A stretch of DNA of 64,000 nt from a virus (Duplodnaviria > Heunggongvirae > Uroviricota > Caudoviricetes), in the IMG/VR virus record IMGVR_UViG_3300042869_000717, positions 14,208-78,207 of that record; one strand, 5' to 3'. Positions 1-64,000 of this stretch are shown one piece after another. Positions within the stretch are counted from its first letter, which is position 1. Every line of letters starts with the position of its first letter. The notes beneath the pieces are model-generated. The model made no database searches, was not told where the DNA came from, and saw only the letters and a list, made by a program, of their open reading frames with translations. Position numbers and translations under genes: made by a program.

Positions 1-2
1 CA

Positions 3-233
3 ATGTTGAAGGATGAATATCCTCAGATTAAAGATATTGTAGTAGAACCATCTGACCTTGGTGATTTTATTGTATATCGGGTAGGTATTGGTATGAAACA
101 TAACGATTTACTAAATCTTAATAAAACTGACGAAAACATATTAAAAGATAAAATTAAGAATTTATCAAAATATGTTTTAGGTAAAAATGAATGGTTAGAA
201 AACACTTTTTTTTACGACCCCCAACAATATTAA
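3..233 (+). CDS. hypothetical protein (possibly 5'-partial; ORF begins at window edge)
   Basis: ORF track; followed by strong hairpin+T-run terminator at 246-278. Confidence 0.4.
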   Translation: MLKDEYPQIKDIVVEPSDLGDFIVYRVGIGMKHNDLLNLNKTDENILKDKIKNLSKYVLGKNEWLENTFFYDPQQY

Positions 234-245
234 TAAAAAAATATT

Positions 246-278
246 CATCCCACCCATTGCCGGTGGGATTTTTTTTTC
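246..278 (+). terminator. rho-independent terminator (ATCCCACC-CATTGC-CGGTGGGAT + T9)
   Basis: perfect 8-bp GC-rich stem followed by TTTTTTTTT. Confidence 0.8.
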
Positions 279-286
279 TATCTTTG
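279..286 (+). promoter_or_regulatory. Bacteroidetes-type -7 box TATCTTTG upstream of 291
   Basis: TAnnTTTG motif 5 nt before ATG region; recurring architecture in window. Confidence 0.45.
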
Positions 287-290
287 TCCC

Positions 291-533
291 ATGAATATAG
301 ATTTAATAGAAAAATATTTGGAAGATAAGTATGGTAGTTTATCTCTAACTAAGAAACGAAATGATTATATCCTTAATGATTTATTTGATTATAATATATT
401 GGAAAAAGAATTAAGATGGTATATTGATGTTGAGTCGGATTTATTTGCTTGGTTTGGCCCTGGTAATTATTATCGGGTCATACATGATTGGTTTATCAAA
501 AGATTCGGTAAAGAAATTGGATATGACAAATAA
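291..533 (+). CDS. hypothetical protein
   Basis: ORF track 80 aa; promoter-like box upstream. Confidence 0.5.
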   Translation: MNIDLIEKYLEDKYGSLSLTKKRNDYILNDLFDYNILEKELRWYIDVESDLFAWFGPGNYYRVIHDWFIKRFGKEIGYDK

Positions 534-828
534 AGAATTATTTTTAACCTTTTTTGAAGTGGAGAGTGCCACCATTATTGGTATTAAATACCGAAACATC
601 GATAAAATTCAGTTAATATTGAACCCCACGGAGAGGAACAAATTTATGGATAAATTACCCATCAGACTTTTAATAGATAGAGAATATGGTTATTATTCTC
701 GTGTTATGGGTACCTCCGATAAAATGTTTAACCTATTTACTTATTTGGGACTCAATACAAAAGAGATTATTAGTATTTGTCGTGAGATTCATGAAGATAT
801 GGGAAGTAGAGAATTAATTGTACCTTAA
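523..828 (+). CDS. hypothetical protein (track ORF 424..828; likely start ATG 523 overlapping upstream stop)
   Basis: MTNKELF start overlaps stop of 291..533 (ATGACAAATAA); upstream part of ORF overlaps previous gene. Confidence 0.5.
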   Translation: MTNKELFLTFFEVESATIIGIKYRNIDKIQLILNPTERNKFMDKLPIRLLIDREYGYYSRVMGTSDKMFNLFTYLGLNTKEIISICREIHEDMGSRELIVP

Positions 829-971
829 TGGTATTTATTGTCAAATACTAATCATGTCAAAATCAAGAAAACCCGGGAAACCAAAAAAGAACAGAGCAAA
901 CACTCTAAAAGATTTAAAAAGAATGAATAAGAACAATGAAATTCTTAGTCGTTTAAAAAAAGAACTTTAAT

Positions 972-1006
972 AAAAAAACCTTATCATAATTGATAGGGTT
1001 TTTTTA
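972..1006. terminator. bidirectional hairpin terminator (AACCTTATCA-TAAT-TGATAGGGTT flanked by A7/T7)
   Basis: stem-loop with A-run upstream and T-run downstream between convergent genes. Confidence 0.7.
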
Positions 1007-1330
1007 ATTGTATTCGTAAAAATTCTCACCATCGGTTGTAAATCTAAGACCGAGTCGGAGATTTGGTAAATCATAATATTTTAAAAGGTTATAACATTCC
1101 TCAACTATTTCCTCTTCAATATCTTGTTCGGTTCCGTCCATTAAAAATTCAATTTGAACTTTATCTCCGTTAATGTCTTTTCGATGTTTTAATTCGTATT
1201 CAACAACATCTTCAAATTTGGGAAGTATGAAGTTATCTAATAATTTACGCACGATTTTTAATTCTTGTTCCATAATAATAAATACCACATTATTTCCTAT
1301 TTTTTTTTGTAAATAATAATTCAATTCCAT
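1004..1330 (-). CDS. hypothetical protein
   Basis: ORF track 108 aa. Confidence 0.5.
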   Translation of the reverse strand: MELNYYLQKKIGNNVVFIIMEQELKIVRKLLDNFILPKFEDVVEYELKHRKDINGDKVQIEFLMDGTEQDIEEEIVEECYNLLKYYDLPNLRLGLRFTTDGENFYEYN

Positions 1331-1353
1331 ATCTTTGTGAAAAATAAATAATA

Positions 1354-1743
1354 ATGGGATTAACTGAAGACCAACAAAAAGGGTTAGATATGATGGTTAA
1401 AATTTTAAGTAAAGAATACCCTTATATTATCGGAGCGTCTCCTAATATTGGAGATTTTGAAGAATATTCAACATTATTTACAATTAAATTGATAATGAGT
1501 AAGTTAAAACTTGAAAAATGTTTTAAACAAAAAGTAGATAATAATTGGAATGAATTTTGGAGACTTGGTAATTTATTTTATCCCAACCCGGACCCCGAAG
1601 ATTTACTTGTTGAAGAGATAAGAAGTTTAGGGAAAATGTTTTATGATGTAATAACTGATGAATATCAATTTAATAGCACGTTAACCAAAGGAGAGTTTAG
1701 ACAAGTAAAAATAAATTCATTCATATTAGATGACAAAAATTGA
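1354..1743 (+). CDS. hypothetical protein
   Basis: ORF track 129 aa. Confidence 0.5.
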   Translation: MGLTEDQQKGLDMMVKILSKEYPYIIGASPNIGDFEEYSTLFTIKLIMSKLKLEKCFKQKVDNNWNEFWRLGNLFYPNPDPEDLLVEEIRSLGKMFYDVITDEYQFNSTLTKGEFRQVKINSFILDDKN

Positions 1744-1993
1744 AAAAGAAATTGTAAAAATGATTGAGGATAAATATGGTTATCCCTACATGACATACGA
1801 TAAGGCGGAGCAAACTTGGACTAATAATTATTTTCTGTTTGATATTAAGACAGAAACAATTTATAGTTCGGATAAAGTTAAACTTGAATTAGGGAAACGG
1901 TTCGGCGCAAAATTTATTGAGAATAATTATTTCAATCTTATTTCAAAATGGTTTAAGATTAGTAACAAATATAATGTAAAGGAAGTTATTTAA
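1730..1993 (+). CDS. hypothetical protein
   Basis: ORF track 87 aa; overlaps upstream stop by 14 nt. Confidence 0.45.
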   Translation: MTKIEKEIVKMIEDKYGYPYMTYDKAEQTWTNNYFLFDIKTETIYSSDKVKLELGKRFGAKFIENNYFNLISKWFKISNKYNVKEVI

Positions 1994-2013
1994 TTTCTTG
2001 GTATTTATAACAT

Positions 2014-3429
2014 ATGGAATTAAATAAAATCATAAAGAAAGTATTAAGGGAGGCTGTTGGCATTCCTGAAGGGATTGTTGAAACTGCTGAATTGGTTTAC
2101 GGTCAATTAATGAGTGAACTTAAGTCTCTCAATTCGATAAGTGAAGACGATGAGAAACTTCATTTTCGTTTAAATGGTGATTATCAAATATCAGATTACA
2201 AATTTAAAAAAATCGATTTAACCTTAGAAATTATACGAACAGACCAAGTAGATAAAGGAACGCTTGTGGGAATGTCGTTTAACTTTAAATCGAGATTGGA
2301 TAATAATACCTTTAAAGTAATTCACCAACCAACTAAAAAGAAAATTGAATTATCAGTATCAGTTGCTATTCCGGAAGATGGGGATTTAAATTCCGTGGTT
2401 CAGGAACTCGAAAACGAAAAAGAAATGTCTATTAGTTCTCTTAGTCATGAGTTAATGCACTCTTATGATAAATTTAAAAAACCGATATCAAATCCATCAC
2501 AAAGAGCTGATTATGAAGCTTATAAAAATATTAGATTTGGTATTGACCCAATTGACGACTTTTTACATAATTTATATTTTATTCATTCAATTGAGAATAT
2601 TGTGAGACCAAGTGAAATTGCTGCGGATTTAAAATCAGGTAGTATTAACAAAGAAGGATTTTTAGTGTTTTTAAAAAATAATCGAGTTTATAAAAAATTA
2701 AAAGAGATTAATAGTTTTACATATGAGGGACTCAAAAAAGAATTACTAAATCATGTGAATATAATTCGAGAGAGATTAGAACAAAGTGGAATAGATATTA
2801 TTCCGGAGGATAATGAAGAATTAGTTAACACTGTTTTAGATTTACTTAGGATTAATTTGGTAAATGGTAAAGGAACCGTATTAAAACAAGATTTGACCAC
2901 TAATTTTTTTGAGGAGATGATGGGATTTTCAGGTAAAAAAGAAGAAGTATTTAGAAATTACGTTAAAAAAATTCAAAAATATGATAATACTGATGACTTC
3001 TTTAGAAACGAAGAAAAAATGTTTAAACGAACATCATATGATTTAATAAAAAAAATTCATAAACTATACTCTATTTTGGATAAGAACAAAGAAACAAATG
3101 AATCAATAATTAATTGGGATTTATATCATAAAATAAAAAATACACCAATTGTAATTGAGAGTGAACTTAACACCGATGACGATGGGAGAAAAGTTAAATT
3201 AATTCAAAAATATTTAGATAATGTATTAGTTCCGGGAAATAAACTTATTTGTAAAGCACAAGTTGTTCGACTTGTAAATAACGATGAATACTTAATTAGA
3301 ATTTGGGTTAATCAAAATGAACCTCACACTCAAGATGATTCAGATGATTTAGTTGATGATACATGGGATGAGATTTATAATATGTTCGAAGTCTCGACAG
3401 CAATCCACAGAGTAAAATCAGAATGTTAA
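2014..3429 (+). CDS. hypothetical protein with HExxH (SHELMHS) motif, possible zinc metallopeptidase
   Basis: 471-aa ORF; HELMH motif; TATTTATA motif just upstream; terminator after. Confidence 0.55.
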   Translation: MELNKIIKKVLREAVGIPEGIVETAELVYGQLMSELKSLNSISEDDEKLHFRLNGDYQISDYKFKKIDLTLEIIRTDQVDKGTLVGMSFNFKSRLDNNTFKVIHQPTKKKIELSVSVAIPEDGDLNSVVQELENEKEMSISSLSHELMHSYDKFKKPISNPSQRADYEAYKNIRFGIDPIDDFLHNLYFIHSIENIVRPSEIAADLKSGSINKEGFLVFLKNNRVYKKLKEINSFTYEGLKKELLNHVNIIRERLEQSGIDIIPEDNEELVNTVLDLLRINLVNGKGTVLKQDLTTNFFEEMMGFSGKKEEVFRNYVKKIQKYDNTDDFFRNEEKMFKRTSYDLIKKIHKLYSILDKNKETNESIINWDLYHKIKNTPIVIESELNTDDDGRKVKLIQKYLDNVLVPGNKLICKAQVVRLVNNDEYLIRIWVNQNEPHTQDDSDDLVDDTWDEIYNMFEVSTAIHRVKSEC

Positions 3430-3466
3430 AAAAAAATATAACCCTTCACCTCGAAGGGTTTTTTAT
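3428..3466 (+). terminator. rho-independent terminator (CCCTTC-ACCTC-GAAGGG + T6)
   Basis: stem-loop + T-run after 2014..3429. Confidence 0.75.
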
Positions 3467-3504
3467 TTGAAAAATATTTTATATCTTTACCCAAAAGATA
3501 ATTC

Positions 3505-3948
3505 ATGGAAAACTCACATATTGTAGAATGGGATTTAAGAGGGTGGATGGGAGTTGAGGAACCAACACCGTACGCACAACGAGAGTGGAATAAGACTCTC
3601 CTTAGTAAAATAATGTTGATATCAAATAAAATACATCAATCATCAAGACGAGGTGGTGCTGATACAATAATTCTTCATCCCGACCTTGAGATATTATTAC
3701 ATCCTGATTCTTATGATGACCATAGAAAAAAACTTATTAGTAATATTGATGTTATCTTGGACCCGACGATGGAAAAAGACCGAATCGAAATAAACAATAG
3801 AAAGTCATTAGAAGATTTAAGATTTATTCCATTCACAAATGACGATGAAAATACAATCGAATTCAAACCCCTTATTTCCTGCACGAACGAAGAAATTGTA
3901 AAATACATTGAAGGTCTTGTTGGATTTGTAATGATTGAAAACATTTAA
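3505..3948 (+). CDS. hypothetical protein
   Basis: ORF track 147 aa. Confidence 0.5.
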   Translation: MENSHIVEWDLRGWMGVEEPTPYAQREWNKTLLSKIMLISNKIHQSSRRGGADTIILHPDLEILLHPDSYDDHRKKLISNIDVILDPTMEKDRIEINNRKSLEDLRFIPFTNDDENTIEFKPLISCTNEEIVKYIEGLVGFVMIENI

Positions 3949-3950
3949 AT

Positions 3951-4247
3951 ATGAATAAGTGGGAACAATTTGAATATATTTTAAAATGTCTTGTACCGTC
4001 ATATAAACAAAGGTCAAGATTATCTTTAACCGTAGAAAGTAATAATTTTGCGTATTCACAATATATTCGGGACAACAAATGTATTTGGAGACTTGAAATT
4101 AGTAGGGGTAGTGAATTTTTTGAGGATATAAAAACAATTTCAGATTTTTGTGGGATATATTGGGAATATATGACATATACGATGGAACATGAACTTATTT
4201 TAGAATTGACAGAAAATAGAGAAGAAATAACACCAATTTTTTGGTAA
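3951..4247 (+). CDS. hypothetical protein
   Basis: ORF track 98 aa. Confidence 0.45.
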   Translation: MNKWEQFEYILKCLVPSYKQRSRLSLTVESNNFAYSQYIRDNKCIWRLEISRGSEFFEDIKTISDFCGIYWEYMTYTMEHELILELTENREEITPIFW

Positions 4248-4273
4248 ATTAATAATAACAAAAAAAAATAAAT

Positions 4274-4456
4274 ATGAGAGAAGAAAATTTCGCAGAATTG
4301 GTTGAAGAGTTATCAAATTATTATAATACTTCAATGTATGACGATTATCTACGTAGAGCGTTAGGGGTTATAATGGAATCTAATCTTTGTTCTGAGATTG
4401 AATTACCGAAAGAAAAAAAATCAGAAAAACCAAAATTTAATCAAACCAAAAAATAA
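4274..4456 (+). CDS. hypothetical small protein
   Basis: 60-aa ORF followed by terminator 4455-4479. Confidence 0.4.
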   Translation: MREENFAELVEELSNYYNTSMYDDYLRRALGVIMESNLCSEIELPKEKKSEKPKFNQTKK

Positions 4457-4479
4457 CCCTCACGAATGAGGGTTTTTTC
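4455..4479 (+). terminator. rho-independent terminator (ACCCTCA-CGAA-TGAGGGT + T6)
   Basis: hairpin + T-run. Confidence 0.75.
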
Positions 4480-4500
4480 ATTATAAATCTATTTATAAAT

Positions 4501-4887
4501 ATGAAATATGTAATAACAGAATCTCAATTCAAAAGATTGACGGAAGATAAAGATAATGATTTTGAATCTTATCTAACAAAACGATTCCCAAAGATTAACG
4601 ATTTAAAAATGGAAAGAAGTAATAATGTAGTTTCAGGTCCACATCGTAGATATATTAATCCGGAAAATAATGAACTTTATTTTAGAGTTGTTTTTAAAAC
4701 AGTACCAAGTTGGGAATCGGGTGTTGGTGCTTCTGACTCAGATGAGTTTATTCGTCTATATGTATCCCCAAAAATATACGCATATATTAAAAAATACGGG
4801 ATGAATTTTGAATATGATTTAATGGGGTGGTTTAACAGAACTTATAATGAAAATGTAAATTCTGTTCTTAAAAAGGTGATGGAATAA
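4501..4887 (+). CDS. MKYIITESQ-leader family protein (paralog 1)
   Basis: N-terminus MKYVITESQFKRL; tandem paralog of 4890..5273 (shared ...YKFFNP.N..F.VV...E.IRLYV...WFN.TY... motifs). Confidence 0.65.
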   Translation: MKYVITESQFKRLTEDKDNDFESYLTKRFPKINDLKMERSNNVVSGPHRRYINPENNELYFRVVFKTVPSWESGVGASDSDEFIRLYVSPKIYAYIKKYGMNFEYDLMGWFNRTYNENVNSVLKKVME

Positions 4888-4889
4888 AT

Positions 4890-5273
4890 ATGAAATATAT
4901 TATAACAGAATCTCAATATGGTAAATTAATTGAACAACGAAAAAATTTGGTTCAAACCTTCATGGAGACAAAATTCCCTGAAATGGGTAGACTAAGAAAA
5001 AGACAAACTAGAAATATGACTTTAGGCCACGGATATAAATTTTTCAACCCAAAAACTAATGATGTGTTATTCCATGTTGTTAGTGGTGGTCCGGTTTATC
5101 ATGTGAAAGGTGGTGAAACAAAACCTCTTTACGAAGGTATTAGATTATATGTCAATTCAAGTTTATATGAGTCATTAGAAAATTATATAGGGAATTTTAA
5201 AGAAGAATTACTACAATGGTTTAATGAAACTTATAAACAACAAACTAATAGAGTTATGAGAGGAATTCGATAA
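4890..5273 (+). CDS. MKYIITESQ-leader family protein (paralog 2)
   Basis: N-terminus MKYIITESQYGKL; clear paralog of 4501..4887. Confidence 0.65.
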   Translation: MKYIITESQYGKLIEQRKNLVQTFMETKFPEMGRLRKRQTRNMTLGHGYKFFNPKTNDVLFHVVSGGPVYHVKGGETKPLYEGIRLYVNSSLYESLENYIGNFKEELLQWFNETYKQQTNRVMRGIR

Positions 5274-5313
5274 TCAACCATTCATTATTCTATAAGAATG
5301 TTTATAATTACAT

Positions 5314-5475
5314 ATGAAAGATACTGTAGGAACAATTTTAGTAGAAGTAGACAAGATTATATTAAAACCTTTTGAGGGTGAAGAAGAAATTTGGGAAGAA
5401 TCCAAATCTTTGATAAACACCATTGGAACCAAATTTATCTTATTTGAAGGTAAAAAGTATTATCCTGAAAAATAA
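5314..5475 (+). CDS. hypothetical small protein (53 aa, not in ORF track)
   Basis: ATG 5314, TAA 5473; ends immediately before terminator 5478-5503. Confidence 0.3.
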   Translation: MKDTVGTILVEVDKIILKPFEGEEEIWEESKSLINTIGTKFILFEGKKYYPEK

Positions 5476-5477
5476 TA

Positions 5478-5503
5478 GAACCCACCGACAGGTGGGTTTT
5501 TTG
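5478..5503 (+). terminator. rho-independent terminator (AACCCACC-GACA-GGTGGGTT + T6)
   Basis: hairpin + T-run; lies inside the N-terminal extension of track ORF 5423..6094, arguing for start at 5525. Confidence 0.75.
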
Positions 5504-5524
5504 TTCATCATCATATTTATTATT

Positions 5525-6094
5525 ATGAAATATATTATTACAGAAAAACAAAATAAGTTGTTAATGGAAGTTAGAGTTCCAAGAGAAGAACGAATTGAGT
5601 TATATAGAAATGAGGACGTTGTGGTCGTTATCCCATTAACACATCGAGCGTTACGTAAATACGCCACATATTGTCAATGGTGTATTATTAGAGATGTCCA
5701 TGAGTGGGAACAACATCATCAGGGAACATCTATGGTGATTGTTCAAAGACACCCAATACCAATTAAAAAAGGTATTACAGGTAATCCAACTTTTTATGAA
5801 ATATATTCATTACATAGATTAAGAAACGAATACGATGATTTGGAATATGTTAATGATGTTTTGAATTATAATTTTGAATCTGATGAGATTGCTTTGGAGT
5901 ATTACGAGGAATTAATTAATGATATAAATAATTTTGGTTTGAACTCCGTATATTACGGGAATGATAACGACATTTATGATTCAGGTGATAACTACTTACG
6001 AAGTTTTGGGTACGATATTAGTAATGTTCCCAATATGACACCCAAAATTATTAAAATAATGGATGATTATTTAGAATATAATACATTAAAATAA
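5525..6094 (+). CDS. MKYIITE-leader family protein
   Basis: N-terminus MKYIITEKQNKLL; track ORF 5423..6094 trimmed to conserved Met downstream of terminator. Confidence 0.6.
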   Translation: MKYIITEKQNKLLMEVRVPREERIELYRNEDVVVVIPLTHRALRKYATYCQWCIIRDVHEWEQHHQGTSMVIVQRHPIPIKKGITGNPTFYEIYSLHRLRNEYDDLEYVNDVLNYNFESDEIALEYYEELINDINNFGLNSVYYGNDNDIYDSGDNYLRSFGYDISNVPNMTPKIIKIMDDYLEYNTLK

Positions 6095-6101
6095 TACGTT
6101 T

Positions 6102-6419
6102 ATGACAAGAGAAGAAGTAAACCAATCACTCAAAATGTTTGAGAAATTTCTACAATCCGATAAAGGTCTCGAGATTGCTCATCGATATTCAGACGATATT
6201 TGGTTTAAGTTAGATGATATCCAAACAATTACCGGTGCCGGTGAAAGTTTATACGCAGGAGGGAAATATAATATTTTCATTAAAATTGGTCATCCGTTTA
6301 ATTCCACTGTAATGGTGAGTTGGAAAAACCAACCAAAGAAACAAGATATTGAAAAAGATTTAGAACAATATCTTCCATATTTTGGATTTACCTCTCAAGT
6401 GGGGATAGCAATAATGTAA
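6102..6419 (+). CDS. hypothetical protein
   Basis: ORF track 105 aa. Confidence 0.5.
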   Translation: MTREEVNQSLKMFEKFLQSDKGLEIAHRYSDDIWFKLDDIQTITGAGESLYAGGKYNIFIKIGHPFNSTVMVSWKNQPKKQDIEKDLEQYLPYFGFTSQVGIAIM

Positions 6420-7006
6420 TGATGAAAGAACAAATTAGGAACATACTAAAAAACTATTTAAATGAAATAGTGACCTCAATACCAATTTCAAACCCAAAAT
6501 CGTCACAATGTAAGAAATTCTACGATAGGCTTAAACGTGAATTCCCAAAAACTCCTGAATATATTTTAAGAGAATTTACTACAAATATTTTATGTGGTAA
6601 TAAAGAAGTATTTCACGATGTAATGAATCAATTTTTTGGTGACCCAATACCATTTCTTGGAAAAATGTTATATAATTACCTGAAAGGTCCATGGAAACTA
6701 CAAATAATTCAAGTAAATCCCGAAGATTTTACCGAAAATACGATAAATGCTTTTATTGAAAGAGAATTTGGGAATGTTGATGCCTATATGGTTCCTAATG
6801 ATAAGGAAAGAATGGATATTCAACGAGAATTAGCCTCTTCAACAGGTAAAAATGAACCAATTATCGTAATTAAACATAAAAATGGTAAATATGAATTAGT
6901 TGAAGGTTGGCATAGAACTATGTCATCATTAAAACTTGGTGATAACGGTGAAGACCTCAAAAATTGGGATAAAGTTAAGATTAGGGCTTTTGTTTCAGAG
7001 AAATAA
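6419..7006 (+). CDS. hypothetical protein
   Basis: ORF track 195 aa, ATGA overlap with upstream gene. Confidence 0.55.
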   Translation: MMKEQIRNILKNYLNEIVTSIPISNPKSSQCKKFYDRLKREFPKTPEYILREFTTNILCGNKEVFHDVMNQFFGDPIPFLGKMLYNYLKGPWKLQIIQVNPEDFTENTINAFIEREFGNVDAYMVPNDKERMDIQRELASSTGKNEPIIVIKHKNGKYELVEGWHRTMSSLKLGDNGEDLKNWDKVKIRAFVSEK

Positions 7007-7354
7007 TTCCTCAATATTCTGTTTTCCTTCTAAATTTAATGAATGTACCCTAATTTCGGGTAATTTTACCTCTTTATTCTCACAATAATTAATTAACCAT
7101 TGAGCAGCATCATAACCGGTGTTACCATTTAACATTTTATAGTCAATATTTGATTGATTTTCAGTTAAATAGTGGTTTTGAGATAAGTCATGGTCAAAGG
7201 ACACTAGTTTCGGGATACCAAATCGTTGAATAAGGTTAATAAACTGATAAAAATCCCTTACAACTACCCAAGTATCATTTTCCTCATAAATGGGGTCAAT
7301 TGTGTTCTTAAATACATCATAAGGGGTTCTATTGTCGTCTAAAAATAATTTCAT
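6995..7354 (-). CDS. small receiver-like/CPR-like domain protein (tentative)
   Basis: 119 aa with LDDNR ... SFDHDL ... G(Y/F)D motifs reminiscent of receiver-like domains found beside RNA-repair kinases; immediately downstream of P-loop kinase gene. Confidence 0.45.
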   Translation of the reverse strand: MKLFLDDNRTPYDVFKNTIDPIYEENDTWVVVRDFYQFINLIQRFGIPKLVSFDHDLSQNHYLTENQSNIDYKMLNGNTGYDAAQWLINYCENKEVKLPEIRVHSLNLEGKQNIEELFL

Positions 7355-7371
7355 ACTACAAAAGTATGGAA

Positions 7372-7800
7372 TTAAAGTGAAATTTCAAAACGATTCTTCA
7401 TTATTTCCAATTTATCTTCAGGAACTCCGTGTTCATTGACTCCCCCGTGTCTATTTTCAACAACTAAAGAGTAAACTCTATATCCGAAGTATTCCGCCAT
7501 CTCATTATATTCCGTCATTTCCCACTCTTGGGTGAATGTATTGGAAATAACAATTCTTTCCGTGTCGTGAGCCATCTCATATCTTACATTAATTTTACAC
7601 CACTCGTGGGCGTGTTTAATGTTGGATGGAACAAACTCATATACACCAGTCTCCGGATTAATAAAAAACATATCGGCTTCGTAATGAACTCCACCTAGTG
7701 ATTCTGCTAATGTTGTTTTACCACTTCCTGGTATTACGGGAGCCCCCTTAAAAGGAATAGTTCCTTCAGGGGGCTCACTTTTTTAACTAAATTATCCATA
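7372..7800 (-). CDS. P-loop NTPase, polynucleotide-kinase-like (AAA_33-type) protein
   Basis: track ORF 7372..7671 extends in frame upstream to ATG at 7798-7800 (MDNLVKKSEPPEGTIPFKGAPVIPGSGKTTLAESL...): Walker A GSGKTT; C-terminal HGVPEDKLEIMKNRFE resembles Pnk kinase C-terminus. Confidence 0.6.
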
Positions 7801-7899
7801 TTTTATGTTTTTTTTTTATTTTTTAGTGTATTTATATTAAGAGGTTCCCCTTAATTAGGGGACAAATATAATAATTAATTTTAATTAAAAAAAATAATA

Positions 7900-8805
7900 A
7901 TGTCAAATCTCACAAGAAAATGCCCTATTTGTGGTGTAACAATAAGTTACACTAACAAATACAATATGATAAAAGCGGATAACAAAAATAGTAATTGTAA
8001 AAGTTGTGGGTTAAAATTAACTATAACCGAAGATAGGAGAGAACGTATGAAACAACGAGTTCTTGGCGACAATAACCCTATGTTTGGAAAATTTGGTGAG
8101 TTAAATCCATTTTTTAATAAAAAACATACTGAAGACACCAAACAAAAAATGAGAGAAAAAAAAGATTTTTCAGTATATAAAACAGAAGAATTTAGGGAAA
8201 AAATGAGAATTTTATCATTAAGTAATGTCACTATGTTTGGGGACTCTACTTATTATTATTATTGGGTTGATAAATATGGAGTTGAAGTTGCGGAAGAAAA
8301 AATGAAAAAATTAAAAATAAAACAATCTAAAAATACTTCAGGAGAGAATAACCCTATGTTTGGAAAATCTGTCTATGATGTTTGGGTTGAAAAATATGGA
8401 ACCGAAATTGCTAATGTTAAATTAGAACAATTAAAAATAAAACAATCTAAAAATAGTTCGGGAGAGAATAACCCAATGTTTGGAAAACCAAGTCCTGTTG
8501 GTTCCGGTAATGGTTGGTCAGGATGGTATAATAATTGGTTTTTTAGAAGTATTAAAGAATTATCATACATGATTAATGTTATTGAAAAAAATAACATTGA
8601 GTGGATTAATGCAGAATCTAATATGTATCAGATAAATTATACTGATTATAAAGGTAATAACAGAACTTATACCGCTGATTTTATATTAAAAAACAAATAT
8701 TTAATAGAAATTAAGCCAAAAAAACTTTGGTATAGTGATTCGGTGGTTAGAAAAAAATATCGGCAATTAAATTTTGTGATGAAAATAATCTTACATACAA
8801 ATTAA
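7900..8805 (+). CDS. putative homing endonuclease: N-terminal CxxC zinc ribbon, four NUMOD3-like NPMFGK repeats, C-terminal PD-(D/E)xK-like motif (DF..LIEIK)
   Basis: NPMFGK x4 (NUMOD3 hallmark of GIY-YIG/HNH homing endonucleases); CPICG...CKSCG; internal ~120-bp DNA tandem duplication. Confidence 0.6.
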   Translation: MSNLTRKCPICGVTISYTNKYNMIKADNKNSNCKSCGLKLTITEDRRERMKQRVLGDNNPMFGKFGELNPFFNKKHTEDTKQKMREKKDFSVYKTEEFREKMRILSLSNVTMFGDSTYYYYWVDKYGVEVAEEKMKKLKIKQSKNTSGENNPMFGKSVYDVWVEKYGTEIANVKLEQLKIKQSKNSSGENNPMFGKPSPVGSGNGWSGWYNNWFFRSIKELSYMINVIEKNNIEWINAESNMYQINYTDYKGNNRTYTADFILKNKYLIEIKPKKLWYSDSVVRKKYRQLNFVMKIILHTN

Positions 8806-8970
8806 GAGATACACCTAATTTATCGTCTAAAAAATTAAAAGAATTGTATGAAACAAAACAAATTATTTTTACAAAAAGATATGAAGAAAAATTTGTTGAA
8901 AAATATTTAAAAAATAATGTTGATTGATTAAGTATTTATAAAATAAGTCGCCAAAATAATATTTTTTACG

Positions 8971-8978
8971 TATCTTTG
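8971..8978 (+). promoter_or_regulatory. -7 box TATCTTTG upstream of 8997
   Basis: TAnnTTTG motif 19 nt before ATG. Confidence 0.45.
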
Positions 8979-8996
8979 TCCAATAATTAATTTTTT

Positions 8997-9419
8997 ATGA
9001 TAAATAAAACTCAATTAGAATACGTAAGTGAATTTTTGGATGGTGTTACCGTTGTGGTTGTATTTGAAGACGACCCACTATATGAACAAGTTAAAGACTA
9101 TTTTAATGAGTATGGTTTTGGGTTTATGGTTCCGGGTAGTAATTTAATTATAATTGATGGAGAAATATTAGTTGGGCTGCCAGATGCCAAAGACATTTTA
9201 AAATTTATTGAAGCTCATGAGGTCACTCATGTATTATTAGGTCATGATGGACCAAGAAATGAACAAGATGAGATAGAAGCTGATTTGGGTGCCTATATTT
9301 TATTACAAGATAAAGGATATGATAAACCAATTGAATTACTTGTAAATAATTTCAAGGAAAGACATGGTATTGAGTTTAATAAAAAAATGACTGACAATAT
9401 TAAAGTCAGATTAGAATGA
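8997..9419 (+). CDS. HExxH motif protein, ImmA/IrrE-like putative zinc peptidase
   Basis: HEVTHVLLGH motif, 140 aa. Confidence 0.45.
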   Translation: MINKTQLEYVSEFLDGVTVVVVFEDDPLYEQVKDYFNEYGFGFMVPGSNLIIIDGEILVGLPDAKDILKFIEAHEVTHVLLGHDGPRNEQDEIEADLGAYILLQDKGYDKPIELLVNNFKERHGIEFNKKMTDNIKVRLE

Positions 9420-9682
9420 AGGTAATTATTAGTGAAAATCAAGAAGATAGATTAAAATCAGCAATTAAAGAAATAGTCGAAGATATTAAAGTCCCATTAT
9501 CAATAAAAGTCGATGTTGTATTTTCATCGACTGGTGCTACATATGTTTTAATTCCATTAAAAAATTATTTAATGAGTAAGGTAAGGGCAAAATATGAATC
9601 GTTAATTCGTAATAAAATAAAAAATTATATTGGTTTAGATGTTGAAGTTATAATGATGGAGAAATCAGATATTGATTCTTAA
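9416..9682 (+). CDS. hypothetical protein
   Basis: ORF track 88 aa, ATGA overlap. Confidence 0.45.
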   Translation: MKVIISENQEDRLKSAIKEIVEDIKVPLSIKVDVVFSSTGATYVLIPLKNYLMSKVRAKYESLIRNKIKNYIGLDVEVIMMEKSDIDS

Positions 9683-9727
9683 TTGACAATATAAGATACT
9701 TTTCATATACTTCTCAAAAGATAAAAT

Positions 9728-10162
9728 ATGACTAAAGTAAAAATTTCTACAGACAAGGGAGATATGATTGCCGAACTATACGACAACGAGACTCCAATCG
9801 CAGTAAACAACTTCAAAGACTTAATCGGTAAAAAATTCTATGACGGATTAAATTTTCATAGAGTTATTCCTAATTTTGTAATTCAAGGTGGGTGTCCAAA
9901 TGGTACAGGTTCCGGTGGTCCGGGATATAATATCCCATGTGAAGTTACCGCCCCTAAACAATTTCACGATAGAGGGGTATTGTCAATTGCACACGCAGGA
10001 CGTAACACAGGAGGGTCACAATTCTTCATTTGCCATAACAGACAAGGAACCCAACATTTAGATGGTAATCACACTTGTTTTGGTAAAGTTAATGAAGGGT
10101 TAGAGGTAATCGACGCAATCAGTGCCGGTGATAAAATAAACTCAATCTCAATAATTGATTAA
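9728..10162 (+). CDS. ppiB: peptidyl-prolyl cis-trans isomerase, cyclophilin type
   Basis: FHRVIPNFVIQGGCPNGTGSGGPGY ... GVLSIAHAGRNTGGSQFFI ... LDGNHTCFGKV: canonical cyclophilin motifs over whole length. Confidence 0.9.
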   Translation: MTKVKISTDKGDMIAELYDNETPIAVNNFKDLIGKKFYDGLNFHRVIPNFVIQGGCPNGTGSGGPGYNIPCEVTAPKQFHDRGVLSIAHAGRNTGGSQFFICHNRQGTQHLDGNHTCFGKVNEGLEVIDAISAGDKINSISIID

Positions 10163-10185
10163 TAATAATGTGTAGATTGTAATAT

Positions 10186-10211
10186 AAACCCCCATCTATG
10201 GGGGTTTTTTG
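10186..10211 (+). terminator. rho-independent terminator (AACCCCCAT-CT-ATGGGGGTT + T6)
   Basis: hairpin + T-run after ppiB. Confidence 0.8.
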
Positions 10212-10242
10212 TTGTATTTATTTAATACAAGTATTTATCATC

Positions 10243-10941
10243 ATGGGAAAGAAAATTAAAGTTCGTTTAACCGAACAAGAACTAATAGATTTAATTACAA
10301 AACAATTGTCCGGACAGGATAGTATGGATATTTTGAAAGGTATGTTATCCGGTAAACCTAAAGACACTTCGAAAAGTAATGGGGACTTAACAAACCCTAT
10401 TTTAAGTTCAGGTGATAAATTCACAGAATTAAATTTAAACACGCCTGAAGGGTTTAAAGCATATAAAAATATTTCTGATAAATTTATAAATACTAGACCA
10501 TCAAACTTATTAGGTATTAACGGTGAAATGTTAGCAAACGCAGCAAAACAATCATATAATAAATTTAAATCATATGTTCCACCAGAACTGGCATTATCCC
10601 AATTGTCTGCGGAAGGAGGATTTTCTAATAATCCAAAGGCAAGACCAATTAGAACAAAGAATCCATTTAATGTTGGTAATGTAGACAAAGGCCCTAATAT
10701 TAGTCATGGGTCGGTTCAAAGTGGGATTCAATCATATTATGATTTAATGGCTAAAAATTATTTATCAGGTGGGAAAAACGCTTCAGACCTAATTGATAAT
10801 TTTGTGAATGTGAAAGGTCAAAGATATGCGTCAAGTAAAGACTACGAAAATATGGTTAAAAAAATATCCTCACAAGTTAGTCAGATGTCCCAACCAATTT
10901 ATGCATCATTAGGAGATAAAGGACAAACAGGTTTAGCGTAA
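10243..10941 (+). CDS. putative peptidoglycan hydrolase, glucosaminidase (FlgJ/LytD-like) family
   Basis: LSAEGGFSNNP ... KNPFNVGN ... SGIQSYYDLMAKNY pattern resembles mannosyl-glycoprotein endo-beta-N-acetylglucosaminidase motifs; start trimmed to MGKKIKV after terminator. Confidence 0.45.
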   Translation: MGKKIKVRLTEQELIDLITKQLSGQDSMDILKGMLSGKPKDTSKSNGDLTNPILSSGDKFTELNLNTPEGFKAYKNISDKFINTRPSNLLGINGEMLANAAKQSYNKFKSYVPPELALSQLSAEGGFSNNPKARPIRTKNPFNVGNVDKGPNISHGSVQSGIQSYYDLMAKNYLSGGKNASDLIDNFVNVKGQRYASSKDYENMVKKISSQVSQMSQPIYASLGDKGQTGLA

Positions 10942-10942
10942 T

Positions 10943-11212
10943 ATGAATAAGGATAGTAAAAAAGTTGAATCATTATTAGATGCTTTTTTTGGACATTCAT
11001 CAGTTCATCCTTATCCCGTGATTAGAATTTTAAAAGAAATGAGGTCAACCTATGATGGTGATTATCCTTATTTTGAATTAGTATATGAGGCAAACAATTA
11101 TAACCACCTATACGATATGGAAAATATAATTGAATTGGTTACCGGATATACCGGATTAAAAGAAGGTCGCGACTATTGGTTAGGTGTGACTTGGGAATTA
11201 TTAGAAGATTAA
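10943..11212 (+). CDS. hypothetical protein
   Basis: ORF track 89 aa. Confidence 0.45.
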   Translation: MNKDSKKVESLLDAFFGHSSVHPYPVIRILKEMRSTYDGDYPYFELVYEANNYNHLYDMENIIELVTGYTGLKEGRDYWLGVTWELLED

Positions 11213-11213
11213 A

Positions 11214-11561
11214 ATGAAATACATTATAACAGAAAGTCAAAAAAATCGAGGTATTCTCAAATACCTTAACACCGAATATGGTGATTTGAAACCATATAAA
11301 ACAGACGAATACCCTAACCACATATTCTTTATGAAAGATGGTGAAGTTATGTTTGACTATAATGAAAAAAATGGGGTTGCTCATGTCTCTTATACTCATA
11401 TTTGGTCATTTTTGAAATCCTTTTTTGAGTTAAATAATGAGGAAATAGAAGACCTAACGAAAGCGTGGGTGGAGGAACATTACAAATTGGAGGTGACAAC
11501 AACTATTGATGAATATTTGAGCCGTGTTTATTGGTGGAGGAACATTACAAATTGGAGGTGA
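11214..11561 (+). CDS. MKYIITESQ-leader family protein (3' end reads through first repeats of the CRISPR-like array; true stop uncertain)
   Basis: N-terminus MKYIITESQKNRG; last ~30 codons coincide with 36-bp repeats. Confidence 0.5.
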   Translation: MKYIITESQKNRGILKYLNTEYGDLKPYKTDEYPNHIFFMKDGEVMFDYNEKNGVAHVSYTHIWSFLKSFFELNNEEIEDLTKAWVEEHYKLEVTTTIDEYLSRVYWWRNITNWR

Positions 11562-11700
11562 CAACAACGCTTTTGCGTTACATCGAAAAAGGAAAAAGGT
11601 GGAGGAACATTACAAATTGGAGGTGACAACAACCCACATTGATTTATTTCGGAAAAAAAAGTCTGGTGGAGGAACAATACAAATTAAGTAAATTATGAAA
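11468..11700 (+). CRISPR. cas-less CRISPR-like mini-array: 3 identical 36-bp repeats (GGTGGAGGAACATTACAAATTGGAGGTGACAACAAC) + 1 degenerate terminal copy, spacers 29/29/31 bp
   Basis: repeats at 11468-11503, 11533-11568, 11598-11633, degenerate 11665-~11700; period 65-67 bp; alternative: diverged tandem duplication. Confidence 0.4.
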
Positions 11701-12060
11701 TACATTATAACAGAAAGTAAATTAAATCAAACGGTTAAAAATTACCTAAACAACACTTTGGATATTGAAAATATTAATTGGACTCGTTTAACTGATGATT
11801 GGGGTCAGGAACAAGACGCAATTGAATTTTATTTAGGTGATTATATGGATGATGAAACATTGTTCAGGTTATATGGTGAAGACTATTGGACCGGAGCATC
11901 AGATTACCGAAAACCATTAAGTCCAATGTTGTATGTTGAAGACCAAGGACTTCTTAACTCATTAGAAGGTTATTTTAATGATAATTGGAAAGAAGGATTT
12001 AAAGAATGGTTTGTTGAAACTTTCAAGATACCTGTTAACACAATAGAATATTACATATGA
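11695..12060 (+). CDS. MKYIITESK-leader family protein
   Basis: N-terminus MKYIITESKLNQT; start abuts degenerate repeat. Confidence 0.6.
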   Translation: MKYIITESKLNQTVKNYLNNTLDIENINWTRLTDDWGQEQDAIEFYLGDYMDDETLFRLYGEDYWTGASDYRKPLSPMLYVEDQGLLNSLEGYFNDNWKEGFKEWFVETFKIPVNTIEYYI

Positions 12061-12389
12061 TAGATATAAATCAAAGAAAATCATTACAAAAACTACTCAA
12101 TAGTGATATTATAAAAAACATATATCCTGTTATTGGAAATATAGATGTTCATTATTTTGAAAGTGAAAGTAGTATTACAAGTGATTGGTTAATTTTAGAC
12201 ATTTATTTGAATGACCCTGAAGTAAATAGAGATAATTATTGGGATAAATTTCAATTAGACCAATATTATTTAATTGACCATCATATTAGAAAATTATTAC
12301 CTTATATTGGTATCAATAACGACAATACTGGTTTTAGGTACAGAATGTATGATACTGACTTTAATATAATTGAACGAAATGATAAATAA
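12057..12389 (+). CDS. hypothetical protein
   Basis: ORF track 110 aa. Confidence 0.5.
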   Translation: MIDINQRKSLQKLLNSDIIKNIYPVIGNIDVHYFESESSITSDWLILDIYLNDPEVNRDNYWDKFQLDQYYLIDHHIRKLLPYIGINNDNTGFRYRMYDTDFNIIERNDK

Positions 12390-12588
12390 CAATATAAGAT
12401 TCCTTAAATATCTTATTGTTTGGGTAGGTTCCAATTTGGCAGTTCCATTTTGGGTTGTTGGTCACGTTCATCTAACAATGAATCTATATAAAGACATTTA
12501 TGAAATTATTGCATCTTGTGGAATGAATATTTTAGTTATGGTTGCGTTTTGGTTAGAATGGAAAAAACATAAAAAAGAGAATAACTAA
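12370..12588 (+). CDS. small hydrophobic (membrane) protein
   Basis: 72 aa, two hydrophobic segments. Confidence 0.4.
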   Translation: MNEMINNNIRFLKYLIVWVGSNLAVPFWVVGHVHLTMNLYKDIYEIIASCGMNILVMVAFWLEWKKHKKENN

Positions 12589-12634
12589 TTACAATTTAAG
12601 AAATAATTATACATTTATAAAAAAACACAAAACT

Positions 12635-12826
12635 ATGGCAAATTTAACCCAAGACGAAAAGGCAAGATTGTATAATGATATGATAATGAGATATCAAAGA
12701 ATGCAAGAAGAAGTGAGACAAATTAAGGCGGAGAATTTTGAAGTTTCCGACTCGGACCAAGAAAAAATAAATTTAATTGAATCTAAAATGAAAAGACTTT
12801 TCAATGATTCTCAAAAATTATATTAA
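12635..12826 (+). CDS. small coiled-coil protein
   Basis: 63 aa, charged heptads. Confidence 0.4.
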   Translation: MANLTQDEKARLYNDMIMRYQRMQEEVRQIKAENFEVSDSDQEKINLIESKMKRLFNDSQKLY

Positions 12827-12910
12827 AAGATAACCTCTCCAACAAGGAGTTATTTTATTTTAATTTTAAACTTACGAAGTAACGATATATTTATCATTAT
12901 ATTTATAGAT

Positions 12911-13411
12911 ATGGGAACTAAAAGATTTACAATTACAGAATCAGAAATTAAATCCATCAAAAAACTTTACATGATGGAACAATCTGAAGAAAAAGAAGAT
13001 AGAAAATTCTGCCATGGTGGAAATGTTAGGTCATTAGACGAGATTATGGGAGATGACGACGCGGAAGATTATATTGAGGGAGTGTCAATTAGGAAAAACG
13101 GTATTAATGGTTTAGTTGATAGATTAGAACTATTGAAAACACTTAGATTGCATCCAAAAGTTTCTGATGGTGGTGAACATCTGGCATCAGAAATCATGAA
13201 CCATCTTAAATCATTCAAACCTTACAACTATTTTGACGAAACAAAAAAAGAATGTAATAAAGCGATGGATAAAATTATTGAACTTTATAAAGAAAATGAG
13301 CATGGGGAGGAATTAGTTAAAGACATTGAAAAGGTTTATTTAATGAATCATGTGTCCCCGCGGGCAAAAGAATTCTTAAAACACGGGATTTCAATGATTA
13401 AAGGTCGTTAA
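12911..13411 (+). CDS. ITESE-leader family protein
   Basis: N-terminus MGTKRFTITESEIKSIKKLYMMEQ resembles leader family. Confidence 0.55.
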   Translation: MGTKRFTITESEIKSIKKLYMMEQSEEKEDRKFCHGGNVRSLDEIMGDDDAEDYIEGVSIRKNGINGLVDRLELLKTLRLHPKVSDGGEHLASEIMNHLKSFKPYNYFDETKKECNKAMDKIIELYKENEHGEELVKDIEKVYLMNHVSPRAKEFLKHGISMIKGR

Positions 13412-13471
13412 GTTGAACTTTTAAAAAATATCTTTTATAATTAGTGTTCCATTAGGGACACTTTTTTTTTT

Positions 13472-13855
13472 ATGTCAACACAGTCACACATCGATAAGGT
13501 AGAATTGAGGGCGAATTTACTTTCGTATCCATCTCATGTCGGGTCACCAAAAATAGAATCAATCGATTTATCATCATTTAAAAGAAATGGGACTGATAAA
13601 GCGAACAAAATTTATGACACGAAATATAAAGAATTAATGCGAGACGCAGAGAACCTTTATAATTCATTTATTATTAACCAAGAGGTCTATGAGTCATCTT
13701 ATCGTTTTGAACCCGTTATTGGTCAAATTTACCACCTATATGAGAATATTAAAGGTGGAAAGTTCTTATCATTAATAGAACCGAACTCATGGAAACAAAA
13801 ACACATCTATTCAGTTACTTTAAATTCCGATATGATATGGATAAAGATAGAGTAA
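13472..13855 (+). CDS. hypothetical protein
   Basis: ORF track 127 aa. Confidence 0.5.
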   Translation: MSTQSHIDKVELRANLLSYPSHVGSPKIESIDLSSFKRNGTDKANKIYDTKYKELMRDAENLYNSFIINQEVYESSYRFEPVIGQIYHLYENIKGGKFLSLIEPNSWKQKHIYSVTLNSDMIWIKIE

Positions 13856-14073
13856 AACGACTGTGTAAAACGATATTAGAAACATCATATAGTGGGGTGA
13901 CCATAACCGAGTTTGATATGACTCCAACATTTAAATATGATGATGAATTATTTAAATGGGTCCCTAATTCGTTCACTTTATTTATTCAAGTAAAAACATC
14001 AGAGTTCCCAAAAAATATACAATCAACATTAGAAGCGTATATAGGACTTGAATGTTGTGTAGATTTTCTTTAA
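13789..14073 (+). CDS. hypothetical protein (overlaps upstream ORF by 67 nt in another frame; start may be internal Met ~13836)
   Basis: ORF track 94 aa. Confidence 0.4.
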   Translation: METKTHLFSYFKFRYDMDKDRVKRLCKTILETSYSGVTITEFDMTPTFKYDDELFKWVPNSFTLFIQVKTSEFPKNIQSTLEAYIGLECCVDFL

Positions 14074-14147
14074 ATAGTTTAATTTTATTCTTATTTTTTG
14101 TAACATTTTATTAATAATTATGTATTTATTGTAAAATAGTTAAAAAT

Positions 14148-14459
14148 ATGCCTCAGGAATCAGTTTGGACAGTTATAATCACAGCATTAACCGTATTAGG
14201 TTCTGCAAGTGCTTGGAGATATTACGAAAAAAGAGCAGTAAGAAAAGAAAAAGATGAAGATTTTGTTCGTCATGATTGTAGAGATAGGATTGGTAAATTA
14301 GAAGTTTTACTACAGGAAAGTAGTAAAGAAAAAGACTCAATGAGAGACACTATTTTAAAATTAACCGAATCTGTGGCTCAATTAGCGATTAAAGTTGAAT
14401 TTTTACAAAAAGAGAATAATGAACTTCATGAATCATTAAAATTGGCGAGGATTCATTAA
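14148..14459 (+). CDS. hypothetical protein with N-terminal TM helix and coiled coil
   Basis: VWTVIITALTVLGSASAW hydrophobic segment. Confidence 0.45.
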   Translation: MPQESVWTVIITALTVLGSASAWRYYEKRAVRKEKDEDFVRHDCRDRIGKLEVLLQESSKEKDSMRDTILKLTESVAQLAIKVEFLQKENNELHESLKLARIH

Positions 14460-14743
14460 ACATCGAATCTGGTATAAGTTAATATTTTAGATTCCGGAAA
14501 AAAATATACCATAGAATCTTGGATTAGGACATGTGCTAGTGCGTCATTCATAACGTCTTCATTAATCGAATCCCCTAAAATAATAACTACCTCTAACATA
14601 ATAGAATTATCTTTCACACCGGTATTCATCGAGTGAACTTTAATTCTTGCTTTGTCACCATAGAACTCTTGTACCGCGTCTCCACGGAAATCATTGATGT
14701 AACTTTCGATTAAGCGAAAGAATCTGCGTTTCTTATCTATCAT
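14456..14743 (-). CDS. hypothetical protein
   Basis: ORF track 95 aa. Confidence 0.45.
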   Translation of the reverse strand: MIDKKRRFFRLIESYINDFRGDAVQEFYGDKARIKVHSMNTGVKDNSIMLEVVIILGDSINEDVMNDALAHVLIQDSMVYFFPESKILTYTRFDV

Positions 14744-14795
14744 AATAAGAAATATAATAAAAAAAAAATGTTATCTCACCCCTTGAATTTTTTTT

Positions 14796-15023
14796 TTAAG
14801 TAATTCTTTGAACTCTATTTTTAAATTCGATAGTTTTTCTCTCAATACCTAATGAATTTGACATTTCAGTCATAGAATTATAAAATATCCCCATATATGT
14901 ATCACATACTAACGTACCATTACTTTGTCTTAATTTACGTAAAGTTTCTTTAGTGTGCACTCTTTTTTTACCGTATTGCGGGTTATTTTTACCTTTACCT
15001 ACATAAAAAATTTTATCATTGTC
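14796..15023 (-). pseudogene. remnant of GIY-YIG-type homing endonuclease (C-terminal NUMOD-like + HTH region only, no start codon, upstream stop)
   Basis: open frame DNDKIFYVGKGKNNPQYGKKRVHTKETLRKLRQSNG...SMTEMSNSLGIERKTIEFKN resembles C-terminus of the intact GIY-YIG gene 18857..19513; catalytic N-domain absent. Confidence 0.4.
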
Positions 15024-15051
15024 CTATCTTTTATGTACATAGACATAAAAG

Positions 15052-15261
15052 TTACCTACGTCTTCCTTGACCTGCATAACGCTTTTTGTAATTTTTACTT
15101 GACTTTATATTAGATGATTTTTTTGAATGAACACCCGGACGACTAACTTTTGAAGTGGTTAATTTAACAGATGAATTTGAACTTGTATTTGATTTTGCCA
15201 TGTTATGATTTTTCAAATAAATAGTAGTTTTTTTGATATTTATAATTAAGTAAATTACCAA
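15052..15261 (-). CDS. small basic Ser/Lys-rich protein (likely start at 15201, MAKSN...)
   Basis: ORF track 69 aa; highly basic C-terminus KRYAGQGRRR. Confidence 0.3.
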   Translation of the reverse strand: MVIYLIINIKKTTIYLKNHNMAKSNTSSNSSVKLTTSKVSRPGVHSKKSSNIKSSKNYKKRYAGQGRRR

Positions 15262-15266
15262 ATACT

Positions 15267-15518
15267 ATGAAAAAATTTTTTAGAGAGTTATTCAATGACG
15301 ATAACTCAATCAATGAGAAAAGTGTTGTTGGCTTTTTAGCTTTCATCATGATGATAGCTTTCGCAGTTGCGGATATTATCACAGGTTATTTAGGTCAAAA
15401 CCTAATGATAAACGAGTTCATTTTCAACGCCTTTACATGGTTAGTTTTAGGGTCATTTGGTATCGGTTCGGTAGACAAATGGATTAATAAAAACAAAAGT
15501 AAAGAAACTGAAGAGTAA
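15267..15518 (+). CDS. small membrane protein with two TM helices (holin-like candidate)
   Basis: 83 aa, two hydrophobic helices, charged C-terminus; followed by terminator. Confidence 0.45.
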   Translation: MKKFFRELFNDDNSINEKSVVGFLAFIMMIAFAVADIITGYLGQNLMINEFIFNAFTWLVLGSFGIGSVDKWINKNKSKETEE

Positions 15519-15525
15519 ATTAACT

Positions 15526-15552
15526 ACCCCTCCTAAACGAGGGGTTTTTTAT
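15526..15552 (+). terminator. rho-independent terminator (CCCCTC-CTAAAC-GAGGGG + T6)
   Basis: hairpin + T-run. Confidence 0.8.
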
Positions 15553-15580
15553 TTAATAAAATTTTTTATATATTTGCGTC

Positions 15581-15805
15581 ATGGCAATAGAAGTTATAAA
15601 AAACACAAAAAGACAAATAGTCTACGAAGACGAGGAAACAACAACCATTTGGAAGTACGATTCATCTATATCAACATTTGGTCCCATAGAGGTCGAAATT
15701 AGATATAAAAAGGGGTATGAATGGTCTGACCCGTCAAAGAAAAAAACATTAGGGGAATTAACTAAAGAAACGAAAAAAATAACAAGGAAATCAAAGGTTT
15801 CTTAA
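15581..15805 (+). CDS. hypothetical protein
   Basis: ORF track 74 aa. Confidence 0.4.
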   Translation: MAIEVIKNTKRQIVYEDEETTTIWKYDSSISTFGPIEVEIRYKKGYEWSDPSKKKTLGELTKETKKITRKSKVS

Positions 15806-16426
15806 TTGTTTGTCTATAAGAAATTTTAGACTAACAAGAGTATCTTTATCTAATTTAGGGATAAGTTTTTCGGTATTCTCCAATAATTTTCGTGGGTTAC
15901 GAGATTCTTGTACATTTTTTGGAGCTTCTTTAACCTCATCAACTTCCCAATCATTCATTTCCCAATTATCATATTCGGTATTTTTTAGAACACCGGAATA
16001 AACATCCCAATTACCATCGTTTCTTTGCATATTTAAAGAATCTATCACCCAATCTTTATCGTAAGATGAGAAACGAGTTTCATAATATTCGATAAATGTA
16101 CAGCTACCTTGGGTGGTATATTCAACTAAATAATCTTTAGGTTGTGGGATTATAAGATGTTCTATCATCGACTTATCATCATTAGATATTCGAGAAAGTA
16201 AACCACTATTAATTTCTAAAAACTTAATAAAAAACTGAACATCCTCTTCGACCACTGATTCGTTAAAATACGAGGATACTTGTTTAAGTATATCTTCATT
16301 ATCATCATATATGTCCTGATAATTATGAGTGATATCATCCCATTCAAATCCGTCTTCAATAAGTTTATTAGCGATAAAAACTAATTGTTTTTTTGGGAAT
16401 CTCGAAAAGTTACTTTGGTTTGCCAT
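15791..16426 (-). CDS. hypothetical protein
   Basis: ORF track 211 aa. Confidence 0.55.
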   Translation of the reverse strand: MANQSNFSRFPKKQLVFIANKLIEDGFEWDDITHNYQDIYDDNEDILKQVSSYFNESVVEEDVQFFIKFLEINSGLLSRISNDDKSMIEHLIIPQPKDYLVEYTTQGSCTFIEYYETRFSSYDKDWVIDSLNMQRNDGNWDVYSGVLKNTEYDNWEMNDWEVDEVKEAPKNVQESRNPRKLLENTEKLIPKLDKDTLVSLKFLIDKQLRNL

Positions 16427-16431
16427 ATTAA

Positions 16432-16466
16432 TAAATATAACAAAAGGTGGTTATTCACCACCTTTA
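16432..16466 (-). terminator. hairpin terminator (AAAGGTGG-TTATTCA-CCACCTTT) for minus-strand gene 16451..16753
   Basis: 8-bp stem overlapping stop codon, T-run on minus strand. Confidence 0.6.
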
Positions 16467-16753
16467 ATTCTACTTTTTTGATTTTTTAAGTAATCAACTA
16501 ATCCTTGTAATTTATCGGCATCATCCGGATTAAATATGAATTCATCGAACGCCCCGTAATTACATTGCCTACCAAATATGTATTGAACACCATATTTAAC
16601 TCGTTCCCAAAATGGTCGTTTCTTTAGATGTATGTGAAAATAGCACATAGGATATGTTACACCATTGTCTAATTCGTCTTCTTCATATAGTATAATTAAT
16701 TGATGGTCAGTTGAATGACAACTACAAATTAGTAAATCTTTTTTGTTTTTCAT
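16451..16753 (-). CDS. hypothetical Cys/His-containing protein
   Basis: ORF track 100 aa. Confidence 0.5.
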   Translation of the reverse strand: MKNKKDLLICSCHSTDHQLIILYEEDELDNGVTYPMCYFHIHLKKRPFWERVKYGVQYIFGRQCNYGAFDEFIFNPDDADKLQGLVDYLKNQKSRIKGGE

Positions 16754-16773
16754 TTTGTTTGGTATTTATTGTT

Positions 16774-17022
16774 ATGAGAAATATAATAAAAATAAATGAG
16801 AATGATTTAAACCTTATTATTAAAAAGGTAATAAAAGAACAATATGAGTATAATCCTGATAGATTATATCGAAAAAGTTCGATTGTTTCGAGATTAAGAC
16901 AGGAACCAAAATATCTTCAAAAATACATCAAAGACCTCCCTAATTTAAGTAAGGAAGGTTCTGATGAAATATTTACCAAAATACCTCAGATTGTTTGGCA
17001 AGTTTTATTTAGTCGATACTAG
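16774..17022 (+). CDS. hypothetical protein (track ORF 16711..17022 trimmed to MRNIIKI)
   Basis: upstream part overlaps divergent gene. Confidence 0.4.
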   Translation: MRNIIKINENDLNLIIKKVIKEQYEYNPDRLYRKSSIVSRLRQEPKYLQKYIKDLPNLSKEGSDEIFTKIPQIVWQVLFSRY

Positions 17023-17710
17023 GAAATTCAACTTCATTAGTATCAGGATTCCAATCGATGGTCATTGGTTTTTGAGTATAAGTATATCTTTCATTTAAAA
17101 CCGCAGTATTGAAGTGGTGAGTATCTCCTTTTCTAACATAACCATAACCTGTATGAATATGACCACAAAGATGAATTTTAGGGGTTATAATTCGTAATCT
17201 CTCAACTAATAATTCACAACCCAAATTATCGTGTCTTCTACCTTCAACGGTATCTAATATTCCAAACGCAGGTCCGTGAGTTAATAGGATATCAGTGTCA
17301 TCAGGGATTCCTTCCCATTTACCCGATAATTCAATTCCATTTTTAGGTAAGTTAAATGCCCATCCATGAAATTCTGGTTGGTAAGGACTACCATAGATTT
17401 TTACTTCTCTTTCATCCCCAATTTTAACTTTAACTTCACTATCTTGAAGATAAGTAATTCCACTGTAGAAATCCAAAATTTCTTTCACCTTATCAGCATT
17501 GTCTTGGAATCCCCAATCGTGGTTTCCAGCAATGAAAATCTTGTGAGTATAACCTTCGATGTTGTTGAACCACTTACAGAACTCTCTGATTTCATGTTCG
17601 TATCCCATAGATGATATATCACCACTATGAAGTAGTAAATCTCCACCAGGTAAATCTCCGGTTATTTGTTTGTGCTTATTATGCGTATCAGAGATTAGCG
17701 AAATCTTCAT
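17009..17710 (-). CDS. calcineurin-like metallophosphoesterase
   Basis: DTH ... GDxxxxG ... GNHD ... THGP ... GHIH motif series. Confidence 0.8.
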   Translation of the reverse strand: MKISLISDTHNKHKQITGDLPGGDLLLHSGDISSMGYEHEIREFCKWFNNIEGYTHKIFIAGNHDWGFQDNADKVKEILDFYSGITYLQDSEVKVKIGDEREVKIYGSPYQPEFHGWAFNLPKNGIELSGKWEGIPDDTDILLTHGPAFGILDTVEGRRHDNLGCELLVERLRIITPKIHLCGHIHTGYGYVRKGDTHHFNTAVLNERYTYTQKPMTIDWNPDTNEVEFPSID

Positions 17711-17734
17711 AATTTTTTATTTTTTTTTTTAAAT

Positions 17735-18370
17735 TTAATCCCACCATTTTTCAATTTCCGACTCCATTATTTTGAATAACAATTTTCTTGCTCTATCGTG
17801 ATTTATGTGTCCAATATTCATTGCAATTATTTGTTTATCTTCCTCACGACCGTCTCTACCAAAAACACCTTCACCATTTATTACTCTTTTGTATATAAGT
17901 GGGTATTTTTTGAAATAATCATCAAAATTTTCTTCTAATAATCGTGATTCCCAAGATGATAATGTTGGTTTATCCGGTACAGGTTCAAACCAATGTTTTG
18001 TTTTATGATAATCGGTGTATTCAGTTGAATAAAATTCCTCCTGTATCAATTCCATTAATTTGACGCACAATCTCATTCTTTTAGCATCTAATTGTGCTCG
18101 AGTATGTCTATCATTACCACCAATATAATCCGCTTGAGCTGAGATTTTATGTTTCATTACCTCAAAGATGTAGTGAGAATCCCAATGACGGTCTTTCCAA
18201 ATTATAGGTAACCAATACCAAACACTTTTAACTCCTCTTTTGAAAGTTGTGTGTAAGTACTTACCATCATTATACCACCATGATGGAATGTATTGTAGTT
18301 TTCTAATAATCCAAGGTCTCTTGGCTCTTTCATCCGCCCATTCGTCAAATATGTCTTTTTCCGGTTCCAT
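17735..18370 (-). CDS. hypothetical protein
   Basis: ORF track 211 aa. Confidence 0.55.
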   Translation of the reverse strand: MEPEKDIFDEWADERAKRPWIIRKLQYIPSWWYNDGKYLHTTFKRGVKSVWYWLPIIWKDRHWDSHYIFEVMKHKISAQADYIGGNDRHTRAQLDAKRMRLCVKLMELIQEEFYSTEYTDYHKTKHWFEPVPDKPTLSSWESRLLEENFDDYFKKYPLIYKRVINGEGVFGRDGREEDKQIIAMNIGHINHDRARKLLFKIMESEIEKWWD

Positions 18371-18507
18371 TTTTAATATTTTTTACAAAGATAGTAAAAA
18401 AATAAGACCCAACAAAATAAATCATCGGGTCTTTTGGAAAAAAAATATATGAGAACACTCCAAAGAGCGGTGTGTAATAAATAAATACATTAAATTTTAA
18501 AAAAAGT

Positions 18508-18771
18508 TCAGTTCTTTACTACGGAAACCAAATTTTTTTTAAATGTGATAGAAATTCTTTTTTGGTGATAATTACTCCAAAAATTATTTCTCAATCGTCT
18601 TAAGAATCGATTTTCAAGACCAACGATATCAGAAGAAAAATATTTATTATCCCAAAGATTAAAACATTTTTCAGTGCATTCTAAATGTTCCTTCGTTTTA
18701 GAAGAATTTAAAATTCTAACAACCCATTTATAGTCGTTGAGTGCTGATGTTAAATTAGTTGAAATCCCCAT
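18508..18771 (-). CDS. hypothetical protein
   Basis: ORF track 87 aa. Confidence 0.4.
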   Translation of the reverse strand: MGISTNLTSALNDYKWVVRILNSSKTKEHLECTEKCFNLWDNKYFSSDIVGLENRFLRRLRNNFWSNYHQKRISITFKKNLVSVVKN

Positions 18772-18856
18772 TTTATTTTTTTTGTAAAGATAAGTATTCT
18801 TTTTATAAAAAAATTAACTTTATTAAAAATCTTTATTTAATCCAACACACAACGGG

Positions 18857-19513
18857 TTAAACATACTTAAACACATATCCGTGAGTTTGATTTCGTTTAC
18901 CTTTAGCCACTAAACAAGCCTTACTATTTGATTTGTGAAACCCTAAAATTCTACACGCTTCTGAAATAGAGTGAAATCTCCCAACATACTCATTATTATT
19001 GAAGTTGTAAACATCTGTGGATTTTGCCTGTCCTGATTTAATTGTTCTTAATGATTGTTTATGTTTTTCTTCCTCAGACCTTTTTTGGCCTGTTAAAGAT
19101 TTACTTCTTTTTAATATGGTTTCTTTTGATGGTGATTTACCAAAATTGGGGTTTTTATCCCCTAATTTGGATTGTCTCATTTTTTCTTTAGTGTTTTCAG
19201 ACATAACACAATTCCATATACCATCACCACCATCCGTCATATTACATAAACACCCAGTGTTTAAATCTTTCCTACCATATAATTTAATAAATTCTTTTTC
19301 TTTTTCAGACGCTTGATTTTTAGTTAAACCTTCAAATAAAATCTCAATTTCAATATCGGTTTTATTAGATATTTTTCTCCAAATTTCATTACGTCTGTTA
19401 GGTTTGGTTTGATATGCTCTTGCGTGATTTTTTTTATTACCTATACCGATATAAAAAGGCTCAGTTTTGTCCAATCTAATGTGTCTATAAACATACCAAT
19501 TATTTTCCATCAT
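18857..19513 (-). CDS. GIY-YIG homing endonuclease (I-TevI/Seg-like) with NUMOD-type DNA-binding C-terminus
   Basis: WYVYRHIRLDKTEPFYIGIG ... R ... E ... N; NPNFGKSPSKETILKRSKSLTGQ NUMOD3-like; C-terminal HTH. Confidence 0.85.
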   Translation of the reverse strand: MMENNWYVYRHIRLDKTEPFYIGIGNKKNHARAYQTKPNRRNEIWRKISNKTDIEIEILFEGLTKNQASEKEKEFIKLYGRKDLNTGCLCNMTDGGDGIWNCVMSENTKEKMRQSKLGDKNPNFGKSPSKETILKRSKSLTGQKRSEEEKHKQSLRTIKSGQAKSTDVYNFNNNEYVGRFHSISEACRILGFHKSNSKACLVAKGKRNQTHGYVFKYV

Positions 19514-19637
19514 ACTTTTTTATTTCGTTAAGTATTAATTTTTCAACCCAATCATTTAATTTAATAGAATTATTATTACAATATTCCTTTAATTTTTGGT
19601 GGGTTTCTTTACTAATTATTAAAGTTTTTCTTTCCAT
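19500..19637 (-). CDS. small ribbon-helix-helix-like protein (45 aa, not in track), overlapping start of GIY-YIG gene
   Basis: MERKTLIISKETHQKLKEYCNNNSIKLNDWVEKLILNEIKKYDGK: beta strand + two helices typical of CopG/Arc RHH. Confidence 0.35.
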   Translation of the reverse strand: MERKTLIISKETHQKLKEYCNNNSIKLNDWVEKLILNEIKKYDGK

Positions 19638-19687
19638 ATTAATAAATATTATGGAAATGTAAAAAAGTATAAAAAAGTATAAAAAAA

Positions 19688-20500
19688 TTATGATAATAAC
19701 TTAAAATATTCTACAAAGTGCTTATATCGGTCCTCAATTCCATTCAACCCGCCATTTACACATTTAGTCACACTTTCAACAACGGCTCTTGACGAACCAC
19801 TATCACATTTAGGTAAACATCTTGTAAAGAACCAAGATGCTGATAATATTGGGTACTTAGTAGCGACTAAATCAGGGTTAGAAACCAAATCTTCATTAAT
19901 TGCCTTTCCAAACGCAATATAATTTTCTTTTCCTGTCAACTGGATACCACCGCGGCCACGAAATTTGAACCCTTCTTTTGTTGATTCATCACCATTACCC
20001 ATTCTTCCACCATATACTTTTGATGCAATTTTTTCAGGGTTTCTTGAATAAGATTCTGATAAATTACCAGGGAAATATTTAGGGAATATTTTTTTAAGAC
20101 CATCCGCAGAATAATTTAAATTTTCTTGGAATACTTTGAACCCCCCCGATTCGTGACCACACTGAGAAAGGAAATGAGACAACCTTAATGGTGTGTTAAT
20201 TTTGAATTTTTCAATAACTTCAGGAATCTGTGCAATTATTGATTCAGGAATATGTCCTTTTAATTTTTCTAAATTGATTGACCCCCCTGTCGGGATAACT
20301 ACATCTTCTTTAATCACAGAATTAAACATTTTTTTCCAAGTTCCTTCACCAACAATTCCGTCAGAAGTTAATCCATTTTTAGTTTGCCATTCTTTAACCA
20401 ATTTTTTAGTACCGGGACCAAAAGACCCATCAACTGTTGTACCCAATTTTAATTGAAGTTTTTTCACTTCTTCTCCGGTTGACCCAATTTTTAATGTCAT
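19688..20500 (-). CDS. endolysin: N-terminal peptidoglycan-binding domain (PG_binding_1) + C-terminal GH19 lysozyme-like/chitinase-like domain
   Basis: LKIGSTGEEVKKLQLKLG...DGSFGPGTKKLVKEWQ (PG-binding); HESGGF ... YGGRMGNG ... FRGRGGIQLTG ... NY (GH19 catalytic motifs). Confidence 0.85.
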   Translation of the reverse strand: MTLKIGSTGEEVKKLQLKLGTTVDGSFGPGTKKLVKEWQTKNGLTSDGIVGEGTWKKMFNSVIKEDVVIPTGGSINLEKLKGHIPESIIAQIPEVIEKFKINTPLRLSHFLSQCGHESGGFKVFQENLNYSADGLKKIFPKYFPGNLSESYSRNPEKIASKVYGGRMGNGDESTKEGFKFRGRGGIQLTGKENYIAFGKAINEDLVSNPDLVATKYPILSASWFFTRCLPKCDSGSSRAVVESVTKCVNGGLNGIEDRYKHFVEYFKLLS

Positions 20501-20606
20501 AATAATTTACTTTTATAACTATAAATATATTATCAGGGTGATTATTAGTTTTTAATGATGCGCGATTATTAGTTTTTATGGGGGTATTTATTATAAAATA
20601 GAATGT

Positions 20607-21233
20607 ATGAATAATTTAAGAGAATTAATAAAAGAGACTTTGGAGTCTCATTTAGACAAAACTTTGGTTTTGAAAGAAGATGTGGTGATTTCCGAATCAT
20701 TATCCTATCATATTACTGAAAAAATATCATTAACTGACAATGTCTTTAGGGCTTATTCTCAAAAATATTTTGATTTGGTTAATGAGGTTAGAAATTTATG
20801 GAATGAAGGTAAAATAGACCTTAATGAGGAAGATAAAATGATGGTTGAATCTGATTTAGGGGTTAAAGTTAAAATAGGTAAAGAATATGTTTATTTGGAC
20901 GCCCCTTATATCTATGAAACTGAGACTGAAGAGGATATTTTAAAAGAGGCAATACATAGAGGAAAAAAGGTTGAACTAAATAAACCTAAAAGAACTCCCG
21001 GAGGCCCTAAGAAATTTGCGGTTTATGTTAAAACACCTGGTGGTGGTATTAAAAAAGTTACCTTTGGTGACCCTAATTTAAAAGTCAAAAACAGTAATAA
21101 AGTGGCGGCAAAATCATTCCGGGCTCGTCATAAATGTGACCAAAAGAAAGATAGAACAACTGCTGGATATTGGAGTTGCTCAATCGGAAGGTATGCAAAA
21201 CAATTAGGTCTTTCATCTTCAAATTCTTGGTAA
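20607..21233 (+). CDS. hypothetical protein
   Basis: ORF track 208 aa, basic C-terminal half. Confidence 0.5.
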   Translation: MNNLRELIKETLESHLDKTLVLKEDVVISESLSYHITEKISLTDNVFRAYSQKYFDLVNEVRNLWNEGKIDLNEEDKMMVESDLGVKVKIGKEYVYLDAPYIYETETEEDILKEAIHRGKKVELNKPKRTPGGPKKFAVYVKTPGGGIKKVTFGDPNLKVKNSNKVAAKSFRARHKCDQKKDRTTAGYWSCSIGRYAKQLGLSSSNSW

Positions 21234-21496
21234 TGGATTTACCATTTCAACAATACATTAAATCAGGAAAAATGATTAGAGTATTCACACCTGATATTGA
21301 ATCTGATGAATTAAAATGGCATCAAGACCTTAAAGACCGAAAAGTTACAGTGGTTGAAGACGGTGGGTGGTCATTCCAAATGGAGAATTTTTTACCAATC
21401 AAATTATCTGAAACTAAAGAATTTAACATACCAAAATTTACTTGGCACAGAGTAATTAAAGGGGAAGGGACTTTAATAGTCGAAATAGAAGAATAA
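21233..21496 (+). CDS. hypothetical protein (track ORF 21170.. trimmed to MDLPFQQ)
   Basis: ATG 21233 right after upstream stop. Confidence 0.45.
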   Translation: MDLPFQQYIKSGKMIRVFTPDIESDELKWHQDLKDRKVTVVEDGGWSFQMENFLPIKLSETKEFNIPKFTWHRVIKGEGTLIVEIEE

Positions 21497-21503
21497 ATAT
21501 AAA

Positions 21504-21535
21504 ATAAAAATACCCCAAACGGGGTATTTTTATTT
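21504..21535. terminator. bidirectional terminator (ATACCCC-AAAC-GGGGTAT flanked by A/T runs)
   Basis: between convergent genes. Confidence 0.75.
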
Positions 21536-22707
21536 TATATTTCACCGGCCTGACAATCTTCATTATTATCAATATATGGTTCGGCGGATATATTACCTCG
21601 AGTAGATACTCCCAACTCAAATGATTCTCCAAGTCTATCGATTCCACCATAAAGATTTCTAAGAGATACTTCTGCATTTTCTCCCAAAATTGCAACTTCG
21701 GTTCTAAGTTGTTCCTCAAGTTGTTCTCTTGTTCTTACCGTTCTGGGTCTTAATTGAATAACTTGTCTCTCTATTATCTCAGGTTCGTTCATTTCAATCT
21801 CCATTGTCTGCATTGGTATTTCTTCTACCATATTATCCTCATTGCCCTCCATCGATATTTCCCCAAGAACTTGAGATTTTTTATACCTAATCCTACTACA
21901 TTCAATTTCAACTTGTATTTGAATTTTAACTGAACATAAATTTTTATTAGTTTTATCCGATTTTAAAATCTTTTTAACAATCGGAAACATATAGTCCTCA
22001 ATTTCTAATTCTAAAAAATCAACTCTACTATCGGCAGCGTTCCAAAAACTTAATTCTTTTTCATTATCAAGAGATTTAAATAATGCAAATTTTAATCCCG
22101 TAACTTTGTTAATAAAATAAACTAAAATACCTCTATTCCAATATCGTTCAAAATATTGTTTATCATTTTGATAAGTGGTACACCATTTAGTTGCGGCTCC
22201 GTATTTTGATGACGCACCGAATGTTAATGGTCTTAATGCTAACCAAACATCATCTTCATACTCCTTAATTATTTGGGATTTCATCATCTTTTCATCCTCT
22301 TTTAACGACGCCAACCCTACTGCCGACCTAATTTCATCGAATGTTTGATATGTTGTAATATCGTTATTTTTAATTAAACCTCTTTCATTATATTTACGGA
22401 ATGAAATTACATCACGAATATCTTCATTGTTGAAAACATCGGTATAAAAATAATATGAATATATTTCATTATCTGACATGTTACCACAATCAAATCCTAA
22501 ATTTTCCATTCTTTCTATAATATGCTCTATTTCAGATTTATAGTCCATTTTACCCCATAGTTTATCCGGTTGAAACCTATGAGAGAATAATTTACAAAGT
22601 AATGGTAAATATTTATTTGTTTTTGTATTATCCATTTTTAAAAACACGTCAATTATTGAAATGTTTAATTCAGGATATTGGTTTTTAATTTCTGTGATTT
22701 TTGACAT
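21535..22707 (-). CDS. hypothetical protein carrying conserved 'WCTT' domain shared with 35717..37072
   Basis: DDVWLALRPLTFGASSKYGAATKWCTTYQNDKQYF...ILVYFINKV aligns with EDLLIMSPHTHEASRKLG...SAWCTTFKSPDHF...VTFYYIKVK. Confidence 0.6.
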   Translation of the reverse strand: MSKITEIKNQYPELNISIIDVFLKMDNTKTNKYLPLLCKLFSHRFQPDKLWGKMDYKSEIEHIIERMENLGFDCGNMSDNEIYSYYFYTDVFNNEDIRDVISFRKYNERGLIKNNDITTYQTFDEIRSAVGLASLKEDEKMMKSQIIKEYEDDVWLALRPLTFGASSKYGAATKWCTTYQNDKQYFERYWNRGILVYFINKVTGLKFALFKSLDNEKELSFWNAADSRVDFLELEIEDYMFPIVKKILKSDKTNKNLCSVKIQIQVEIECSRIRYKKSQVLGEISMEGNEDNMVEEIPMQTMEIEMNEPEIIERQVIQLRPRTVRTREQLEEQLRTEVAILGENAEVSLRNLYGGIDRLGESFELGVSTRGNISAEPYIDNNEDCQAGEI

Positions 22708-22805
22708 AAGTTATTTTTTTTTTTAATAATAATTTTTTTATTCCATCGAATCAAATAATGAATTAAATTTTAACGTTTTAATTTTTTTCGTGTGATTAAA
22801 TATAG

Positions 22806-22813
22806 TATATTTG
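22806..22813 (+). promoter_or_regulatory. -7 box TATATTTG 40 nt upstream of 22854
   Basis: TAnnTTTG. Confidence 0.4.
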
Positions 22814-22853
22814 TACGAAAGAACCAAACTCATTTACCAAGTATTTATAAATT

Positions 22854-23828
22854 ATGGAAGAATTAGAATTACCAATAGAACGACTTAATAAATTTTTATC
22901 TCAACATGATTTTATAGTTGAAGACCCTATGGGGGATTATTTGCCATCTGATGTATTTGCCAATGTTAAAGTTCAAATTACGGGAACTAAAAAAATGATA
23001 AGAATGGGGGATGAAATGATATATGTCACTTACACTTTATTCATTAAGGGTTCTAATCCTATGATGGACGCTCTTACCAATATGTTAATGGACGGTAAAA
23101 AAGAAAAAGTAGTGGGTAATGGGGACTTAACTTTTTATATCTTAACTAACAGAGTTACGGTACAATTACAAAAATTTTTACAGTATTGGGGGTTAAATAA
23201 TCCTGCTATGTGTACCAAAGTGGTAAATGAAACAAGTAAAAACATAAACGAAAGTTTAATTATGGAAAAAAAATATGATAATATTGTTAGGAGAATAGTT
23301 AATGATATTATTTCATTATACAAAACAAAATCATTTGGGGAATACCAATTACCTGATGATTTGAGAGAAACGGAACCATATTATAATCACCCGCAATTAG
23401 GTATTGAATTTAGTTTAAATTTATCTATTAAACAAAGTGATGATGTTAAAACTTTTGAAGTTGATGGTGATTTATATTACAAAGATAATCTGATAGATAT
23501 TGAAATTATAGTAAATCCTAATTCAGGTAATGAGATTATTAATGAACTGGTTAGTGAATTGAATGAAGTTGTTAGACACGAAATTGAACATATTTTACAA
23601 TACGATAGTGGAAGAAGAACAGTTAAAGAACAATCTAACCCATTTAAATATTATACACACAAATATGAAATAGGGGCTCAAAGAGCCGGATTTGAAAAAA
23701 GAGCAAGGCAAGAAAAAAATAGTATGGAAACCTTGGTTCGAAATTGGTTTAAAAAATATCCTCATAAACATAATTTAACACCATTACAAGAAGAAAAAGT
23801 GATTCAAAAAATACTTTCTGAAAAATAA
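22854..23828 (+). CDS. hypothetical protein (HEIEH motif)
   Basis: ORF track 324 aa. Confidence 0.55.
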   Translation: MEELELPIERLNKFLSQHDFIVEDPMGDYLPSDVFANVKVQITGTKKMIRMGDEMIYVTYTLFIKGSNPMMDALTNMLMDGKKEKVVGNGDLTFYILTNRVTVQLQKFLQYWGLNNPAMCTKVVNETSKNINESLIMEKKYDNIVRRIVNDIISLYKTKSFGEYQLPDDLRETEPYYNHPQLGIEFSLNLSIKQSDDVKTFEVDGDLYYKDNLIDIEIIVNPNSGNEIINELVSELNEVVRHEIEHILQYDSGRRTVKEQSNPFKYYTHKYEIGAQRAGFEKRARQEKNSMETLVRNWFKKYPHKHNLTPLQEEKVIQKILSEK

Positions 23829-23829
23829 G

Positions 23830-24450
23830 TTATTTGAGTTTTTTTAGTATTTTTCTGATTGTGACAGTCAAAGCTTGACCACTTAATCCAATAACTCCAG
23901 ATGCTAATAGTCGTTCAACTATTTGTAATGAACTTTGTCTTAAATTTGTTGAAGATTCAGCAATTGCCGTAATATCAAAAATAATTGGGATTAAAAAACT
24001 ATAAGCCGCTACTTCCATAAGTGACCCTATTGTTATGTTAATAGAACTTAAAAACCCTACAAACGCCGATTTTAATTCATGGCCCTTCGATAAAATTTGT
24101 TCAAATTGAGGTAAAACTCCTTCTTCTTTTATTTTTTCAATCAATTTACTAACACCTCTTTTATTTTCAAAAAAGAGCATTGATGCCACCGCAGCAAGGA
24201 TTAAAATCCCCTGTTCCTCGGTTAAATTAAAATTACCGGTTTTAATAAATTCGTCTAATGGTGCGATAAGACCACCAACCGAAGTTCCCCAAGTTAATAA
24301 CATCCTAAGGTTTATTCCATAAATTGCTTTGACACGATTAACTAAGTTTTCAGTGAAAGAATATAGTTCTTTCATGTCGTTAGTCATTTTAGATTTGTCT
24401 TGTTCTGTTAAAATTGTCTTTAACTGTGCTTCTGTGATTAAAAATTCCAT
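23830..24450 (-). CDS. hypothetical protein, partly hydrophobic
   Basis: ORF track 206 aa. Confidence 0.5.
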   Translation of the reverse strand: MEFLITEAQLKTILTEQDKSKMTNDMKELYSFTENLVNRVKAIYGINLRMLLTWGTSVGGLIAPLDEFIKTGNFNLTEEQGILILAAVASMLFFENKRGVSKLIEKIKEEGVLPQFEQILSKGHELKSAFVGFLSSINITIGSLMEVAAYSFLIPIIFDITAIAESSTNLRQSSLQIVERLLASGVIGLSGQALTVTIRKILKKLK

Positions 24451-24481
24451 AATAATAAATATATTGATTATATTTATAAAT

Positions 24482-25087
24482 ATGAAAGGACCATTAAATA
24501 CGCCATTAAAAGCCGGTGATGAAATAGTATGTTTCCATATGGAACATGAAACAAGTGTTCCTCCGGGAACAAAAGGGGTTGTAACTAAAGTTCAAAAAGA
24601 CCCATTTGAATCAGATGATGATGCGTTAATTATTAGTGTTAATTGGGAAAACGGAAGTAAGTTATCGTTGGTTAGTGCAACTGATGCTTGGAAAAAAATA
24701 CAAGAAAAACAACTTGATGAACAAACCGGAAGTAATGAATATGATTTTTTCAGTAAAAATCCTGAGATTTTTGAAAATTTTAATTGGAAATTTTTGAGGG
24801 AATATCTTAAGAAAGTCCAAAAGTCCGGTGCTGTGAATATGTTTCAAGCCGGCCCATTCTTATATTCGGGTAAAGAATGGATTGACCGATATTATGGTGA
24901 AAATAATGAAGACAATGAAAATTTCCAAGAAATGTTAGATAGTGCTGAAGAAGCTAAAGACATAATGGTTCGAGGAACCATAAAATGGATGGAATCGAAA
25001 GGTATGGAAATTGAATTAGACACTGTTAATAGGGTTATTCGTAAATTATCTACAAAAATAGTCGAATTATATATGAAGTTTTATTAA
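24482..25087 (+). CDS. hypothetical protein (trimmed to MKGPLNTPL)
   Basis: TATTTATAAAT motif directly upstream of ATG 24482. Confidence 0.5.
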   Translation: MKGPLNTPLKAGDEIVCFHMEHETSVPPGTKGVVTKVQKDPFESDDDALIISVNWENGSKLSLVSATDAWKKIQEKQLDEQTGSNEYDFFSKNPEIFENFNWKFLREYLKKVQKSGAVNMFQAGPFLYSGKEWIDRYYGENNEDNENFQEMLDSAEEAKDIMVRGTIKWMESKGMEIELDTVNRVIRKLSTKIVELYMKFY

Positions 25088-25281
25088 AAACTCACTCCTT
25101 CAATTTTGTATATAACATCACCATCTAACGATTCCGCTTCAAATCTTACTTCATTTAGATAGGTGAGTTCTAATTGAGTACTCGCGATTAATAATTCCGC
25201 AACTTGGTCCCAAGTTATTAGGTCTTTCATCCATAAAGTGTGGAGAGACCTCATCATTTCAAATTCTGTTGATTCTTTCAT
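25084..25281 (-). CDS. hypothetical small protein
   Basis: ORF track; part of long minus-strand gene run 23830-34406. Confidence 0.4.
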   Translation of the reverse strand: MKESTEFEMMRSLHTLWMKDLITWDQVAELLIASTQLELTYLNEVRFEAESLDGDVIYKIEGVSF

Positions 25282-25289
25282 TCTATTGT

Positions 25290-25565
25290 TTATCTATCTT
25301 TACCTTCTAATATGGCATCAATGTTAATTTTTCCTTCAGTGTCTATGAATTGTTCTAAAAAATCAAGTTTAACTTGTTTGTTTAGTTCTAATAAATTCAT
25401 TTCATCCAACTCTGTTGTTGTGAATTTTTCGTTTGTTAATTCACACAGGTAAGAATGATGAATTACATCATATGTTTTACCTTTATAATCCAATGTGGAT
25501 GGTTCCGACATTAGTTTCATTTCTTTTCCGGTTAATGGACTTTTCATGATTAATTTAAAATCCAA
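25290..25565 (-). CDS. hypothetical protein
   Basis: ORF track 91 aa. Confidence 0.4.
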   Translation of the reverse strand: MDFKLIMKSPLTGKEMKLMSEPSTLDYKGKTYDVIHHSYLCELTNEKFTTTELDEMNLLELNKQVKLDFLEQFIDTEGKINIDAILEGKDR

Positions 25566-25735
25566 TTAATTAATGAATTCATTTGATGTTGTTCATTTTC
25601 GTTTTGGATATGTTCTTGAATATTTTCAATAGTTACATCATCATATTTATCAGGATTTCTAACTTTATCCATTAATAATTCAGTATGTTCCAACATTTCT
25701 TCGTACTTCTCTTTAATTTCTTTTTCTATTCTCAT
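25550..25735 (-). CDS. hypothetical small protein
   Basis: ORF track 61 aa. Confidence 0.35.
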   Translation of the reverse strand: MRIEKEIKEKYEEMLEHTELLMDKVRNPDKYDDVTIENIQEHIQNENEQHQMNSLINWILN

Positions 25736-25968
25736 AATAATATTTCAATTGTTATACCTGCGGAACCTAATGATAGGTTATAGGTATTAAATCTGTTGTC
25801 ATTTAACCATCCATACTTTTCGAAGTTAAAGATGATAATATCTTTTCCTTCGTATTGAGCATGGACGGCATTTGTTTGATAATCTATTGATGGTTGGGAT
25901 ACGAATCCATTTCTAACAGGGTTTATGAAATCTTTTTCTAATTCTTGTGTTGAAATATGTATTAACAT
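25732..25968 (-). CDS. hypothetical protein
   Basis: ORF track 78 aa. Confidence 0.4.
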   Translation of the reverse strand: MLIHISTQELEKDFINPVRNGFVSQPSIDYQTNAVHAQYEGKDIIIFNFEKYGWLNDNRFNTYNLSLGSAGITIEILL

Positions 25969-25987
25969 TTTTAATTACTTATATCAT

Positions 25988-26737
25988 TTATTCCAACCAA
26001 ATCCAAGTTGGGAAGTTTTTATTTCTTATTCTATCTCTAACACTACTATCAGGCATATTAAAAAATTTTGAAGCTTCGACCGCCGAATTAAAAACTAACC
26101 CATCAATATTACATTTTTTGGAAGATGGTTTGGAGTGTCCTACTTTTTTCAAACTCTCTTTAATTTTGTTTCTATGTTCTTCAGAATTAACTTTACCTTT
26201 TCGTCCTGATGGTTTCCCTTTACGGGTTAAAGACATTTTCTTTTTAGTTTCTTCAGAATGTTTATTTTTTGAACTACTAACACTTAATTTATCTTTTGTT
26301 TCATCTGTGTGAGTTTTACCAAAAAATGGATTTTTATCACCACCATATTTACCAATCCGACTATTACTTATTTTTTGTTTGGTCTCATCTGTTAGTTTTA
26401 TCCCATATCTTGGATTATTTTTACCACTAATACTTTCAGAGTATTCTTTTCTAATAATTTCATATAATTTACCCGATACTTGATATCTTTCCTGATAATC
26501 TCTATTAACATTAGACATATTCCACAACGCCATTCTTAATTTTCGGTTTTTAGGATAAATCTCACATAATAATAAATGACAAATAAAATGTTCTTTCGCG
26601 GTTAATTTAACTAAATTCCAACTATCATTAGTTCCACCCATACATTTAGGTATTATGTGATGAGTTTCAGTATAACCGGTTAATAATCTATCTTTTCCGT
26701 TATCAGTAATCTTATTATAAATTTTAATATAATCCAT
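25988..26737 (-). CDS. HNH homing endonuclease with NUMOD3 repeats
   Basis: THHIIPKCMGGTNDSWNLVKLTAKEHFICH (HNH); KNNPRYG / KNPFFGK NUMOD3 repeats. Confidence 0.8.
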   Translation of the reverse strand: MDYIKIYNKITDNGKDRLLTGYTETHHIIPKCMGGTNDSWNLVKLTAKEHFICHLLLCEIYPKNRKLRMALWNMSNVNRDYQERYQVSGKLYEIIRKEYSESISGKNNPRYGIKLTDETKQKISNSRIGKYGGDKNPFFGKTHTDETKDKLSVSSSKNKHSEETKKKMSLTRKGKPSGRKGKVNSEEHRNKIKESLKKVGHSKPSSKKCNIDGLVFNSAVEASKFFNMPDSSVRDRIRNKNFPTWIWLE

Positions 26738-26802
26738 CGTGTCCTTTACATATAAATATCACGATATTTGTAAATGTATAGAAAACAACGGATATTTTTT
26801 AA

Positions 26803-27636
26803 TTAAATTGCCAATTCTAATGGAGAATTTATTTTTTTACCTATATTATCGTAAATAATAAAATCATCAATTGTATACTTGTAGAAGTTTTTGACTTCTT
26901 TTAACTCTATTTTTGGTTGGATGTTAATACCCAAATTAACCCTATCTAATATCTCGTTAGCCGCATCATAATGTCTATCGTAGATATGTAAATTTTGTGT
27001 TAAATGACAAAACTTCCCAACCTGATAATTCAAATGTCCGGCAACCATCATTAAAAATGACACATATTGGATTTTATTTATAAAACCAGCTGTAATATAA
27101 TCATTACTTCGTTGGATTAGAGTCATATCTAAAAACATAACACCATTAACTTTTCTAACCGACCAAATTGTTTCATACGCACAAGGATGTAATCCTTTGG
27201 TGTCTTTCAAATCTTGATATTGATATAAATTTATGATGTGTCGTCTTGAAAATGGGTCATTTTTTAATCCACCCAATAAATCATTCATTAAATTATATTT
27301 TGATACCGTCGCACCATATCTTTGACCTATTGTATCATCACCAATATTCCATTCATCCCACCATAAAACACCTTTTTCTCTTGCTGTAACCAAAGAACTA
27401 TCCTGTGATTGGTAAATCCATAATATTTCTTTAATTCCGGTCTTAATCGCTGTGTTTCGTAATGTTGTTATTGGGAACTCACCTTTTGAAATATCATATT
27501 CCTCAAAAACTTGGGTGATGAATTTACTATGAGCCGGTGTTCCATCAACATATTTTGGTCTTGGGTCTTCATCCAAACAACCTTCAGATAGAATTTTACG
27601 GAGGTTATCATTATAGTATTTATCAGCTTTATTCAT
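26803..27636 (-). CDS. thyA: thymidylate synthase family enzyme (ThyA or dUMP hydroxymethylase-like)
   Basis: RRHIINLYQ...GLHPCA (nucleophile Cys) ... LIQRSNDYITAGFINKIQYVSFLMMVA ... HLTQNLHIYDRH; Asn retained at dUMP-specificity position; motif after Cys diverges from canonical HAFFQFYV. Confidence 0.8.
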   Translation of the reverse strand: MNKADKYYNDNLRKILSEGCLDEDPRPKYVDGTPAHSKFITQVFEEYDISKGEFPITTLRNTAIKTGIKEILWIYQSQDSSLVTAREKGVLWWDEWNIGDDTIGQRYGATVSKYNLMNDLLGGLKNDPFSRRHIINLYQYQDLKDTKGLHPCAYETIWSVRKVNGVMFLDMTLIQRSNDYITAGFINKIQYVSFLMMVAGHLNYQVGKFCHLTQNLHIYDRHYDAANEILDRVNLGINIQPKIELKEVKNFYKYTIDDFIIYDNIGKKINSPLELAI

Positions 27637-27802
27637 ATTTCAAAATATCTACGTAATAATTATCGGTGTTATAACCATATTTAATTCTGCTTTGTTCTGC
27701 TTCTTCTTTAGTTTTGAAAGGACCCAAGATTACATTATGTTCTTTACTCCCGTGTGCTGGTACTTTTTCATACACCGCATAAAGTGTGCCTATAAATCCC
27801 AT
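27629..27802 (-). CDS. hypothetical small protein (57 aa, not in track), ATGA overlap with thyA start
   Basis: MGFIGTLYAVYEKVPAHGSKEHNVILGPFKTKEEAEQSRIKYGYNTDNYYVDILKYE. Confidence 0.35.
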   Translation of the reverse strand: MGFIGTLYAVYEKVPAHGSKEHNVILGPFKTKEEAEQSRIKYGYNTDNYYVDILKYE

Positions 27803-27956
27803 ATACTTTTTCTTTTTCGTTTTATTTTATTCAGTAGTAACTGAAGTATCAGTACTATCATCAGTATCATCTTCTAATTCTTTAACTTGTTGATACCACA
27901 TTGGATTTGGTAATCCGCTGTAATAGTCCCACAATTCATCGTCAATTACTTCTAAA

Positions 27957-28436
27957 TTATTTTCCATTTTCAGACATAGTAATCTTTAAAAACTCTTCCA
28001 TTGAAATTAAATTGGAATCTAATAATCCTCTTAAATAATTTTCATCTGTCATTTTCTCACTAACTTGTTGTGTTAGTATTTTTACAATTCTTTTACTTTT
28101 TTTTCCCATAATTTTTGTATTTCTTTCTAATAATTCATTTCTATTTAATCCGGTATTACTAATCGATTTTTGTCGAGAAATAACTGATATTTCATCCATT
28201 TGTTGAAGTTCTTCATCATTAAATGGTCTTTCACCATATAAATCAATATCAATAATCCCAGTGTCTTCCTTAATAAGGACTTTTAAGTTTTCATAACCCA
28301 AATTTACCCCATTATTTCTTGAATTGATTAATAACTCAATCAATTGGTCGATTGGTATATCGCCAACAAACCTTAACCATGGGTTTGTTTCTACCCCGGA
28401 GATTGTTTCAATATGTTCTTTTTTCTTATTATTCAT
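27957..28436 (-). CDS. hypothetical protein
   Basis: ORF track 159 aa. Confidence 0.5.
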   Translation of the reverse strand: MNNKKKEHIETISGVETNPWLRFVGDIPIDQLIELLINSRNNGVNLGYENLKVLIKEDTGIIDIDLYGERPFNDEELQQMDEISVISRQKSISNTGLNRNELLERNTKIMGKKSKRIVKILTQQVSEKMTDENYLRGLLDSNLISMEEFLKITMSENGK

Positions 28437-28701
28437 TTTTATTTAAATCAATTATATTTCCGTAATGCCCTATTATGAATCTTAAAATATCCACTTTAAA
28501 GGGTTGTTTTTTATCCTTTGGTATTGAATCCTCAATCCATCTATCATACCATTCATCATTATACGTTAATAGTGTTTCACAAAACCTGTGACAAGACATC
28601 GCACCCATAATTGAACCTGCGGCGACATCCATTGGGTGCCACCAATCGACATATTTTTGGTGAGCATTTTTTAACACCAATAACCTCTCATCTCTACTCA
28701 T
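28429..28701 (-). CDS. hypothetical protein (track ORF 28429..28770 trimmed to internal Met)
   Basis: overlap with 28694..28978 otherwise 77 nt. Confidence 0.4.
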   Translation of the reverse strand: MSRDERLLVLKNAHQKYVDWWHPMDVAAGSIMGAMSCHRFCETLLTYNDEWYDRWIEDSIPKDKKQPFKVDILRFIIGHYGNIIDLNKNE

Positions 28702-28978
28702 TTCTATTTTGTTTTGATATGTAAAAATAAAGGGTTGTGATAGATTTCTCCCACTCTTTATACAATTCACTATTTGTGTTCATCTCATTATAGAATTCTT
28801 CTTTTGTTAGAAGTTCACCCGGATTAGGTGGTTGACAGGAATTATCCTTACTAAACGTTCCGTTTTGAAACATCGGATGAAGCCACCGAACGGTTGCCAT
28901 AGAATGTTCTACTTCATAACATTCATACACTTGGTCTATGGTCTCAACCATATTGGGGTCTATATTACTCATCATCAA
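28694..28978 (-). CDS. hypothetical protein
   Basis: ORF track 94 aa. Confidence 0.4.
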   Translation of the reverse strand: MMMSNIDPNMVETIDQVYECYEVEHSMATVRWLHPMFQNGTFSKDNSCQPPNPGELLTKEEFYNEMNTNSELYKEWEKSITTLYFYISKQNRNE

Positions 28979-29195
28979 ATCCCCCCTCTAATTCAAAATT
29001 TTCACCTTCTTCAACTTTATTATCAATGTATTCACGAAGTTCTTTCATATGTTGTAAGAACCCCAATCTTAATCTGTGGAATTCCTCATCTTTAATTTCA
29101 TCCCAATTGGAATAACTTTCAAAGCAGTAGTCAAAACCTTCTTCATCCATTCTGTATTGGACTGATTGCCAAATTTCTAATTCATCGTATGTCAT
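28965..29195 (-). CDS. hypothetical acidic protein
   Basis: ORF track 76 aa. Confidence 0.4.
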   Translation of the reverse strand: MTYDELEIWQSVQYRMDEEGFDYCFESYSNWDEIKDEEFHRLRLGFLQHMKELREYIDNKVEEGENFELEGGFDDE

Positions 29196-29629
29196 TATTC
29201 AACTATTTTATTTGAGTTATTATCTTTAATCTCAACAACCTTACCCACCATTTTAGATAATCCGGAAAACATTGTCTTTCTTCTTTCATCGTATATCTTT
29301 TTCAAATCATCTTGTCTACCATCACCGATGAAAGTTTTACTAACTAAATTTGTAAGAGTATTGTCAAGTTTTTCTTTAATACTCATTGGTGCTGATTCAA
29401 TTGGTATGAAGATAATTTTCTCAACATTATACTTATCAAATTTGAAGTTAAATTTTACTGACCTGGTATATTTTTCAATAACTTCCAACTCAACATTCAT
29501 ATAAACGGTTGGTCCTAACATATTCCAAAAAAGTTTACCATCTTTTTGAGGTTCAGGTAACTGAACTCGGATGTTGGAACCAATAATATTGTCCAACATA
29601 AACTCAATATATTTTTCTCTTATATCCAT
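29195..29629 (-). CDS. hypothetical protein
   Basis: ORF track 144 aa. Confidence 0.5.
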   Translation of the reverse strand: MDIREKYIEFMLDNIIGSNIRVQLPEPQKDGKLFWNMLGPTVYMNVELEVIEKYTRSVKFNFKFDKYNVEKIIFIPIESAPMSIKEKLDNTLTNLVSKTFIGDGRQDDLKKIYDERRKTMFSGLSKMVGKVVEIKDNNSNKIVE

Positions 29630-29630
29630 A

Positions 29631-29843
29631 TTACCAACTATTATAATCTGTTATGTCTTTTCTTATTGTCATAAACACTTTTTTTGGGCTTGTAATTACA
29701 ACCTCAACATTAAGTCCAATTCCGGTGTGAGAGATAAGATATTGAACTTTATAATCAACATCATCACCATATAATACTTTAATTGAATCAACTATTGTTT
29801 TTTGATTCTCTTTTTCTACTTCATTTAATTCAAAATTTCCCAT
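29631..29843 (-). CDS. hypothetical protein
   Basis: ORF track 70 aa. Confidence 0.4.
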   Translation of the reverse strand: MGNFELNEVEKENQKTIVDSIKVLYGDDVDYKVQYLISHTGIGLNVEVVITSPKKVFMTIRKDITDYNSW

Positions 29844-29985
29844 TATTTAAAAGGTTTAAATTCACATATGTCAAACCATCCATGGTCCAAGTTTTTGTGA
29901 TAATCATTATATGTCCAAGAACACTTCCATTCAGTTGTCACTTGAAAGTGCCATTTTAGAAATCTAATATTGAATTTTAGGTTGC

Positions 29986-30168
29986 TCATACGTTATTATA
30001 TTCTTGTAATTTGGATTTCATGTAATGAAATGCTTTTTCAATGGATGTATTAATATCCATTAATCTGTTTTCTTCCTTAATTTTGGTAGATAAGTCCAAA
30101 ACCTCTTTTCTAATCCCTAATGATTCGGCTTCCATTAGTAAATTAAAAATAAATTCTTCGTTTGTCAT
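29986..30168 (-). CDS. hypothetical small protein
   Basis: ORF track 60 aa. Confidence 0.35.
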   Translation of the reverse strand: MTNEEFIFNLLMEAESLGIRKEVLDLSTKIKEENRLMDINTSIEKAFHYMKSKLQEYNNV

Positions 30169-30428
30169 TTTTTGTGTTGTTTAGATTGTAACCATTGTTT
30201 AAAATTATTCATACAGTTTGATTCAAAGTCCTTTTCCGGAAATGAAGTTGTTTGATGATATTCATATCCATATTTGGATGATTTAATCATTTCCTCCTCA
30301 TTATATCCATTAGAATTCAATTTACCTAAATTATAAGAATCCACCATCGATTTAATGATGGATTCTTTGTCCAAAAATGAATTATGGACAATATTTGATT
30401 CGTAAATTTCTTCTAATTTTTGTTTCAT
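30165..30428 (-). CDS. hypothetical protein
   Basis: ORF track 87 aa. Confidence 0.4.
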   Translation of the reverse strand: MKQKLEEIYESNIVHNSFLDKESIIKSMVDSYNLGKLNSNGYNEEEMIKSSKYGYEYHQTTSFPEKDFESNCMNNFKQWLQSKQHKK

Positions 30429-31504
30429 GACTCACTATCTTTTTGCCAAAATGGTTTACTATATGTTGGACGTATTAGATTCCAAATATAGGAAGAATAA
30501 TCTTTTTTATCAAACATTTTAAATAAAATTGGTTGAGCAAATTTATCTTGTGTCATCACCCATTCGGCGAATGATTTTCTGTCGGTAACCGGTTCTTTGT
30601 CGTTGTATTTACCATACATATAGTAGTCAAATGTTTTTCCAACCCTTTCACCAATTTGGAAGTATGAATATCTTAAATCTTTAACAACATTTTTAACCCA
30701 CTTGTCAAATTCATCCGGAACACTATCCAAATATTCATTTATATCTTTACCATCTTTCAACACTTCCCAAATATTAATATTCGAAAACCCAGTTAAGATT
30801 CTATGGAGACGAACATAATTTTCTCCCTTTATTTTCATTCTAAACCCACTTCTAAATCTTATGACAAAACCTTCTTGATTATCCTTGATAATTGATTTGA
30901 GGGTCTTATAATCATCAATCCCATCATATCGTTTAACAACCGGAAACCCAACAACTTCACAAACTTGAATCAAAGAAGAATAATCAAATTCTTTTCCTGA
31001 AACATTACTAATCATAGTAAGTACTACCAAACTTTCATCATCACCATAATCACAAACAATACGATTCTCTTTGTAAATTATTTCTACTAATGTGGTGTAC
31101 CCTTTTGGAACTGGTTGGATGTCATATTTTTTTAATATTTCTCTACCTCTAATTGCTTGGTCTGAAGTGAATGAACCCTTACTTGCAAAAATCCATTGTC
31201 CTTCATACCAAAACAAAATCCCTAACGACCCATCCATTTTCTCAAACACTTCAAAAGTTTCATTTGGGATTTCACTTGGGTCATGTTCTTCCATATTGAA
31301 GAATTTACCAAATGGTTTGGCAACGACATTACCATCATTATCCAAAACAAGTCCTCGACAATTTTTGGTAATATTATCCCATTTACCCTCAAACTGAGTT
31401 TGTCTTGAGTAATTATATATTGCAATTGGAAGTGTTGGATGAGGGTTTTTCTCAATCAATCCTTCACTCACGTATCTGTCTATTATTTCTATATCAATTT
31501 TCAT
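30425..31504 (-). CDS. rnlA: ATP-dependent RNA ligase, T4 Rnl1-like (tRNA repair ligase family)
   Basis: IAIYNY ... CRGLVLDNDG ... KFFNMEE; EKMDGSLG (KxDG adenylation motif I); WIFASKGSFTSDQA; EGFVIRF...KIKGENYVRLH align with T4 Rnl1 motifs; start trimmed to MKIDIEI (upstream extension runs through terminator hairpin). Confidence 0.8.
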   Translation of the reverse strand: MKIDIEIIDRYVSEGLIEKNPHPTLPIAIYNYSRQTQFEGKWDNITKNCRGLVLDNDGNVVAKPFGKFFNMEEHDPSEIPNETFEVFEKMDGSLGILFWYEGQWIFASKGSFTSDQAIRGREILKKYDIQPVPKGYTTLVEIIYKENRIVCDYGDDESLVVLTMISNVSGKEFDYSSLIQVCEVVGFPVVKRYDGIDDYKTLKSIIKDNQEGFVIRFRSGFRMKIKGENYVRLHRILTGFSNINIWEVLKDGKDINEYLDSVPDEFDKWVKNVVKDLRYSYFQIGERVGKTFDYYMYGKYNDKEPVTDRKSFAEWVMTQDKFAQPILFKMFDKKDYSSYIWNLIRPTYSKPFWQKDSES

Positions 31505-31509
31505 GATGC

Positions 31510-31546
31510 AAATATAAAAAAAAATCCCCAATAAATGGGGATTTTT
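31510..31546 (-). terminator. hairpin terminator (AAATCCCCA-ATAA-ATGGGGATTT) with flanking A/T runs
   Basis: between SPFH gene end and rnl start. Confidence 0.7.
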
Positions 31547-31565
31547 AAAATATTTTATTTTTTTT

Positions 31566-32420
31566 TTATCTATTAAGAAGTATTCCGGATGTAGAACCAA
31601 AAACATTGTTTTGTCCGTAAGGAGATTTACCTTTTTCAGCCCATACTCTTTCAGTTTCTGCTCTGTATAACTCTAACAATTTAGGTTGAGATAATATCTC
31701 TTTTGTTTTGGCGTCGTATAATGCCGCTTCATAATTACCTTTCGCCAACGCAACTTTCTTAAGTGCCGTTTGTTCTGCTTGAATTGTTTGAGATTTAATC
31801 GTTGCCGTTTCTTGGATTACTTTAATTTTAGTCTCAATTGCCTTTCTATAAGACGCAGGAATATCCATTTTTAAGACTGCGATGTTATTTAATATGAACC
31901 CTTCTTTTTCTAATGCTTTTTCCAAAGTTCTTGTGACATTTGCTTCATATACATTTCTATGTTGGAGTAAACTATCGGATGCGAAACTAACCGCATTATC
32001 TAATAATTCTTTTCTTACAATATTACGAACTCTTGTTTCAATTAATTCTTCCATACCTACACGATATTTTGTGAATAACATTGTCGCTGATTCTCGTTTT
32101 AATTGAAGGTTAATTGCAACATCCAATCCAAAAGTGGCACCATCACCCGAAGTTACATCAATATGTTCATCTGTTGGTGAATCTTCATCTACTGATGATG
32201 TCCATACTTTATGTTGAACTGATGTTGGATACATATACACATCTTGTGTTGGTGGGAAATACATAATAAGACCCGACGCCATTTCAATATTTGGAACCCC
32301 CTTGTCGTTTCCAATCTGATTCACTACTAATGCGACTTCCGCTGAGTCCGCAATTTTACAAGAACTAACTCCTACAATAAACAATAACACTACTCCTACA
32401 ATAATTAAAATTCTACTCAT
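31566..32420 (-). CDS. SPFH/band-7 (stomatin/prohibitin-like) domain lipoprotein
   Basis: signal peptide with lipobox LLFIVGVSSC; SPFH-like core and C-terminal coiled coil. Confidence 0.7.
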   Translation of the reverse strand: MSRILIIVGVVLLFIVGVSSCKIADSAEVALVVNQIGNDKGVPNIEMASGLIMYFPPTQDVYMYPTSVQHKVWTSSVDEDSPTDEHIDVTSGDGATFGLDVAINLQLKRESATMLFTKYRVGMEELIETRVRNIVRKELLDNAVSFASDSLLQHRNVYEANVTRTLEKALEKEGFILNNIAVLKMDIPASYRKAIETKIKVIQETATIKSQTIQAEQTALKKVALAKGNYEAALYDAKTKEILSQPKLLELYRAETERVWAEKGKSPYGQNNVFGSTSGILLNR

Positions 32421-32724
32421 CTTTCTTTGGTTTTAAATTTTTTTCTTTTTTACTTTTTTTCTTTTTTTTAGGTGTTTCTGTCTGAACCTCTTCAGTTGGA
32501 ATTTCTTCCGGTACAATCTCAGGTTGTTTATTCCAACTTGATATTAAATTGTAAGTGTAATTAACCAATGTGATAATTCCAAAAATTTGTGACCCGAATA
32601 AAATTAACCCAGCCCCCAATGAAAAAGTATCCGGTTGATTGATTAAATGGAATGACATTATGGTTGTTTGGCATAGGATTAAAAATAATAAAATTAATCC
32701 GATACTGATTGCGACTCTCTTCAT
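32413..32724 (-). CDS. membrane protein with lysine-rich C-terminal tail (possible NfeD-like SPFH partner)
   Basis: 2-3 TM helices then PKKKKKSKKEKNLKPKK. Confidence 0.45.
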   Translation of the reverse strand: MKRVAISIGLILLFLILCQTTIMSFHLINQPDTFSLGAGLILFGSQIFGIITLVNYTYNLISSWNKQPEIVPEEIPTEEVQTETPKKKKKSKKEKNLKPKKDE

Positions 32725-32725
32725 G

Positions 32726-32944
32726 TTATTTGATGATTGTCATGTTTGTGTTGGCAATTGGAAATCTTGCGACAGGAACTCGAGTGTCTCCCCATTCAAT
32801 TGATTGTACTACTTCGTAATACCCCTCCGGTGCGATTCGAACTGTCGGAACCTTATCGAATTCATATAAGATTGTTGAATCTGATGTTCTACCTTCAGTT
32901 ACTTTAACTGTTTTGGTGTTTGTGTTAAAAACTAATGTTTGCAT
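32726..32944 (-). CDS. hypothetical small protein
   Basis: ORF track 72 aa, immediately upstream of membrane/SPFH pair. Confidence 0.4.
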   Translation of the reverse strand: MQTLVFNTNTKTVKVTEGRTSDSTILYEFDKVPTVRIAPEGYYEVVQSIEWGDTRVPVARFPIANTNMTIIK

Positions 32945-32984
32945 ATATTTTTATTTTTGTTTGACAAAGGTAAGTCATTTAAAT

Positions 32985-33482
32985 TTACTTGCCTAATTTA
33001 TTTTGATATTTTTTTAATCGTTTTTTAATTTTCTTGGAAACTTCTTTATTTCTCGCTTTGTCTTTTAATGAAAGATATTTTGAGTAAGACTCTTTAGTTA
33101 ATTTTATTAACTCAGCGTTTTCATCATCTGATAAATCAAATGAAATATGACCACAAGTTATTTTTGTTGTAAAGATATAACTCGTGATTATTGATGTAAA
33201 TTTCTTAAACCCAAAATATTTGGTCTTGTATGGTTCTAATTTAGCCGTGTAATTAGTTATTGTGTATATTTTGATACTTGGTTCACCATCCTCAAATTTT
33301 AACGCAAAATCTAATAAATCAACATCAATTGTTTCTTTACTATCACAATTACTTTTAATTTCTAAAGTATTTTTTTTATAGGGGGGTCCATCATACCAAC
33401 TATAACCACAATCGTGGAAGATATTATCTCCACCTACATTTTCTAATTCTTTATGAATTAATTCTAAAATTTTTTCTTTCAT
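32985..33482 (-). CDS. hypothetical protein
   Basis: ORF track 165 aa. Confidence 0.5.
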   Translation of the reverse strand: MKEKILELIHKELENVGGDNIFHDCGYSWYDGPPYKKNTLEIKSNCDSKETIDVDLLDFALKFEDGEPSIKIYTITNYTAKLEPYKTKYFGFKKFTSIITSYIFTTKITCGHISFDLSDDENAELIKLTKESYSKYLSLKDKARNKEVSKKIKKRLKKYQNKLGK

Positions 33483-33766
33483 GTTATTTTAACTTTATCT
33501 AATCTATCTATTAACCACTCTTCATTAACATAATCCGGTCTTTCCCCTAAAATAATTTTATCAATTGTTTCACCAAGAATTTCCATTAACATTGATTTAA
33601 TTTCTGAAGGGGCGTCCACGGCATTATAAAGAAAACAATCCTGAATCATCTCATAAGTTAATGGAACTTCAATAATAACTCGTTTGGGAATTAAATTCCC
33701 TTCCTTATCAAAATGATTTTCTTCTATTCTTGTTTTATACATATTACTTTCTTTTTCGACCTTCAT
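33479..33766 (-). CDS. hypothetical protein
   Basis: ORF track 95 aa. Confidence 0.45.
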   Translation of the reverse strand: MKVEKESNMYKTRIEENHFDKEGNLIPKRVIIEVPLTYEMIQDCFLYNAVDAPSEIKSMLMEILGETIDKIILGERPDYVNEEWLIDRLDKVKIT

Positions 33767-34406
33767 CGGTCATTACTTCATCTGTGTGGTGGTCATCATC
33801 CATATTAGAAAGAATTTCTCTCGTTTTAACAATCTTAATAACATTATCTAACGAGTATGGCATAAAAAACATATTACCATCAATTCCAACATCCATTCTC
33901 CTTCCTTTACCAAATACTTTTTGTTGAGGTAGATGACAATGTCCGTGTAAGTGGATGTGTCCTTTGTTTAATCCATCCCAAGAATCAATAGGGTAGTGCA
34001 TTAAAACCAAAGTATCGAATTTATACATCAATTTTGTGTAGTGATTTACACTTGCAAACATTTCTTGACAATCCTCTCGGTTGTTCTCAATGTGGTGGTC
34101 GTGATTCCCTAATATAAGGTGAATCTCTTTACATACAATTCTATCTCTAAAAATTTTTACATTTTCAAAGCCGCCAAAACTCCAATCACCCAAGTGAATT
34201 AAAACATCGTCTTGACCAACAACACTATTAATGTTATTCACAATAATGTCGTTCATCTGTCCAATAGTTTCAAAATCTCTTGTTTGACTTTCAGGAATTG
34301 ACCCATCAGGTAATCTCCATGCCGTTACACCTCGACATATATTCTTATGTCCAAAGTGAGTGTCGGATACAATCCAAACTTTTCTATGTTTTTCTATCTT
34401 AATCAT
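33744..34406 (-). CDS. calcineurin-like metallophosphoesterase (second copy)
   Basis: VSDTHFGH ... HLGDW ... LGNHDHH ... HLHGHCH motifs. Confidence 0.8.
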   Translation of the reverse strand: MIKIEKHRKVWIVSDTHFGHKNICRGVTAWRLPDGSIPESQTRDFETIGQMNDIIVNNINSVVGQDDVLIHLGDWSFGGFENVKIFRDRIVCKEIHLILGNHDHHIENNREDCQEMFASVNHYTKLMYKFDTLVLMHYPIDSWDGLNKGHIHLHGHCHLPQQKVFGKGRRMDVGIDGNMFFMPYSLDNVIKIVKTREILSNMDDDHHTDEVMTDEGRKRK

Positions 34407-34614
34407 AGGGCAAAGATATTAAATTAAATTGGAATAAAAAAATTTTGAAGAAAAAAAACAAGTGGGGTTAATGTTAGGCGAAAAGTAAATTACCAGTGAA
34501 CTATCAAATGAATTATTAACCCCCTCACTTGTGTCTTACAAATATAATTATGTATTTTCGTTATGTCAAATATAAAAAAAAGGAAATGTTGTGTATTTAT
34601 ATTAAAACTAATTT

Positions 34615-35658
34615 ATGAGAACAAATTACGGAATAGGTCAATTATCTGCAGCTGAAAAGTCTGACATACTAGACCAACACAAAAGTTTATACAACGGTTA
34701 TCAAACAATGCAACCTGAAGTATCAAATACTCAACCATTATATGTGTTTGACCCGGCAGGTGATAAACACGGACTTGTTGTCAATAATAAAGGTGAAGTT
34801 AAAAGATATACAAACATGGGAATCAACGAACAGGTTGAAACTAAAGAAGTTTGTGATGAATGTGGAGCTATGATGACTGAAGGTATGTGTACCGAATGTA
34901 ATTATGGACACATGGAAGAAGAAACAGGTCATTTGGATGACATATATGATGAAGAAGATTTAAATCCAACTGCAGGGTTTGATTACATTGAAGGTTCATC
35001 AAACAATGTTGACACATTCAAAGGAAGAAATAAGAATCTATATAAAGAAGACGATGTTATTGATGATGATGGTTTTGAAGATGAAGAATTAGAAACAGAT
35101 GAATTAGACGAACAAGGTGGAAACGCTGATGATATGAATGTTGATTCAGTTGAACCTGCATATGATTTTGACTCAAATGGGCCAGGTAGTGTTTATCCGG
35201 TTAACGAATATGATGATGAGGAAGAAGTTGAATATGAGAAAATGGAGTCTGCGTGGGCAGATGAAGAAATAGATGAAGTAGATGTTTCAGGTTCCCAAGG
35301 AATCTACGCAGATATGGACAGAGCATACGACTTTGATAGTGAAGGACCAGGTAAAGCGGGGCCATACCAAAGATTCAGTTATAATGAAGACGACGAAGAT
35401 GAATTTATGGATTATGATGGAGATGATGCATCAACTTGGCCAGGAGCTAATTATGGTGATGAGGACGAAGACGAAGATGATGATTCATTTGACTTAGACC
35501 TTGATAAATTCGACCCGAGAGATAAATCATGGGAAGAAATCAAAGCTCACACCGGTGATGATGATTGGAGTGAAATTGATGAAGACATTATGGAAGACTT
35601 CACATCACAAAAAAATAAAATCTCGGAGATGTTTAACAGAATGAGTAAATTTAAATAA
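34615..35658 (+). CDS. highly acidic protein with CxxC...CxxC zinc ribbon and internal YDFDS-GPG repeats
   Basis: CDECGAMMTEGMCTEC; D/E-rich; two repeats YDFDSNGPGS / YDFDSEGPGK. Confidence 0.6.
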   Translation: MRTNYGIGQLSAAEKSDILDQHKSLYNGYQTMQPEVSNTQPLYVFDPAGDKHGLVVNNKGEVKRYTNMGINEQVETKEVCDECGAMMTEGMCTECNYGHMEEETGHLDDIYDEEDLNPTAGFDYIEGSSNNVDTFKGRNKNLYKEDDVIDDDGFEDEELETDELDEQGGNADDMNVDSVEPAYDFDSNGPGSVYPVNEYDDEEEVEYEKMESAWADEEIDEVDVSGSQGIYADMDRAYDFDSEGPGKAGPYQRFSYNEDDEDEFMDYDGDDASTWPGANYGDEDEDEDDDSFDLDLDKFDPRDKSWEEIKAHTGDDDWSEIDEDIMEDFTSQKNKISEMFNRMSKFK

Positions 35659-35661
35659 AAC

Positions 35662-35699
35662 AAACAACCCCTCTAACCGGAGGGGTTGTTTGTTTTTTG
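35662..35699 (+). terminator. rho-independent terminator (AACAACCCCTC-TAACC-GGAGGGGTTGTT + T)
   Basis: long GC stem + T-run; core CCCCTCTAACCGGAGGGG repeated at 37086-37107. Confidence 0.8.
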
Positions 35700-35716
35700 A
35701 AAGATATTTATAAATT

Positions 35717-37072
35717 ATGAGAATAGTTATAACAGAACAAGAAAAAAAAGACATTTTATCTTCCTATATTTTAATCGAAAATGTTAAACAAGCTAGAAAA
35801 TACGTTGAATTAAACCTACTTCCTAAAGATATATTAGAAAAACTAATATCTATTGACCCATCTAAAACAAATAAATATGTTGGATGGATGTCTAAAATAT
35901 GGATGAGTGAACAACCAGATTTAGACCAATTAAGAAATACGATTGAGGAATACGATGTTTTTTTAAATAAAGGTAAAACTAAAACAAAAGATATTAATCA
36001 GTTTAAAACTTTTAAAGATTTATATTCTGAGGTAGATGGTTTAAACCAATCAAGTGAAGGTGTTTCAAATAAAGGTTTAGAGTCGGATTATGACACAGTA
36101 GTAAATAATGAAGATTTACTAATTATGTCACCTCATACACACGAGGCGTCAAGAAAATTAGGGTTATCTCACTTCTCTTTTAGAGATTGTGGTAACGGTA
36201 AAAAAGATTCGGCTTGGTGTACAACTTTTAAATCGCCTGACCACTTTAATGACTATTACTATAAAAATAACGTAACTTTTTACTATATTAAGGTAAAATC
36301 ACCACAAATGATTGAAAAGTTAAAAGAGTCATTTCCTAACCGATGGGAAAAGATGGTAGTAGTGGCATTGGCGGTACTTAGTAATGGAACTATAGATGGT
36401 TATAATGGGTCAGATTTACAAATTAACTCTAAAGATATTCAAACATTTATATCTATACTAAACCTAAATAATATATTTGTTACAAGACGTTCGACTGGGG
36501 AACGTTCTAAAAATCATCAAATCGCTGAACAAAAGAAAATACAAAAATATATTAAAGATGGGTCTAAAGGAGATTTAATTCTTAACTCAACCAATACTTT
36601 AGGTGATTTAACATCAGTTGATGGAAGACTTGTATTAAATAATTGTAATTTTAAATCTTTAGAAAACTTAAAAAGTGTTACATCGTTAGAAATTCGTAAT
36701 TGTCCTAATTTAAAATCATTAAATATGTTAAAATATGTAAATATTTTAGTGATTTCTGAGACATCAATTGAAAATTTAGGTGTTGTAACATTCGCCGAAA
36801 TGATAGATATCCAACATTGTCCTAATTTAGAATCTTTGGGTAATATAAAATCGGCAAAATATATAAGAATTATGAATTGCCTTAATTTAAAGTCTTTGGG
36901 GAAATTAGAATCGGTAGAAAATTTATTTATCCAAAATTGCCCAATTAAGACTTTTGGTGAATTAAAAAGTGTGGGAGAAAATTTAAATATTATGCAAACA
37001 CCATTATCTAAAAAACATAATGAAAACGAAATAAGAAAAATGATTAATGTTGGTGGTGATATTAAACTTTAA
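35717..37072 (+). CDS. multi-domain protein: MRIVITEQE leader, 'WCTT' domain, C-terminal leucine-rich repeats (NCPNLKSL-type)
   Basis: N-terminus MRIVITEQEKKDIL; WCTT block shared with 21535..22707; ~6 LRR-like 22-aa repeats LxNCPNLKSLxxLKxV. Confidence 0.65.
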   Translation: MRIVITEQEKKDILSSYILIENVKQARKYVELNLLPKDILEKLISIDPSKTNKYVGWMSKIWMSEQPDLDQLRNTIEEYDVFLNKGKTKTKDINQFKTFKDLYSEVDGLNQSSEGVSNKGLESDYDTVVNNEDLLIMSPHTHEASRKLGLSHFSFRDCGNGKKDSAWCTTFKSPDHFNDYYYKNNVTFYYIKVKSPQMIEKLKESFPNRWEKMVVVALAVLSNGTIDGYNGSDLQINSKDIQTFISILNLNNIFVTRRSTGERSKNHQIAEQKKIQKYIKDGSKGDLILNSTNTLGDLTSVDGRLVLNNCNFKSLENLKSVTSLEIRNCPNLKSLNMLKYVNILVISETSIENLGVVTFAEMIDIQHCPNLESLGNIKSAKYIRIMNCLNLKSLGKLESVENLFIQNCPIKTFGELKSVGENLNIMQTPLSKKHNENEIRKMINVGGDIKL

Positions 37073-37084
37073 AACTAATTTAAT

Positions 37085-37112
37085 AAACCCCTCTAACCGG
37101 AGGGGTTTTTTA
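37085..37112 (+). terminator. rho-independent terminator (AACCCCTC-TAACC-GGAGGGGTT + T6)
   Basis: same hairpin core as 35664-35690. Confidence 0.8.
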
Positions 37113-37159
37113 TGCGATTTAGTGATAAAAATATTGTCTTTTGAGATATTTTAACATAT

Positions 37160-37486
37160 TTGTTTATAAAAGTTATTATGGAAATTAAAGAAATTATATC
37201 ATATTATTTGAACGGAGAGACTAATATGATTGAGGTATCATTTAGAACTATAGATGATGAAGAAGATGTGTTAAGAAATGACACAATCGATTATAGTATT
37301 GTTGAGGAATACGGATTTGACCTTGTCACAGAAACATTCGATTTTTTCGGAGATGATGAGGACGATTTTGAAGGGGGAATTTTTGAACATGAGACAATCG
37401 AATTAGATGAAGATGAACTAATCATATTCTTAAATGAATATTATTTAATTAACCCACTCCAATTACCAAAAAATGAGTTTTATTAA
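37160..37486 (+). CDS. acidic hypothetical protein
   Basis: ORF track 108 aa. Confidence 0.45.
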   Translation: MFIKVIMEIKEIISYYLNGETNMIEVSFRTIDDEEDVLRNDTIDYSIVEEYGFDLVTETFDFFGDDEDDFEGGIFEHETIELDEDELIIFLNEYYLINPLQLPKNEFY

Positions 37487-37518
37487 CTATTTATTTAAAT
37501 AACAAAAAAATATTAAAA

Positions 37519-37767
37519 ATGGTTAGAGATATTAATGCACTTATCGACTTCTTTAAAAAATACACTTCAGATAGTGAACCAAGGGAAGAAATGGAAGAAC
37601 AAGACGATGCTGCGGCATCAACTCCCTCATCTGGAGGTGGTGGAGGGTCAATACCTAAATGGGAAGATACATATACATTAACTCGAGGTAAAGCAAATCC
37701 ACTAATGAAATCAGGTCAAAAATGGCAAACTGGATTAACCCGAGGTGCTGCTAATCAGATTTGGTAA
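37519..37767 (+). CDS. hypothetical protein
   Basis: ORF track 82 aa. Confidence 0.45.
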   Translation: MVRDINALIDFFKKYTSDSEPREEMEEQDDAAASTPSSGGGGGSIPKWEDTYTLTRGKANPLMKSGQKWQTGLTRGAANQIW

Positions 37768-37800
37768 TAACAACATATTTATAATTAAAATACTTTAAAG

Positions 37801-38865
37801 ATGGTACAACCAAAATATAGCCCGGCGGAGGCGTTAGAAAGAGTTAAATTGATGATGTCTTACGATATGTCAAAAACTCTGAACGAAAATAAAAAAGAAA
37901 TTGGAATTATTGAAGAACAATACGTGTCACCAACCGTTGCAGGAGCTGGATTAGGAGCCGCTGCGGGAGCAGGATTAGGTGCGTCGGGTGCTTTAGGGGC
38001 TGCGGGGGTTGCGTTACCTAAAATCGCTGGTGCAACTGCAATTGCCGCGTCACAAGGTACGGGATTAGTAGGTGCGTTATCATCTCTTGGGGTTGGGGCG
38101 ACAGCAGCTGGAGCAATTGTAGGAGGAGCAGCCGGACTTGCGTTACTACCATTAGTTTATTGGTTTGTAACAAAAGATACGGGAATGAACAAAGTGAAAA
38201 AAATGTTTGAAATGTGTTCATCTGAGGGTATTAAAATTGCCAAATTACAACGAAAATTACAAGATACTGATTTACGTTCAATTACTGATGATATTGAAGA
38301 CGCAATTGTTAATGATAGTTACGGATTTCAAGGAGGAACTGATGAAGAAAAATTATTTGGAGCATTCAAAAAATTAGAATCCGGTACTGCATCTGATTTC
38401 TGTGCGTTAGTTAAATATTATAACGCACATTCCGATAGTGGTGATTTATTTGATGATTTAGATATCGACATTGATTCGGAGTCTGAATGGAAACAAATAT
38501 ACAGACCAATTAGAAATTGTGTTGAGGATTCTTTATTAACTATTAAAGACACTAGTAGTGGCGGAGGTGGTAATAAAACAGGTGGTAAAACACCCGGTAA
38601 AAGTACTTACAAACCATGTTCAGGAACTTATTCCTATGGATGTAAATCAAATACAATTGCAAAAGTTCAAGGATGTTTAGGATTAACTCCTGACGGAAAA
38701 TTTGGTAAAAAGACTAAAGCCGCGTTAGCATCTAAAGGGTTTACCTCATTTACTGATGCTGATGTTACAAAAATCTGTGCATCTAAACAACCGGTTAAAC
38801 CACAAACAGATGAATTCTCAGTTCAAGCAGATGCGGACGATTCATTATCATTGATTAATACTTAA
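37801..38865 (+). CDS. Gly/Ala-rich membrane-associated protein with C-terminal peptidoglycan-binding-like domain
   Basis: long G/A-rich hydrophobic stretch; C-terminus VQGCLGLTPDGKFGKKTKAALASKGF resembles PG_binding_1. Confidence 0.5.
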   Translation: MVQPKYSPAEALERVKLMMSYDMSKTLNENKKEIGIIEEQYVSPTVAGAGLGAAAGAGLGASGALGAAGVALPKIAGATAIAASQGTGLVGALSSLGVGATAAGAIVGGAAGLALLPLVYWFVTKDTGMNKVKKMFEMCSSEGIKIAKLQRKLQDTDLRSITDDIEDAIVNDSYGFQGGTDEEKLFGAFKKLESGTASDFCALVKYYNAHSDSGDLFDDLDIDIDSESEWKQIYRPIRNCVEDSLLTIKDTSSGGGGNKTGGKTPGKSTYKPCSGTYSYGCKSNTIAKVQGCLGLTPDGKFGKKTKAALASKGFTSFTDADVTKICASKQPVKPQTDEFSVQADADDSLSLINT

Positions 38866-38873
38866 TTTTAAAA

Positions 38874-39797
38874 ATGAAGAAAAGATATATTATAGAAGAA
38901 TCCGAAAAGAATGAAATTTTATCAATGCACAAATCATTGATGAAGGAACAAATACAACCTATTGTACCTGTCACGCCAGTTTCAAACACGGGTGAAGAAA
39001 TATTAAGAAAGGCTAAAGCTGCGGGATGTTTAATTAATGGTCAATTATTTACAAATCCTGATAAAACTAAATTTGTTTATCGTGCAACTACTAAAAGTGG
39101 TAAAGAAATCGACTTTTATGGTGATATGACTTATAAATTTAGAGATGGAAGTAAAAGTGGTAATTGGAAATGTGATAAGATTGCTCAAATGGATTCTCAA
39201 CAAGCGACACAAGCATCTCAAAAAGCAACAGTAGATACTGACATTGCAAGAGAATTGGAACAATACGGATGGAAAAAAAGAGCTGACATTGCCGTAACAG
39301 ATACAGAACTTTCTCAATTATACCAAAAACATCCAAAATACGATTTATATAAATTAAAGGTTAATACTGCAAAACAAGGTGGTTATACTCCGGAACAACA
39401 AGCTTTTATCAATCAATGGATAAAAAACGAAGGATATGTTGAAAAACTAACCCCTGAACAATTAGCATCTGGGACTTATCAAAAAGTTAATGTTCAAGGT
39501 AGTGAACAATATTTCCCTGGAGGTTTAATCATGTATAAACCAGCTGCCGGAGAACAAGATAAAAAAGTGTGTCGAGATAAAGTGAAACAATATTATGATT
39601 ATTGGAAAACTAAAAGAGAAGACATACCTCAAAGTCAATTTGATTCATTAAAATCTCAAGTTCAGGCTTGTGCCAACCAATTTAACGGTAAATGGGGTGG
39701 AGTTTTTAGTATTGTTGACAATTATATTAAAACATTAAGAGGTGGAACGGGTGGGCCATTATCTTATGGTGAAGACGCTAAATGGAGATTGAAATAA
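38874..39797 (+). CDS. IIEESEK-leader family protein
   Basis: N-terminus MKKRYIIEESEKNEILSMHKSLMKEQ. Confidence 0.55.
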   Translation: MKKRYIIEESEKNEILSMHKSLMKEQIQPIVPVTPVSNTGEEILRKAKAAGCLINGQLFTNPDKTKFVYRATTKSGKEIDFYGDMTYKFRDGSKSGNWKCDKIAQMDSQQATQASQKATVDTDIARELEQYGWKKRADIAVTDTELSQLYQKHPKYDLYKLKVNTAKQGGYTPEQQAFINQWIKNEGYVEKLTPEQLASGTYQKVNVQGSEQYFPGGLIMYKPAAGEQDKKVCRDKVKQYYDYWKTKREDIPQSQFDSLKSQVQACANQFNGKWGGVFSIVDNYIKTLRGGTGGPLSYGEDAKWRLK

Positions 39798-39807
39798 TCA
39801 ATAAGTT

Positions 39808-40464
39808 ATGTTAGAAAAACAAATAAAAAGAGCGATATTAGAAGCGAAAGATAATCAAGAAAAAACTTTAATTGAAGAGAATTTAGTTAGAAGTAGAATA
39901 TTAATGATTGTTGAATCGGAAGATAATATTAAAAATTTTAATAAATTACCTAAAAAGAAACAAGAAAAAATTGCTTATTCTCTTCTTGAAGAGATTAATT
40001 TTTTAAGTGAGAATAAAATCTTAAACGAACAATTGATGGACGTTTTAGGAAAATTATTTGGGAGTAATGCTTTGAGTGGAATTGCTCAAACAGTTGTTGA
40101 ACCAATGGTTAAATCTTTAGTTGGAAAGTTAGGGTTAAGTAATTTTTTTACAAATGCAATAACATCATTTATAGTTTCAGACCCAAGAAGATTAGCTTTA
40201 GCTCTTAAAGATTGTAAAGAACTTACAAAATTAATTGCCGAATCATTATCTGAGGCGGTTGTTCAAATGTTAGGTGAAAAAGCCGGACTTGAAGGTCAAG
40301 GGTATTCATTCTTAAGAAATGCTTTGGGAGGTGCTGTTAAAGACACCGCATTTATCTCAAGTTTAGAAAATCAATTATCCGGAATAGTTTGTGGAATGTT
40401 TAATGGTTTTAACAAAAAAGCGACAGATGTTTATAATAAAATTAAACCTGTGGTTACAACATAA
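39808..40464 (+). CDS. hypothetical protein
   Basis: ORF track 218 aa. Confidence 0.5.
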   Translation: MLEKQIKRAILEAKDNQEKTLIEENLVRSRILMIVESEDNIKNFNKLPKKKQEKIAYSLLEEINFLSENKILNEQLMDVLGKLFGSNALSGIAQTVVEPMVKSLVGKLGLSNFFTNAITSFIVSDPRRLALALKDCKELTKLIAESLSEAVVQMLGEKAGLEGQGYSFLRNALGGAVKDTAFISSLENQLSGIVCGMFNGFNKKATDVYNKIKPVVTT

Positions 40465-40526
40465 TAGATATAAAACTCTATTATATAAATTAGATTTTTA
40501 AAAACAAGGGGGTGTTTATCTTATCT

Positions 40527-40561
40527 AAAAAAAAAAGAAGGTAGTAATACCTTCTTTTTTC
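40527..40561. terminator. bidirectional terminator (GAAGGTA-GTAA-TACCTTC flanked by A10/T6)
   Basis: between convergent genes 39808..40464(+) and 40577..41320(-). Confidence 0.75.
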
Positions 40562-40576
40562 ATTTAACACTTATTC

Positions 40577-41320
40577 TTATTTTCTTTTAAGAATTTCTTT
40601 CTCATAATACTCATCAAAACCAATCATCATATCAGTCATTGATTGATTTTTCTCAACACCGATAATTTTATCAATTAATCCAAACTCTAACGCTTCATCT
40701 GAATTAAACCATTTGTCATTTCTTGATGATTCTAACATTTGTTCAAATGTTTTACCACAATTCTCAGCTAATATTTTAAATAACAAGTAGTTATATTTTT
40801 CAGCTTCAAGTTGACCAATTCTAGTGTCTTGAACATTCCCTTGTGTTCCGTGAGACACCATGTGAGTCATAACCTTTGAAAAAATTAAAGATTCCCTTTT
40901 ACCTTTTGCCCCTGAAGATAGTAATACCGAACCCATGGACGCACACATACCAATATTTGTGGTTGCAACATCGGCATTGATGAAGTTCATAGTATCTCTA
41001 ATACCTAAACCACTTAATACACTACCACCCGGAGTTTGTAGATATAAATTGATATCTTTTTTCTTATCCAAATTATCTAAGAAGATAAGTTGTGATTGTA
41101 TAATATCACCCATTCTATCGTCAACCGGACCCGAAGCCCAAAGAATTCTATCCATCATCAAACGAGAAAAAATATCCATTTGAGTTACTCTCATCTCTCT
41201 TTCCTCTAAAATATATGGAGTCATCGAGTTTTGAATGTGATTGTTGAAGTTATGTAAATCCAAAGATGGTTTACCTAAATGTTTTGTGTAATAATTTTGA
41301 AATTCTTGTCCTACGTTCAT
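40577..41320 (-). CDS. clpP: ClpP-family serine protease (possible prohead/maturation protease)
   Basis: LQTPGGSVLSGLGIRDTMNFI ... GMCASMGSVLL (Ser) ... MTHMVSHG (His) ... EALEFGLIDKII; full S14 peptidase signature. Confidence 0.85.
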   Translation of the reverse strand: MNVGQEFQNYYTKHLGKPSLDLHNFNNHIQNSMTPYILEEREMRVTQMDIFSRLMMDRILWASGPVDDRMGDIIQSQLIFLDNLDKKKDINLYLQTPGGSVLSGLGIRDTMNFINADVATTNIGMCASMGSVLLSSGAKGKRESLIFSKVMTHMVSHGTQGNVQDTRIGQLEAEKYNYLLFKILAENCGKTFEQMLESSRNDKWFNSDEALEFGLIDKIIGVEKNQSMTDMMIGFDEYYEKEILKRK

Positions 41321-41376
41321 ATGTTTTAATTTTTGACAAAGATATATAAAAATAATTGATTCACCAAAATATAATT

Positions 41377-41700
41377 TTAATTTTCTTCAGTTGGAGATAT
41401 AATTTCTGAATCAACAACATCAATATTTGATGGGTCAACTTCATCATTATTCATACTAACAGCCGTTCCTTCTTCTAAATCTTCTTCACATTTGTATATG
41501 TGAATTTGGTCGTTATGACCAAAAACAATTACTTTTTTAGAACCGTCATTTAATTTAATGTCTCCTTTAATATCAACAACAATTCCCTCACCCTCTTTAA
41601 AAATAAGACCCAATGCTCTTGCAAAAATTAATGATGCATTAAGTAAATCTTGAACGTCTTGTGTTGTTTCTCCCGTCTCAGGGTTTGTGTAATTTTCCAT
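41377..41700 (-). CDS. acidic hypothetical protein
   Basis: ORF track 107 aa. Confidence 0.45.
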   Translation of the reverse strand: MENYTNPETGETTQDVQDLLNASLIFARALGLIFKEGEGIVVDIKGDIKLNDGSKKVIVFGHNDQIHIYKCEEDLEEGTAVSMNNDEVDPSNIDVVDSEIISPTEEN

Positions 41701-41916
41701 ATAATAAGTTTTTTTTTAAATCTAATAAATTTTGGTAATAAAAAAAAGGGGTAGACCCCTTTTTAAATGTTAAATTATTCGATTGTATAAGGTTTCCAAT
41801 CCTAATAACACAACCCTTCTCATATTTGTATGATTTCCAAAAGTCCCAATTTATAATTGGTCATCATCATATTAATAAATATCTTCAAAATAGTTTGTAG
41901 TATCAATTTTATTTTA

Positions 41917-41924
41917 TATTTTTG
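41917..41924 (+). promoter_or_regulatory. -7 box TATTTTTG upstream of 41946
   Basis: TAnnTTTG 22 nt before ATG. Confidence 0.4.
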
Positions 41925-41945
41925 TCGAAATTAAATTAAAATATT

Positions 41946-42200
41946 ATGCCAAACTTTAGTACCTATGTTAACATTGAACCCTCCGAATATGTTGAAAATT
42001 GTCGGGATTCAGATATTGAAGAATTAGTCGATATCCTTATTGAGGAAGGATATTTAGATGGGGGACCAATCACATCCAACAGACACCATAACCTTTTAGA
42101 TGAGGAATGGAGTGTTATTATGAGTAAATTAATGAAGTCCCGACTAATGTTAACAAACGATGAGGAAATGATTATCAAAAACATTTCAAATAGACTTTAA
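41946..42200 (+). CDS. hypothetical protein
   Basis: ORF track 84 aa. Confidence 0.45.
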   Translation: MPNFSTYVNIEPSEYVENCRDSDIEELVDILIEEGYLDGGPITSNRHHNLLDEEWSVIMSKLMKSRLMLTNDEEMIIKNISNRL

Positions 42201-42204
42201 CTTT

Positions 42205-42552
42205 ATGGCTCACCCAAATTTACATTCAAAATCCTCGGCAAAGAAATTTGGAGGAAAACCGGAAGATTACACTCATTTACATGAATGGATGGATGAAACC
42301 AAATCATGGTATGCGGATTCATTACATAGAATATGGAGACATCACTCAGAAGGAATCTTTGAGATGGAAAAAAGATTTGGTTCAGAATTCCTAAATAGTG
42401 ATGGGAAAATTGTCTACACCCGATATATTGGAGAGCAACATGTTAGAGAAGATTGTAATAATTATATACCAACTGCGAAAGAGTGGGTTGACAATATTAG
42501 AGAAAAAACACGTCCATTATGGATGTTAAAGACACTTAAACTAGAAGACTAA
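42205..42552 (+). CDS. hypothetical protein
   Basis: ORF track 115 aa. Confidence 0.5.
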   Translation: MAHPNLHSKSSAKKFGGKPEDYTHLHEWMDETKSWYADSLHRIWRHHSEGIFEMEKRFGSEFLNSDGKIVYTRYIGEQHVREDCNNYIPTAKEWVDNIREKTRPLWMLKTLKLED

Positions 42553-42563
42553 TATTTATTAGT

Positions 42564-43274
42564 ATGAATGAATTATTAACACCGGAAGAGAAAAAATATT
42601 TAGAAAGAGTTTCGAGATATGTCCAATCAATGGGACAGAAAGTTGTTGAAATTAGAATTGAAGCTAATGAATGGGATAACAAATCAGAAATCAGTAATAT
42701 TGAGTGGGAATATGTAACTAATTTTGATTATAACTCAACTTTAGATATTCCATCAGGATTTATTGAAATATTACAGAAAATTTTTAATTATTTAGATTCA
42801 TCAGGTAGTTATTCTTTTCCTGACATTGAGGGAATTAATTACCACGATTTTTTAATAGATTTTGACACAAGAAATAGAGAATTAACTATAAGACAAATTT
42901 ACAGTTATTATGATGTTGGTGGTAAATCTGAGGTTGATTTTGAAGGGGATGAAGTGGATATGGATTCATTTAGGGATGAATTATCATCTAATAATGTTGA
43001 AATCCCTGAAGATGGTATATTAACCGCTCGTTATAATGGTGGTGGTGATGACGGTTCCCTTGATGGTAGTTTTGACGAGATTAATGAGTCAGTCCCAAGT
43101 CTTATGGAAGATTTTTGTTATACTGTATTATCAAATAATTTTGGTGGTTGGGAAAATAATGAAGGTGGTGAAGGGTATTTTATGTTTAACTTTAATGATA
43201 ATACCGTCACTTTATATCACACTGAAAATATTGAAGAAAACGATTCAAATACATTATTTGAAACAAATTTTTAA
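42564..43274 (+). CDS. acidic hypothetical protein
   Basis: ORF track 236 aa. Confidence 0.5.
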   Translation: MNELLTPEEKKYLERVSRYVQSMGQKVVEIRIEANEWDNKSEISNIEWEYVTNFDYNSTLDIPSGFIEILQKIFNYLDSSGSYSFPDIEGINYHDFLIDFDTRNRELTIRQIYSYYDVGGKSEVDFEGDEVDMDSFRDELSSNNVEIPEDGILTARYNGGGDDGSLDGSFDEINESVPSLMEDFCYTVLSNNFGGWENNEGGEGYFMFNFNDNTVTLYHTENIEENDSNTLFETNF

Positions 43275-43286
43275 AAAAAAAAGAAA

Positions 43287-43451
43287 ATGAATTATTTAAA
43301 TGCAAAAATTTTTTTAGATAAAAAACAAGAGGAACATTTCACTGAATTTGGAGCCTACGCTGATACCAACAGTAAAATAGCTGAGTGGATGGAAGAATAC
43401 CTCCAAGAAGAATTAATAAAATTATCAGAAAAAATATTGACAAGTTTTTAA
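43287..43451 (+). CDS. hypothetical small protein (54 aa, not in track)
   Basis: ATG 43287 .. TAA 43449. Confidence 0.3.
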   Translation: MNYLNAKIFLDKKQEEHFTEFGAYADTNSKIAEWMEEYLQEELIKLSEKILTSF

Positions 43452-43706
43452 ACTTTTCGTAAGTTTGTAATAGTTATTAAAAACACAGGTAGAAATACCT
43501 AAAAAAAAAAAGAAAAATGAAAAATAGTAATAAACATATGAATGTCTCGATTTGGAACCAACAGTTTAGTAATTGTTCGTATCCGCGTATTTCGCATACA
43601 AGTTCAGATAGTTTATTAAATGATTTAACGACAATATAAAAGTTAAACATAAAATATAACCTAAATCCTGAACTCAAAAAGTTCGGGATTTTTTTTTACA
43701 AAAAAG

Positions 43707-43737
43707 TTTGGTAGAAACAAAAAAAGGATTACCTTTG
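43707..43737 (+). promoter_or_regulatory. Bacteroidetes-type promoter (TTTG at 43707 / TACCTTTG at 43730, 19-bp spacer) driving tRNA cluster 1
   Basis: motif pair 50 nt upstream of first tRNA. Confidence 0.55.
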
Positions 43738-43787
43738 TCCCATCAAAAATAAAGGAATTAGTTATTTGACATATTGGTAAGAAAAAT

Positions 43788-43870
43788 GGAGGAGTGGACA
43801 GTTGGTTGTCGAGCGGTCTTGAAAACCGTCGCTCGGAAACGGGTTGCAGGTTCGAATCCTGTCTCCTCCG
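43788..43870 (+). tRNA. tRNA-Ser (anticodon TGA), type II
   Basis: acceptor GGAGGAG/CTCCTCC, anticodon loop CTTGAAA, long variable arm, T-loop TTCGAAT. Confidence 0.6.
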
Positions 43871-43971
43871 CGGGTTAGTTAAATAGTTTAATCCACACCC
43901 AAAAAAGAATGTTCGGAGTGAAGCCGAGGCGAACGTAATTGTGGTAACCGTTCTTTAACTAAAAAATATTT

Positions 43972-44043
43972 TGCCCCTTCGTATATCGGTTAGTACACAT
44001 GGTTTTGGTCCATGCGGGAGTGGTTCGATTCCATTAGGGGTAA
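43972..44043 (+). tRNA. tRNA-Gln (anticodon TTG)
   Basis: acceptor TGCCCCT/AGGGGTA (U1-A72 as in E. coli Gln), anticodon stem CATGG/CCATG loop TTTTGGT, T-loop TTCGATT. Confidence 0.55.
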
Positions 44044-44097
44044 CAAGGGGTTCGGTGGAAACCCACGAGTAGGTGATGAGCCTATGTCCACCACAAT

Positions 44098-44169
44098 ACT
44101 GATGTAGCTCAGTGGTAGAGCACTTCTTTCATACGGAAGGTGTCGGTGGTTCAATCCCACCCATCGGTA
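44098..44169 (+). tRNA. tRNA-Met (anticodon CAT), copy 1
   Basis: acceptor ACTGATG/CATCGGT, D-arm GCTCAGTGGTAGAGC, anticodon loop TTCATAC, T-loop TTCAATC. Confidence 0.65.
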
Positions 44170-44175
44170 CAATTT

Positions 44176-44246
44176 ACCTCGTTGGCGTAATAGGAGCGTA
44201 TTTGTTTTACATACAAATGGCGGTGGAGCGTAACCATCACGAGGTA
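44176..44246 (+). tRNA. tRNA-like, anticodon TAC (Val?) with non-canonical D-arm and T-loop AGCGTAA
   Basis: perfect 7-bp acceptor ACCTCGT/ACGAGGT, perfect anticodon stem ATTTGT/ACAAAT loop TTTACAT, T-stem GGTGG/CCATC; D-stem not foldable. Confidence 0.35.
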
Positions 44247-44251
44247 CAAAA

Positions 44252-44332
44252 GGAAAATAAAAGTCGTTCGGATACGGCACCCTGACTGTAAATCAGGTCC
44301 TCACGGGAGTGGTTCGAGTCCACTATTTTCCA
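44252..44332 (+). tRNA. tRNA-Tyr (anticodon GTA), D-arm atypical
   Basis: acceptor GGAAAAT/ATTTTCC, anticodon stem CCTGA/TCAGG loop CTGTAAA, T-arm AGTGG-TTCGAGT-CCACT. Confidence 0.45.
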
Positions 44333-44491
44333 CTATAATAATGGTTTTCTCTATCCATCGGATGTCGACAATTCAGGATAGGTCAAAGAAATCATCACCC
44401 CCCTGAAAAGGGAATGTGCCGAGGGCCTCGTAAAACTACGATTAAGCACTTAAGATTGGAGCGAGACGGGTACTCCAACATTATTATAATT

Positions 44492-44564
44492 GTGTCTTTC
44501 GTATAGCTGGTGCGTACGTCCGCCTGAAGAGCGAAAGGAACAGGTTCGATTCCTGTAGGACACA
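44492..44564 (+). tRNA. tRNA-Phe (anticodon GAA)
   Basis: acceptor GTGTCTT/AGGACAC, D-arm GTAT..GTAC, anticodon loop CTGAAGA, T-arm ACAGG-TTCGATT-CCTGT. Confidence 0.6.
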
Positions 44565-44714
44565 CAAACGAGGTAATCGTTCCCAGAGTTGGTAAGGCCT
44601 TACCGGGACTCAAGAAAAGTAAAGTTACAGATGGATGCGTAACGCCTTGGACTACTATGACTTAATAATGATACGAGCTTCATACGTTCGCAAAATAACA
44701 TAGTGGTCAAAATC

Positions 44715-44786
44715 GGATTGGTAGCTCAGAGGAAGAGCGGCAGGTTGTTAGTCTGCGGGTCGGGATTTCGAAATTCCCCCGGTCCT
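44715..44786 (+). tRNA. tRNA-Asn (anticodon GTT), copy 1 (one T-stem mismatch)
   Basis: acceptor GGATTGG/CCGGTCC, D-arm GCTCAGAGGAAGAGC, anticodon stem GCAGG/TCTGC loop TTGTTAG. Confidence 0.5.
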
Positions 44787-44850
44787 CGAGGTCACCTTAC
44801 ACCTCCTATATGGCACTCGGTCCGTTAAGCCGGGGAAGTAAGGTAAAAAT

Positions 44851-44924
44851 TCTTCAGTAGCTCAGTTGGTTAGAGCATCGTACTGTTAATACGAGAGTCC
44901 TAGGTTCAAGTCCTAGCTGGAGAG
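44851..44924 (+). tRNA. tRNA-Asn (anticodon GTT), copy 2
   Basis: acceptor TCTTCAG/CTGGAGA, D-arm GCTCAGTTGGTTAGAGC, anticodon stem TCGTA/TACGA loop CTGTTAA, T-arm CTAGG-TTCAAGT-CCTAG. Confidence 0.65.
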
Positions 44925-44939
44925 CAAAATAAAGTACAT

Positions 44940-45013
44940 GGTGATTGTAGCTGAATTGGTAAAGCGTCTGGTTGTGGTCCAGGAGATTGTGGGTTCGAGT
45001 CCCACCTTTCACA
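44940..45013 (+). tRNA. tRNA-His (anticodon GTG) with extra 5' G(-1); acceptor has two U-U mismatches
   Basis: anticodon stem TCTGG/CCAGG loop TTGTGGT, T-arm GTGGG-TTCGAGT-CCCAC, G-1 present. Confidence 0.45.
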
Positions 45014-45068
45014 CTTAATTAAAATATTATGAAAAAGGTATTAGACAATCTTTGAGGTCCACTAAACA

Positions 45069-45272
45069 ATGGACTCAGAGATTATGAGTGTAAACACAAA
45101 CAGAATGAAATTGAACAAGGCGACTTGTTCAAAAGATTATAGATTGATTTGGTTAAAGTTTGAATACCCACCATATTGGGACGAGGGTGTTCATTACAGA
45201 AAAGGTCAGTTCTCTCACAAATATAGAGAACACAAAACTTGGAAGTATAACCGAAAAACTCAATGGAAATAA
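45069..45272 (+). CDS. hypothetical small protein within tRNA cluster (uncertain)
   Basis: ORF track 67 aa; no overlap with tRNAs. Confidence 0.25.
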   Translation: MDSEIMSVNTNRMKLNKATCSKDYRLIWLKFEYPPYWDEGVHYRKGQFSHKYREHKTWKYNRKTQWK

Positions 45273-45512
45273 AAATTGGTAAATATTAAGTATCTTTGTA
45301 AATTAATCTGGGACAATCAGATAGAGGTGAAACCTTAAAAGTTTCTGAAATATAATACAGAAGTCCAGGTAAGTCTGGAATAGAATATCTCTAATTTACA
45401 TAAAGATACTATCAGTAATGGTAAATGTGTTGTTCCCGGTGGGAGGGGAATGGAATAGTCGGGTGAGATTATAAATTTTAAAGGATTTATGTCTATATTT
45501 GCACAACACGAG

Positions 45513-45660
45513 GAGTTCTCAACCTCAAAATTAAAGTAGTTCAGTTGGTTAGAACAGACATACCTAACTCGAAAGAGAAAAACAACGAATAAGGGACGGA
45601 GTCACATCCAATACCGAACTAAGTGGAAAAGGAAATCAGGTCGTAGGTTCGAGTCCTACC
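45513..45660 (+). ncRNA. 148-nt tRNA-like gene with ~75-nt internal insertion (canonical acceptor ATTAAAG/CTTTAAT, D-arm GTTCAGTTGGTTAGAAC, T-arm GTAGG-TTCGAGT-CCTAC)
   Basis: 5' and 3' tRNA halves intact, anticodon arm not identifiable; preceded by conserved motif GAGGAGTTCTCAACCTCAAA. Confidence 0.35.
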
Positions 45661-45765
45661 TTTAATTCGAAATGTGTTATTCCCGATACGGTACGCAAAC
45701 CGTTGTGAGATGAGGGGTACTAAAAACTAGAGTATAAGTTCTCTATGACACAGAGGAATTCTCAA

Positions 45766-45908
45766 CCTCAAATTGGTCAGGTGGCGGAATTGGTAGACGC
45801 GTAATGGGTGATTGATTAATCGGGCCGTGAGACATCACATTAAATATGTTGACCATCCCGAAGAACCGAGTAAAATTGGTCTTTTCAATCGTACAGGTTC
45901 GAGACCTG
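45766..45908 (+). ncRNA. 143-nt tRNA-Leu-like gene with ~55-nt internal insertion (acceptor GGTCAGG/CCTGACC, Leu-type D-arm TGGCGGAATTGGTAGACGCG, T-arm ACAGG-TTCGAGA-CCTGT)
   Basis: D-arm matches bacterial tRNA-Leu; preceded by GAGGAATTCTCAACCTCAAA. Confidence 0.4.
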
Positions 45909-45965
45909 TCCTGACCACAAGGATGTTCCACCCTTACCAAATAATAGGGATGACTGATGGAAAGA

Positions 45966-46038
45966 CATCAAATTGTCTCCATCGTTCAACTGGAAAGGAC
46001 TTATCTTTACGACAGATAGAATAGGGGTTCGAATCCTC
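45966..46038 (+). tRNA. tRNA-Arg (anticodon ACG)
   Basis: acceptor GTCTCCA/TGGGGAC, anticodon stem TATCT/AGATA loop TTACGAC, T-loop TTCGAAT. Confidence 0.65.
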
Positions 46039-46071
46039 TTGGGGACACAAAAAAAACTTGAACTTTTCAAT

Positions 46072-46079
46072 ATTTTTGA
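46072..46079 (+). promoter_or_regulatory. -7 box TATTTTTG upstream of 46108
   Basis: TAnnTTTG 29 nt before ATG. Confidence 0.4.
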
Positions 46080-46107
46080 TATATTTATTAATAAACAAAT
46101 TAAGTAA

Positions 46108-46902
46108 ATGGAAACAGAAAAATTAAAAGATTCAATATTAAAATTGAGGTTAGAAGGATATAGTATTACAAATATTAAAAATATATTGGGTTGTAGCGTC
46201 GGTGTTATTTCATATCATATTAATAAAAATGGTATGGGAGGTGTTCACGAAAATTATAAAACAACAACAATAAATGATGAAGATTTTTTAAAACTAATTG
46301 ACAAATCGGTAATTGATAAAATTATTAATTTAAAACAAAATGGTGAAACATATAAAAGTATTTTTCCCCAAGTTAATATTAGTCAAGATAAAGTAATCAG
46401 AATTTGTAAAATTTTTAATCTTAATAAAAATAAAAATGAATTAAGATTTAAAGATGAGGATTTTATAAAAAAAATAAAAGAATTATATGACAAAATTGGT
46501 AGCATCCGAAAAGTTAGTGAAATATTAGGAGTTGGTAGAAAGATTATTAGTAGTATTGTTGAGGTCAAAACTCAAACCGCGATTGAACGTAGGAAAAGTT
46601 CTGTTGAACACGTAGTTAGATGTCGTAAAAATAGAAAAAAAAGATTAGTTGAGTATAAAGGTGGTTGTTGTCAGAGATGTGGTTATAGTAAATCTATGAA
46701 CGCCTTACAATTTCACCATATCAATCCTGATGAAAAAGATTTTACTATAGGGGGTAAAAATTATTCAGAAGAAAAAATGAAAAAAGAGGTTGATAAATGT
46801 GTTTTGGTTTGTAGTAATTGTCATTGTGAAATACACGAAGAAATAACTGAAACAGGTAAATCAGAATTTATTGTTAATTATTCAAAAAGAGAATTGCTGT
46901 AA
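46108..46902 (+). CDS. HNH homing endonuclease with N-terminal HTH repeats, inserted in tRNA cluster
   Basis: GGCCQRCGYSKSMNALQFHHINPDEKDFT ... CVLVCSNCHCEIHEE (HNH); two HTH-like N-terminal modules. Confidence 0.8.
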   Translation: METEKLKDSILKLRLEGYSITNIKNILGCSVGVISYHINKNGMGGVHENYKTTTINDEDFLKLIDKSVIDKIINLKQNGETYKSIFPQVNISQDKVIRICKIFNLNKNKNELRFKDEDFIKKIKELYDKIGSIRKVSEILGVGRKIISSIVEVKTQTAIERRKSSVEHVVRCRKNRKKRLVEYKGGCCQRCGYSKSMNALQFHHINPDEKDFTIGGKNYSEEKMKKEVDKCVLVCSNCHCEIHEEITETGKSEFIVNYSKRELL

Positions 46903-46972
46903 CGGTATCAGAACACACTGCTAATGTGTCCCTCCTTAAATGGGGGTATGGGTTCGAATCCCATATTCTCTA
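46888..46972 (+). tRNA. tRNA-Ser (anticodon GCT), type II; 5' end overlaps last 15 nt of HNH gene
   Basis: acceptor AGAGAAT/ATTCTCT perfect, anticodon stem ACACA/TGTGT loop CTGCTAA, long variable arm CCTCCTTAAATGGGGG, T-arm ATGGG-TTCGAAT-CCCAT. Confidence 0.7.
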
Positions 46973-46986
46973 CAAAAAAAATATAT

Positions 46987-47058
46987 TAGGGTGTATTCTC
47001 GGGGTGAGAAGCCTGCATTGGAGGCAGGAAGCGGAGAGTTCGACCCTCTCCACCCTAA
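46987..47058 (+). tRNA. tRNA-Pro (anticodon TGG)
   Basis: acceptor TAGGGTG/CACCCTA, D-stem TTCT/AGAA, anticodon stem CCTGC/GCAGG loop ATTGGAG, T-arm GAGAG-TTCGACC-CTCTC. Confidence 0.7.
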
Positions 47059-47063
47059 CAATT

Positions 47064-47136
47064 CGGTCAGTAGCTCAATCGGTAGAGCATTCGCCTGATA
47101 CGCGAAAGGTAGTGGGTTCGATACCCACCTGACCGA
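47064..47136 (+). tRNA. tRNA-Ile (anticodon GAT)
   Basis: acceptor CGGTCAG/CTGACCG, D-arm GCTCAATCGGTAGAGC, anticodon stem TTCGC/GCGAA loop CTGATAC, T-arm GTGGG-TTCGATA-CCCAC. Confidence 0.75.
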
Positions 47137-47324
47137 CAAATGTGGCTCATAAAGTTTGATTATTAATCTCAAATTACTTATATTTTGAGCCGAATAACAA
47201 AACAAAATGAGCTCAATAATCCCCTAAAGCTTTAAGGTGAAGCACGATACTTTTAATATCGGGAAAATGGGCCAGTACCATTTGGGGGAACAAAAAAAAA
47301 ATGTTTAATTAAAAATTAATAGTC

Positions 47325-47834
47325 GTGAGTAGTTACCAAAAAACTTTGGTTTTGGATTCAAGTTTTATGGCGAGGAGTATTATTTCCACAGAGAGGGCTT
47401 TCGTCATTTCTTATAAGGGTAATGCTGACGTTATAAATGAACATCCGGAATCATTCAAATTAGTGAATCCTGAATTGGATATCAAAAAACCTTCAATTAT
47501 TCGGGTCTACAAATATGTGAATCAGATAATTCAAAAAGTTCCTTTAAGTAGAGAGAATGTTTATCGTAGAGATAACTTTGAGTGTGTATATTGTGGAGAC
47601 AATAATAGAAAGACGCTAACTTTGGACCACGTAATACCCCAATCTAAGGGGGGGAAAGACAGTTGGGACAACTTAGTTACCGCTTGTAGAAGGTGTAACG
47701 GTGAGAAGTCCAATTTGACGTTGGAGGAATACGGTAAGGAAATTCCTCAACCAAGGAGACCTCATTACTTGATGTTAATGAAACAAGTTCATCACGAAAT
47801 CCCTGATGAATGGAGACCCTACTTATTCTTTTAA
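47325..47834 (+). CDS. HNH endonuclease (McrA-like)
   Basis: FECVYCGDNNRKTLTLDHVIPQSKGGKDSWDNLVTACRRCNGEK. Confidence 0.75.
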   Translation: MSSYQKTLVLDSSFMARSIISTERAFVISYKGNADVINEHPESFKLVNPELDIKKPSIIRVYKYVNQIIQKVPLSRENVYRRDNFECVYCGDNNRKTLTLDHVIPQSKGGKDSWDNLVTACRRCNGEKSNLTLEEYGKEIPQPRRPHYLMLMKQVHHEIPDEWRPYLFF

Positions 47835-47836
47835 CT

Positions 47837-48013
47837 ATGATAACAGAAAGTCAGTATAAAACAGCACTTAAAGTGGTGTCGGAATACAAGAAACAACAAA
47901 AATATTTAAAACCTAAGGAATGTCAACATTATAATATGGATTGGAGCATTGAAGAACAGAGATACGTTTGTCTTGATTGTGATTTCAAGGGACCTAAAAA
48001 AAGTGAGGAATAA
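47837..48013 (+). CDS. small zinc-ribbon protein with MITESQ N-terminus (truncated leader?)
   Basis: MITESQYKTALK...; CQHYNMDW...CLDC. Confidence 0.45.
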   Translation: MITESQYKTALKVVSEYKKQQKYLKPKECQHYNMDWSIEEQRYVCLDCDFKGPKKSEE

Positions 48014-48240
48014 TGTCAAATAAAATAAAATTCATTGGTAATGGTGATGATATATTCAAAAATGAAATTCATTTTACATCACCGGTTGGAAGTGATTACA
48101 CTTTATGTGGTTTAACACTTGATGGGGATTTTATGACTTGTGGTCAATTTGTAAAAACAAATGAAAATGTAAATTGTGAAGACTGTCAAAAAATTGTTAA
48201 CTTTTCAAAAACCATTAAAAAGACTTGGAAAACAATTTAA
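48013..48240 (+). CDS. small Cys-rich protein
   Basis: ORF track 75 aa, ATGA overlap. Confidence 0.45.
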   Translation: MSNKIKFIGNGDDIFKNEIHFTSPVGSDYTLCGLTLDGDFMTCGQFVKTNENVNCEDCQKIVNFSKTIKKTWKTI

Positions 48241-48256
48241 AGAAAATTCATAATTA

Positions 48257-48287
48257 TTTGGTAGATTAAATTTTAGTTGTATCTTTG
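48257..48287 (+). promoter_or_regulatory. promoter TTTG(48257)/TATCTTTG(48280)
   Basis: 19-bp spacing, 23 nt upstream of ATG 48310. Confidence 0.5.
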
Positions 48288-48309
48288 TCAAAATCAAAAA
48301 AGATAAGAT

Positions 48310-49152
48310 ATGGATAAGTTAAAAATAATGTTTAGTGAGAATTGGAAATCAATAATATTTTCATATTCATTGTTCATGATTAATGCGATATTGATGGTTA
48401 TGTATCCCAAAGTTTTGGGTAATGCAATTGACCACTTAATTACCAAAGATTATTCATACATATGGTATTTGGTTTCTACATTTGCATCAATTATGTTCTT
48501 CGGGTACATCAGTAAAATTTATGACACTAAAGTATTCTCCGGGATTTATAGGAGATTTGCCTCTATTGAAACAAGTAATCAACTTGATAATGATGTTGAG
48601 ACAACAAAAATCAACGGAAGATTAACCTTAATGCACTATATTGTCCTGTTTTTTGAACGAGATATGTTATTGGTAATACAGACGATTATTGGTTTGGTTG
48701 GCGCCATCTACTTCTTGGCAATGGTAAGTTTACCGATTGTTGGATTCTTGATTATTACAACAATATTAATCTTGGGGGCAACAGCATATTATTCACCAAA
48801 AATTGCCAACATTACAAGTAAATATAATGATTTGTCTGAAGAACAAACTGATGTGATTGGTACAAGAAAAATTGCCTCAATTAATAATTTATTAAAGAGA
48901 GGTCAGTTCTTATCACTTAAAATGTCAAGTATTGATGCTAAGTTTTCAATTTGGATTCAAGGTATTGTTTATGGAAGTGTGACAGCATTATTAACATACT
49001 ACGTAATGTACAATAAGGTGAGTGTGGGAAGTGTATTCTCAACTTATAGATATATGTTTGATTTTTGTAATGCTCTTCTTGGGTTACCAACAATTTTAAC
49101 ATCATATATTAATATTAAGGACGTTATTAAAAGATTAGAAACAGAAAATTAA
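48310..49152 (+). CDS. ABC-exporter-like transmembrane domain protein (6 TM), no ATPase domain in window
   Basis: 280 aa with 6 predicted TM helices arranged like type I ABC exporter TMD; next ORF is not an NBD. Confidence 0.5.
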   Translation: MDKLKIMFSENWKSIIFSYSLFMINAILMVMYPKVLGNAIDHLITKDYSYIWYLVSTFASIMFFGYISKIYDTKVFSGIYRRFASIETSNQLDNDVETTKINGRLTLMHYIVLFFERDMLLVIQTIIGLVGAIYFLAMVSLPIVGFLIITTILILGATAYYSPKIANITSKYNDLSEEQTDVIGTRKIASINNLLKRGQFLSLKMSSIDAKFSIWIQGIVYGSVTALLTYYVMYNKVSVGSVFSTYRYMFDFCNALLGLPTILTSYINIKDVIKRLETEN

Positions 49153-49157
49153 ATATT

Positions 49158-49433
49158 ATGTCAGAAGTAAAAAAACAACGTGAGAGAGTTATTGTGGCCG
49201 GAGATGGTGAATTATCATTTGGAATGGGAATTGAGAACAGTGTTAAATTACCATTCATTACGATTGATTCATTGTCAGAACCGAATGAGGTTGGTGTTGA
49301 TGTGTTAGGTGGTGAAAGTGAGGAAATTCTAACAATCATCTTTAAGAATCTCAAATCATTAGAGGTTTTGGAAAAAATGTGTAGTGAGTCAAGAAAATAT
49401 TTGGAAAATAAAGATAAAAATTTGGTAGATTAA
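49158..49433 (+). CDS. hypothetical protein
   Basis: ORF track 91 aa. Confidence 0.45.
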   Translation: MSEVKKQRERVIVAGDGELSFGMGIENSVKLPFITIDSLSEPNEVGVDVLGGESEEILTIIFKNLKSLEVLEKMCSESRKYLENKDKNLVD

Positions 49434-49443
49434 AAAATCGTAG

Positions 49444-49451
49444 TATCTTTG
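49444..49451 (+). promoter_or_regulatory. -7 box TATCTTTG upstream of 49474
   Basis: TAnnTTTG. Confidence 0.45.
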
Positions 49452-49473
49452 TCCCCACAAAAACTGATATATT

Positions 49474-49797
49474 ATGTTATTAGAAAACGAAATTTTAGAT
49501 TTTACGAATTGGTTGTATGACAATGGGTGGGAATTATCATCCGAAGGAAACTATACCAATATCCAAACTGATGAGGTTAAAAGTGTTGGAGAATTGATTA
49601 TTAAAAGTGAAACAATCAATGATTACGTACCACAAGCATTTCAAGTTGGTAATGTGGTTAGAGATAAAAATAGTGGAAATGAGGTTGAATTGACTAGAAT
49701 TGATTGGCATAAATACGACCGGGCATACACATATTGGTACGAAGATGAAGAAGGTGAGGAATGGTACGGATTTGAAGACGAATTTGAGAAAATATGA
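49474..49797 (+). CDS. hypothetical protein
   Basis: ORF track 107 aa. Confidence 0.5.
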   Translation: MLLENEILDFTNWLYDNGWELSSEGNYTNIQTDEVKSVGELIIKSETINDYVPQAFQVGNVVRDKNSGNEVELTRIDWHKYDRAYTYWYEDEEGEEWYGFEDEFEKI

Positions 49798-49979
49798 TTG
49801 AGAGTGATTTAACAACAGAAGAGCTAATAAGTGAAATTATTAAATTGGAATGTGAGATAACTGAATCAATTTTTAAAGGACATAAAGCTAATGATGGTGA
49901 CCAATATGTCAATCATAGAAAAAGATTATCTCTTTTAAGAAAAACACTCCGGAGTAGGAATATAATCGTATCTTTGTAA
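49794..49979 (+). CDS. hypothetical small protein
   Basis: ORF track 61 aa. Confidence 0.4.
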   Translation: MIESDLTTEELISEIIKLECEITESIFKGHKANDGDQYVNHRKRLSLLRKTLRSRNIIVSL

Positions 49980-50045
49980 AAATTATTACATATACACCTT
50001 GTTATGTGTATGTAAAAAACGTAAAAAAATTAAACTTTTAAATAT

Positions 50046-50270
50046 ATGAAACGAACTAAATTAACAGATTTTATTTTGAAAAACCTACAATGGACTGGTT
50101 TATTTTTGTGTGAACAAATTTACTGGAGTAGATTGAGTAAAACACTGAATGACATCAAAAACAACATAGATGACATTGAAACAATTTCACACAAAAATAA
50201 TGATGTAATAAAGGGGTTTTCAAAAGAAAACTTCGATAATAGAACACTGTATAAAGTTGAGGTAGTTTAA
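50046..50270 (+). CDS. hypothetical protein
   Basis: ORF track 74 aa; TTGTTATGTGTATGTAAAA motif ~40 nt upstream. Confidence 0.45.
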   Translation: MKRTKLTDFILKNLQWTGLFLCEQIYWSRLSKTLNDIKNNIDDIETISHKNNDVIKGFSKENFDNRTLYKVEVV

Positions 50271-50380
50271 TTTTAGTTTTTTATTACACATAACGGTTGG
50301 GTGTAAAAAATTGTTTTAATGTTTTTTACACTTTGTTATGTTTAGTTTTAAAAAATTTATACAACTTAAAAATATATTAT

Positions 50381-50650
50381 ATGAAAGAATGGATAGAGAT
50401 AAATTCAGAACAAGATTTACCAAATGAAGAATTATTTTGTTGGTGGGTAAATAGAACAAATGGTCATATGTTTCCAAGTAAATTGAAAGGACAAATGGGA
50501 AGAAGTTTGTCTCATTTAACATTTAGTCACTATATGGTTATTGATGATGTACCAACGCCACCAACAGAACGAAAACCACTTGAAGAACAAACTTCTTGGA
50601 CTAAATTTGATGTAAACAAAATACTTCAAGACAAATTAAAAAACAAATAA
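50381..50650 (+). CDS. hypothetical protein (track ORF 50297.. trimmed to MKEWIEI)
   Basis: TTTGTTATGT motif ~47 nt upstream. Confidence 0.45.
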   Translation: MKEWIEINSEQDLPNEELFCWWVNRTNGHMFPSKLKGQMGRSLSHLTFSHYMVIDDVPTPPTERKPLEEQTSWTKFDVNKILQDKLKNK

Positions 50651-50898
50651 ATTTCTTAAAATTAAACATAACGATTGAGTATAAAAGAAGTGCGGTTGTG
50701 TAACAACTATCTTGCAAGGTAGATGCGGTTCAACTCCGTAACAGAGGATTTCCAATGTCGAACTTTTGGAGCATTTCTTTTATACTTTGTTATAAAATCG
50801 TTTTAATGTTTTATAACGTCCGATGATAAACAATCGTTTTAATGTTGTTTATCATTTGTTATGTGTATGTAAAATAAAAATTATACAAATTTAAAATT

Positions 50899-51111
50899 AT
50901 GGGACGAAATAGAAACGGAAGTAATGAATTATTAGAATCTTTAATCGGAATGAATAAAGAATCAGGAACAGAATTATGTAAAGAAAATGATTATAAAGTT
51001 AGAATAACAAGAGAAGATTCTAATAATTATGTAATCACAATGGATTTACGATTTGATAGAATAAACTTGGAGATTGATAAAGGATTAATAACCAAATGTG
51101 ATATAGGATAA
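50899..51111 (+). CDS. hypothetical protein
   Basis: ORF track 70 aa; TTTGTTATGTGTATGTAAAA 40 nt upstream. Confidence 0.45.
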   Translation: MGRNRNGSNELLESLIGMNKESGTELCKENDYKVRITREDSNNYVITMDLRFDRINLEIDKGLITKCDIG

Positions 51112-51393
51112 TCATAATTTTTATTTTATTACACATAACTATGTTATATATGTAATATTGTGTAAAACATTAATTATTAGTAAGTTATATTATGAAAAAC
51201 CAAAAAATTATAAAGATTTGTGAAGAAAAGTTTATATATCTGAACTACTCCCCTAAAACTGGAAATAATTATTTATCGCATGTTAAACCTTTCTTAGAAA
51301 GTTTATACTCACGTTTCAAATAATATTTTAAGTAAAGTAAAACTTCCTATATAATTTTCTAATTTTTAATTTGGTTGGTTAAAAATTTATTCC

Positions 51394-51401
51394 TACCTTT
51401 G
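51394..51401 (+). promoter_or_regulatory. -7 box TACCTTTG (with TTTG at ~51370)
   Basis: upstream of 51453. Confidence 0.45.
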
Positions 51402-51452
51402 TAAAAAAATTAAAGATTAACTCTTGGTGTAAGAGGATTAAAAATAGAAATT

Positions 51453-51695
51453 ATGATATTAAAAAAAGATATGGTTGAAGGGTGGTATAATGGTTTCTGT
51501 AGAAACAACCACATGGCATATTGGGATGGTGAAAAGTTCCAATACATTCGATATCAGTTCGGGTTTTATTTGGACACCATTGAACATTTTGAGGATGTTA
51601 AAGAAAAAAGATTGGACGGATTTGTTCCGGTTGAAAGGGTTGAAAGAATCCCCATTGATGAACAATGGAAGATTAAAGATGAAATAGGATATTAA
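51453..51695 (+). CDS. hypothetical protein
   Basis: ORF track 80 aa. Confidence 0.45.
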   Translation: MILKKDMVEGWYNGFCRNNHMAYWDGEKFQYIRYQFGFYLDTIEHFEDVKEKRLDGFVPVERVERIPIDEQWKIKDEIGY

Positions 51696-51855
51696 GATGA
51701 CAGAATACGAAGCAAAACAAAGATTAAAGTGGTTTATTGATGGATATTTTATCCATTGTTTGGGAAGTTTATTCTCCAAAATGTCCACAGAAAGAATTTG
51801 TGAATTATACAATGTTGAGATGTCATATTTTAGAGAAGATATTAAATAAACAAAT

Positions 51856-52242
51856 ATGGGTAGATATTATTTCCAAGTAGATAGAGTGGCGTCAATGAGT
51901 TTCCAACCGGAAAAAGAAACAGGTTATAAGTGGTTTGATAAAGTACCATCAAAACCTAAAACATTTTTAGGGATTAAGTATGGTATGACAGAAGAAACAC
52001 CTGAAGGGTGGAGTAATTATAATTCCGGAATAAACCGAAGAACTACGGAATATTTAAGTGAATACAAATGGTATCTTATCAATGAAGAAACTAAAGAAAT
52101 TCGACAAAAATCTCAAATAACCGTTAATTTATCTGATAAGACATCACATAGCACGTATTTTGATTCTGAAGAAGAAGCGGAAGAATATATGTATGGATTA
52201 CAAGAATCAACCGGTAAGGAGTTTTTTGGAATTGACACATAA
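51856..52242 (+). CDS. hypothetical protein
   Basis: ORF track 128 aa. Confidence 0.5.
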   Translation: MGRYYFQVDRVASMSFQPEKETGYKWFDKVPSKPKTFLGIKYGMTEETPEGWSNYNSGINRRTTEYLSEYKWYLINEETKEIRQKSQITVNLSDKTSHSTYFDSEEEAEEYMYGLQESTGKEFFGIDT

Positions 52243-52412
52243 AAATTAAATTTACACATAGAAAGACAAACAGCGTTAAAGTTAGAAAATGTAACACTAC
52301 AAGAAGTGTTATGTTTGTTGAGTAAGTTAGTTTTAGGGAGGAATGAAATAGTTTGAAAATAAATAGCCCTTCTAATTATCCCAATCTTGATGGATGTGTG
52401 ATTTATTAAAAC

Positions 52413-52480
52413 ACCCGCTACGTAGTCACGGCCGGATAACACGTACAGACAAGGGAGAAAAGGTCAGTCCGGGTGTTTTT
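52413..52480 (+). ncRNA. structured element closed by long-range stem ACACCCG...CGGGTGT followed by T6 (terminator-like or small RNA)
   Basis: 7-bp GC-rich closing stem enclosing ~50 nt, then TTTTTT. Confidence 0.3.
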
Positions 52481-52552
52481 TAAAATAGAAAACCTACAGT
52501 GCTCATAGAATGATATGGATACAATTCCTGTTCTTTAGGTCGTAGGTTAAAT

Positions 52553-52622
52553 GGTCTTGTTGGTCGTGGCGACCGGTTAGTCTGCAAAACTAATAGAGTG
52601 GGTTCGATTCCCCCCGAGACCT
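52553..52622 (+). tRNA. tRNA-Cys (anticodon GCA), short D-loop, one T-stem mismatch
   Basis: acceptor GGTCTTG/CGAGACC, anticodon stem TTAGT/ACTAA loop CTGCAAA, T-loop TTCGATT. Confidence 0.45.
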
Positions 52623-52855
52623 CAAATAACATAGTTTTTTAACTCGCGAAAATCGGCTTGAATCTCTGAATGGAAAACGCGTTTCTTAGTAAGAGGTGAA
52701 ATAGAAAATTAGATTCGGAGGCATCCGGGTTGTGTGAAAAAGTAGGGGGGTTACCCGGCGGGGGACTACAAAAAATTATGTTATTATTTTTGGTGAAACA
52801 TAGGTTATGGTGACCCTTTTTAGTTTTTTAAGATATTTATATTAAAATAAAGTAT

Positions 52856-53503
52856 ATGAATTTAAAAACTGTAACAAAAGAAGAATTATTTGAAATATTA
52901 AATAATTCAAAATCAATGAGAGAGGTTATTTTATTATTTAATTTATCACCAAATGGGTCGGGTGGTTATAGAAATATTAAAGACAGAATTATTAAATTGG
53001 GTTTAGAGATTCCTAAATATAATTATTATGGTACAGGACCTAAAGAAGTTAGATTAGACGAGGACGTTTTTGTTAAAGATTCAACATTTGCGAGAGGTAA
53101 AATTAAAAATAGAATATTAAAGAAAAATTTACTTGAGTATAAATGTGTCGAATGTGGCAATAATGGGGAATGGAATGGTAAAAATATTAGCCTACATTTA
53201 GACCATATTAATGGGGTTAATAATGACAATAGAATAGAAAATTTAAGATTTTTATGTCCTAATTGTCACTCCCAAACTAGCACATATTCCGGGAAATCTA
53301 ATAAAATTAAATACCATTGTGAGTGTGGTGGTACAAAAGATAAAAAAAGTGATAAATGTATCAAATGTACAAATAAACAAAATAGAAAAGTTGAGAGACC
53401 ATCCATAGAACAAATAAAACAAGATGTAATTAATCTTGGGTATAAAGGAACAGGTCGTAAATATGGTGTTAGTGATAACGCCATTAGAAAATGGTTAAAA
53501 TAA
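52856..53503 (+). CDS. HNH homing endonuclease (paralog of 57424..58221)
   Basis: CVECGNNGEWNGKNISLHLDHINGVNNDNRIENLRFLCPNCHSQT; shared N- and C-terminal modules with 57424 gene. Confidence 0.8.
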   Translation: MNLKTVTKEELFEILNNSKSMREVILLFNLSPNGSGGYRNIKDRIIKLGLEIPKYNYYGTGPKEVRLDEDVFVKDSTFARGKIKNRILKKNLLEYKCVECGNNGEWNGKNISLHLDHINGVNNDNRIENLRFLCPNCHSQTSTYSGKSNKIKYHCECGGTKDKKSDKCIKCTNKQNRKVERPSIEQIKQDVINLGYKGTGRKYGVSDNAIRKWLK

Positions 53504-53504
53504 T

Positions 53505-53575
53505 ACGTTTGTGATGTAATGGTAGCATAATTCTCTCCAAAAGAATTTGTATGGGTTCGAGACCTATCAAACGTG
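53505..53575 (+). tRNA. tRNA-Trp (anticodon CCA)
   Basis: acceptor ACGTTTG/CAAACGT perfect, D-arm ATGT..GCAT, anticodon stem ATTCT/AGAAT loop CTCCAAA, T-arm ATGGG-TTCGAGA-CCTAT. Confidence 0.65.
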
Positions 53576-53737
53576 CAAGAAGACGGAGAGTGATTTAAGG
53601 GTATAATTCCGTTAGGTGACCCCTTGAGGGTCTCTCCCGAAGAAATATTGTAAAACTAAACTTCCACATAAGGTGAAGTCGGTCATAATTGTTGGTGTGG
53701 ATGTACTTCAAAGCCGTCTGTTGTTTTACAAAAAAAA

Positions 53738-53808
53738 GGGATAAAAGCACATAAGGATGTGCAAGCATCAGACGGTGCGAGGCATGGGTTCGAATCCCAA
53801 ATATTCCA
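53738..53808 (+). tRNA. tRNA-like (D-arm GCAC..GTGC and T-arm ATGGG-TTCGAAT-CCCAA present; anticodon arm unresolved)
   Basis: partial cloverleaf only. Confidence 0.25.
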
Positions 53809-54337
53809 CAAAAACAGACACATAACTTAAGTCAGTGGTAATACGGATGTGAGGTTCGGAGTAATCAACCAAACCAAGAGACCGCCGAGGGTAAACACGG
53901 GTATGATGCCCGTCTAGTCCCCTAAGACGTAAATATCGGAGAATCATTCTGTCTGTTTTTAATTATTTGGGTAACCTTTCCGGTGTAGCGAATCGGGCCA
54001 TTCGGTGAGGGTGGTGTCAGAGAATAAGGTTAATTGGAGTACAATGTATTGTAATATTTCTAGAAAAAAAGATATGTCAAGGCTCTCGGTGCGAATCCCC
54101 TGTTACCCACAAAATTTATCGATACGGTGAATACCGGCGATAATCGCCGTAGAAATACGGTGAATGTAAATAAAAAGTTTAACAACCGGGGTGTCCATAC
54201 TCTAAAAAATTAATGGACTAGCGTGTTGATAGGGGTGACCTCCCAATAGTAGCACCGTAGTAATACGGTAAAGGATAGATAAGGACTAGTACGCCGGTGA
54301 CGAACACGACGAATTCCGGAATTCCCATGTAGCCCGC

Positions 54338-54372
54338 TACGACCCGAGGGCGGGGTTGTTAAACTTTTTTAA
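54338..54372 (+). terminator. hairpin CCCG-AGGG-CGGG + T6, closing a ~170-nt region bounded by AACAACC...GGTTGTT long-range pairing
   Basis: T-run after GC hairpin at end of 0.8-kb noncoding stretch. Confidence 0.45.
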
Positions 54373-54510
54373 TAATATTACTTATGATTAAAATACCTTC
54401 ACCTCGAAGAAATTATCCATTTCCGATAATTGTTAAAACAATATTATCTATACCGGTTTAAAAAAAAATGTATTTGAATAGTAATTCATTATGTTAAGAT
54501 ATTTATTAGT

Positions 54511-54897
54511 ATGAGAAAATTTATAATTACCGAAGAAGAAAAAGACGATATATTAAACCAACACAAAGAAATGATGGATAAACCAAAACTTCCGGAGAAT
54601 AGAAAAATATTAGATTTTGATATAACTCCAATGAGTTTACTTAAATTTAAGTCTCAGGGGTTAACACCGTATTATTACGATGGAGATACCAATATTATTG
54701 AAATAACAAGTCCAATTATAGGGAAGACATATAACACTATACCAAAAGAAGTGTTCTTATTAACTCCGGATGAATACGATAAGATTAAAAAATTATCTGA
54801 CAATATTAAGGAAATGATTGAACTTAAAATGAATGCAATTAAATTGTTTAAACAATACATTCCGGCTGTTTTAGATGAACTTATAGAAAATAAATAA
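54511..54897 (+). CDS. FIITEEE-leader family protein
   Basis: N-terminus MRKFIITEEEKDDILNQHKEMM. Confidence 0.55.
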   Translation: MRKFIITEEEKDDILNQHKEMMDKPKLPENRKILDFDITPMSLLKFKSQGLTPYYYDGDTNIIEITSPIIGKTYNTIPKEVFLLTPDEYDKIKKLSDNIKEMIELKMNAIKLFKQYIPAVLDELIENK

Positions 54898-55103
54898 TTA
54901 ATACTTGACACTTTTATAAAAAGGTGTATATTTATTAGAAATTACAATAACACAGAAAATGCAAACTTTAAACATATTACTTACGATAGCGGGAACTGAG
55001 GGTAGAGATACGACTTGGAAGGAGATGGTATGATATATATTTAAGTAAAAAAAAATATTTAAAAATCCATCTTCAAAAAAGGTGGATTTTTTTTTTGTTT
55101 TTA

Positions 55104-55134
55104 TTTGGTAGAATGAAATAATGTATTACCTTTG
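55104..55134 (+). promoter_or_regulatory. promoter TTTG(55104)/TACCTTTG(55127); upstream motif TTTGGTAGAATGAAATAA shared with 55624 and 59338 promoters
   Basis: 19-bp spacing; 18 nt before ATG 55152. Confidence 0.55.
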
Positions 55135-55151
55135 TAACAAATAAAAGGATT

Positions 55152-55394
55152 ATGAAAAAATTAATTTTAATTATGTCCATCCCACTATTCTTATCTTGTT
55201 CTGTTGATGGATATGTGAGTTGTAATTGTGGGCTAGTAATTAGTAATAGAGTGAGAGATTATTCTGTTGTAATTAGAAATGAATGTACCGGAGATGATAA
55301 ATTATTTTATCTATACCCGAATGATTGGAGAAACGCCCAAGTGGGTTCACAATTTTGTATTTATAACACCAATAATTGGAGAAAATCAAATTAA
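55152..55394 (+). CDS. putative lipoprotein
   Basis: MKKLILIMSIPLFLSCS signal peptide with lipobox. Confidence 0.5.
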   Translation: MKKLILIMSIPLFLSCSVDGYVSCNCGLVISNRVRDYSVVIRNECTGDDKLFYLYPNDWRNAQVGSQFCIYNTNNWRKSN

Positions 55395-55398
55395 AGTT

Positions 55399-55530
55399 AT
55401 GGAAGAATATACAGGAGAACAAATATTGGTCATAATGGGTGGATTGTTGGTATGTTTACTGGTATTGATACTCGCAGGTAAAAAATATATTGATACAATA
55501 ACTAAAAATAATAATAACAGGTATGATTAG
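55399..55530 (+). CDS. small membrane protein (from track ORF 55279..55530, internal Met)
   Basis: MEEYTGEQILVIMGGLLVCLLVLILAGKKY single TM. Confidence 0.3.
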   Translation: MEEYTGEQILVIMGGLLVCLLVLILAGKKYIDTITKNNNNRYD

Positions 55531-55623
55531 AGAAGAGTTGGTTATGGATTACTCACCGATATTGGGAGTAACCTACGGATTAAAAAATGTTTTAGTCGAA
55601 GAAGAAAAAAAAGAAGAGTAAAG

Positions 55624-55654
55624 TTTGGTAGAATGAAATAAAGCATTATCTTTG
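55624..55654 (+). promoter_or_regulatory. promoter TTTG(55624)/TATCTTTG(55647) driving tRNA cluster 2
   Basis: 47 nt upstream of tRNA-Glu. Confidence 0.55.
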
Positions 55655-55700
55655 TACCATCAAAAAGAAACAAGTTAATTGAAATATTGGTTATTCATAA

Positions 55701-55772
55701 GCTGCCATCATCTAACGGTCAGGATATATGGTTTTCATCCATAAAATCGGAGTTCGATTCTCCGTGGCAGTA
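55701..55772 (+). tRNA. tRNA-Glu (anticodon TTC)
   Basis: acceptor GCTGCCA/TGGCAGT, D-arm ATCT..AGGA(T), anticodon stem TATGG/CCATA loop TTTTCAT, T-arm CGGAG-TTCGATT-CTCCG. Confidence 0.7.
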
Positions 55773-55836
55773 CAAGGGTTATGAGCAACGTGTCCCCTAA
55801 TTACACAATGTTGACGATTCGGAAAGACGAATAATT

Positions 55837-55910
55837 GGGGCTGTAGTTCAATTGGCTGAATAGCTCGTTTGCAACGAGAAGGTATGCGGGTTCGACCCCC
55901 GTCAGTTCCA
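55837..55910 (+). tRNA. tRNA-Ala (anticodon TGC)
   Basis: acceptor GGGGCTG/CAGTTCC (two G-U), anticodon loop TTTGCAA, T-loop TTCGACC. Confidence 0.55.
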
Positions 55911-56010
55911 CAAAAAACAGAAAGACAGAATACGGGAAGTCACTACCCGGGAAACACGGTTCTTTCTCCTTCAATTGTTATAGGATAGTCACCTTTGAAT
56001 TGAAAATTTT

Positions 56011-56086
56011 GGTCTTGTGAGCCCCATTGGTAGGGGAATTGCACTGTCACTGCTCTAAAATGAGGGTTCGAAACCCTCCGGGACCG
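56011..56086 (+). tRNA. tRNA-like, anticodon GTC (Asp?) with weak anticodon stem and irregular D region
   Basis: acceptor GGTCTTG/CGGGACC, T-arm GAGGG-TTCGAAA-CCCTC. Confidence 0.4.
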
Positions 56087-56194
56087 CAATTAAATAATAC
56101 ATCGCGAGTGGGGGGCATAGAGTTTCCGCAAGTCTCATAAACTTGACATAAGACAGGGGCGGTACCTGTACTTCGCTACTAAAAACAAATAAAT

Positions 56195-56266
56195 TGCAGG
56201 TTAGAGCAGAGGTAGCTCGGGAGGCTCATAACCTCTAGGTCGTTGGTTCGAATCCAGCACCTGCTA
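56195..56266 (+). tRNA. tRNA-Met/fMet (anticodon CAT), copy 2, with unpaired 1-72 position
   Basis: acceptor TGCAGGT/ACCTGCT, D-arm GAGCAGAGGTAGCTC, anticodon stem GGAGG/CCTCT loop CTCATAA, T-arm GTTGG-TTCGAAT-CCAGC. Confidence 0.55.
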
Positions 56267-56345
56267 CGAATGTGTCTCAATTCCCTGAAGAAATTCAAAC
56301 TTGAGGTCCCGGTAGACAGTACTAGTCTGAATCTACCCAAAAAAT

Positions 56346-56419
56346 GACGGTATCGCCTAGTAGGTATGGCACCACACTTCCAATGTGGAATAAGGTCGGT
56401 TCGAGACCGACTATCGTCT
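56346..56419 (+). tRNA. tRNA-Gly (anticodon TCC)
   Basis: acceptor GACGGTA/TATCGTC perfect, anticodon stem CCACA/TGTGG loop CTTCCAA, T-arm GTCGG-TTCGAGA-CCGAC. Confidence 0.7.
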
Positions 56420-56432
56420 CAAAAAAAAAAAC

Positions 56433-56505
56433 GTCCTTATGATGTAATGGATTGGCATACAAATCTTCTAAATTTGTCGTTTGGGTTCGAATCCCGATAA
56501 GGATA
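56433..56505 (+). tRNA. tRNA-Arg (anticodon TCT)
   Basis: acceptor GTCCTTA/TAAGGAT, anticodon stem CAAAT/ATTTG loop CTTCTAA, T-loop TTCGAAT. Confidence 0.65.
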
Positions 56506-56512
56506 CAATAAT

Positions 56513-56586
56513 ACCCTCGTGGGCAAACGGGAAAGCCGCTTCACTTAGGATGAAGAGTTTTGTGAGTTCGACTCTCACCGGGGGTA
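56513..56586 (+). tRNA. tRNA with anticodon TAG (Leu) but type-I architecture (no long variable arm)
   Basis: acceptor ACCCTCG/CGGGGGT, anticodon stem CTTCA/TGAAG loop CTTAGGA, T-arm GTGAG-TTCGACT-CTCAC, discriminator A. Confidence 0.5.
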
Positions 56587-56798
56587 CAAATACATTATCA
56601 TAACTCGGTGTGATACACCGCCAAACTACCTCCTTAAACAACGTGGGAACTGCGGTTCTCCCAATGTGGCCGAAGTGATGATGTTAAAAGAAACAGAGAA
56701 AAATCTGGACAGCGAAAGCAGGATAGACCTTGGACAGTTTCTTTTAGTAGTTTAAGAGACAGAGTTGACTTCTACTTAAAAAAAATACTCTGCAACAG

Positions 56799-56872
56799 GG
56801 TTCCTACGCATAAAAGGTGGTGCACGGGTTTTGTAACCCCGAATAGAGTCAGTTCGATTCTGACAGGAACCT
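56799..56872 (+). tRNA. tRNA-Thr (anticodon TGT)
   Basis: acceptor GGTTCCT/AGGAACC, D-arm GCAT..GTGC, anticodon loop TTTGTAA, T-arm GTCAG-TTCGATT-CTGAC. Confidence 0.55.
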
Positions 56873-56876
56873 CAAT

Positions 56877-56966
56877 TGTTAGATGATATAGTGGTAGTAT
56901 TTGGTCGTCGATTCACGAAAGTGGGGTATCTTCGGCAGAGCACGGGTTCGATTCCTGTTCTAACAA
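56877..56966 (+). tRNA. 90-nt type-II tRNA-like gene, anticodon arm unresolved
   Basis: perfect acceptor TGTTAGA/TCTAACA, T-arm ACGGG-TTCGATT-CCTGT, D-loop with GG. Confidence 0.35.
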
Positions 56967-57180
56967 CAAATGAGATAGAGATACTCAATGATTTGGCATC
57001 GTTCGAAATAATGATGTAGCTGACGCCTCATACGGTTTTACAGAGGGGGTCTGTCGGAATAAAGGGAACTGACAACAATCCCTCCGAGTAGTTGTTGACT
57101 TTTAAGCGGTAAGACGCGATGGGTTTTGAATAGAAAAACTGTGGACATCTACACCAAAATAATCTCATTGGTGGAAGGAT

Positions 57181-57256
57181 TGGTAAGAAGTTTTGTTGGC
57201 GAAACACTCGGTGGGTAACTGCCGAGAGTCCGTGGGTTCGAAACCCACCTTATCAA
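57181..57256 (+). tRNA. tRNA-like with enlarged (8-10 nt) anticodon loop
   Basis: acceptor TGGTAAG/CTTATCA, D-arm GTTT-TGTTGGCG-AAAC, stem CTCGG(T)/(G)CCGAG enclosing GGGTAACT, T-arm GTGGG-TTCGAAA-CCCAC. Confidence 0.35.
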
Positions 57257-57261
57257 CAACT

Positions 57262-57346
57262 ACCCGGGTGGTGGAATGGTATACACGCTAGACTTAAAAT
57301 CTAGTCCTCCGTAAGGGGGTTGAGGGTTCAAGTCCCTCTCCGGGTA
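57262..57346 (+). tRNA. tRNA-Leu (anticodon TAA), type II
   Basis: acceptor ACCCGGG/TCCGGGT, anticodon stem CTAGA/TCTAG loop CTTAAAA, long variable arm TCCTCCGTAAGGGGGT, T-arm GAGGG-TTCAAGT-CCCTC. Confidence 0.75.
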
Positions 57347-57423
57347 CAAAAAGGTAATCGTAAAAAATAATTAAAAAACTTAAACTTTGTGTAGGTTCGA
57401 GATATTTATAATAAAGGAACATT

Positions 57424-58221
57424 ATGAAATATAAACACACAAAAGAGAGTTTAGAACAAGTTATTAAAGAATCGTTGTCAATATCTGAAGTTTGTAAAAA
57501 ATTAGGGATTATTGCTGCTGGTGGAAATTATAAAACACTCAGAAATAAAATTACAGAATTTAATATTGATACATCCCATTTTACCGGACAAGGTTGGAAT
57601 CAGGGTGATAGATATAGAAAAGTTATCCCACCAATGAGTTTGGATAAAATATTAATTAAAGGTTCTGTTTATGGGAGTCATAATTTAAGAAAACGATTAA
57701 TTGAAGACGGGTTAAAAACTAAAACCTGTGAATGTTGTGGATTATCACAATGGATGGAACAACCAATTAAATTAGAATTACATCATATAAATGGTGATTC
57801 AAATGATAATAGATTAAATAATTTACAAATATTATGCCCTAATTGTCACGCTATGACTAATAATTATCGAGGTAAAAATGTAAAAACAAAAAAATCAGAA
57901 CCATCCATAGAGTGGTTAAATAATTTAACAAATGCCGAGTTAGTTAAATTACCACCAAAGGAAAAAGAAATTAAACAATGTTTAACTTGTAACGGAGAAT
58001 ATACTGGAAAAAGTAAAAAATATTGTTCTATTGAGTGTTATTATGAAGGAAAAAGAATAAATAACATAATCCCAAAAGTTCCTGAATTATTGGAAATTTT
58101 TGAGAAACACAAGACATTTACATCCGTTGGTCGTCATTATAATGTTAGTGATAATGCGGTTAGAAAATGGTGTAAAAATTATGGGATTATGGAAATGATA
58201 AAAATTGTCCAAAATAAGTAA
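57424..58221 (+). CDS. HNH homing endonuclease (paralog of 52856..53503)
   Basis: CECCGLSQWMEQPIKLELHHINGDSNDNRLNNLQILCPNCHAMT. Confidence 0.8.
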   Translation: MKYKHTKESLEQVIKESLSISEVCKKLGIIAAGGNYKTLRNKITEFNIDTSHFTGQGWNQGDRYRKVIPPMSLDKILIKGSVYGSHNLRKRLIEDGLKTKTCECCGLSQWMEQPIKLELHHINGDSNDNRLNNLQILCPNCHAMTNNYRGKNVKTKKSEPSIEWLNNLTNAELVKLPPKEKEIKQCLTCNGEYTGKSKKYCSIECYYEGKRINNIIPKVPELLEIFEKHKTFTSVGRHYNVSDNAVRKWCKNYGIMEMIKIVQNK

Positions 58222-58407
58222 TATTAAACATTAAAGTGACATTGCAGAAGTAAACCAGTGAGGCACACATAAAATTGGACCCGTTGAAAATGTGAGGTGA
58301 TAGACCACCATATGTTTAATATTTCTTTTAATTAGAAAATGTGTAAATTATCAATATGAAAAACCAAAATCCGAACTCCACATAGTTTTAGCTATTAGCT
58401 AAAATTT

Positions 58408-58638
58408 ATGACTCAGAAATTGAGAATTTGGAGAGTAGTTCCCGTTAGAAACGGTGTTCAGGCTCCCACGTTTTTTGTTGAAACAACAGAAGACGGACGT
58501 GAGAAGGCAGAAGAATCTGCGATTAAACAAGCAAGAGTAAAATCGGGCTTAGGAAAGTTCAAAGAATGGAACTTTAGATTGGAGAAACTCTCTGTGAGGG
58601 TGGATAAGTTTGGTCGGTATATAAAACACCACCAATAG
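58408..58638 (+). CDS. hypothetical protein
   Basis: ORF track 76 aa. Confidence 0.4.
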   Translation: MTQKLRIWRVVPVRNGVQAPTFFVETTEDGREKAEESAIKQARVKSGLGKFKEWNFRLEKLSVRVDKFGRYIKHHQ

Positions 58639-58729
58639 GTTAACAATTAAACCGCTGAGGGTTTTAAATTACTCAGTGTACTTTTTAGGTTAAAGTCGTG
58701 TAGGGTGTTTACACCAAAACCTAATTTAA

Positions 58730-58802
58730 GGTCTCGTAACTCAGAGGTTAGAGTGCTACACTCATAATGTAGAAGTCGGGATATCGTAATTCTCCGGGGC
58801 CA
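58730..58802 (+). tRNA. tRNA (anticodon CAT), copy 3 (Met/Ile-lysidine candidate) with non-canonical T-loop ATCGTAA
   Basis: acceptor GGTCTCG/CGGGGCC, D-arm ACTCAGAGGTTAGAGT, anticodon stem CTACA/TGTAG loop CTCATAA. Confidence 0.5.
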
Positions 58803-58976
58803 CAATAGATATTTGAGTGTAAGTATAGTATAATATCAGTCGTTGGACTCTTACAGGTCGCGAACGATGGTCTGATTGTCGTTAATCAGTTTAGGTACCC
58901 GGCAACCCTACATATAACCTCCGAGGAAACTTGGGGGTTTTTTATTATACGTTATATTTATATTAAAACAATTAAA

Positions 58977-59282
58977 ATGGATAAGAAAATATTAACTGAA
59001 GAATTAGGTGATATAAAATACCTTTTTGGGTATAAATCAGGAAAGGTTATTTCAGAACAATCTCATTATGAAACCACCAAAAAACGACCTGAAAGATTAG
59101 TAAAAGACATTGAAACCGGTAAAATTGTTGGTACCTACCAACACGGACTTGGATTTCACCCAAATTCTTATGGTGAAGAATTAGGTTACGAATCTCACCC
59201 AAAAGACATCCCATATGGAACAAAAATGGGTGGCACTGAAGTTGGTGAATTTGATTACGATGACAACGATTTTATGGAATAA
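58977..59282 (+). CDS. hypothetical protein (ILTEEL N-terminus)
   Basis: ORF track 101 aa; TATTTATATTAAAA motif upstream. Confidence 0.5.
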   Translation: MDKKILTEELGDIKYLFGYKSGKVISEQSHYETTKKRPERLVKDIETGKIVGTYQHGLGFHPNSYGEELGYESHPKDIPYGTKMGGTEVGEFDYDDNDFME

Positions 59283-59337
59283 AAAAAAATAAGGATTATA
59301 AAAACCCTCAGATTATTTTTAATTTGGGGGTTTTTTA

Positions 59338-59368
59338 TTTGGTGTAATGAAAAAAAGTATTATCTTTG
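59338..59368 (+). promoter_or_regulatory. promoter TTTGGTGTAATGAAAAAAAGTAT-TATCTTTG
   Basis: -33 TTTG / -7 TATCTTTG (59361-59368), 16 nt before ATG 59385. Confidence 0.5.
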
Positions 59369-59384
59369 TCAAAAATATAAAAAT

Positions 59385-59930
59385 ATGAAATTAAATTCGA
59401 ATTCAATCAGTTCAAAACTGTACAGATGGTTCTACGGAACAAATGTTTTACCAAACAACTTATGTCCTTATTTTTGGAAATTGGTGTTAGCTTGGTTAGT
59501 GTTAATCCCTTATTCTTTGGTTGGTCTTCCATCGATTGTTATGGAACTTTATGATAAAGATTACGAATATAATGATAATAGTACCGGAAAGCGTATTGGG
59601 ATTGGAGTGTTGTTTTATTTTTTATTGTTCTTCATCTTTTGCATGTTGTCATTTATTGGTTGGTTTTTTATATTACCAACTAAAGATAGTTTTTATGATT
59701 TTATGGGAACAATAGGTGCTATATTATGGATGGCATCAATTATGATTGGGGTTATTGAAGGTGTTACAGCTCTTAAAGACCGGAACCGAAAACGTAAGAT
59801 AAAATACGATGAGAATGGTCGGAGAATATGGAGTGAACCAAAAGAAGAAAAAACTTATTTGGTGGTGGAATTCGCAAAGGCAAAATATAACAAATACTGT
59901 CCTAAAATTGATTGGATGGATAATAAATAA
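59385..59930 (+). CDS. membrane protein (4 TM)
   Basis: ORF track 181 aa, hydrophobic helices. Confidence 0.55.
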   Translation: MKLNSNSISSKLYRWFYGTNVLPNNLCPYFWKLVLAWLVLIPYSLVGLPSIVMELYDKDYEYNDNSTGKRIGIGVLFYFLLFFIFCMLSFIGWFFILPTKDSFYDFMGTIGAILWMASIMIGVIEGVTALKDRNRKRKIKYDENGRRIWSEPKEEKTYLVVEFAKAKYNKYCPKIDWMDNK

Positions 59931-59935
59931 AAGAT

Positions 59936-60544
59936 ATGATAGATAATATTGACGTAGTAAAATCCTTATTAAATTTTTCCGAACCGGGAGACTTCTATAT
60001 GTTGTATGTATTCAAAAGGAAAAAAGACCAACCTGAAGGGGAGAGAGATAATCACCAATCAGTGAGAACTATTAAAACTTACTGCGTCGATAGTCTTGAA
60101 TACCTTGATAAAAGGTATGATGAGATTAAACAACTTTGTGAGATGTTTAAAGCCCGAGCGTATATCCATGTTCAAAAACAAAATCACCGAGATGTATCAT
60201 TGGAGATGTTGTCAACCTTGGCCCAAAGGATTAAGAATGGTGCTCAGGTCCAAAAAGGGTTATTTGATTCAGTTGTTGGACAAATTAAAACTCAGGAAAA
60301 GAGATGGATTATCGATATCGACACTAAGGATAAAAAATTCTTGAGGGACATTACCATGGACCTTATGGAGATTCAGCCAGTTGGGAGTAAAGTTGAAAAA
60401 GTGATTCCCACTAAAAATGGGTTCCATTTAATCACTCAAAAATTCAATGTGATGGAGTTTAGTAAACTTTATCCGGATGTTGACATTCAAAAAAAGAATC
60501 CGACATTATTGTATTACCCTAATATATTGGATGATGGAAAATGA
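59936..60544 (+). CDS. hypothetical protein
   Basis: ORF track 202 aa. Confidence 0.5.
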   Translation: MIDNIDVVKSLLNFSEPGDFYMLYVFKRKKDQPEGERDNHQSVRTIKTYCVDSLEYLDKRYDEIKQLCEMFKARAYIHVQKQNHRDVSLEMLSTLAQRIKNGAQVQKGLFDSVVGQIKTQEKRWIIDIDTKDKKFLRDITMDLMEIQPVGSKVEKVIPTKNGFHLITQKFNVMEFSKLYPDVDIQKKNPTLLYYPNILDDGK

Positions 60545-60881
60545 AGAATTAAATCCAAATTTCTTTAAACAAAGGAAGACCAAAATTAAGAAAATAGTTA
60601 AGGAATATAAAACCGCAACTCGTCGTGAAATATTCGAAGGAGTAAGAGATAATTTTATATTTGGATTCCTTGGTGCTACGCTTGTAGTGTTTATTTCGAC
60701 AAGGGCAGATATTGCAGTATTCTTAGGGTATTTAACTTATTACTTCTTCATGGGTAAAATAGTTAATCGTCCCAAATATGTTACTGATTTGGGACAGTTA
60801 ATTGTTTTCCCAATTCCATCCGCTCTTGGGGCGTTCACCGGATATAAATTATCGTATATATTATTACAATTGATAAACTAA
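60531..60881 (+). CDS. membrane protein (track ORF 60477.. trimmed to MMENEEL)
   Basis: two TM helices. Confidence 0.45.
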   Translation: MMENEELNPNFFKQRKTKIKKIVKEYKTATRREIFEGVRDNFIFGFLGATLVVFISTRADIAVFLGYLTYYFFMGKIVNRPKYVTDLGQLIVFPIPSALGAFTGYKLSYILLQLIN

Positions 60882-60913
60882 TGATATTTATTGCTAAACA
60901 AAAATAGTAAATT

Positions 60914-61378
60914 ATGAACGATAAAATAACAATGACCAAAGAAATGCTCTTTAAGGCAATGAGATTAAGTGAACAAGAAAGTAAAAAAGAAGAAAATACG
61001 AACACTAAAAGTAATTCAGGGTTTAAAAATATGGTATCAACATTACTACATTCACAAACTCAAGTTCACATTTTTCATTTACAAACCAAATCGTATTCTG
61101 AACATAAGGCATTACAAGGATACTATGAAGGGATTGATACATTGGTAGATGGTATTATTGAAAGTTACCAAGGTAAGTACGATGTTATTAAAAATTACGA
61201 TTCAATTAAAACCGAGGACTACAAGAGTTCTGAACAAGTGATTAATTATTTCAAATCATTAGATACAATGATTGATAATGCAAGAAAAGGTGTTAAAGAA
61301 TCGTTCATCCAAAACCAAATTGATACAGTTCAGGAACTGATATTTTCCACAGTATATAAGTTAAGATTTTTAAAATAA
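60914..61378 (+). CDS. hypothetical protein
   Basis: ORF track 154 aa. Confidence 0.5.
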   Translation: MNDKITMTKEMLFKAMRLSEQESKKEENTNTKSNSGFKNMVSTLLHSQTQVHIFHLQTKSYSEHKALQGYYEGIDTLVDGIIESYQGKYDVIKNYDSIKTEDYKSSEQVINYFKSLDTMIDNARKGVKESFIQNQIDTVQELIFSTVYKLRFLK

Positions 61379-61394
61379 AAATAGATTATTAAAT

Positions 61395-61432
61395 ATAAAA
61401 AAAAAACCATCATTAAAGATGGTTTTTTTTTA
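61395..61432. terminator. bidirectional terminator (AACCATC-ATTAAA-GATGGTT flanked by A10/T9)
   Basis: between convergent genes. Confidence 0.8.
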
Positions 61433-62068
61433 TAATAATTTTTTAATCCTATCTATTTCTTCTTTAAGACCAACCATTGAACGAACATCGATTGATGTTC
61501 CTACCGGCATTATCGTTTTAGCTACATTACCCGCCCAATTTGATAAATAACCATCTTCTTCTGATGGGGTTTCAGTCCCGGTTTTTGAGTCTATTGATGA
61601 GGAACTTGACTCTTTAGAATATTTAGATTCTATCCATTTAATTAATTCCGTAATTTTAATTTGGTTACCACTAATATCAACAGCCATCCCAACTGTCGGA
61701 GTTCCCGGAAAATTTTTGTAATGTAAACTCCCCCCTGTGTGAACATTGTCAACTTTATTATTAGGGTCTTTTTTTGCGTATGGGTTTTCAGTAGTTTTTA
61801 ATCCCATCGAATGTGCTTTATCTATGATTGCTATTGCGGCATTACGGTCGGTAAAACCTATGTGTAAATGATTTTCATGACCGGACCAAGTCATCCCTTC
61901 TTTTCGTTGTCCATTGTCATATCCGTATCCTATCTCCCCGCCTTTTTTTGTTACAGGATTGTAAACTAATTCGTCAACACCATTAATGTCGGTTGCCTCA
62001 GTTACTTTATTTTTTTTCATATCAGAAATGATATTATATGTTCGAGTTATTTTATTAAATTCATTCAT
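61430..62068 (-). CDS. hypothetical protein with HENHLH motif (possible metal-binding hydrolase)
   Basis: ORF track 212 aa. Confidence 0.5.
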   Translation of the reverse strand: MNEFNKITRTYNIISDMKKNKVTEATDINGVDELVYNPVTKKGGEIGYGYDNGQRKEGMTWSGHENHLHIGFTDRNAAIAIIDKAHSMGLKTTENPYAKKDPNNKVDNVHTGGSLHYKNFPGTPTVGMAVDISGNQIKITELIKWIESKYSKESSSSSIDSKTGTETPSEEDGYLSNWAGNVAKTIMPVGTSIDVRSMVGLKEEIDRIKKLL

Positions 62069-62089
62069 AATAATAAATACCTCATTATT

Positions 62090-62123
62090 AGATAAAAAAA
62101 AAATCCGACTAATTGTCGGATTT
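62090..62123 (-). terminator. hairpin terminator (AATCCGAC-TAATT-GTCGGATT) with T-run on minus strand
   Basis: overlaps stop of 62109..62471. Confidence 0.7.
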
Positions 62124-62471
62124 CTTACTATATGTTAATCTTTTGATTTCAGGTGTTGGTTGTTCCTCTTCTTTAATAACTCTTGGTTCTTGTAAAGGTG
62201 GTGTATGATAAGTCTTTTTAAAAACTCTTTTAGTTTTTTCCTTAACCGGAATAGATTTAATCAAACCAAAAGTAATCCATCTATACCAAACTCTTTCATG
62301 AATATAATATTGTATTGGCTTATAAATTAATTCCGCAATTCCAAAGGCTGCGCCAATTTTAATAGAACCGGATATTACCCACATTATTAAAAAACCAATT
62401 ACAGTACTGATTATTCGATAACTTATTGTTTTTGCTAAATGTCGTTTAGCAGATACTTTAACTTGACTCAT
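62109..62471 (-). CDS. small membrane protein
   Basis: ORF track 120 aa, 2 TM. Confidence 0.5.
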   Translation of the reverse strand: MSQVKVSAKRHLAKTISYRIISTVIGFLIMWVISGSIKIGAAFGIAELIYKPIQYYIHERVWYRWITFGLIKSIPVKEKTKRVFKKTYHTPPLQEPRVIKEEEQPTPEIKRLTYSKKSDN

Positions 62472-62476
62472 ATAAA

Positions 62477-62998
62477 TTAATATTTCTTATTTTTAATCCT
62501 ATTTTTCAACTCATGTAACGCCGATATTGCGAGTTCAGTATTATCTTCCATAATTGATTCTGTATTTTCATCCGGAATAACTCTTATTGTATCGACCTCA
62601 ATAGTATCATTAGTTCGTTTCATTGCCAATACACGAGGGTTTTTAACCATTGTACGAGGATTCATATTTCTTATTATCTTTTCTAACTCATCAATTTGAG
62701 TAATAATCTCCTTTTCTCTTTCTATCCTTTTATAAGAACATTCCGATTGTCCATCAATCACTTCTTGAGTCAAATCATTAACTCTGAAGGTCAAACTGTC
62801 TAATTGGGTATTCAGAGATGTAATCATAGTTCTTTGTCTCTTAATTACCAAATTCTGTTGTGTGAAGTCCGGTTTTAACGCGTCAATTATATCTGAACCG
62901 AATGTTATTAAAAATACGGATATACATAAAATAATCAAAGCCCAAATACGTTGGGCTGTTGAAAATGTTTTAAGGATTTCTGTGAAGTATTGAATCAT
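62477..62998 (-). CDS. membrane-anchored coiled-coil protein
   Basis: N-terminal TM then heptad-rich region. Confidence 0.5.
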   Translation of the reverse strand: MIQYFTEILKTFSTAQRIWALIILCISVFLITFGSDIIDALKPDFTQQNLVIKRQRTMITSLNTQLDSLTFRVNDLTQEVIDGQSECSYKRIEREKEIITQIDELEKIIRNMNPRTMVKNPRVLAMKRTNDTIEVDTIRVIPDENTESIMEDNTELAISALHELKNRIKNKKY

Positions 62999-63009
62999 AC
63001 TGATAAATA

Positions 63010-63597
63010 TCAGTCATTCAGGTATTGTAATAATTTTTCTTTAATGCCTGATTGTTTAATTCCTTCATTCATTCTTGGCGTGTGAACGAAGTTGGATAAA
63101 CCCCACTTTTGTTCTCTATCGTGAGTATCTTTTTCACCTAACTCTAAATCATCGATACAAGCCCAATGTGTAACTTCAGGATGGTCGGTTAGATATTGTC
63201 TAACTTCTATACATCTTTGTTGTTCGTACATTGTTCTTCTAACCCATTCAAACTCATCAGGTTTATCACAACCGATGTATCGTTTGGTAAATGCAATTGG
63301 AGCTTTTAAGATTCCTTGAGAGAGATAGTATTCTCCGATTTCTTCTAATGTTGCGTGTAATCTCCAATCAGAGGAAACAACGATTTCCGCTCCGGTCTCT
63401 TCTAATACTTGATTTAATACTTTGATGGCCTTTTTATCAAAATCATCAAACCTCACATCGACGGGCGCCGTAGTATCACTGGTCGCCTCGGGATTAAGTT
63501 TTTTATACTTATCCCATTTTTTGGTTCTCCCACCCCAATTATTGGAGAGACAGATTACCCCATCATTATCCAAAAACAATATTTTTTTAGTTTCCAT
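63010..63597 (-). CDS. HAD-superfamily phosphatase (5'(3')-deoxyribonucleotidase-like)
   Basis: ILFLDNDGVI (motif I DxDG), SSDWR (motif II), CIDDLELG (motif IV). Confidence 0.6.
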   Translation of the reverse strand: METKKILFLDNDGVICLSNNWGGRTKKWDKYKKLNPEATSDTTAPVDVRFDDFDKKAIKVLNQVLEETGAEIVVSSDWRLHATLEEIGEYYLSQGILKAPIAFTKRYIGCDKPDEFEWVRRTMYEQQRCIEVRQYLTDHPEVTHWACIDDLELGEKDTHDREQKWGLSNFVHTPRMNEGIKQSGIKEKLLQYLND

Positions 63598-63982
63598 CTA
63601 TTTCTCCAATTTCTTTTTTCCAAATGTAAGTTCTATACTTAGGTATTATTCTTATTTCATACGGGATTCTTAAAACCGCTAATTTAACGTCTGAAAAATG
63701 ATTAACATACTTATCTATATCTTCAGCAAATAGAGGTAAGTTTTTTTCTCTGGCTCGTATTACCCATTCTAATTTATGTTCTTCAATACAGAGATATTTT
63801 CGTCTTTCAACTAACTCCCATAACAATTCAGGAGTTAAAAGACCTAATTTCTCTAAAGTTATAATTGATTCACTAGTTGAGGTATCCAACGATTTAATGT
63901 TTATACTTTTCCCTTTTGCTCGTTTGTAATTCAATTTTTTTAATGAATCAAAACTTCTAACTTTTATAATCCCTTTCATCAT
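63587..63982 (-). CDS. hypothetical protein
   Basis: ORF track 131 aa. Confidence 0.45.
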   Translation of the reverse strand: MMKGIIKVRSFDSLKKLNYKRAKGKSINIKSLDTSTSESIITLEKLGLLTPELLWELVERRKYLCIEEHKLEWVIRAREKNLPLFAEDIDKYVNHFSDVKLAVLRIPYEIRIIPKYRTYIWKKEIGEIDGN

Positions 63983-64000
63983 TTTTGAACTTTCGTTATT

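Follow-up and report, generated by a model that had tools for sequence, protein, structure and literature searches.

The engineered tRNA scaffolds of the Ponchon and Dardel approach retain the acceptor, D and T arms, which let the tRNA enzymes of the cell process and stabilize the RNA, and carry a foreign RNA where the anticodon arm would be (PMC3753655). The tRNA-like RNAs of the phage locus described here are built in the same way but, unlike these man-made molecules, they are natural, phage-encoded and of tRNA-Leu type, and they form a multi-gene family. Phages also have small RNAs of their own among their tRNA genes: the species 1 and 2 RNAs of T4, whose function is unknown, are small, stable and matured by the tRNA-processing enzymes, and Moen, Seidman and McClain reportedly catalogued T-even 'tRNA-like molecules' in 1978. 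RNase P is known to process phage RNAs that are not tRNAs, and T-even phages make 'tRNA-like molecules' (PMC11143913). The RNAs studied here resemble the T4 species in being small RNAs encoded among phage tRNA genes, but as described they are set apart by a single fixed scaffold, which bears many inserts unrelated to one another, and by their presence in phages with Bacteroidota-type promoters. A literature search for natural tRNA-scaffold RNAs in phages, and for these sequences, found nothing relevant.

Other described RNAs share parts of this design. tmRNA has a tRNA-Ala-like domain (with G3.U70), no D stem and a tag ORF flanked by pseudoknots. Like it, our two RNAs have a long insertion inside a tRNA-like acceptor/T-arm domain and would not decode in the usual sense; unlike it, they have a full D arm, U-A instead of G3.U70 at pair 3-70, and no pseudoknot/ORF layout. 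ARAGORN and the Rfam tmRNA model were negative on both, and a real phage tmRNA, at locus L149, looks different. Bacterial tRNA genes with a group I intron, tRNA-Leu(UAA) among others, likewise have additional nucleotides in the anticodon region of a gene of tRNA-Leu type, but the inserts considered here, of 28-115 nt, are too short for a group I core, are unrelated to one another, match no group I family and are flanked by no conserved anticodon-loop exons. In eukaryotes and organelles, mascRNA defines the 3′ end of MALAT1 and tRNAs punctuate mitochondrial transcripts; these non-decoding tRNA shapes, read by RNase P and RNase Z, offer an analogy of mechanism only.

The second component of the locus, a spacer RNA that we call the element, has parallels of its own. 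Theta ribozymes, which are minimal HDV-like ribozymes, occur in gut phages of Bacteroidota beside CCA-less tRNAs, lie against the tRNA 3′ end, no more than 1 nt away in 77% of cases, and have been proposed to act in tRNA maturation (PMC10879173). The element is likewise a small structured RNA between tRNA genes without an encoded CCA, but instead of the nested double pseudoknot of theta ribozymes it is predicted to form a three-way junction with a kissing hairpin, and its 3′ hairpin is followed by no catalytic C. GOLLD and ROOL are also conserved structured non-coding RNAs found beside phage tRNAs; the element, however, is much smaller than these large and ornate RNAs and does not match their Rfam families.

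Anatomy of the tRNA-like RNAs and the scaffold family

The window, i.e. the whole 64-kb stretch of phage DNA that was analysed, contains a small-RNA array in which two tRNA-like RNAs, TL1 and TL2, are accompanied by about 25 ordinary tRNAs (Table 1). An earlier note had proposed two tRNA-like genes with insertions at 45513-45660 and 45766-45908. Both genes exist with the arms described, but the coordinates were off by 9-17 nt and have been revised.

Table 1. Features of the array and its surroundings (positions are those of the window)
Feature	Position	Strand	Remarks
Bacteroidota-type promoter TTTG-N19-TAnnTTTG	43707-43737	+	nearest upstream; the array starts with a tRNA 50 nt further on
5′ leader domain before element copy 1	45288-45426	+	architecture common to 20 distinct loci
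Spacer/leader RNA element copy 1 (type A)	45427-45529	+	covariance model R1 81.7 bits, E 5e-16
Motif copy 1, GAGGAGTTCTCAACCTCAAA	45510-45529	+	P4 hairpin and AAA tail of element copy 1
TL1, 138-nt tRNA-like RNA	45530-45667	+	discriminator U, trailer CGA, class-I-type D arm
Spacer RNA element copy 2 (type A)	45674-45772	+	R1 71.1 bits, E 1e-13
Motif copy 2, GAGGAATTCTCAACCTCAAA	45753-45772	+	P4 hairpin and AAA tail of element copy 2
TL2, 143-nt tRNA-Leu-derived scaffold RNA	45775-45917	+	A73, Leu-type D arm, trailer CAA
57-nt spacer, TL2 to tRNA-Arg (CAAGGATGTTCCACCC...GACATCAAATT)	45918-45974	+	same spacer in L001
tRNA-Arg(ACG), ordinary, next array unit	45975-46048	+	directly follows the element in many relatives

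Both RNAs have the canonical 7-bp acceptor stem, a D arm with A14 and G18G19 and a T arm with UUCRA, and neither has a canonical 5-bp anticodon stem with a 7-nt loop carrying U33. The acceptor stem of TL1 is formed by ATTAAAG (45530-36) and CTTTAAT (45660-66); between its D arm (45539-55) and T arm (45643-59), a purine-rich and weakly structured insert of about 81 nt (45557-45637) takes the place of the anticodon arm. TL1 reaches 43 bits with the Rfam tRNA model, whose gathering score is 29 and which skips 77 nt within the anticodon arm. In TL2, GGTCAGG (45775-81) pairs with CCTGACC (45910-16), which is followed by A73; the Leu-type D arm is TGGCGGAATTGGTAGACGC, the T arm is ACAGG-TTCGAGA-CCTGT (45893-909), and the insert extends over 91 nt (45802-45892), from position 26 to the T arm. 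A 5-bp helix does stand at the place of the anticodon stem (TAATG 45802-06 with CATTA 45838-42), but it encloses 31 nt and not a 7-nt loop. By default ARAGORN calls neither RNA, and TL2 is also passed over by Rfam. Neither insert folds better than its shuffled versions (z = +0.24 for TL1 and -0.24 for TL2).

TL2 belongs to a scaffold family that we defined by the acceptor [A/G]GUCAGG/CCUGAC[U/C] followed by A73, the D arm UGGCGGAAU(U)GGUAGACGC, the T arm ACAGG-UUCRANN-CCUGU and an insert that is not an anticodon arm, and that was retrieved with no filter on acceptor pairing. All four features are present in TL2, whose arms are identical to those of the family. At least 84 distinct tRNA-Leu-derived scaffolds were found, with nearly invariant acceptor, D and T arms: acceptor pairing is 7/7 in 71 of the 84 sequences, each of the seven acceptor positions shows alternative Watson-Crick pairs, 73/84 have A73, and 43 sequences have a CAA trailer and 16 a CTA trailer. 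The inserts (28-115 nt) cluster at about 50-75 nt and are unrelated between members; in the shortest members (80 nt in total) a 5-nt loop, GUUGA, replaces the anticodon loop. Up to six tRNA-like RNAs with the same scaffold and unrelated inserts are held by one locus, those of L126 and L165 are spread among gaps of 60-1900 nt, and at L006 a 5′ half-scaffold is followed by the element and then by a complete tRNA-like RNA. True tRNA-Leu(TAG/TAA) genes, with other acceptor stems, are found in the same contigs and in the window. The earlier note had named decayed pseudogenes without covariation as a finding that would refute it; the scaffold stems covary across the 84 sequences, and covarying arms argue against pseudogenes.

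TL1 stands apart from this family. Its D and T arms differ, and only its rare acceptor (ATTAAAG/CTTTAAT plus U) is shared with a sub-group, a small tRNA-like subfamily at L098, L103 and L151, where the tRNA-like RNA comes 4 nt after the discriminator of the tRNA ahead of it, whose trailer is CAAA. Adjacent tRNAs of these arrays are often 4-8 nt apart. Scans of IMG/VR gave no orthologues of TL1 or of the TL2 insert, only chance matches in coding regions or nothing, and the match found with the TL1 D arm is an unrelated normal tRNA. A blastn search of INPHARED with the locus, and with a typical element plus tRNA-like RNA, gave no true match in cultured phages, and the host, too, is uncultivated; a scan of bacterial genomes with a degenerate pattern (15 specified bases) returned 120 apparently random matches in all phyla, and no prophage-based host assignment.

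The spacer RNA element and the layout of the array

TL1 and TL2 are each preceded by a copy of a 20-nt motif which, with up to 3 mismatches allowed, has only 2 matches in the 64 kb (0.00 expected from shuffles). This motif had been regarded as a stand-alone leader that is absent from the other tRNAs. Pair statistics and the covariance model R1 indicate that it is instead the 3′ hairpin of a conserved structured RNA of about 100 nt, not a tRNA leader. Its absence from other tRNAs is true of the tRNA region of the window (43000-59500, two copies by the unfiltered covariance model) but not of related phages, in which the same element precedes ordinary tRNAs.

As deduced from its covariation, the element is a pseudoknotted RNA of about 100 nt in which a three-way junction is combined with loop-loop pairing. 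In copy 1, P1 is GUGUUGU/ACAACAC, P2 is UUCCC..GGGAA with the loop GGUGGGAG, P3 is a variable hairpin and P4 is GAGG-AGUUCUCAA-CCUC, and the P2 loop pairs with the P4 loop. Copy 2, which is near-identical to the L004 element, has an extra hairpin within the P2 loop, and its P1 (GUGUUAU/AUGACAC) is compensatory relative to that of copy 1. P1, P2 with a UGAGA loop, the variable P3 and the 3′ UUCUCA strand, by which R1 recognizes the element, are present in both. From 25 distinct full elements of 21 IMG/VR contigs and the window, the covariance model search led to 36 and then 94 further copies. More than 100 contigs of uncultivated phages carry about 130 copies, and the window carries 2. Pair cells are paired in 93% of cases, against at most 54% when the partners are slid; in P4, a G-C pair is changed to A-U in 10 sequences and to U-A in 7, and the loop-loop pairing UGAGA/UCUCA becomes UAAGA/UCUUA in L003. 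A reading at the level of DNA (inverted repeat, transposon ends) was also considered: the G.U-compatible changes and the strand asymmetry favour RNA, and an RNA with these G.U wobbles can only come from the tRNA strand.

The element matches no Rfam 15 family and nothing in cultured phages, and a literature search for it gave nothing relevant. None of the self-cleaving ribozyme families of Rfam 15, among which hammerhead, twister, twister-sister, pistol and hatchet are expected, has a match at E ≤10 in 45250-46100 or in type B examples. HDV-like ribozymes have a nested double pseudoknot (P1-P2-P3-P1.1-P4) with a catalytic C in J4/2 and cleave at their own 5′ end. Their Rfam families have no match at the locus either, and an HDV-like topology, checked by hand, does not fit: in the element the P1 strands are separated by two hairpins, and what follows the 3′ hairpin is an AAA tail lacking C.

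The element, whose core measures about 100 nt and which reaches about 230 nt together with the leader, starts 4-6 nt past a discriminator and ends 0-4 nt ahead of the next tRNA. Of the 80 distinct elements of type A, 52 are followed by a tRNA, a TL2-type tRNA-like RNA or another element; after several of the remaining 28 come other tRNA-shaped or structured RNAs, one of which is TL1. With contig kinship ignored, the element stands directly ahead of 17/71 tRNA-like RNAs and 23/585 tRNAs (odds ratio 7.7, P 7.5e-8), i.e. in the relatives tRNA-like RNAs follow it about 8 times as often as ordinary tRNAs do. The leader of copy 1 has a closing helix, or inverted repeat, formed by AAGTATCTTTGTAAATT (45288-45304) and AATTTACATAAAGATAC (45392-45408) with variable hairpins inside, and then a P0 hairpin, CTATCAGTAATGGTA, at about 45409-45424. 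The architecture common to the 20 distinct loci consists of a GGTTAAACATTGAA-TAcCTTTG box, a covarying closing stem, ACATAAAGATAC and a GUAA-type hairpin. A start of transcription in the leader is uncertain, because the TAnnTTTG-like box sits within the inverted repeat. Sites of the form TTTG-N19-TAnnTTTG number 16 in the window, for 4.3 expected (cf. the repeat families D3, D4 and D7). The 57-nt spacer, which recurs in L001 after a tRNA-like RNA and before tRNA-Arg, may be a reduced relative of the element; the R1 search did not detect it.

The neighbouring tRNAs of the array have no encoded CCA. Those of the window include Leu(TAG), Leu(TAA) and His(GTG), and no tRNA-Lys was found there. The phage encodes a T4 Rnl1-type RNA ligase and two metallophosphoesterases, and HNH homing-endonuclease genes lie in the tRNA region (46108-46902, 52856-53503 and 57424-58221), with NUMOD-type ones elsewhere. 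No splicing endonuclease of the archaeal/eukaryal, bulge-helix-bulge type was found among the 30 ORFs scanned.

The inserts and the intron question

The statement of the earlier note that no anticodon stem is recognizable was essentially right, as the TL2 helix closes 31 nt and forced intron models are mismatched. Its remark that the inserts are too short for group I introns, which usually exceed 200 nt, holds as well: they measure 81 and 91 nt here and go down to 28 nt in the family. On the other hand, the proposal of tRNAs with a novel small intervening sequence is not supported, since the flanks of the D and T arms differ in every type among the 84 members. No conserved exon halves of an anticodon arm were seen, the sequence beside position 26 and the T arm being type-specific, and the inserts are therefore not introns. 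In intron mode, ARAGORN forces a tRNA-Leu(taa) with a 50-nt intron and a tRNA-His(gtg) with a 66-nt intron; the anticodon stems of these models are mismatched, U33 is missing (C33 in TL1, G33 in TL2), and the proposed His identity is contradicted by the Leu-type D arm. The 'anticodons' that ARAGORN reads on one and the same scaffold are arbitrary (Gly, Gln, Tyr, Pro, Thr, Ser, Glu and others). With Rfam 15, at the gathering threshold and at E ≤10, only tRNA was obtained for the locus and for type B relatives; no group I core, and no intron, ribozyme or other non-tRNA family, matches TL1 or TL2 at E ≤10.

Where orthologous inserts could be compared, the pattern of change points to selection. 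Between L105 and L161, the 24 nt that open the insert differ by five substitutions, all in a single helix, which they preserve or strengthen; between L009 and L045, an insert hairpin goes from UCCUU/AAGGA to CCCU/AGGG; and between L001 and L101, 27/29 insert positions are identical while 5/7 acceptor pairs differ. Given these compensatory changes, at least some types of insert are under selection; this holds for types with orthologues, among which TL1 and TL2 are not. Over the whole family, folding of the inserts differs little from that of shuffles (mean z only -0.49), and no k-mer is shared above chance. TGAGA, the pentamer of the element P2 loop, occurs in 5/23 inserts, which is not a significant enrichment (P = 0.06). 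A helix retained at the anticodon-stem position (4.71 bp, vs 4.46 bp in shuffles) and a common pseudoknot of an insert loop with the variable region (5.55 bp observed vs 5.16 for the null) were both tried and rejected, and a search for antisense targets in the window gave only 10-13-mers at chance level. Unconstrained inserts would suit a function of the scaffold only, as a processing signal or a decoy, equally well.

Proposed function and rival explanations

TL1 and TL2 are probably, though far from certainly, small RNAs that do not decode and that use a tRNA as their scaffold, rather than interrupted tRNAs or pseudogenes. The earlier idea of a regulatory RNA or decoy is compatible with the evidence, and it is the general direction that we favour, with the reservation that anticodon nucleases, which would have no anticodon loop to recognize here, are an unlikely target of a decoy. 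As to processing, stability, charging and target, we infer the following scheme. The array would be transcribed as a single precursor, in which RNase P would cut the 5′ end of each tRNA-like RNA and in doing so also set the 3′ end of the upstream element; the CAA or CGA trailer would be trimmed and CCA added, as for the neighbouring tRNAs. The processing enzymes would read the parts that have been kept, namely the acceptor stem, the D arm with A14 and G18G19, the UUCGA T arm and the discriminator, while a lineage-specific insert stands in for the anticodon loop and the variable arm. The product would be a stable, L-shaped RNA of about 140 nt that has the insert as its 'anticodon limb' and therefore could not decode. 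The scaffold would provide processing and stability, and the insert would be the functional, diversifying part; our best guess for its target is a host or competitor factor in a tRNA-centred phage-host conflict. Leucylation of TL2 is possible since it keeps A73 and the Leu-type D loop, which are leucine identity elements known from E. coli.

A function-bearing scaffold that is conserved and inserts that look random (no shared k-mer, weak folding, variable length) could also mean that the tRNA-like RNAs serve only as processing 'punctuation', recruiting RNase P and 3′-processing enzymes and so defining the ends of the element or of neighbouring mRNAs, and that the insert is unselected filler. 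Their enrichment directly after the element, the 52/80 type A elements that are followed by a tRNA, a TL2-type tRNA-like RNA or an element, and the 60-1900-nt gaps of L126 and L165, which could hold other transcripts, agree with such a role. We find it fairly unlikely, however, given the compensatory changes of orthologous inserts and an insert, that of L001/L101, more conserved than the scaffold stems. Moreover, filler would be expected to shrink by deletion bias, but the inserts cluster at about 50-75 nt; punctuation needs neither A73 nor conservation of the acceptor AGUCAGG, and ordinary tRNAs of the same arrays already perform it. Another possibility is that the tRNA-Leu-like body acts as a decoy or sponge titrating a tRNA-binding host defence, toxin or tRNA enzyme, for instance nucleases or CCA-end-modifying toxins that read the acceptor, the elbow or the type-II body, the anticodon/variable region being free to vary or varying to stay uncleavable. 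This would account for a conserved scaffold, discriminator included, and for up to six copies per locus, and the Rnl1-type ligase and the two metallophosphoesterases would fit pressure from defences that cleave tRNAs. That phages use tRNAs as counter-defences is known (PMC10264068, PMC11464382), and Septu is reported to target the variable loop of a type-II tRNA (PMC13096335). Even so, a decoy seems to us unlikely: it leaves unexplained both the selected, type-specific inserts and their lack of similarity among paralogues of the same genome, and the anticodon loop needed by known anticodon nucleases is missing. Nor do we know of any tRNA-Leu-directed defence.

The two remaining explanations have less in their favour. 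If the insert were removed, by self-splicing or by an endonuclease and the phage RNA ligase, TL1 and TL2 would be intron-containing tRNAs, and the Leu(taa) and His(gtg) models, the Rnl1-type ligase and the lack of a tRNA-Lys in the window could be so understood. We give this hardly any credence in view of the mismatched stems without U33, a His identity at odds with the D arm, the lack of any Rfam intron or ribozyme match at E ≤10, the missing exon halves, the arbitrary 'anticodons', the 5-nt loop of the 80-nt members, and the Leu(TAG), Leu(TAA) and His(GTG) tRNAs already present in the window. The homing-endonuclease genes that crowd the tRNA region, the cassette-like layout with the half-scaffold of L006, and the random look of the inserts might alternatively reflect selfish-DNA debris, i.e. 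tRNA-Leu pseudogenes repeatedly disrupted by homing-endonuclease cutting and sloppy repair, or scars of mobile elements, the conserved halves being retained solely as recombination anchors. But the acceptor and T stems have compensatory substitutions, which arise only if selection acts on the RNA, 71/84 copies have 7/7 acceptor pairs, the nucleotides of tertiary interactions are intact and inserts show compensatory changes too, which makes debris very unlikely.

Judged from comparative data, the element and the tRNA-Leu-derived scaffold are two abundant and widespread RNA families, previously undescribed, from freshwater phages that are uncultivated. Clusters of phage tRNAs have come to be viewed as counter-defence arsenals, and annotation pipelines pass over whatever is not a clean tRNA; covariance models of both families would improve the annotation of phage non-coding regions. 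The scaffold family would be the natural counterpart of the engineered tRNA scaffold. More speculatively, and with more doubt than confidence on our part, the whole could be a natural RNA 'display' system of freshwater phages with Bacteroidota-type promoters, in which a tRNA-Leu scaffold, possibly leucylated in view of its conserved A73 and Leu-type D loop, carries interchangeable, lineage-specific effector inserts, up to six per locus, in arrays organized by the spacer RNA; if true, phages would have a new class of weaponry made of non-coding RNA. Inserts that are effectors (binders, sponges or guides) would add a new layer of RNA-based phage-host or phage-phage conflict; if the scaffold is charged with leucine, it would be a new kind of non-decoding aminoacyl-RNA; and if the spacer RNA is catalytic or acts on RNA polymerase, it would represent a new class of functional RNA, in processing, antitermination or possibly as a ribozyme.

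A structured RNA that ends in the 20-nt motif

The earlier note's observation of two tRNA-like genes, TL1 and TL2, each behind a 20-nt motif, is real and beyond chance; its coordinates were 9–17 nt too low compared to the re-read positions (see the table). With up to three mismatches allowed, the motif has only two matches in the 64 kb and none in shuffled sequences. Its exact sequence is present in 21 IMG/VR contigs, and in 21 out of 21 it constitutes the 3′ end of an 80–122-nt unit of the form GUGUUGUUCCC-(G/U)UGAGA-GGGGAA-[variable hairpin]-ACAACAC-A-GAGGAGUUCUCAACCUC-AAA. The RNA to which the motif belongs (the element) is new, structured and widespread. It folds into a three-way junction with a further hairpin on the 3′ side: P1 pairs as GUGUUGU/ACAACAC, P2 as UUCCC/GGGAA and P4 as GAGG/CCUC, P3 is variable, and the P4 loop, UUCUCA, pairs with the P2 loop, UGAGA.

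Positions of the features, in window coordinates
Feature	Position	Strand	Basis or remark
TL1, tRNA-like	45530-45667	+	sequence reading
TL2, tRNA-like	45775-45917	+	sequence reading
20-nt motif, copy 1	45510-45529		GAGGAGTTCTCAACCTCAAA
20-nt motif, copy 2	45753-45772		GAGGAATTCTCAACCTCAAA
Canonical promoter nearest to the TL1/TL2 array	43707-43737
T4 Rnl1-type RNA ligase	30425-31606	-	38% identity to Streptomyces phage RNA ligases
Calcineurin-like phosphoesterase (metallophosphoesterase)	17009-17710	-
Calcineurin-like phosphoesterase (metallophosphoesterase)	33744-34406	-
67-aa ORF	45069-45272		very basic C-terminus (...HKYREHKTWKYNRKTQWK)

The covariance model of the element (R1), even when run with filters off, detects two copies and no more in the window's tRNA region (43000-59500); it finds 34 in the first 21 loci and at least 94 more in at least 120 contigs fetched by the 5′ half of the element alone. 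The pair cells are paired at 93.0% and 92.7%, versus no more than 54% with slid 3′ partners, and the covariation score of the larger set is above that of 500 out of 500 shuffles; the samples were picked by exact seeds, which limits variation, and the shuffle control ignores kinship. Compensatory changes are found in P4 (G-C to A-U in 10 sequences, G-C to U-A in 7), in P1 of the second window copy (G-C to A-U) and in the loop–loop pairing of contig L003 (UGAGA/UCUCA to UAAGA/UCUUA), while the variant of L014 has a wholly different P2 stem under an unchanged loop (L numbers denote IMG/VR or lake metagenome contigs with related loci). Most single changes yield G.U pairs, which fits an RNA transcribed from the tRNA strand.

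The element exists in two types. Type A, with a closed P4 and a 3′ end in ...CCUCAA(A), sits within small-RNA arrays; type B (...ACAACAC-AAAUGAGUUCUCAGC...) runs on into a long conserved 3′ domain and serves as the 5′ leader of protein-coding operons and, in L149, of a tmRNA. There (200-690, minus strand), the leader lies ~60 nt upstream of a phage tmRNA (Rfam tmRNA, 49.6 bits), so that this leader family heads non-coding as well as coding transcripts. The first window copy is a hybrid: its 3′ end is of type A and its upstream leader is type B-like, with a long closing helix that covaries between loci (45288-45304/45392-45408), a block ACAUAAAGAUAC and a GUAA-type hairpin. A box, GGTTAAACATTGAA-TAcCTTTG (45291-45298), is conserved upstream of leaders in about 20 loci; it resembles a promoter -7 element without the -33 TTTG, doubles as one side of a long inverted repeat whose other side is ...ACATAAAGATAC, and might act as an operator or a phage-specific promoter or belong to the RNA. 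The 67-aa ORF has no Pfam match; its homologue in L001, L007, L014 and L016-L018 ends right before the first element of the array, and the product could be a partner protein or that of a merely syntenic gene.

Within a few nt after 80 distinct type A copies comes a TL2-type tRNA-like in 25 cases, an ordinary tRNA in 21, another element in 6 and other RNAs, including TL1, in 28. The element and the tRNA-likes are associated: it lies directly 5′ of 17 out of 71 tRNA-likes versus 23 out of 585 ordinary tRNAs of the same loci (odds ratio 7.7, P 7.5e-8, uncorrected for relatedness of the contigs). The link drawn in the earlier note between motif and odd tRNAs is therefore genuine but not exclusive. 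A recurrent structured RNA starting with CTATTAGTGAACTTCGGTACCCATACCGCTGACGATGGGCTAAGTAAGATACAATTCC is also seen downstream of type A elements (L063, L112, L125, L148, L079, L169), and in L006 (3597-3800) the 5′ half of a TL2-type scaffold (AGTCAGGTGGCGGAATGGTAGACGA) precedes a full element and a complete tRNA-like, which looks like an intermediate of cassette recombination or duplication.

The element starts 4–6 nt past the preceding tRNA's discriminator, usually with CAAA in between, and ends 0–4 nt ahead of the next 5′ end. With spacing this variable, release by RNase P is a better fit than a ribozyme generating the mature tRNA end. The element may be a ribozyme; from the theta (HDV-like) ribozymes found in gut phages of Bacteroidota (PMC10879173) it differs in where it lies, in topology and in the catalytic C. 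A processing or insulating role is suggested by its recurrence between small RNAs, and a leader function (for example, antitermination or stabilisation) by the location of type B near the transcript start. No Rfam family (E up to 10) matches either type, the element was not found in cultured phages, and literature text searches by its sequences returned nothing; it and the TL2 scaffold family appear undescribed in Rfam 15, the cultured-phage collection and the literature searched.

TL1 and TL2 are tRNA-shaped genes incapable of decoding

The tRNA-like frame proposed earlier is borne out: in both genes the 7 bp of the acceptor stem pair perfectly, the D arm contains A14 and G18G19, and the T arm contains UUCGA. 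TL1 scores 43 bits against the Rfam tRNA model, with 77 nt skipped inside the anticodon arm; TL2 is called neither by Rfam nor by default ARAGORN. The D and T arms of TL1 are of class-I type and similar to those of an ordinary tRNA-Ile of an unrelated contig, while its acceptor (ATTAAAG/CTTTAAT) and discriminator U are those of a small tRNA-like sub-group (L098, L103, L151) with Leu-type D arms, whose members start 4 nt past the preceding tRNA's discriminator (trailer CAAA); gaps of 4–8 nt are common between adjacent tRNAs of these arrays.

TL2 is one member of a scaffold family, conserved and covarying, whose inserts are unrelated and which recurs in IMG/VR and lake metagenome contigs as [A/G]GUCAGG-UGGCGGAAU(U)GGUAGACGC ... 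ACAGG-UUCRANN-CCUGU-CCUGAC[U/C]-A. A retrieval that required the T arm and the start of the D arm but nothing of the acceptor gave 84 distinct members, of which 71 have seven out of seven acceptor pairs and 9 have six, with alternative Watson–Crick pairs at all positions (e.g. 1-72: A-U in 65, G-C in 6; 6-67: G-C in 73, A-U in 5, U-A in 2). Of the 84, 73 have A as discriminator, 43 the trailer CAA and 16 the trailer CTA; up to six scaffold genes occur per locus (six in L126, four in L165). The earlier note would have taken a lack of covariation among relatives as a sign of decayed pseudogenes; the stems covary, and decay is counted out, since pseudogenes would not retain such stems.

Genomic setting

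The window belongs to a large, lytic-type phage with genes for thymidylate synthase, ClpP and many HNH and NUMOD homing endonucleases; no close cultured relative was found. It contains 16 TTTG-N17-21-TAnnTTTG sites versus 4.3 expected, mostly with 19–20 nt from box to box; such sites are promoters of the Bacteroidota type. Three HNH-like ORFs lie within the tRNA region (46108-46902, 52856-53503, 57424-58221), the last two having in common a C-terminal repeat, G-R-x-Y-x-V-S-D-N-A-[IV]-R-K-W (repeat family D12), and three NUMOD3-type ORFs outside it (25988-26737, 18857-19513, 7900-8805). RNA cassettes of the array may be shuffled by the action of these endonucleases.

Besides TL1 and TL2, 23 tRNAs are found by ARAGORN and 3 by Rfam only; among them are Leu(TAG), Leu(TAA) and His(GTG), and the window yielded no tRNA-Lys. 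Two that Rfam detects and default ARAGORN misses (58730-58802 and 44176-44246) have unusual T arms: aberrant (GGGAUAUCGUAAUUCUCC) in the one, whose anticodon is CAU, and odd in the other, a tRNA-Val(TAC). The tRNA at 57181-57257, whose anticodon loop of 8 nt is read by ARAGORN as having a 4-base anticodon 'gtaa', could be of the quadruplet/frameshift type or otherwise non-canonical; tRNA-Leu(TAA) follows it directly. After tRNA-Trp, ~800 nt (53580-54370) are G+C-richer, ORF-poor and highly structured in appearance, and match no Rfam family; they contain a degenerate tRNA-like (53738-53808; Rfam tRNA 22.8 bits, under the gathering score) and a second T-arm-like end (54082-54115), and their 5′ part (GACGGAGAGUGA...GGGUCUCUCC) and a block GGGAUAAAAGCACAUAAGGAUGUGCA are found again in L015.

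Inserts and possible roles of the tRNA-likes

The scaffold middles, 28–115 nt long, are of types unrelated to one another: they have no k-mer in common above shuffles and no common pseudoknot, a helix at the anticodon-stem position is not longer than in shuffles, and folding across the family has a mean z of -0.49. All-against-all comparison gave 16 insert pairs with 90–100% identity, of which the more diverged are telling. In the first 24 nt of the L105/L161 insert, all five substitutions fall within one 4-bp helix, which is kept or improved (A-U to U-A, A-U to G-C, U.C to G-C); a hairpin of L009/L045 changes from UCCUU/AAGGA to CCCU/AGGG; and L001/L101 agree at 27 out of 29 positions of the insert 5′ domain but are unlike in the T stem and in five of seven acceptor pairs, and the variable-arm hairpin is swapped for a different one of similar size. 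These few cases point to RNA-level selection on at least some inserts. Those of TL1 and TL2 have no orthologue in IMG/VR and their complementarity to the window is not above chance; the TL1 insert is rich in purines, and its folding does not exceed that of shuffles (z +0.24). For these two genes themselves, comparison with other loci thus lends the inserts no support.

Splicing into a common tRNA, the intron reading of the earlier note, is very unlikely. ARAGORN in intron mode does offer 'tRNA-Leu(taa) + 50-nt intron' and 'tRNA-His(gtg) + 66-nt intron', but these forced models have mismatched stems and no U33 (C33 in TL1, G33 in TL2), and the His identity is at odds with the Leu-type D arm. 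Against splicing are also the unrelated middles, the 5-nt loop on a 5-bp stem in 80-nt members, the arbitrary 'anticodons' that ARAGORN reads from one same scaffold, and the separate true tRNA-Leu genes, with other acceptor stems, in the same contigs. Debris left by homing endonucleases, numerous as their genes are, is likewise improbable, given the covariation. Another possibility is that the tRNA-likes are mere RNase P/Z punctuation serving the element upstream, with which they are associated; we consider this rather unlikely. That they are decoys against tRNA-binding defences seems less probable still. The RNA ligase and two phosphoesterases could form an RNA-repair set, which fits pressure by host defences that cleave tRNA.

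The suggestion that these are tRNA-derived RNAs went in the right direction, their function being a putative one. TL1 and TL2 would be co-transcribed with the tRNAs from the nearest canonical promoter, the leader at 45288 possibly supplying an extra transcription start; RNase P and 3′ processing would excise them, and CCA would then be added. A73 and a Leu-type D loop are leucine identity elements in E. coli, and TL2 types, having both, are possibly leucylated. The scaffold would give stability and the function would reside in the insert. The nearest known parallels are the engineered tRNA scaffold (PMC3753655) and, in the tRNA clusters of T-even phages, stable RNAs of tRNA-like form (PMC11143913).
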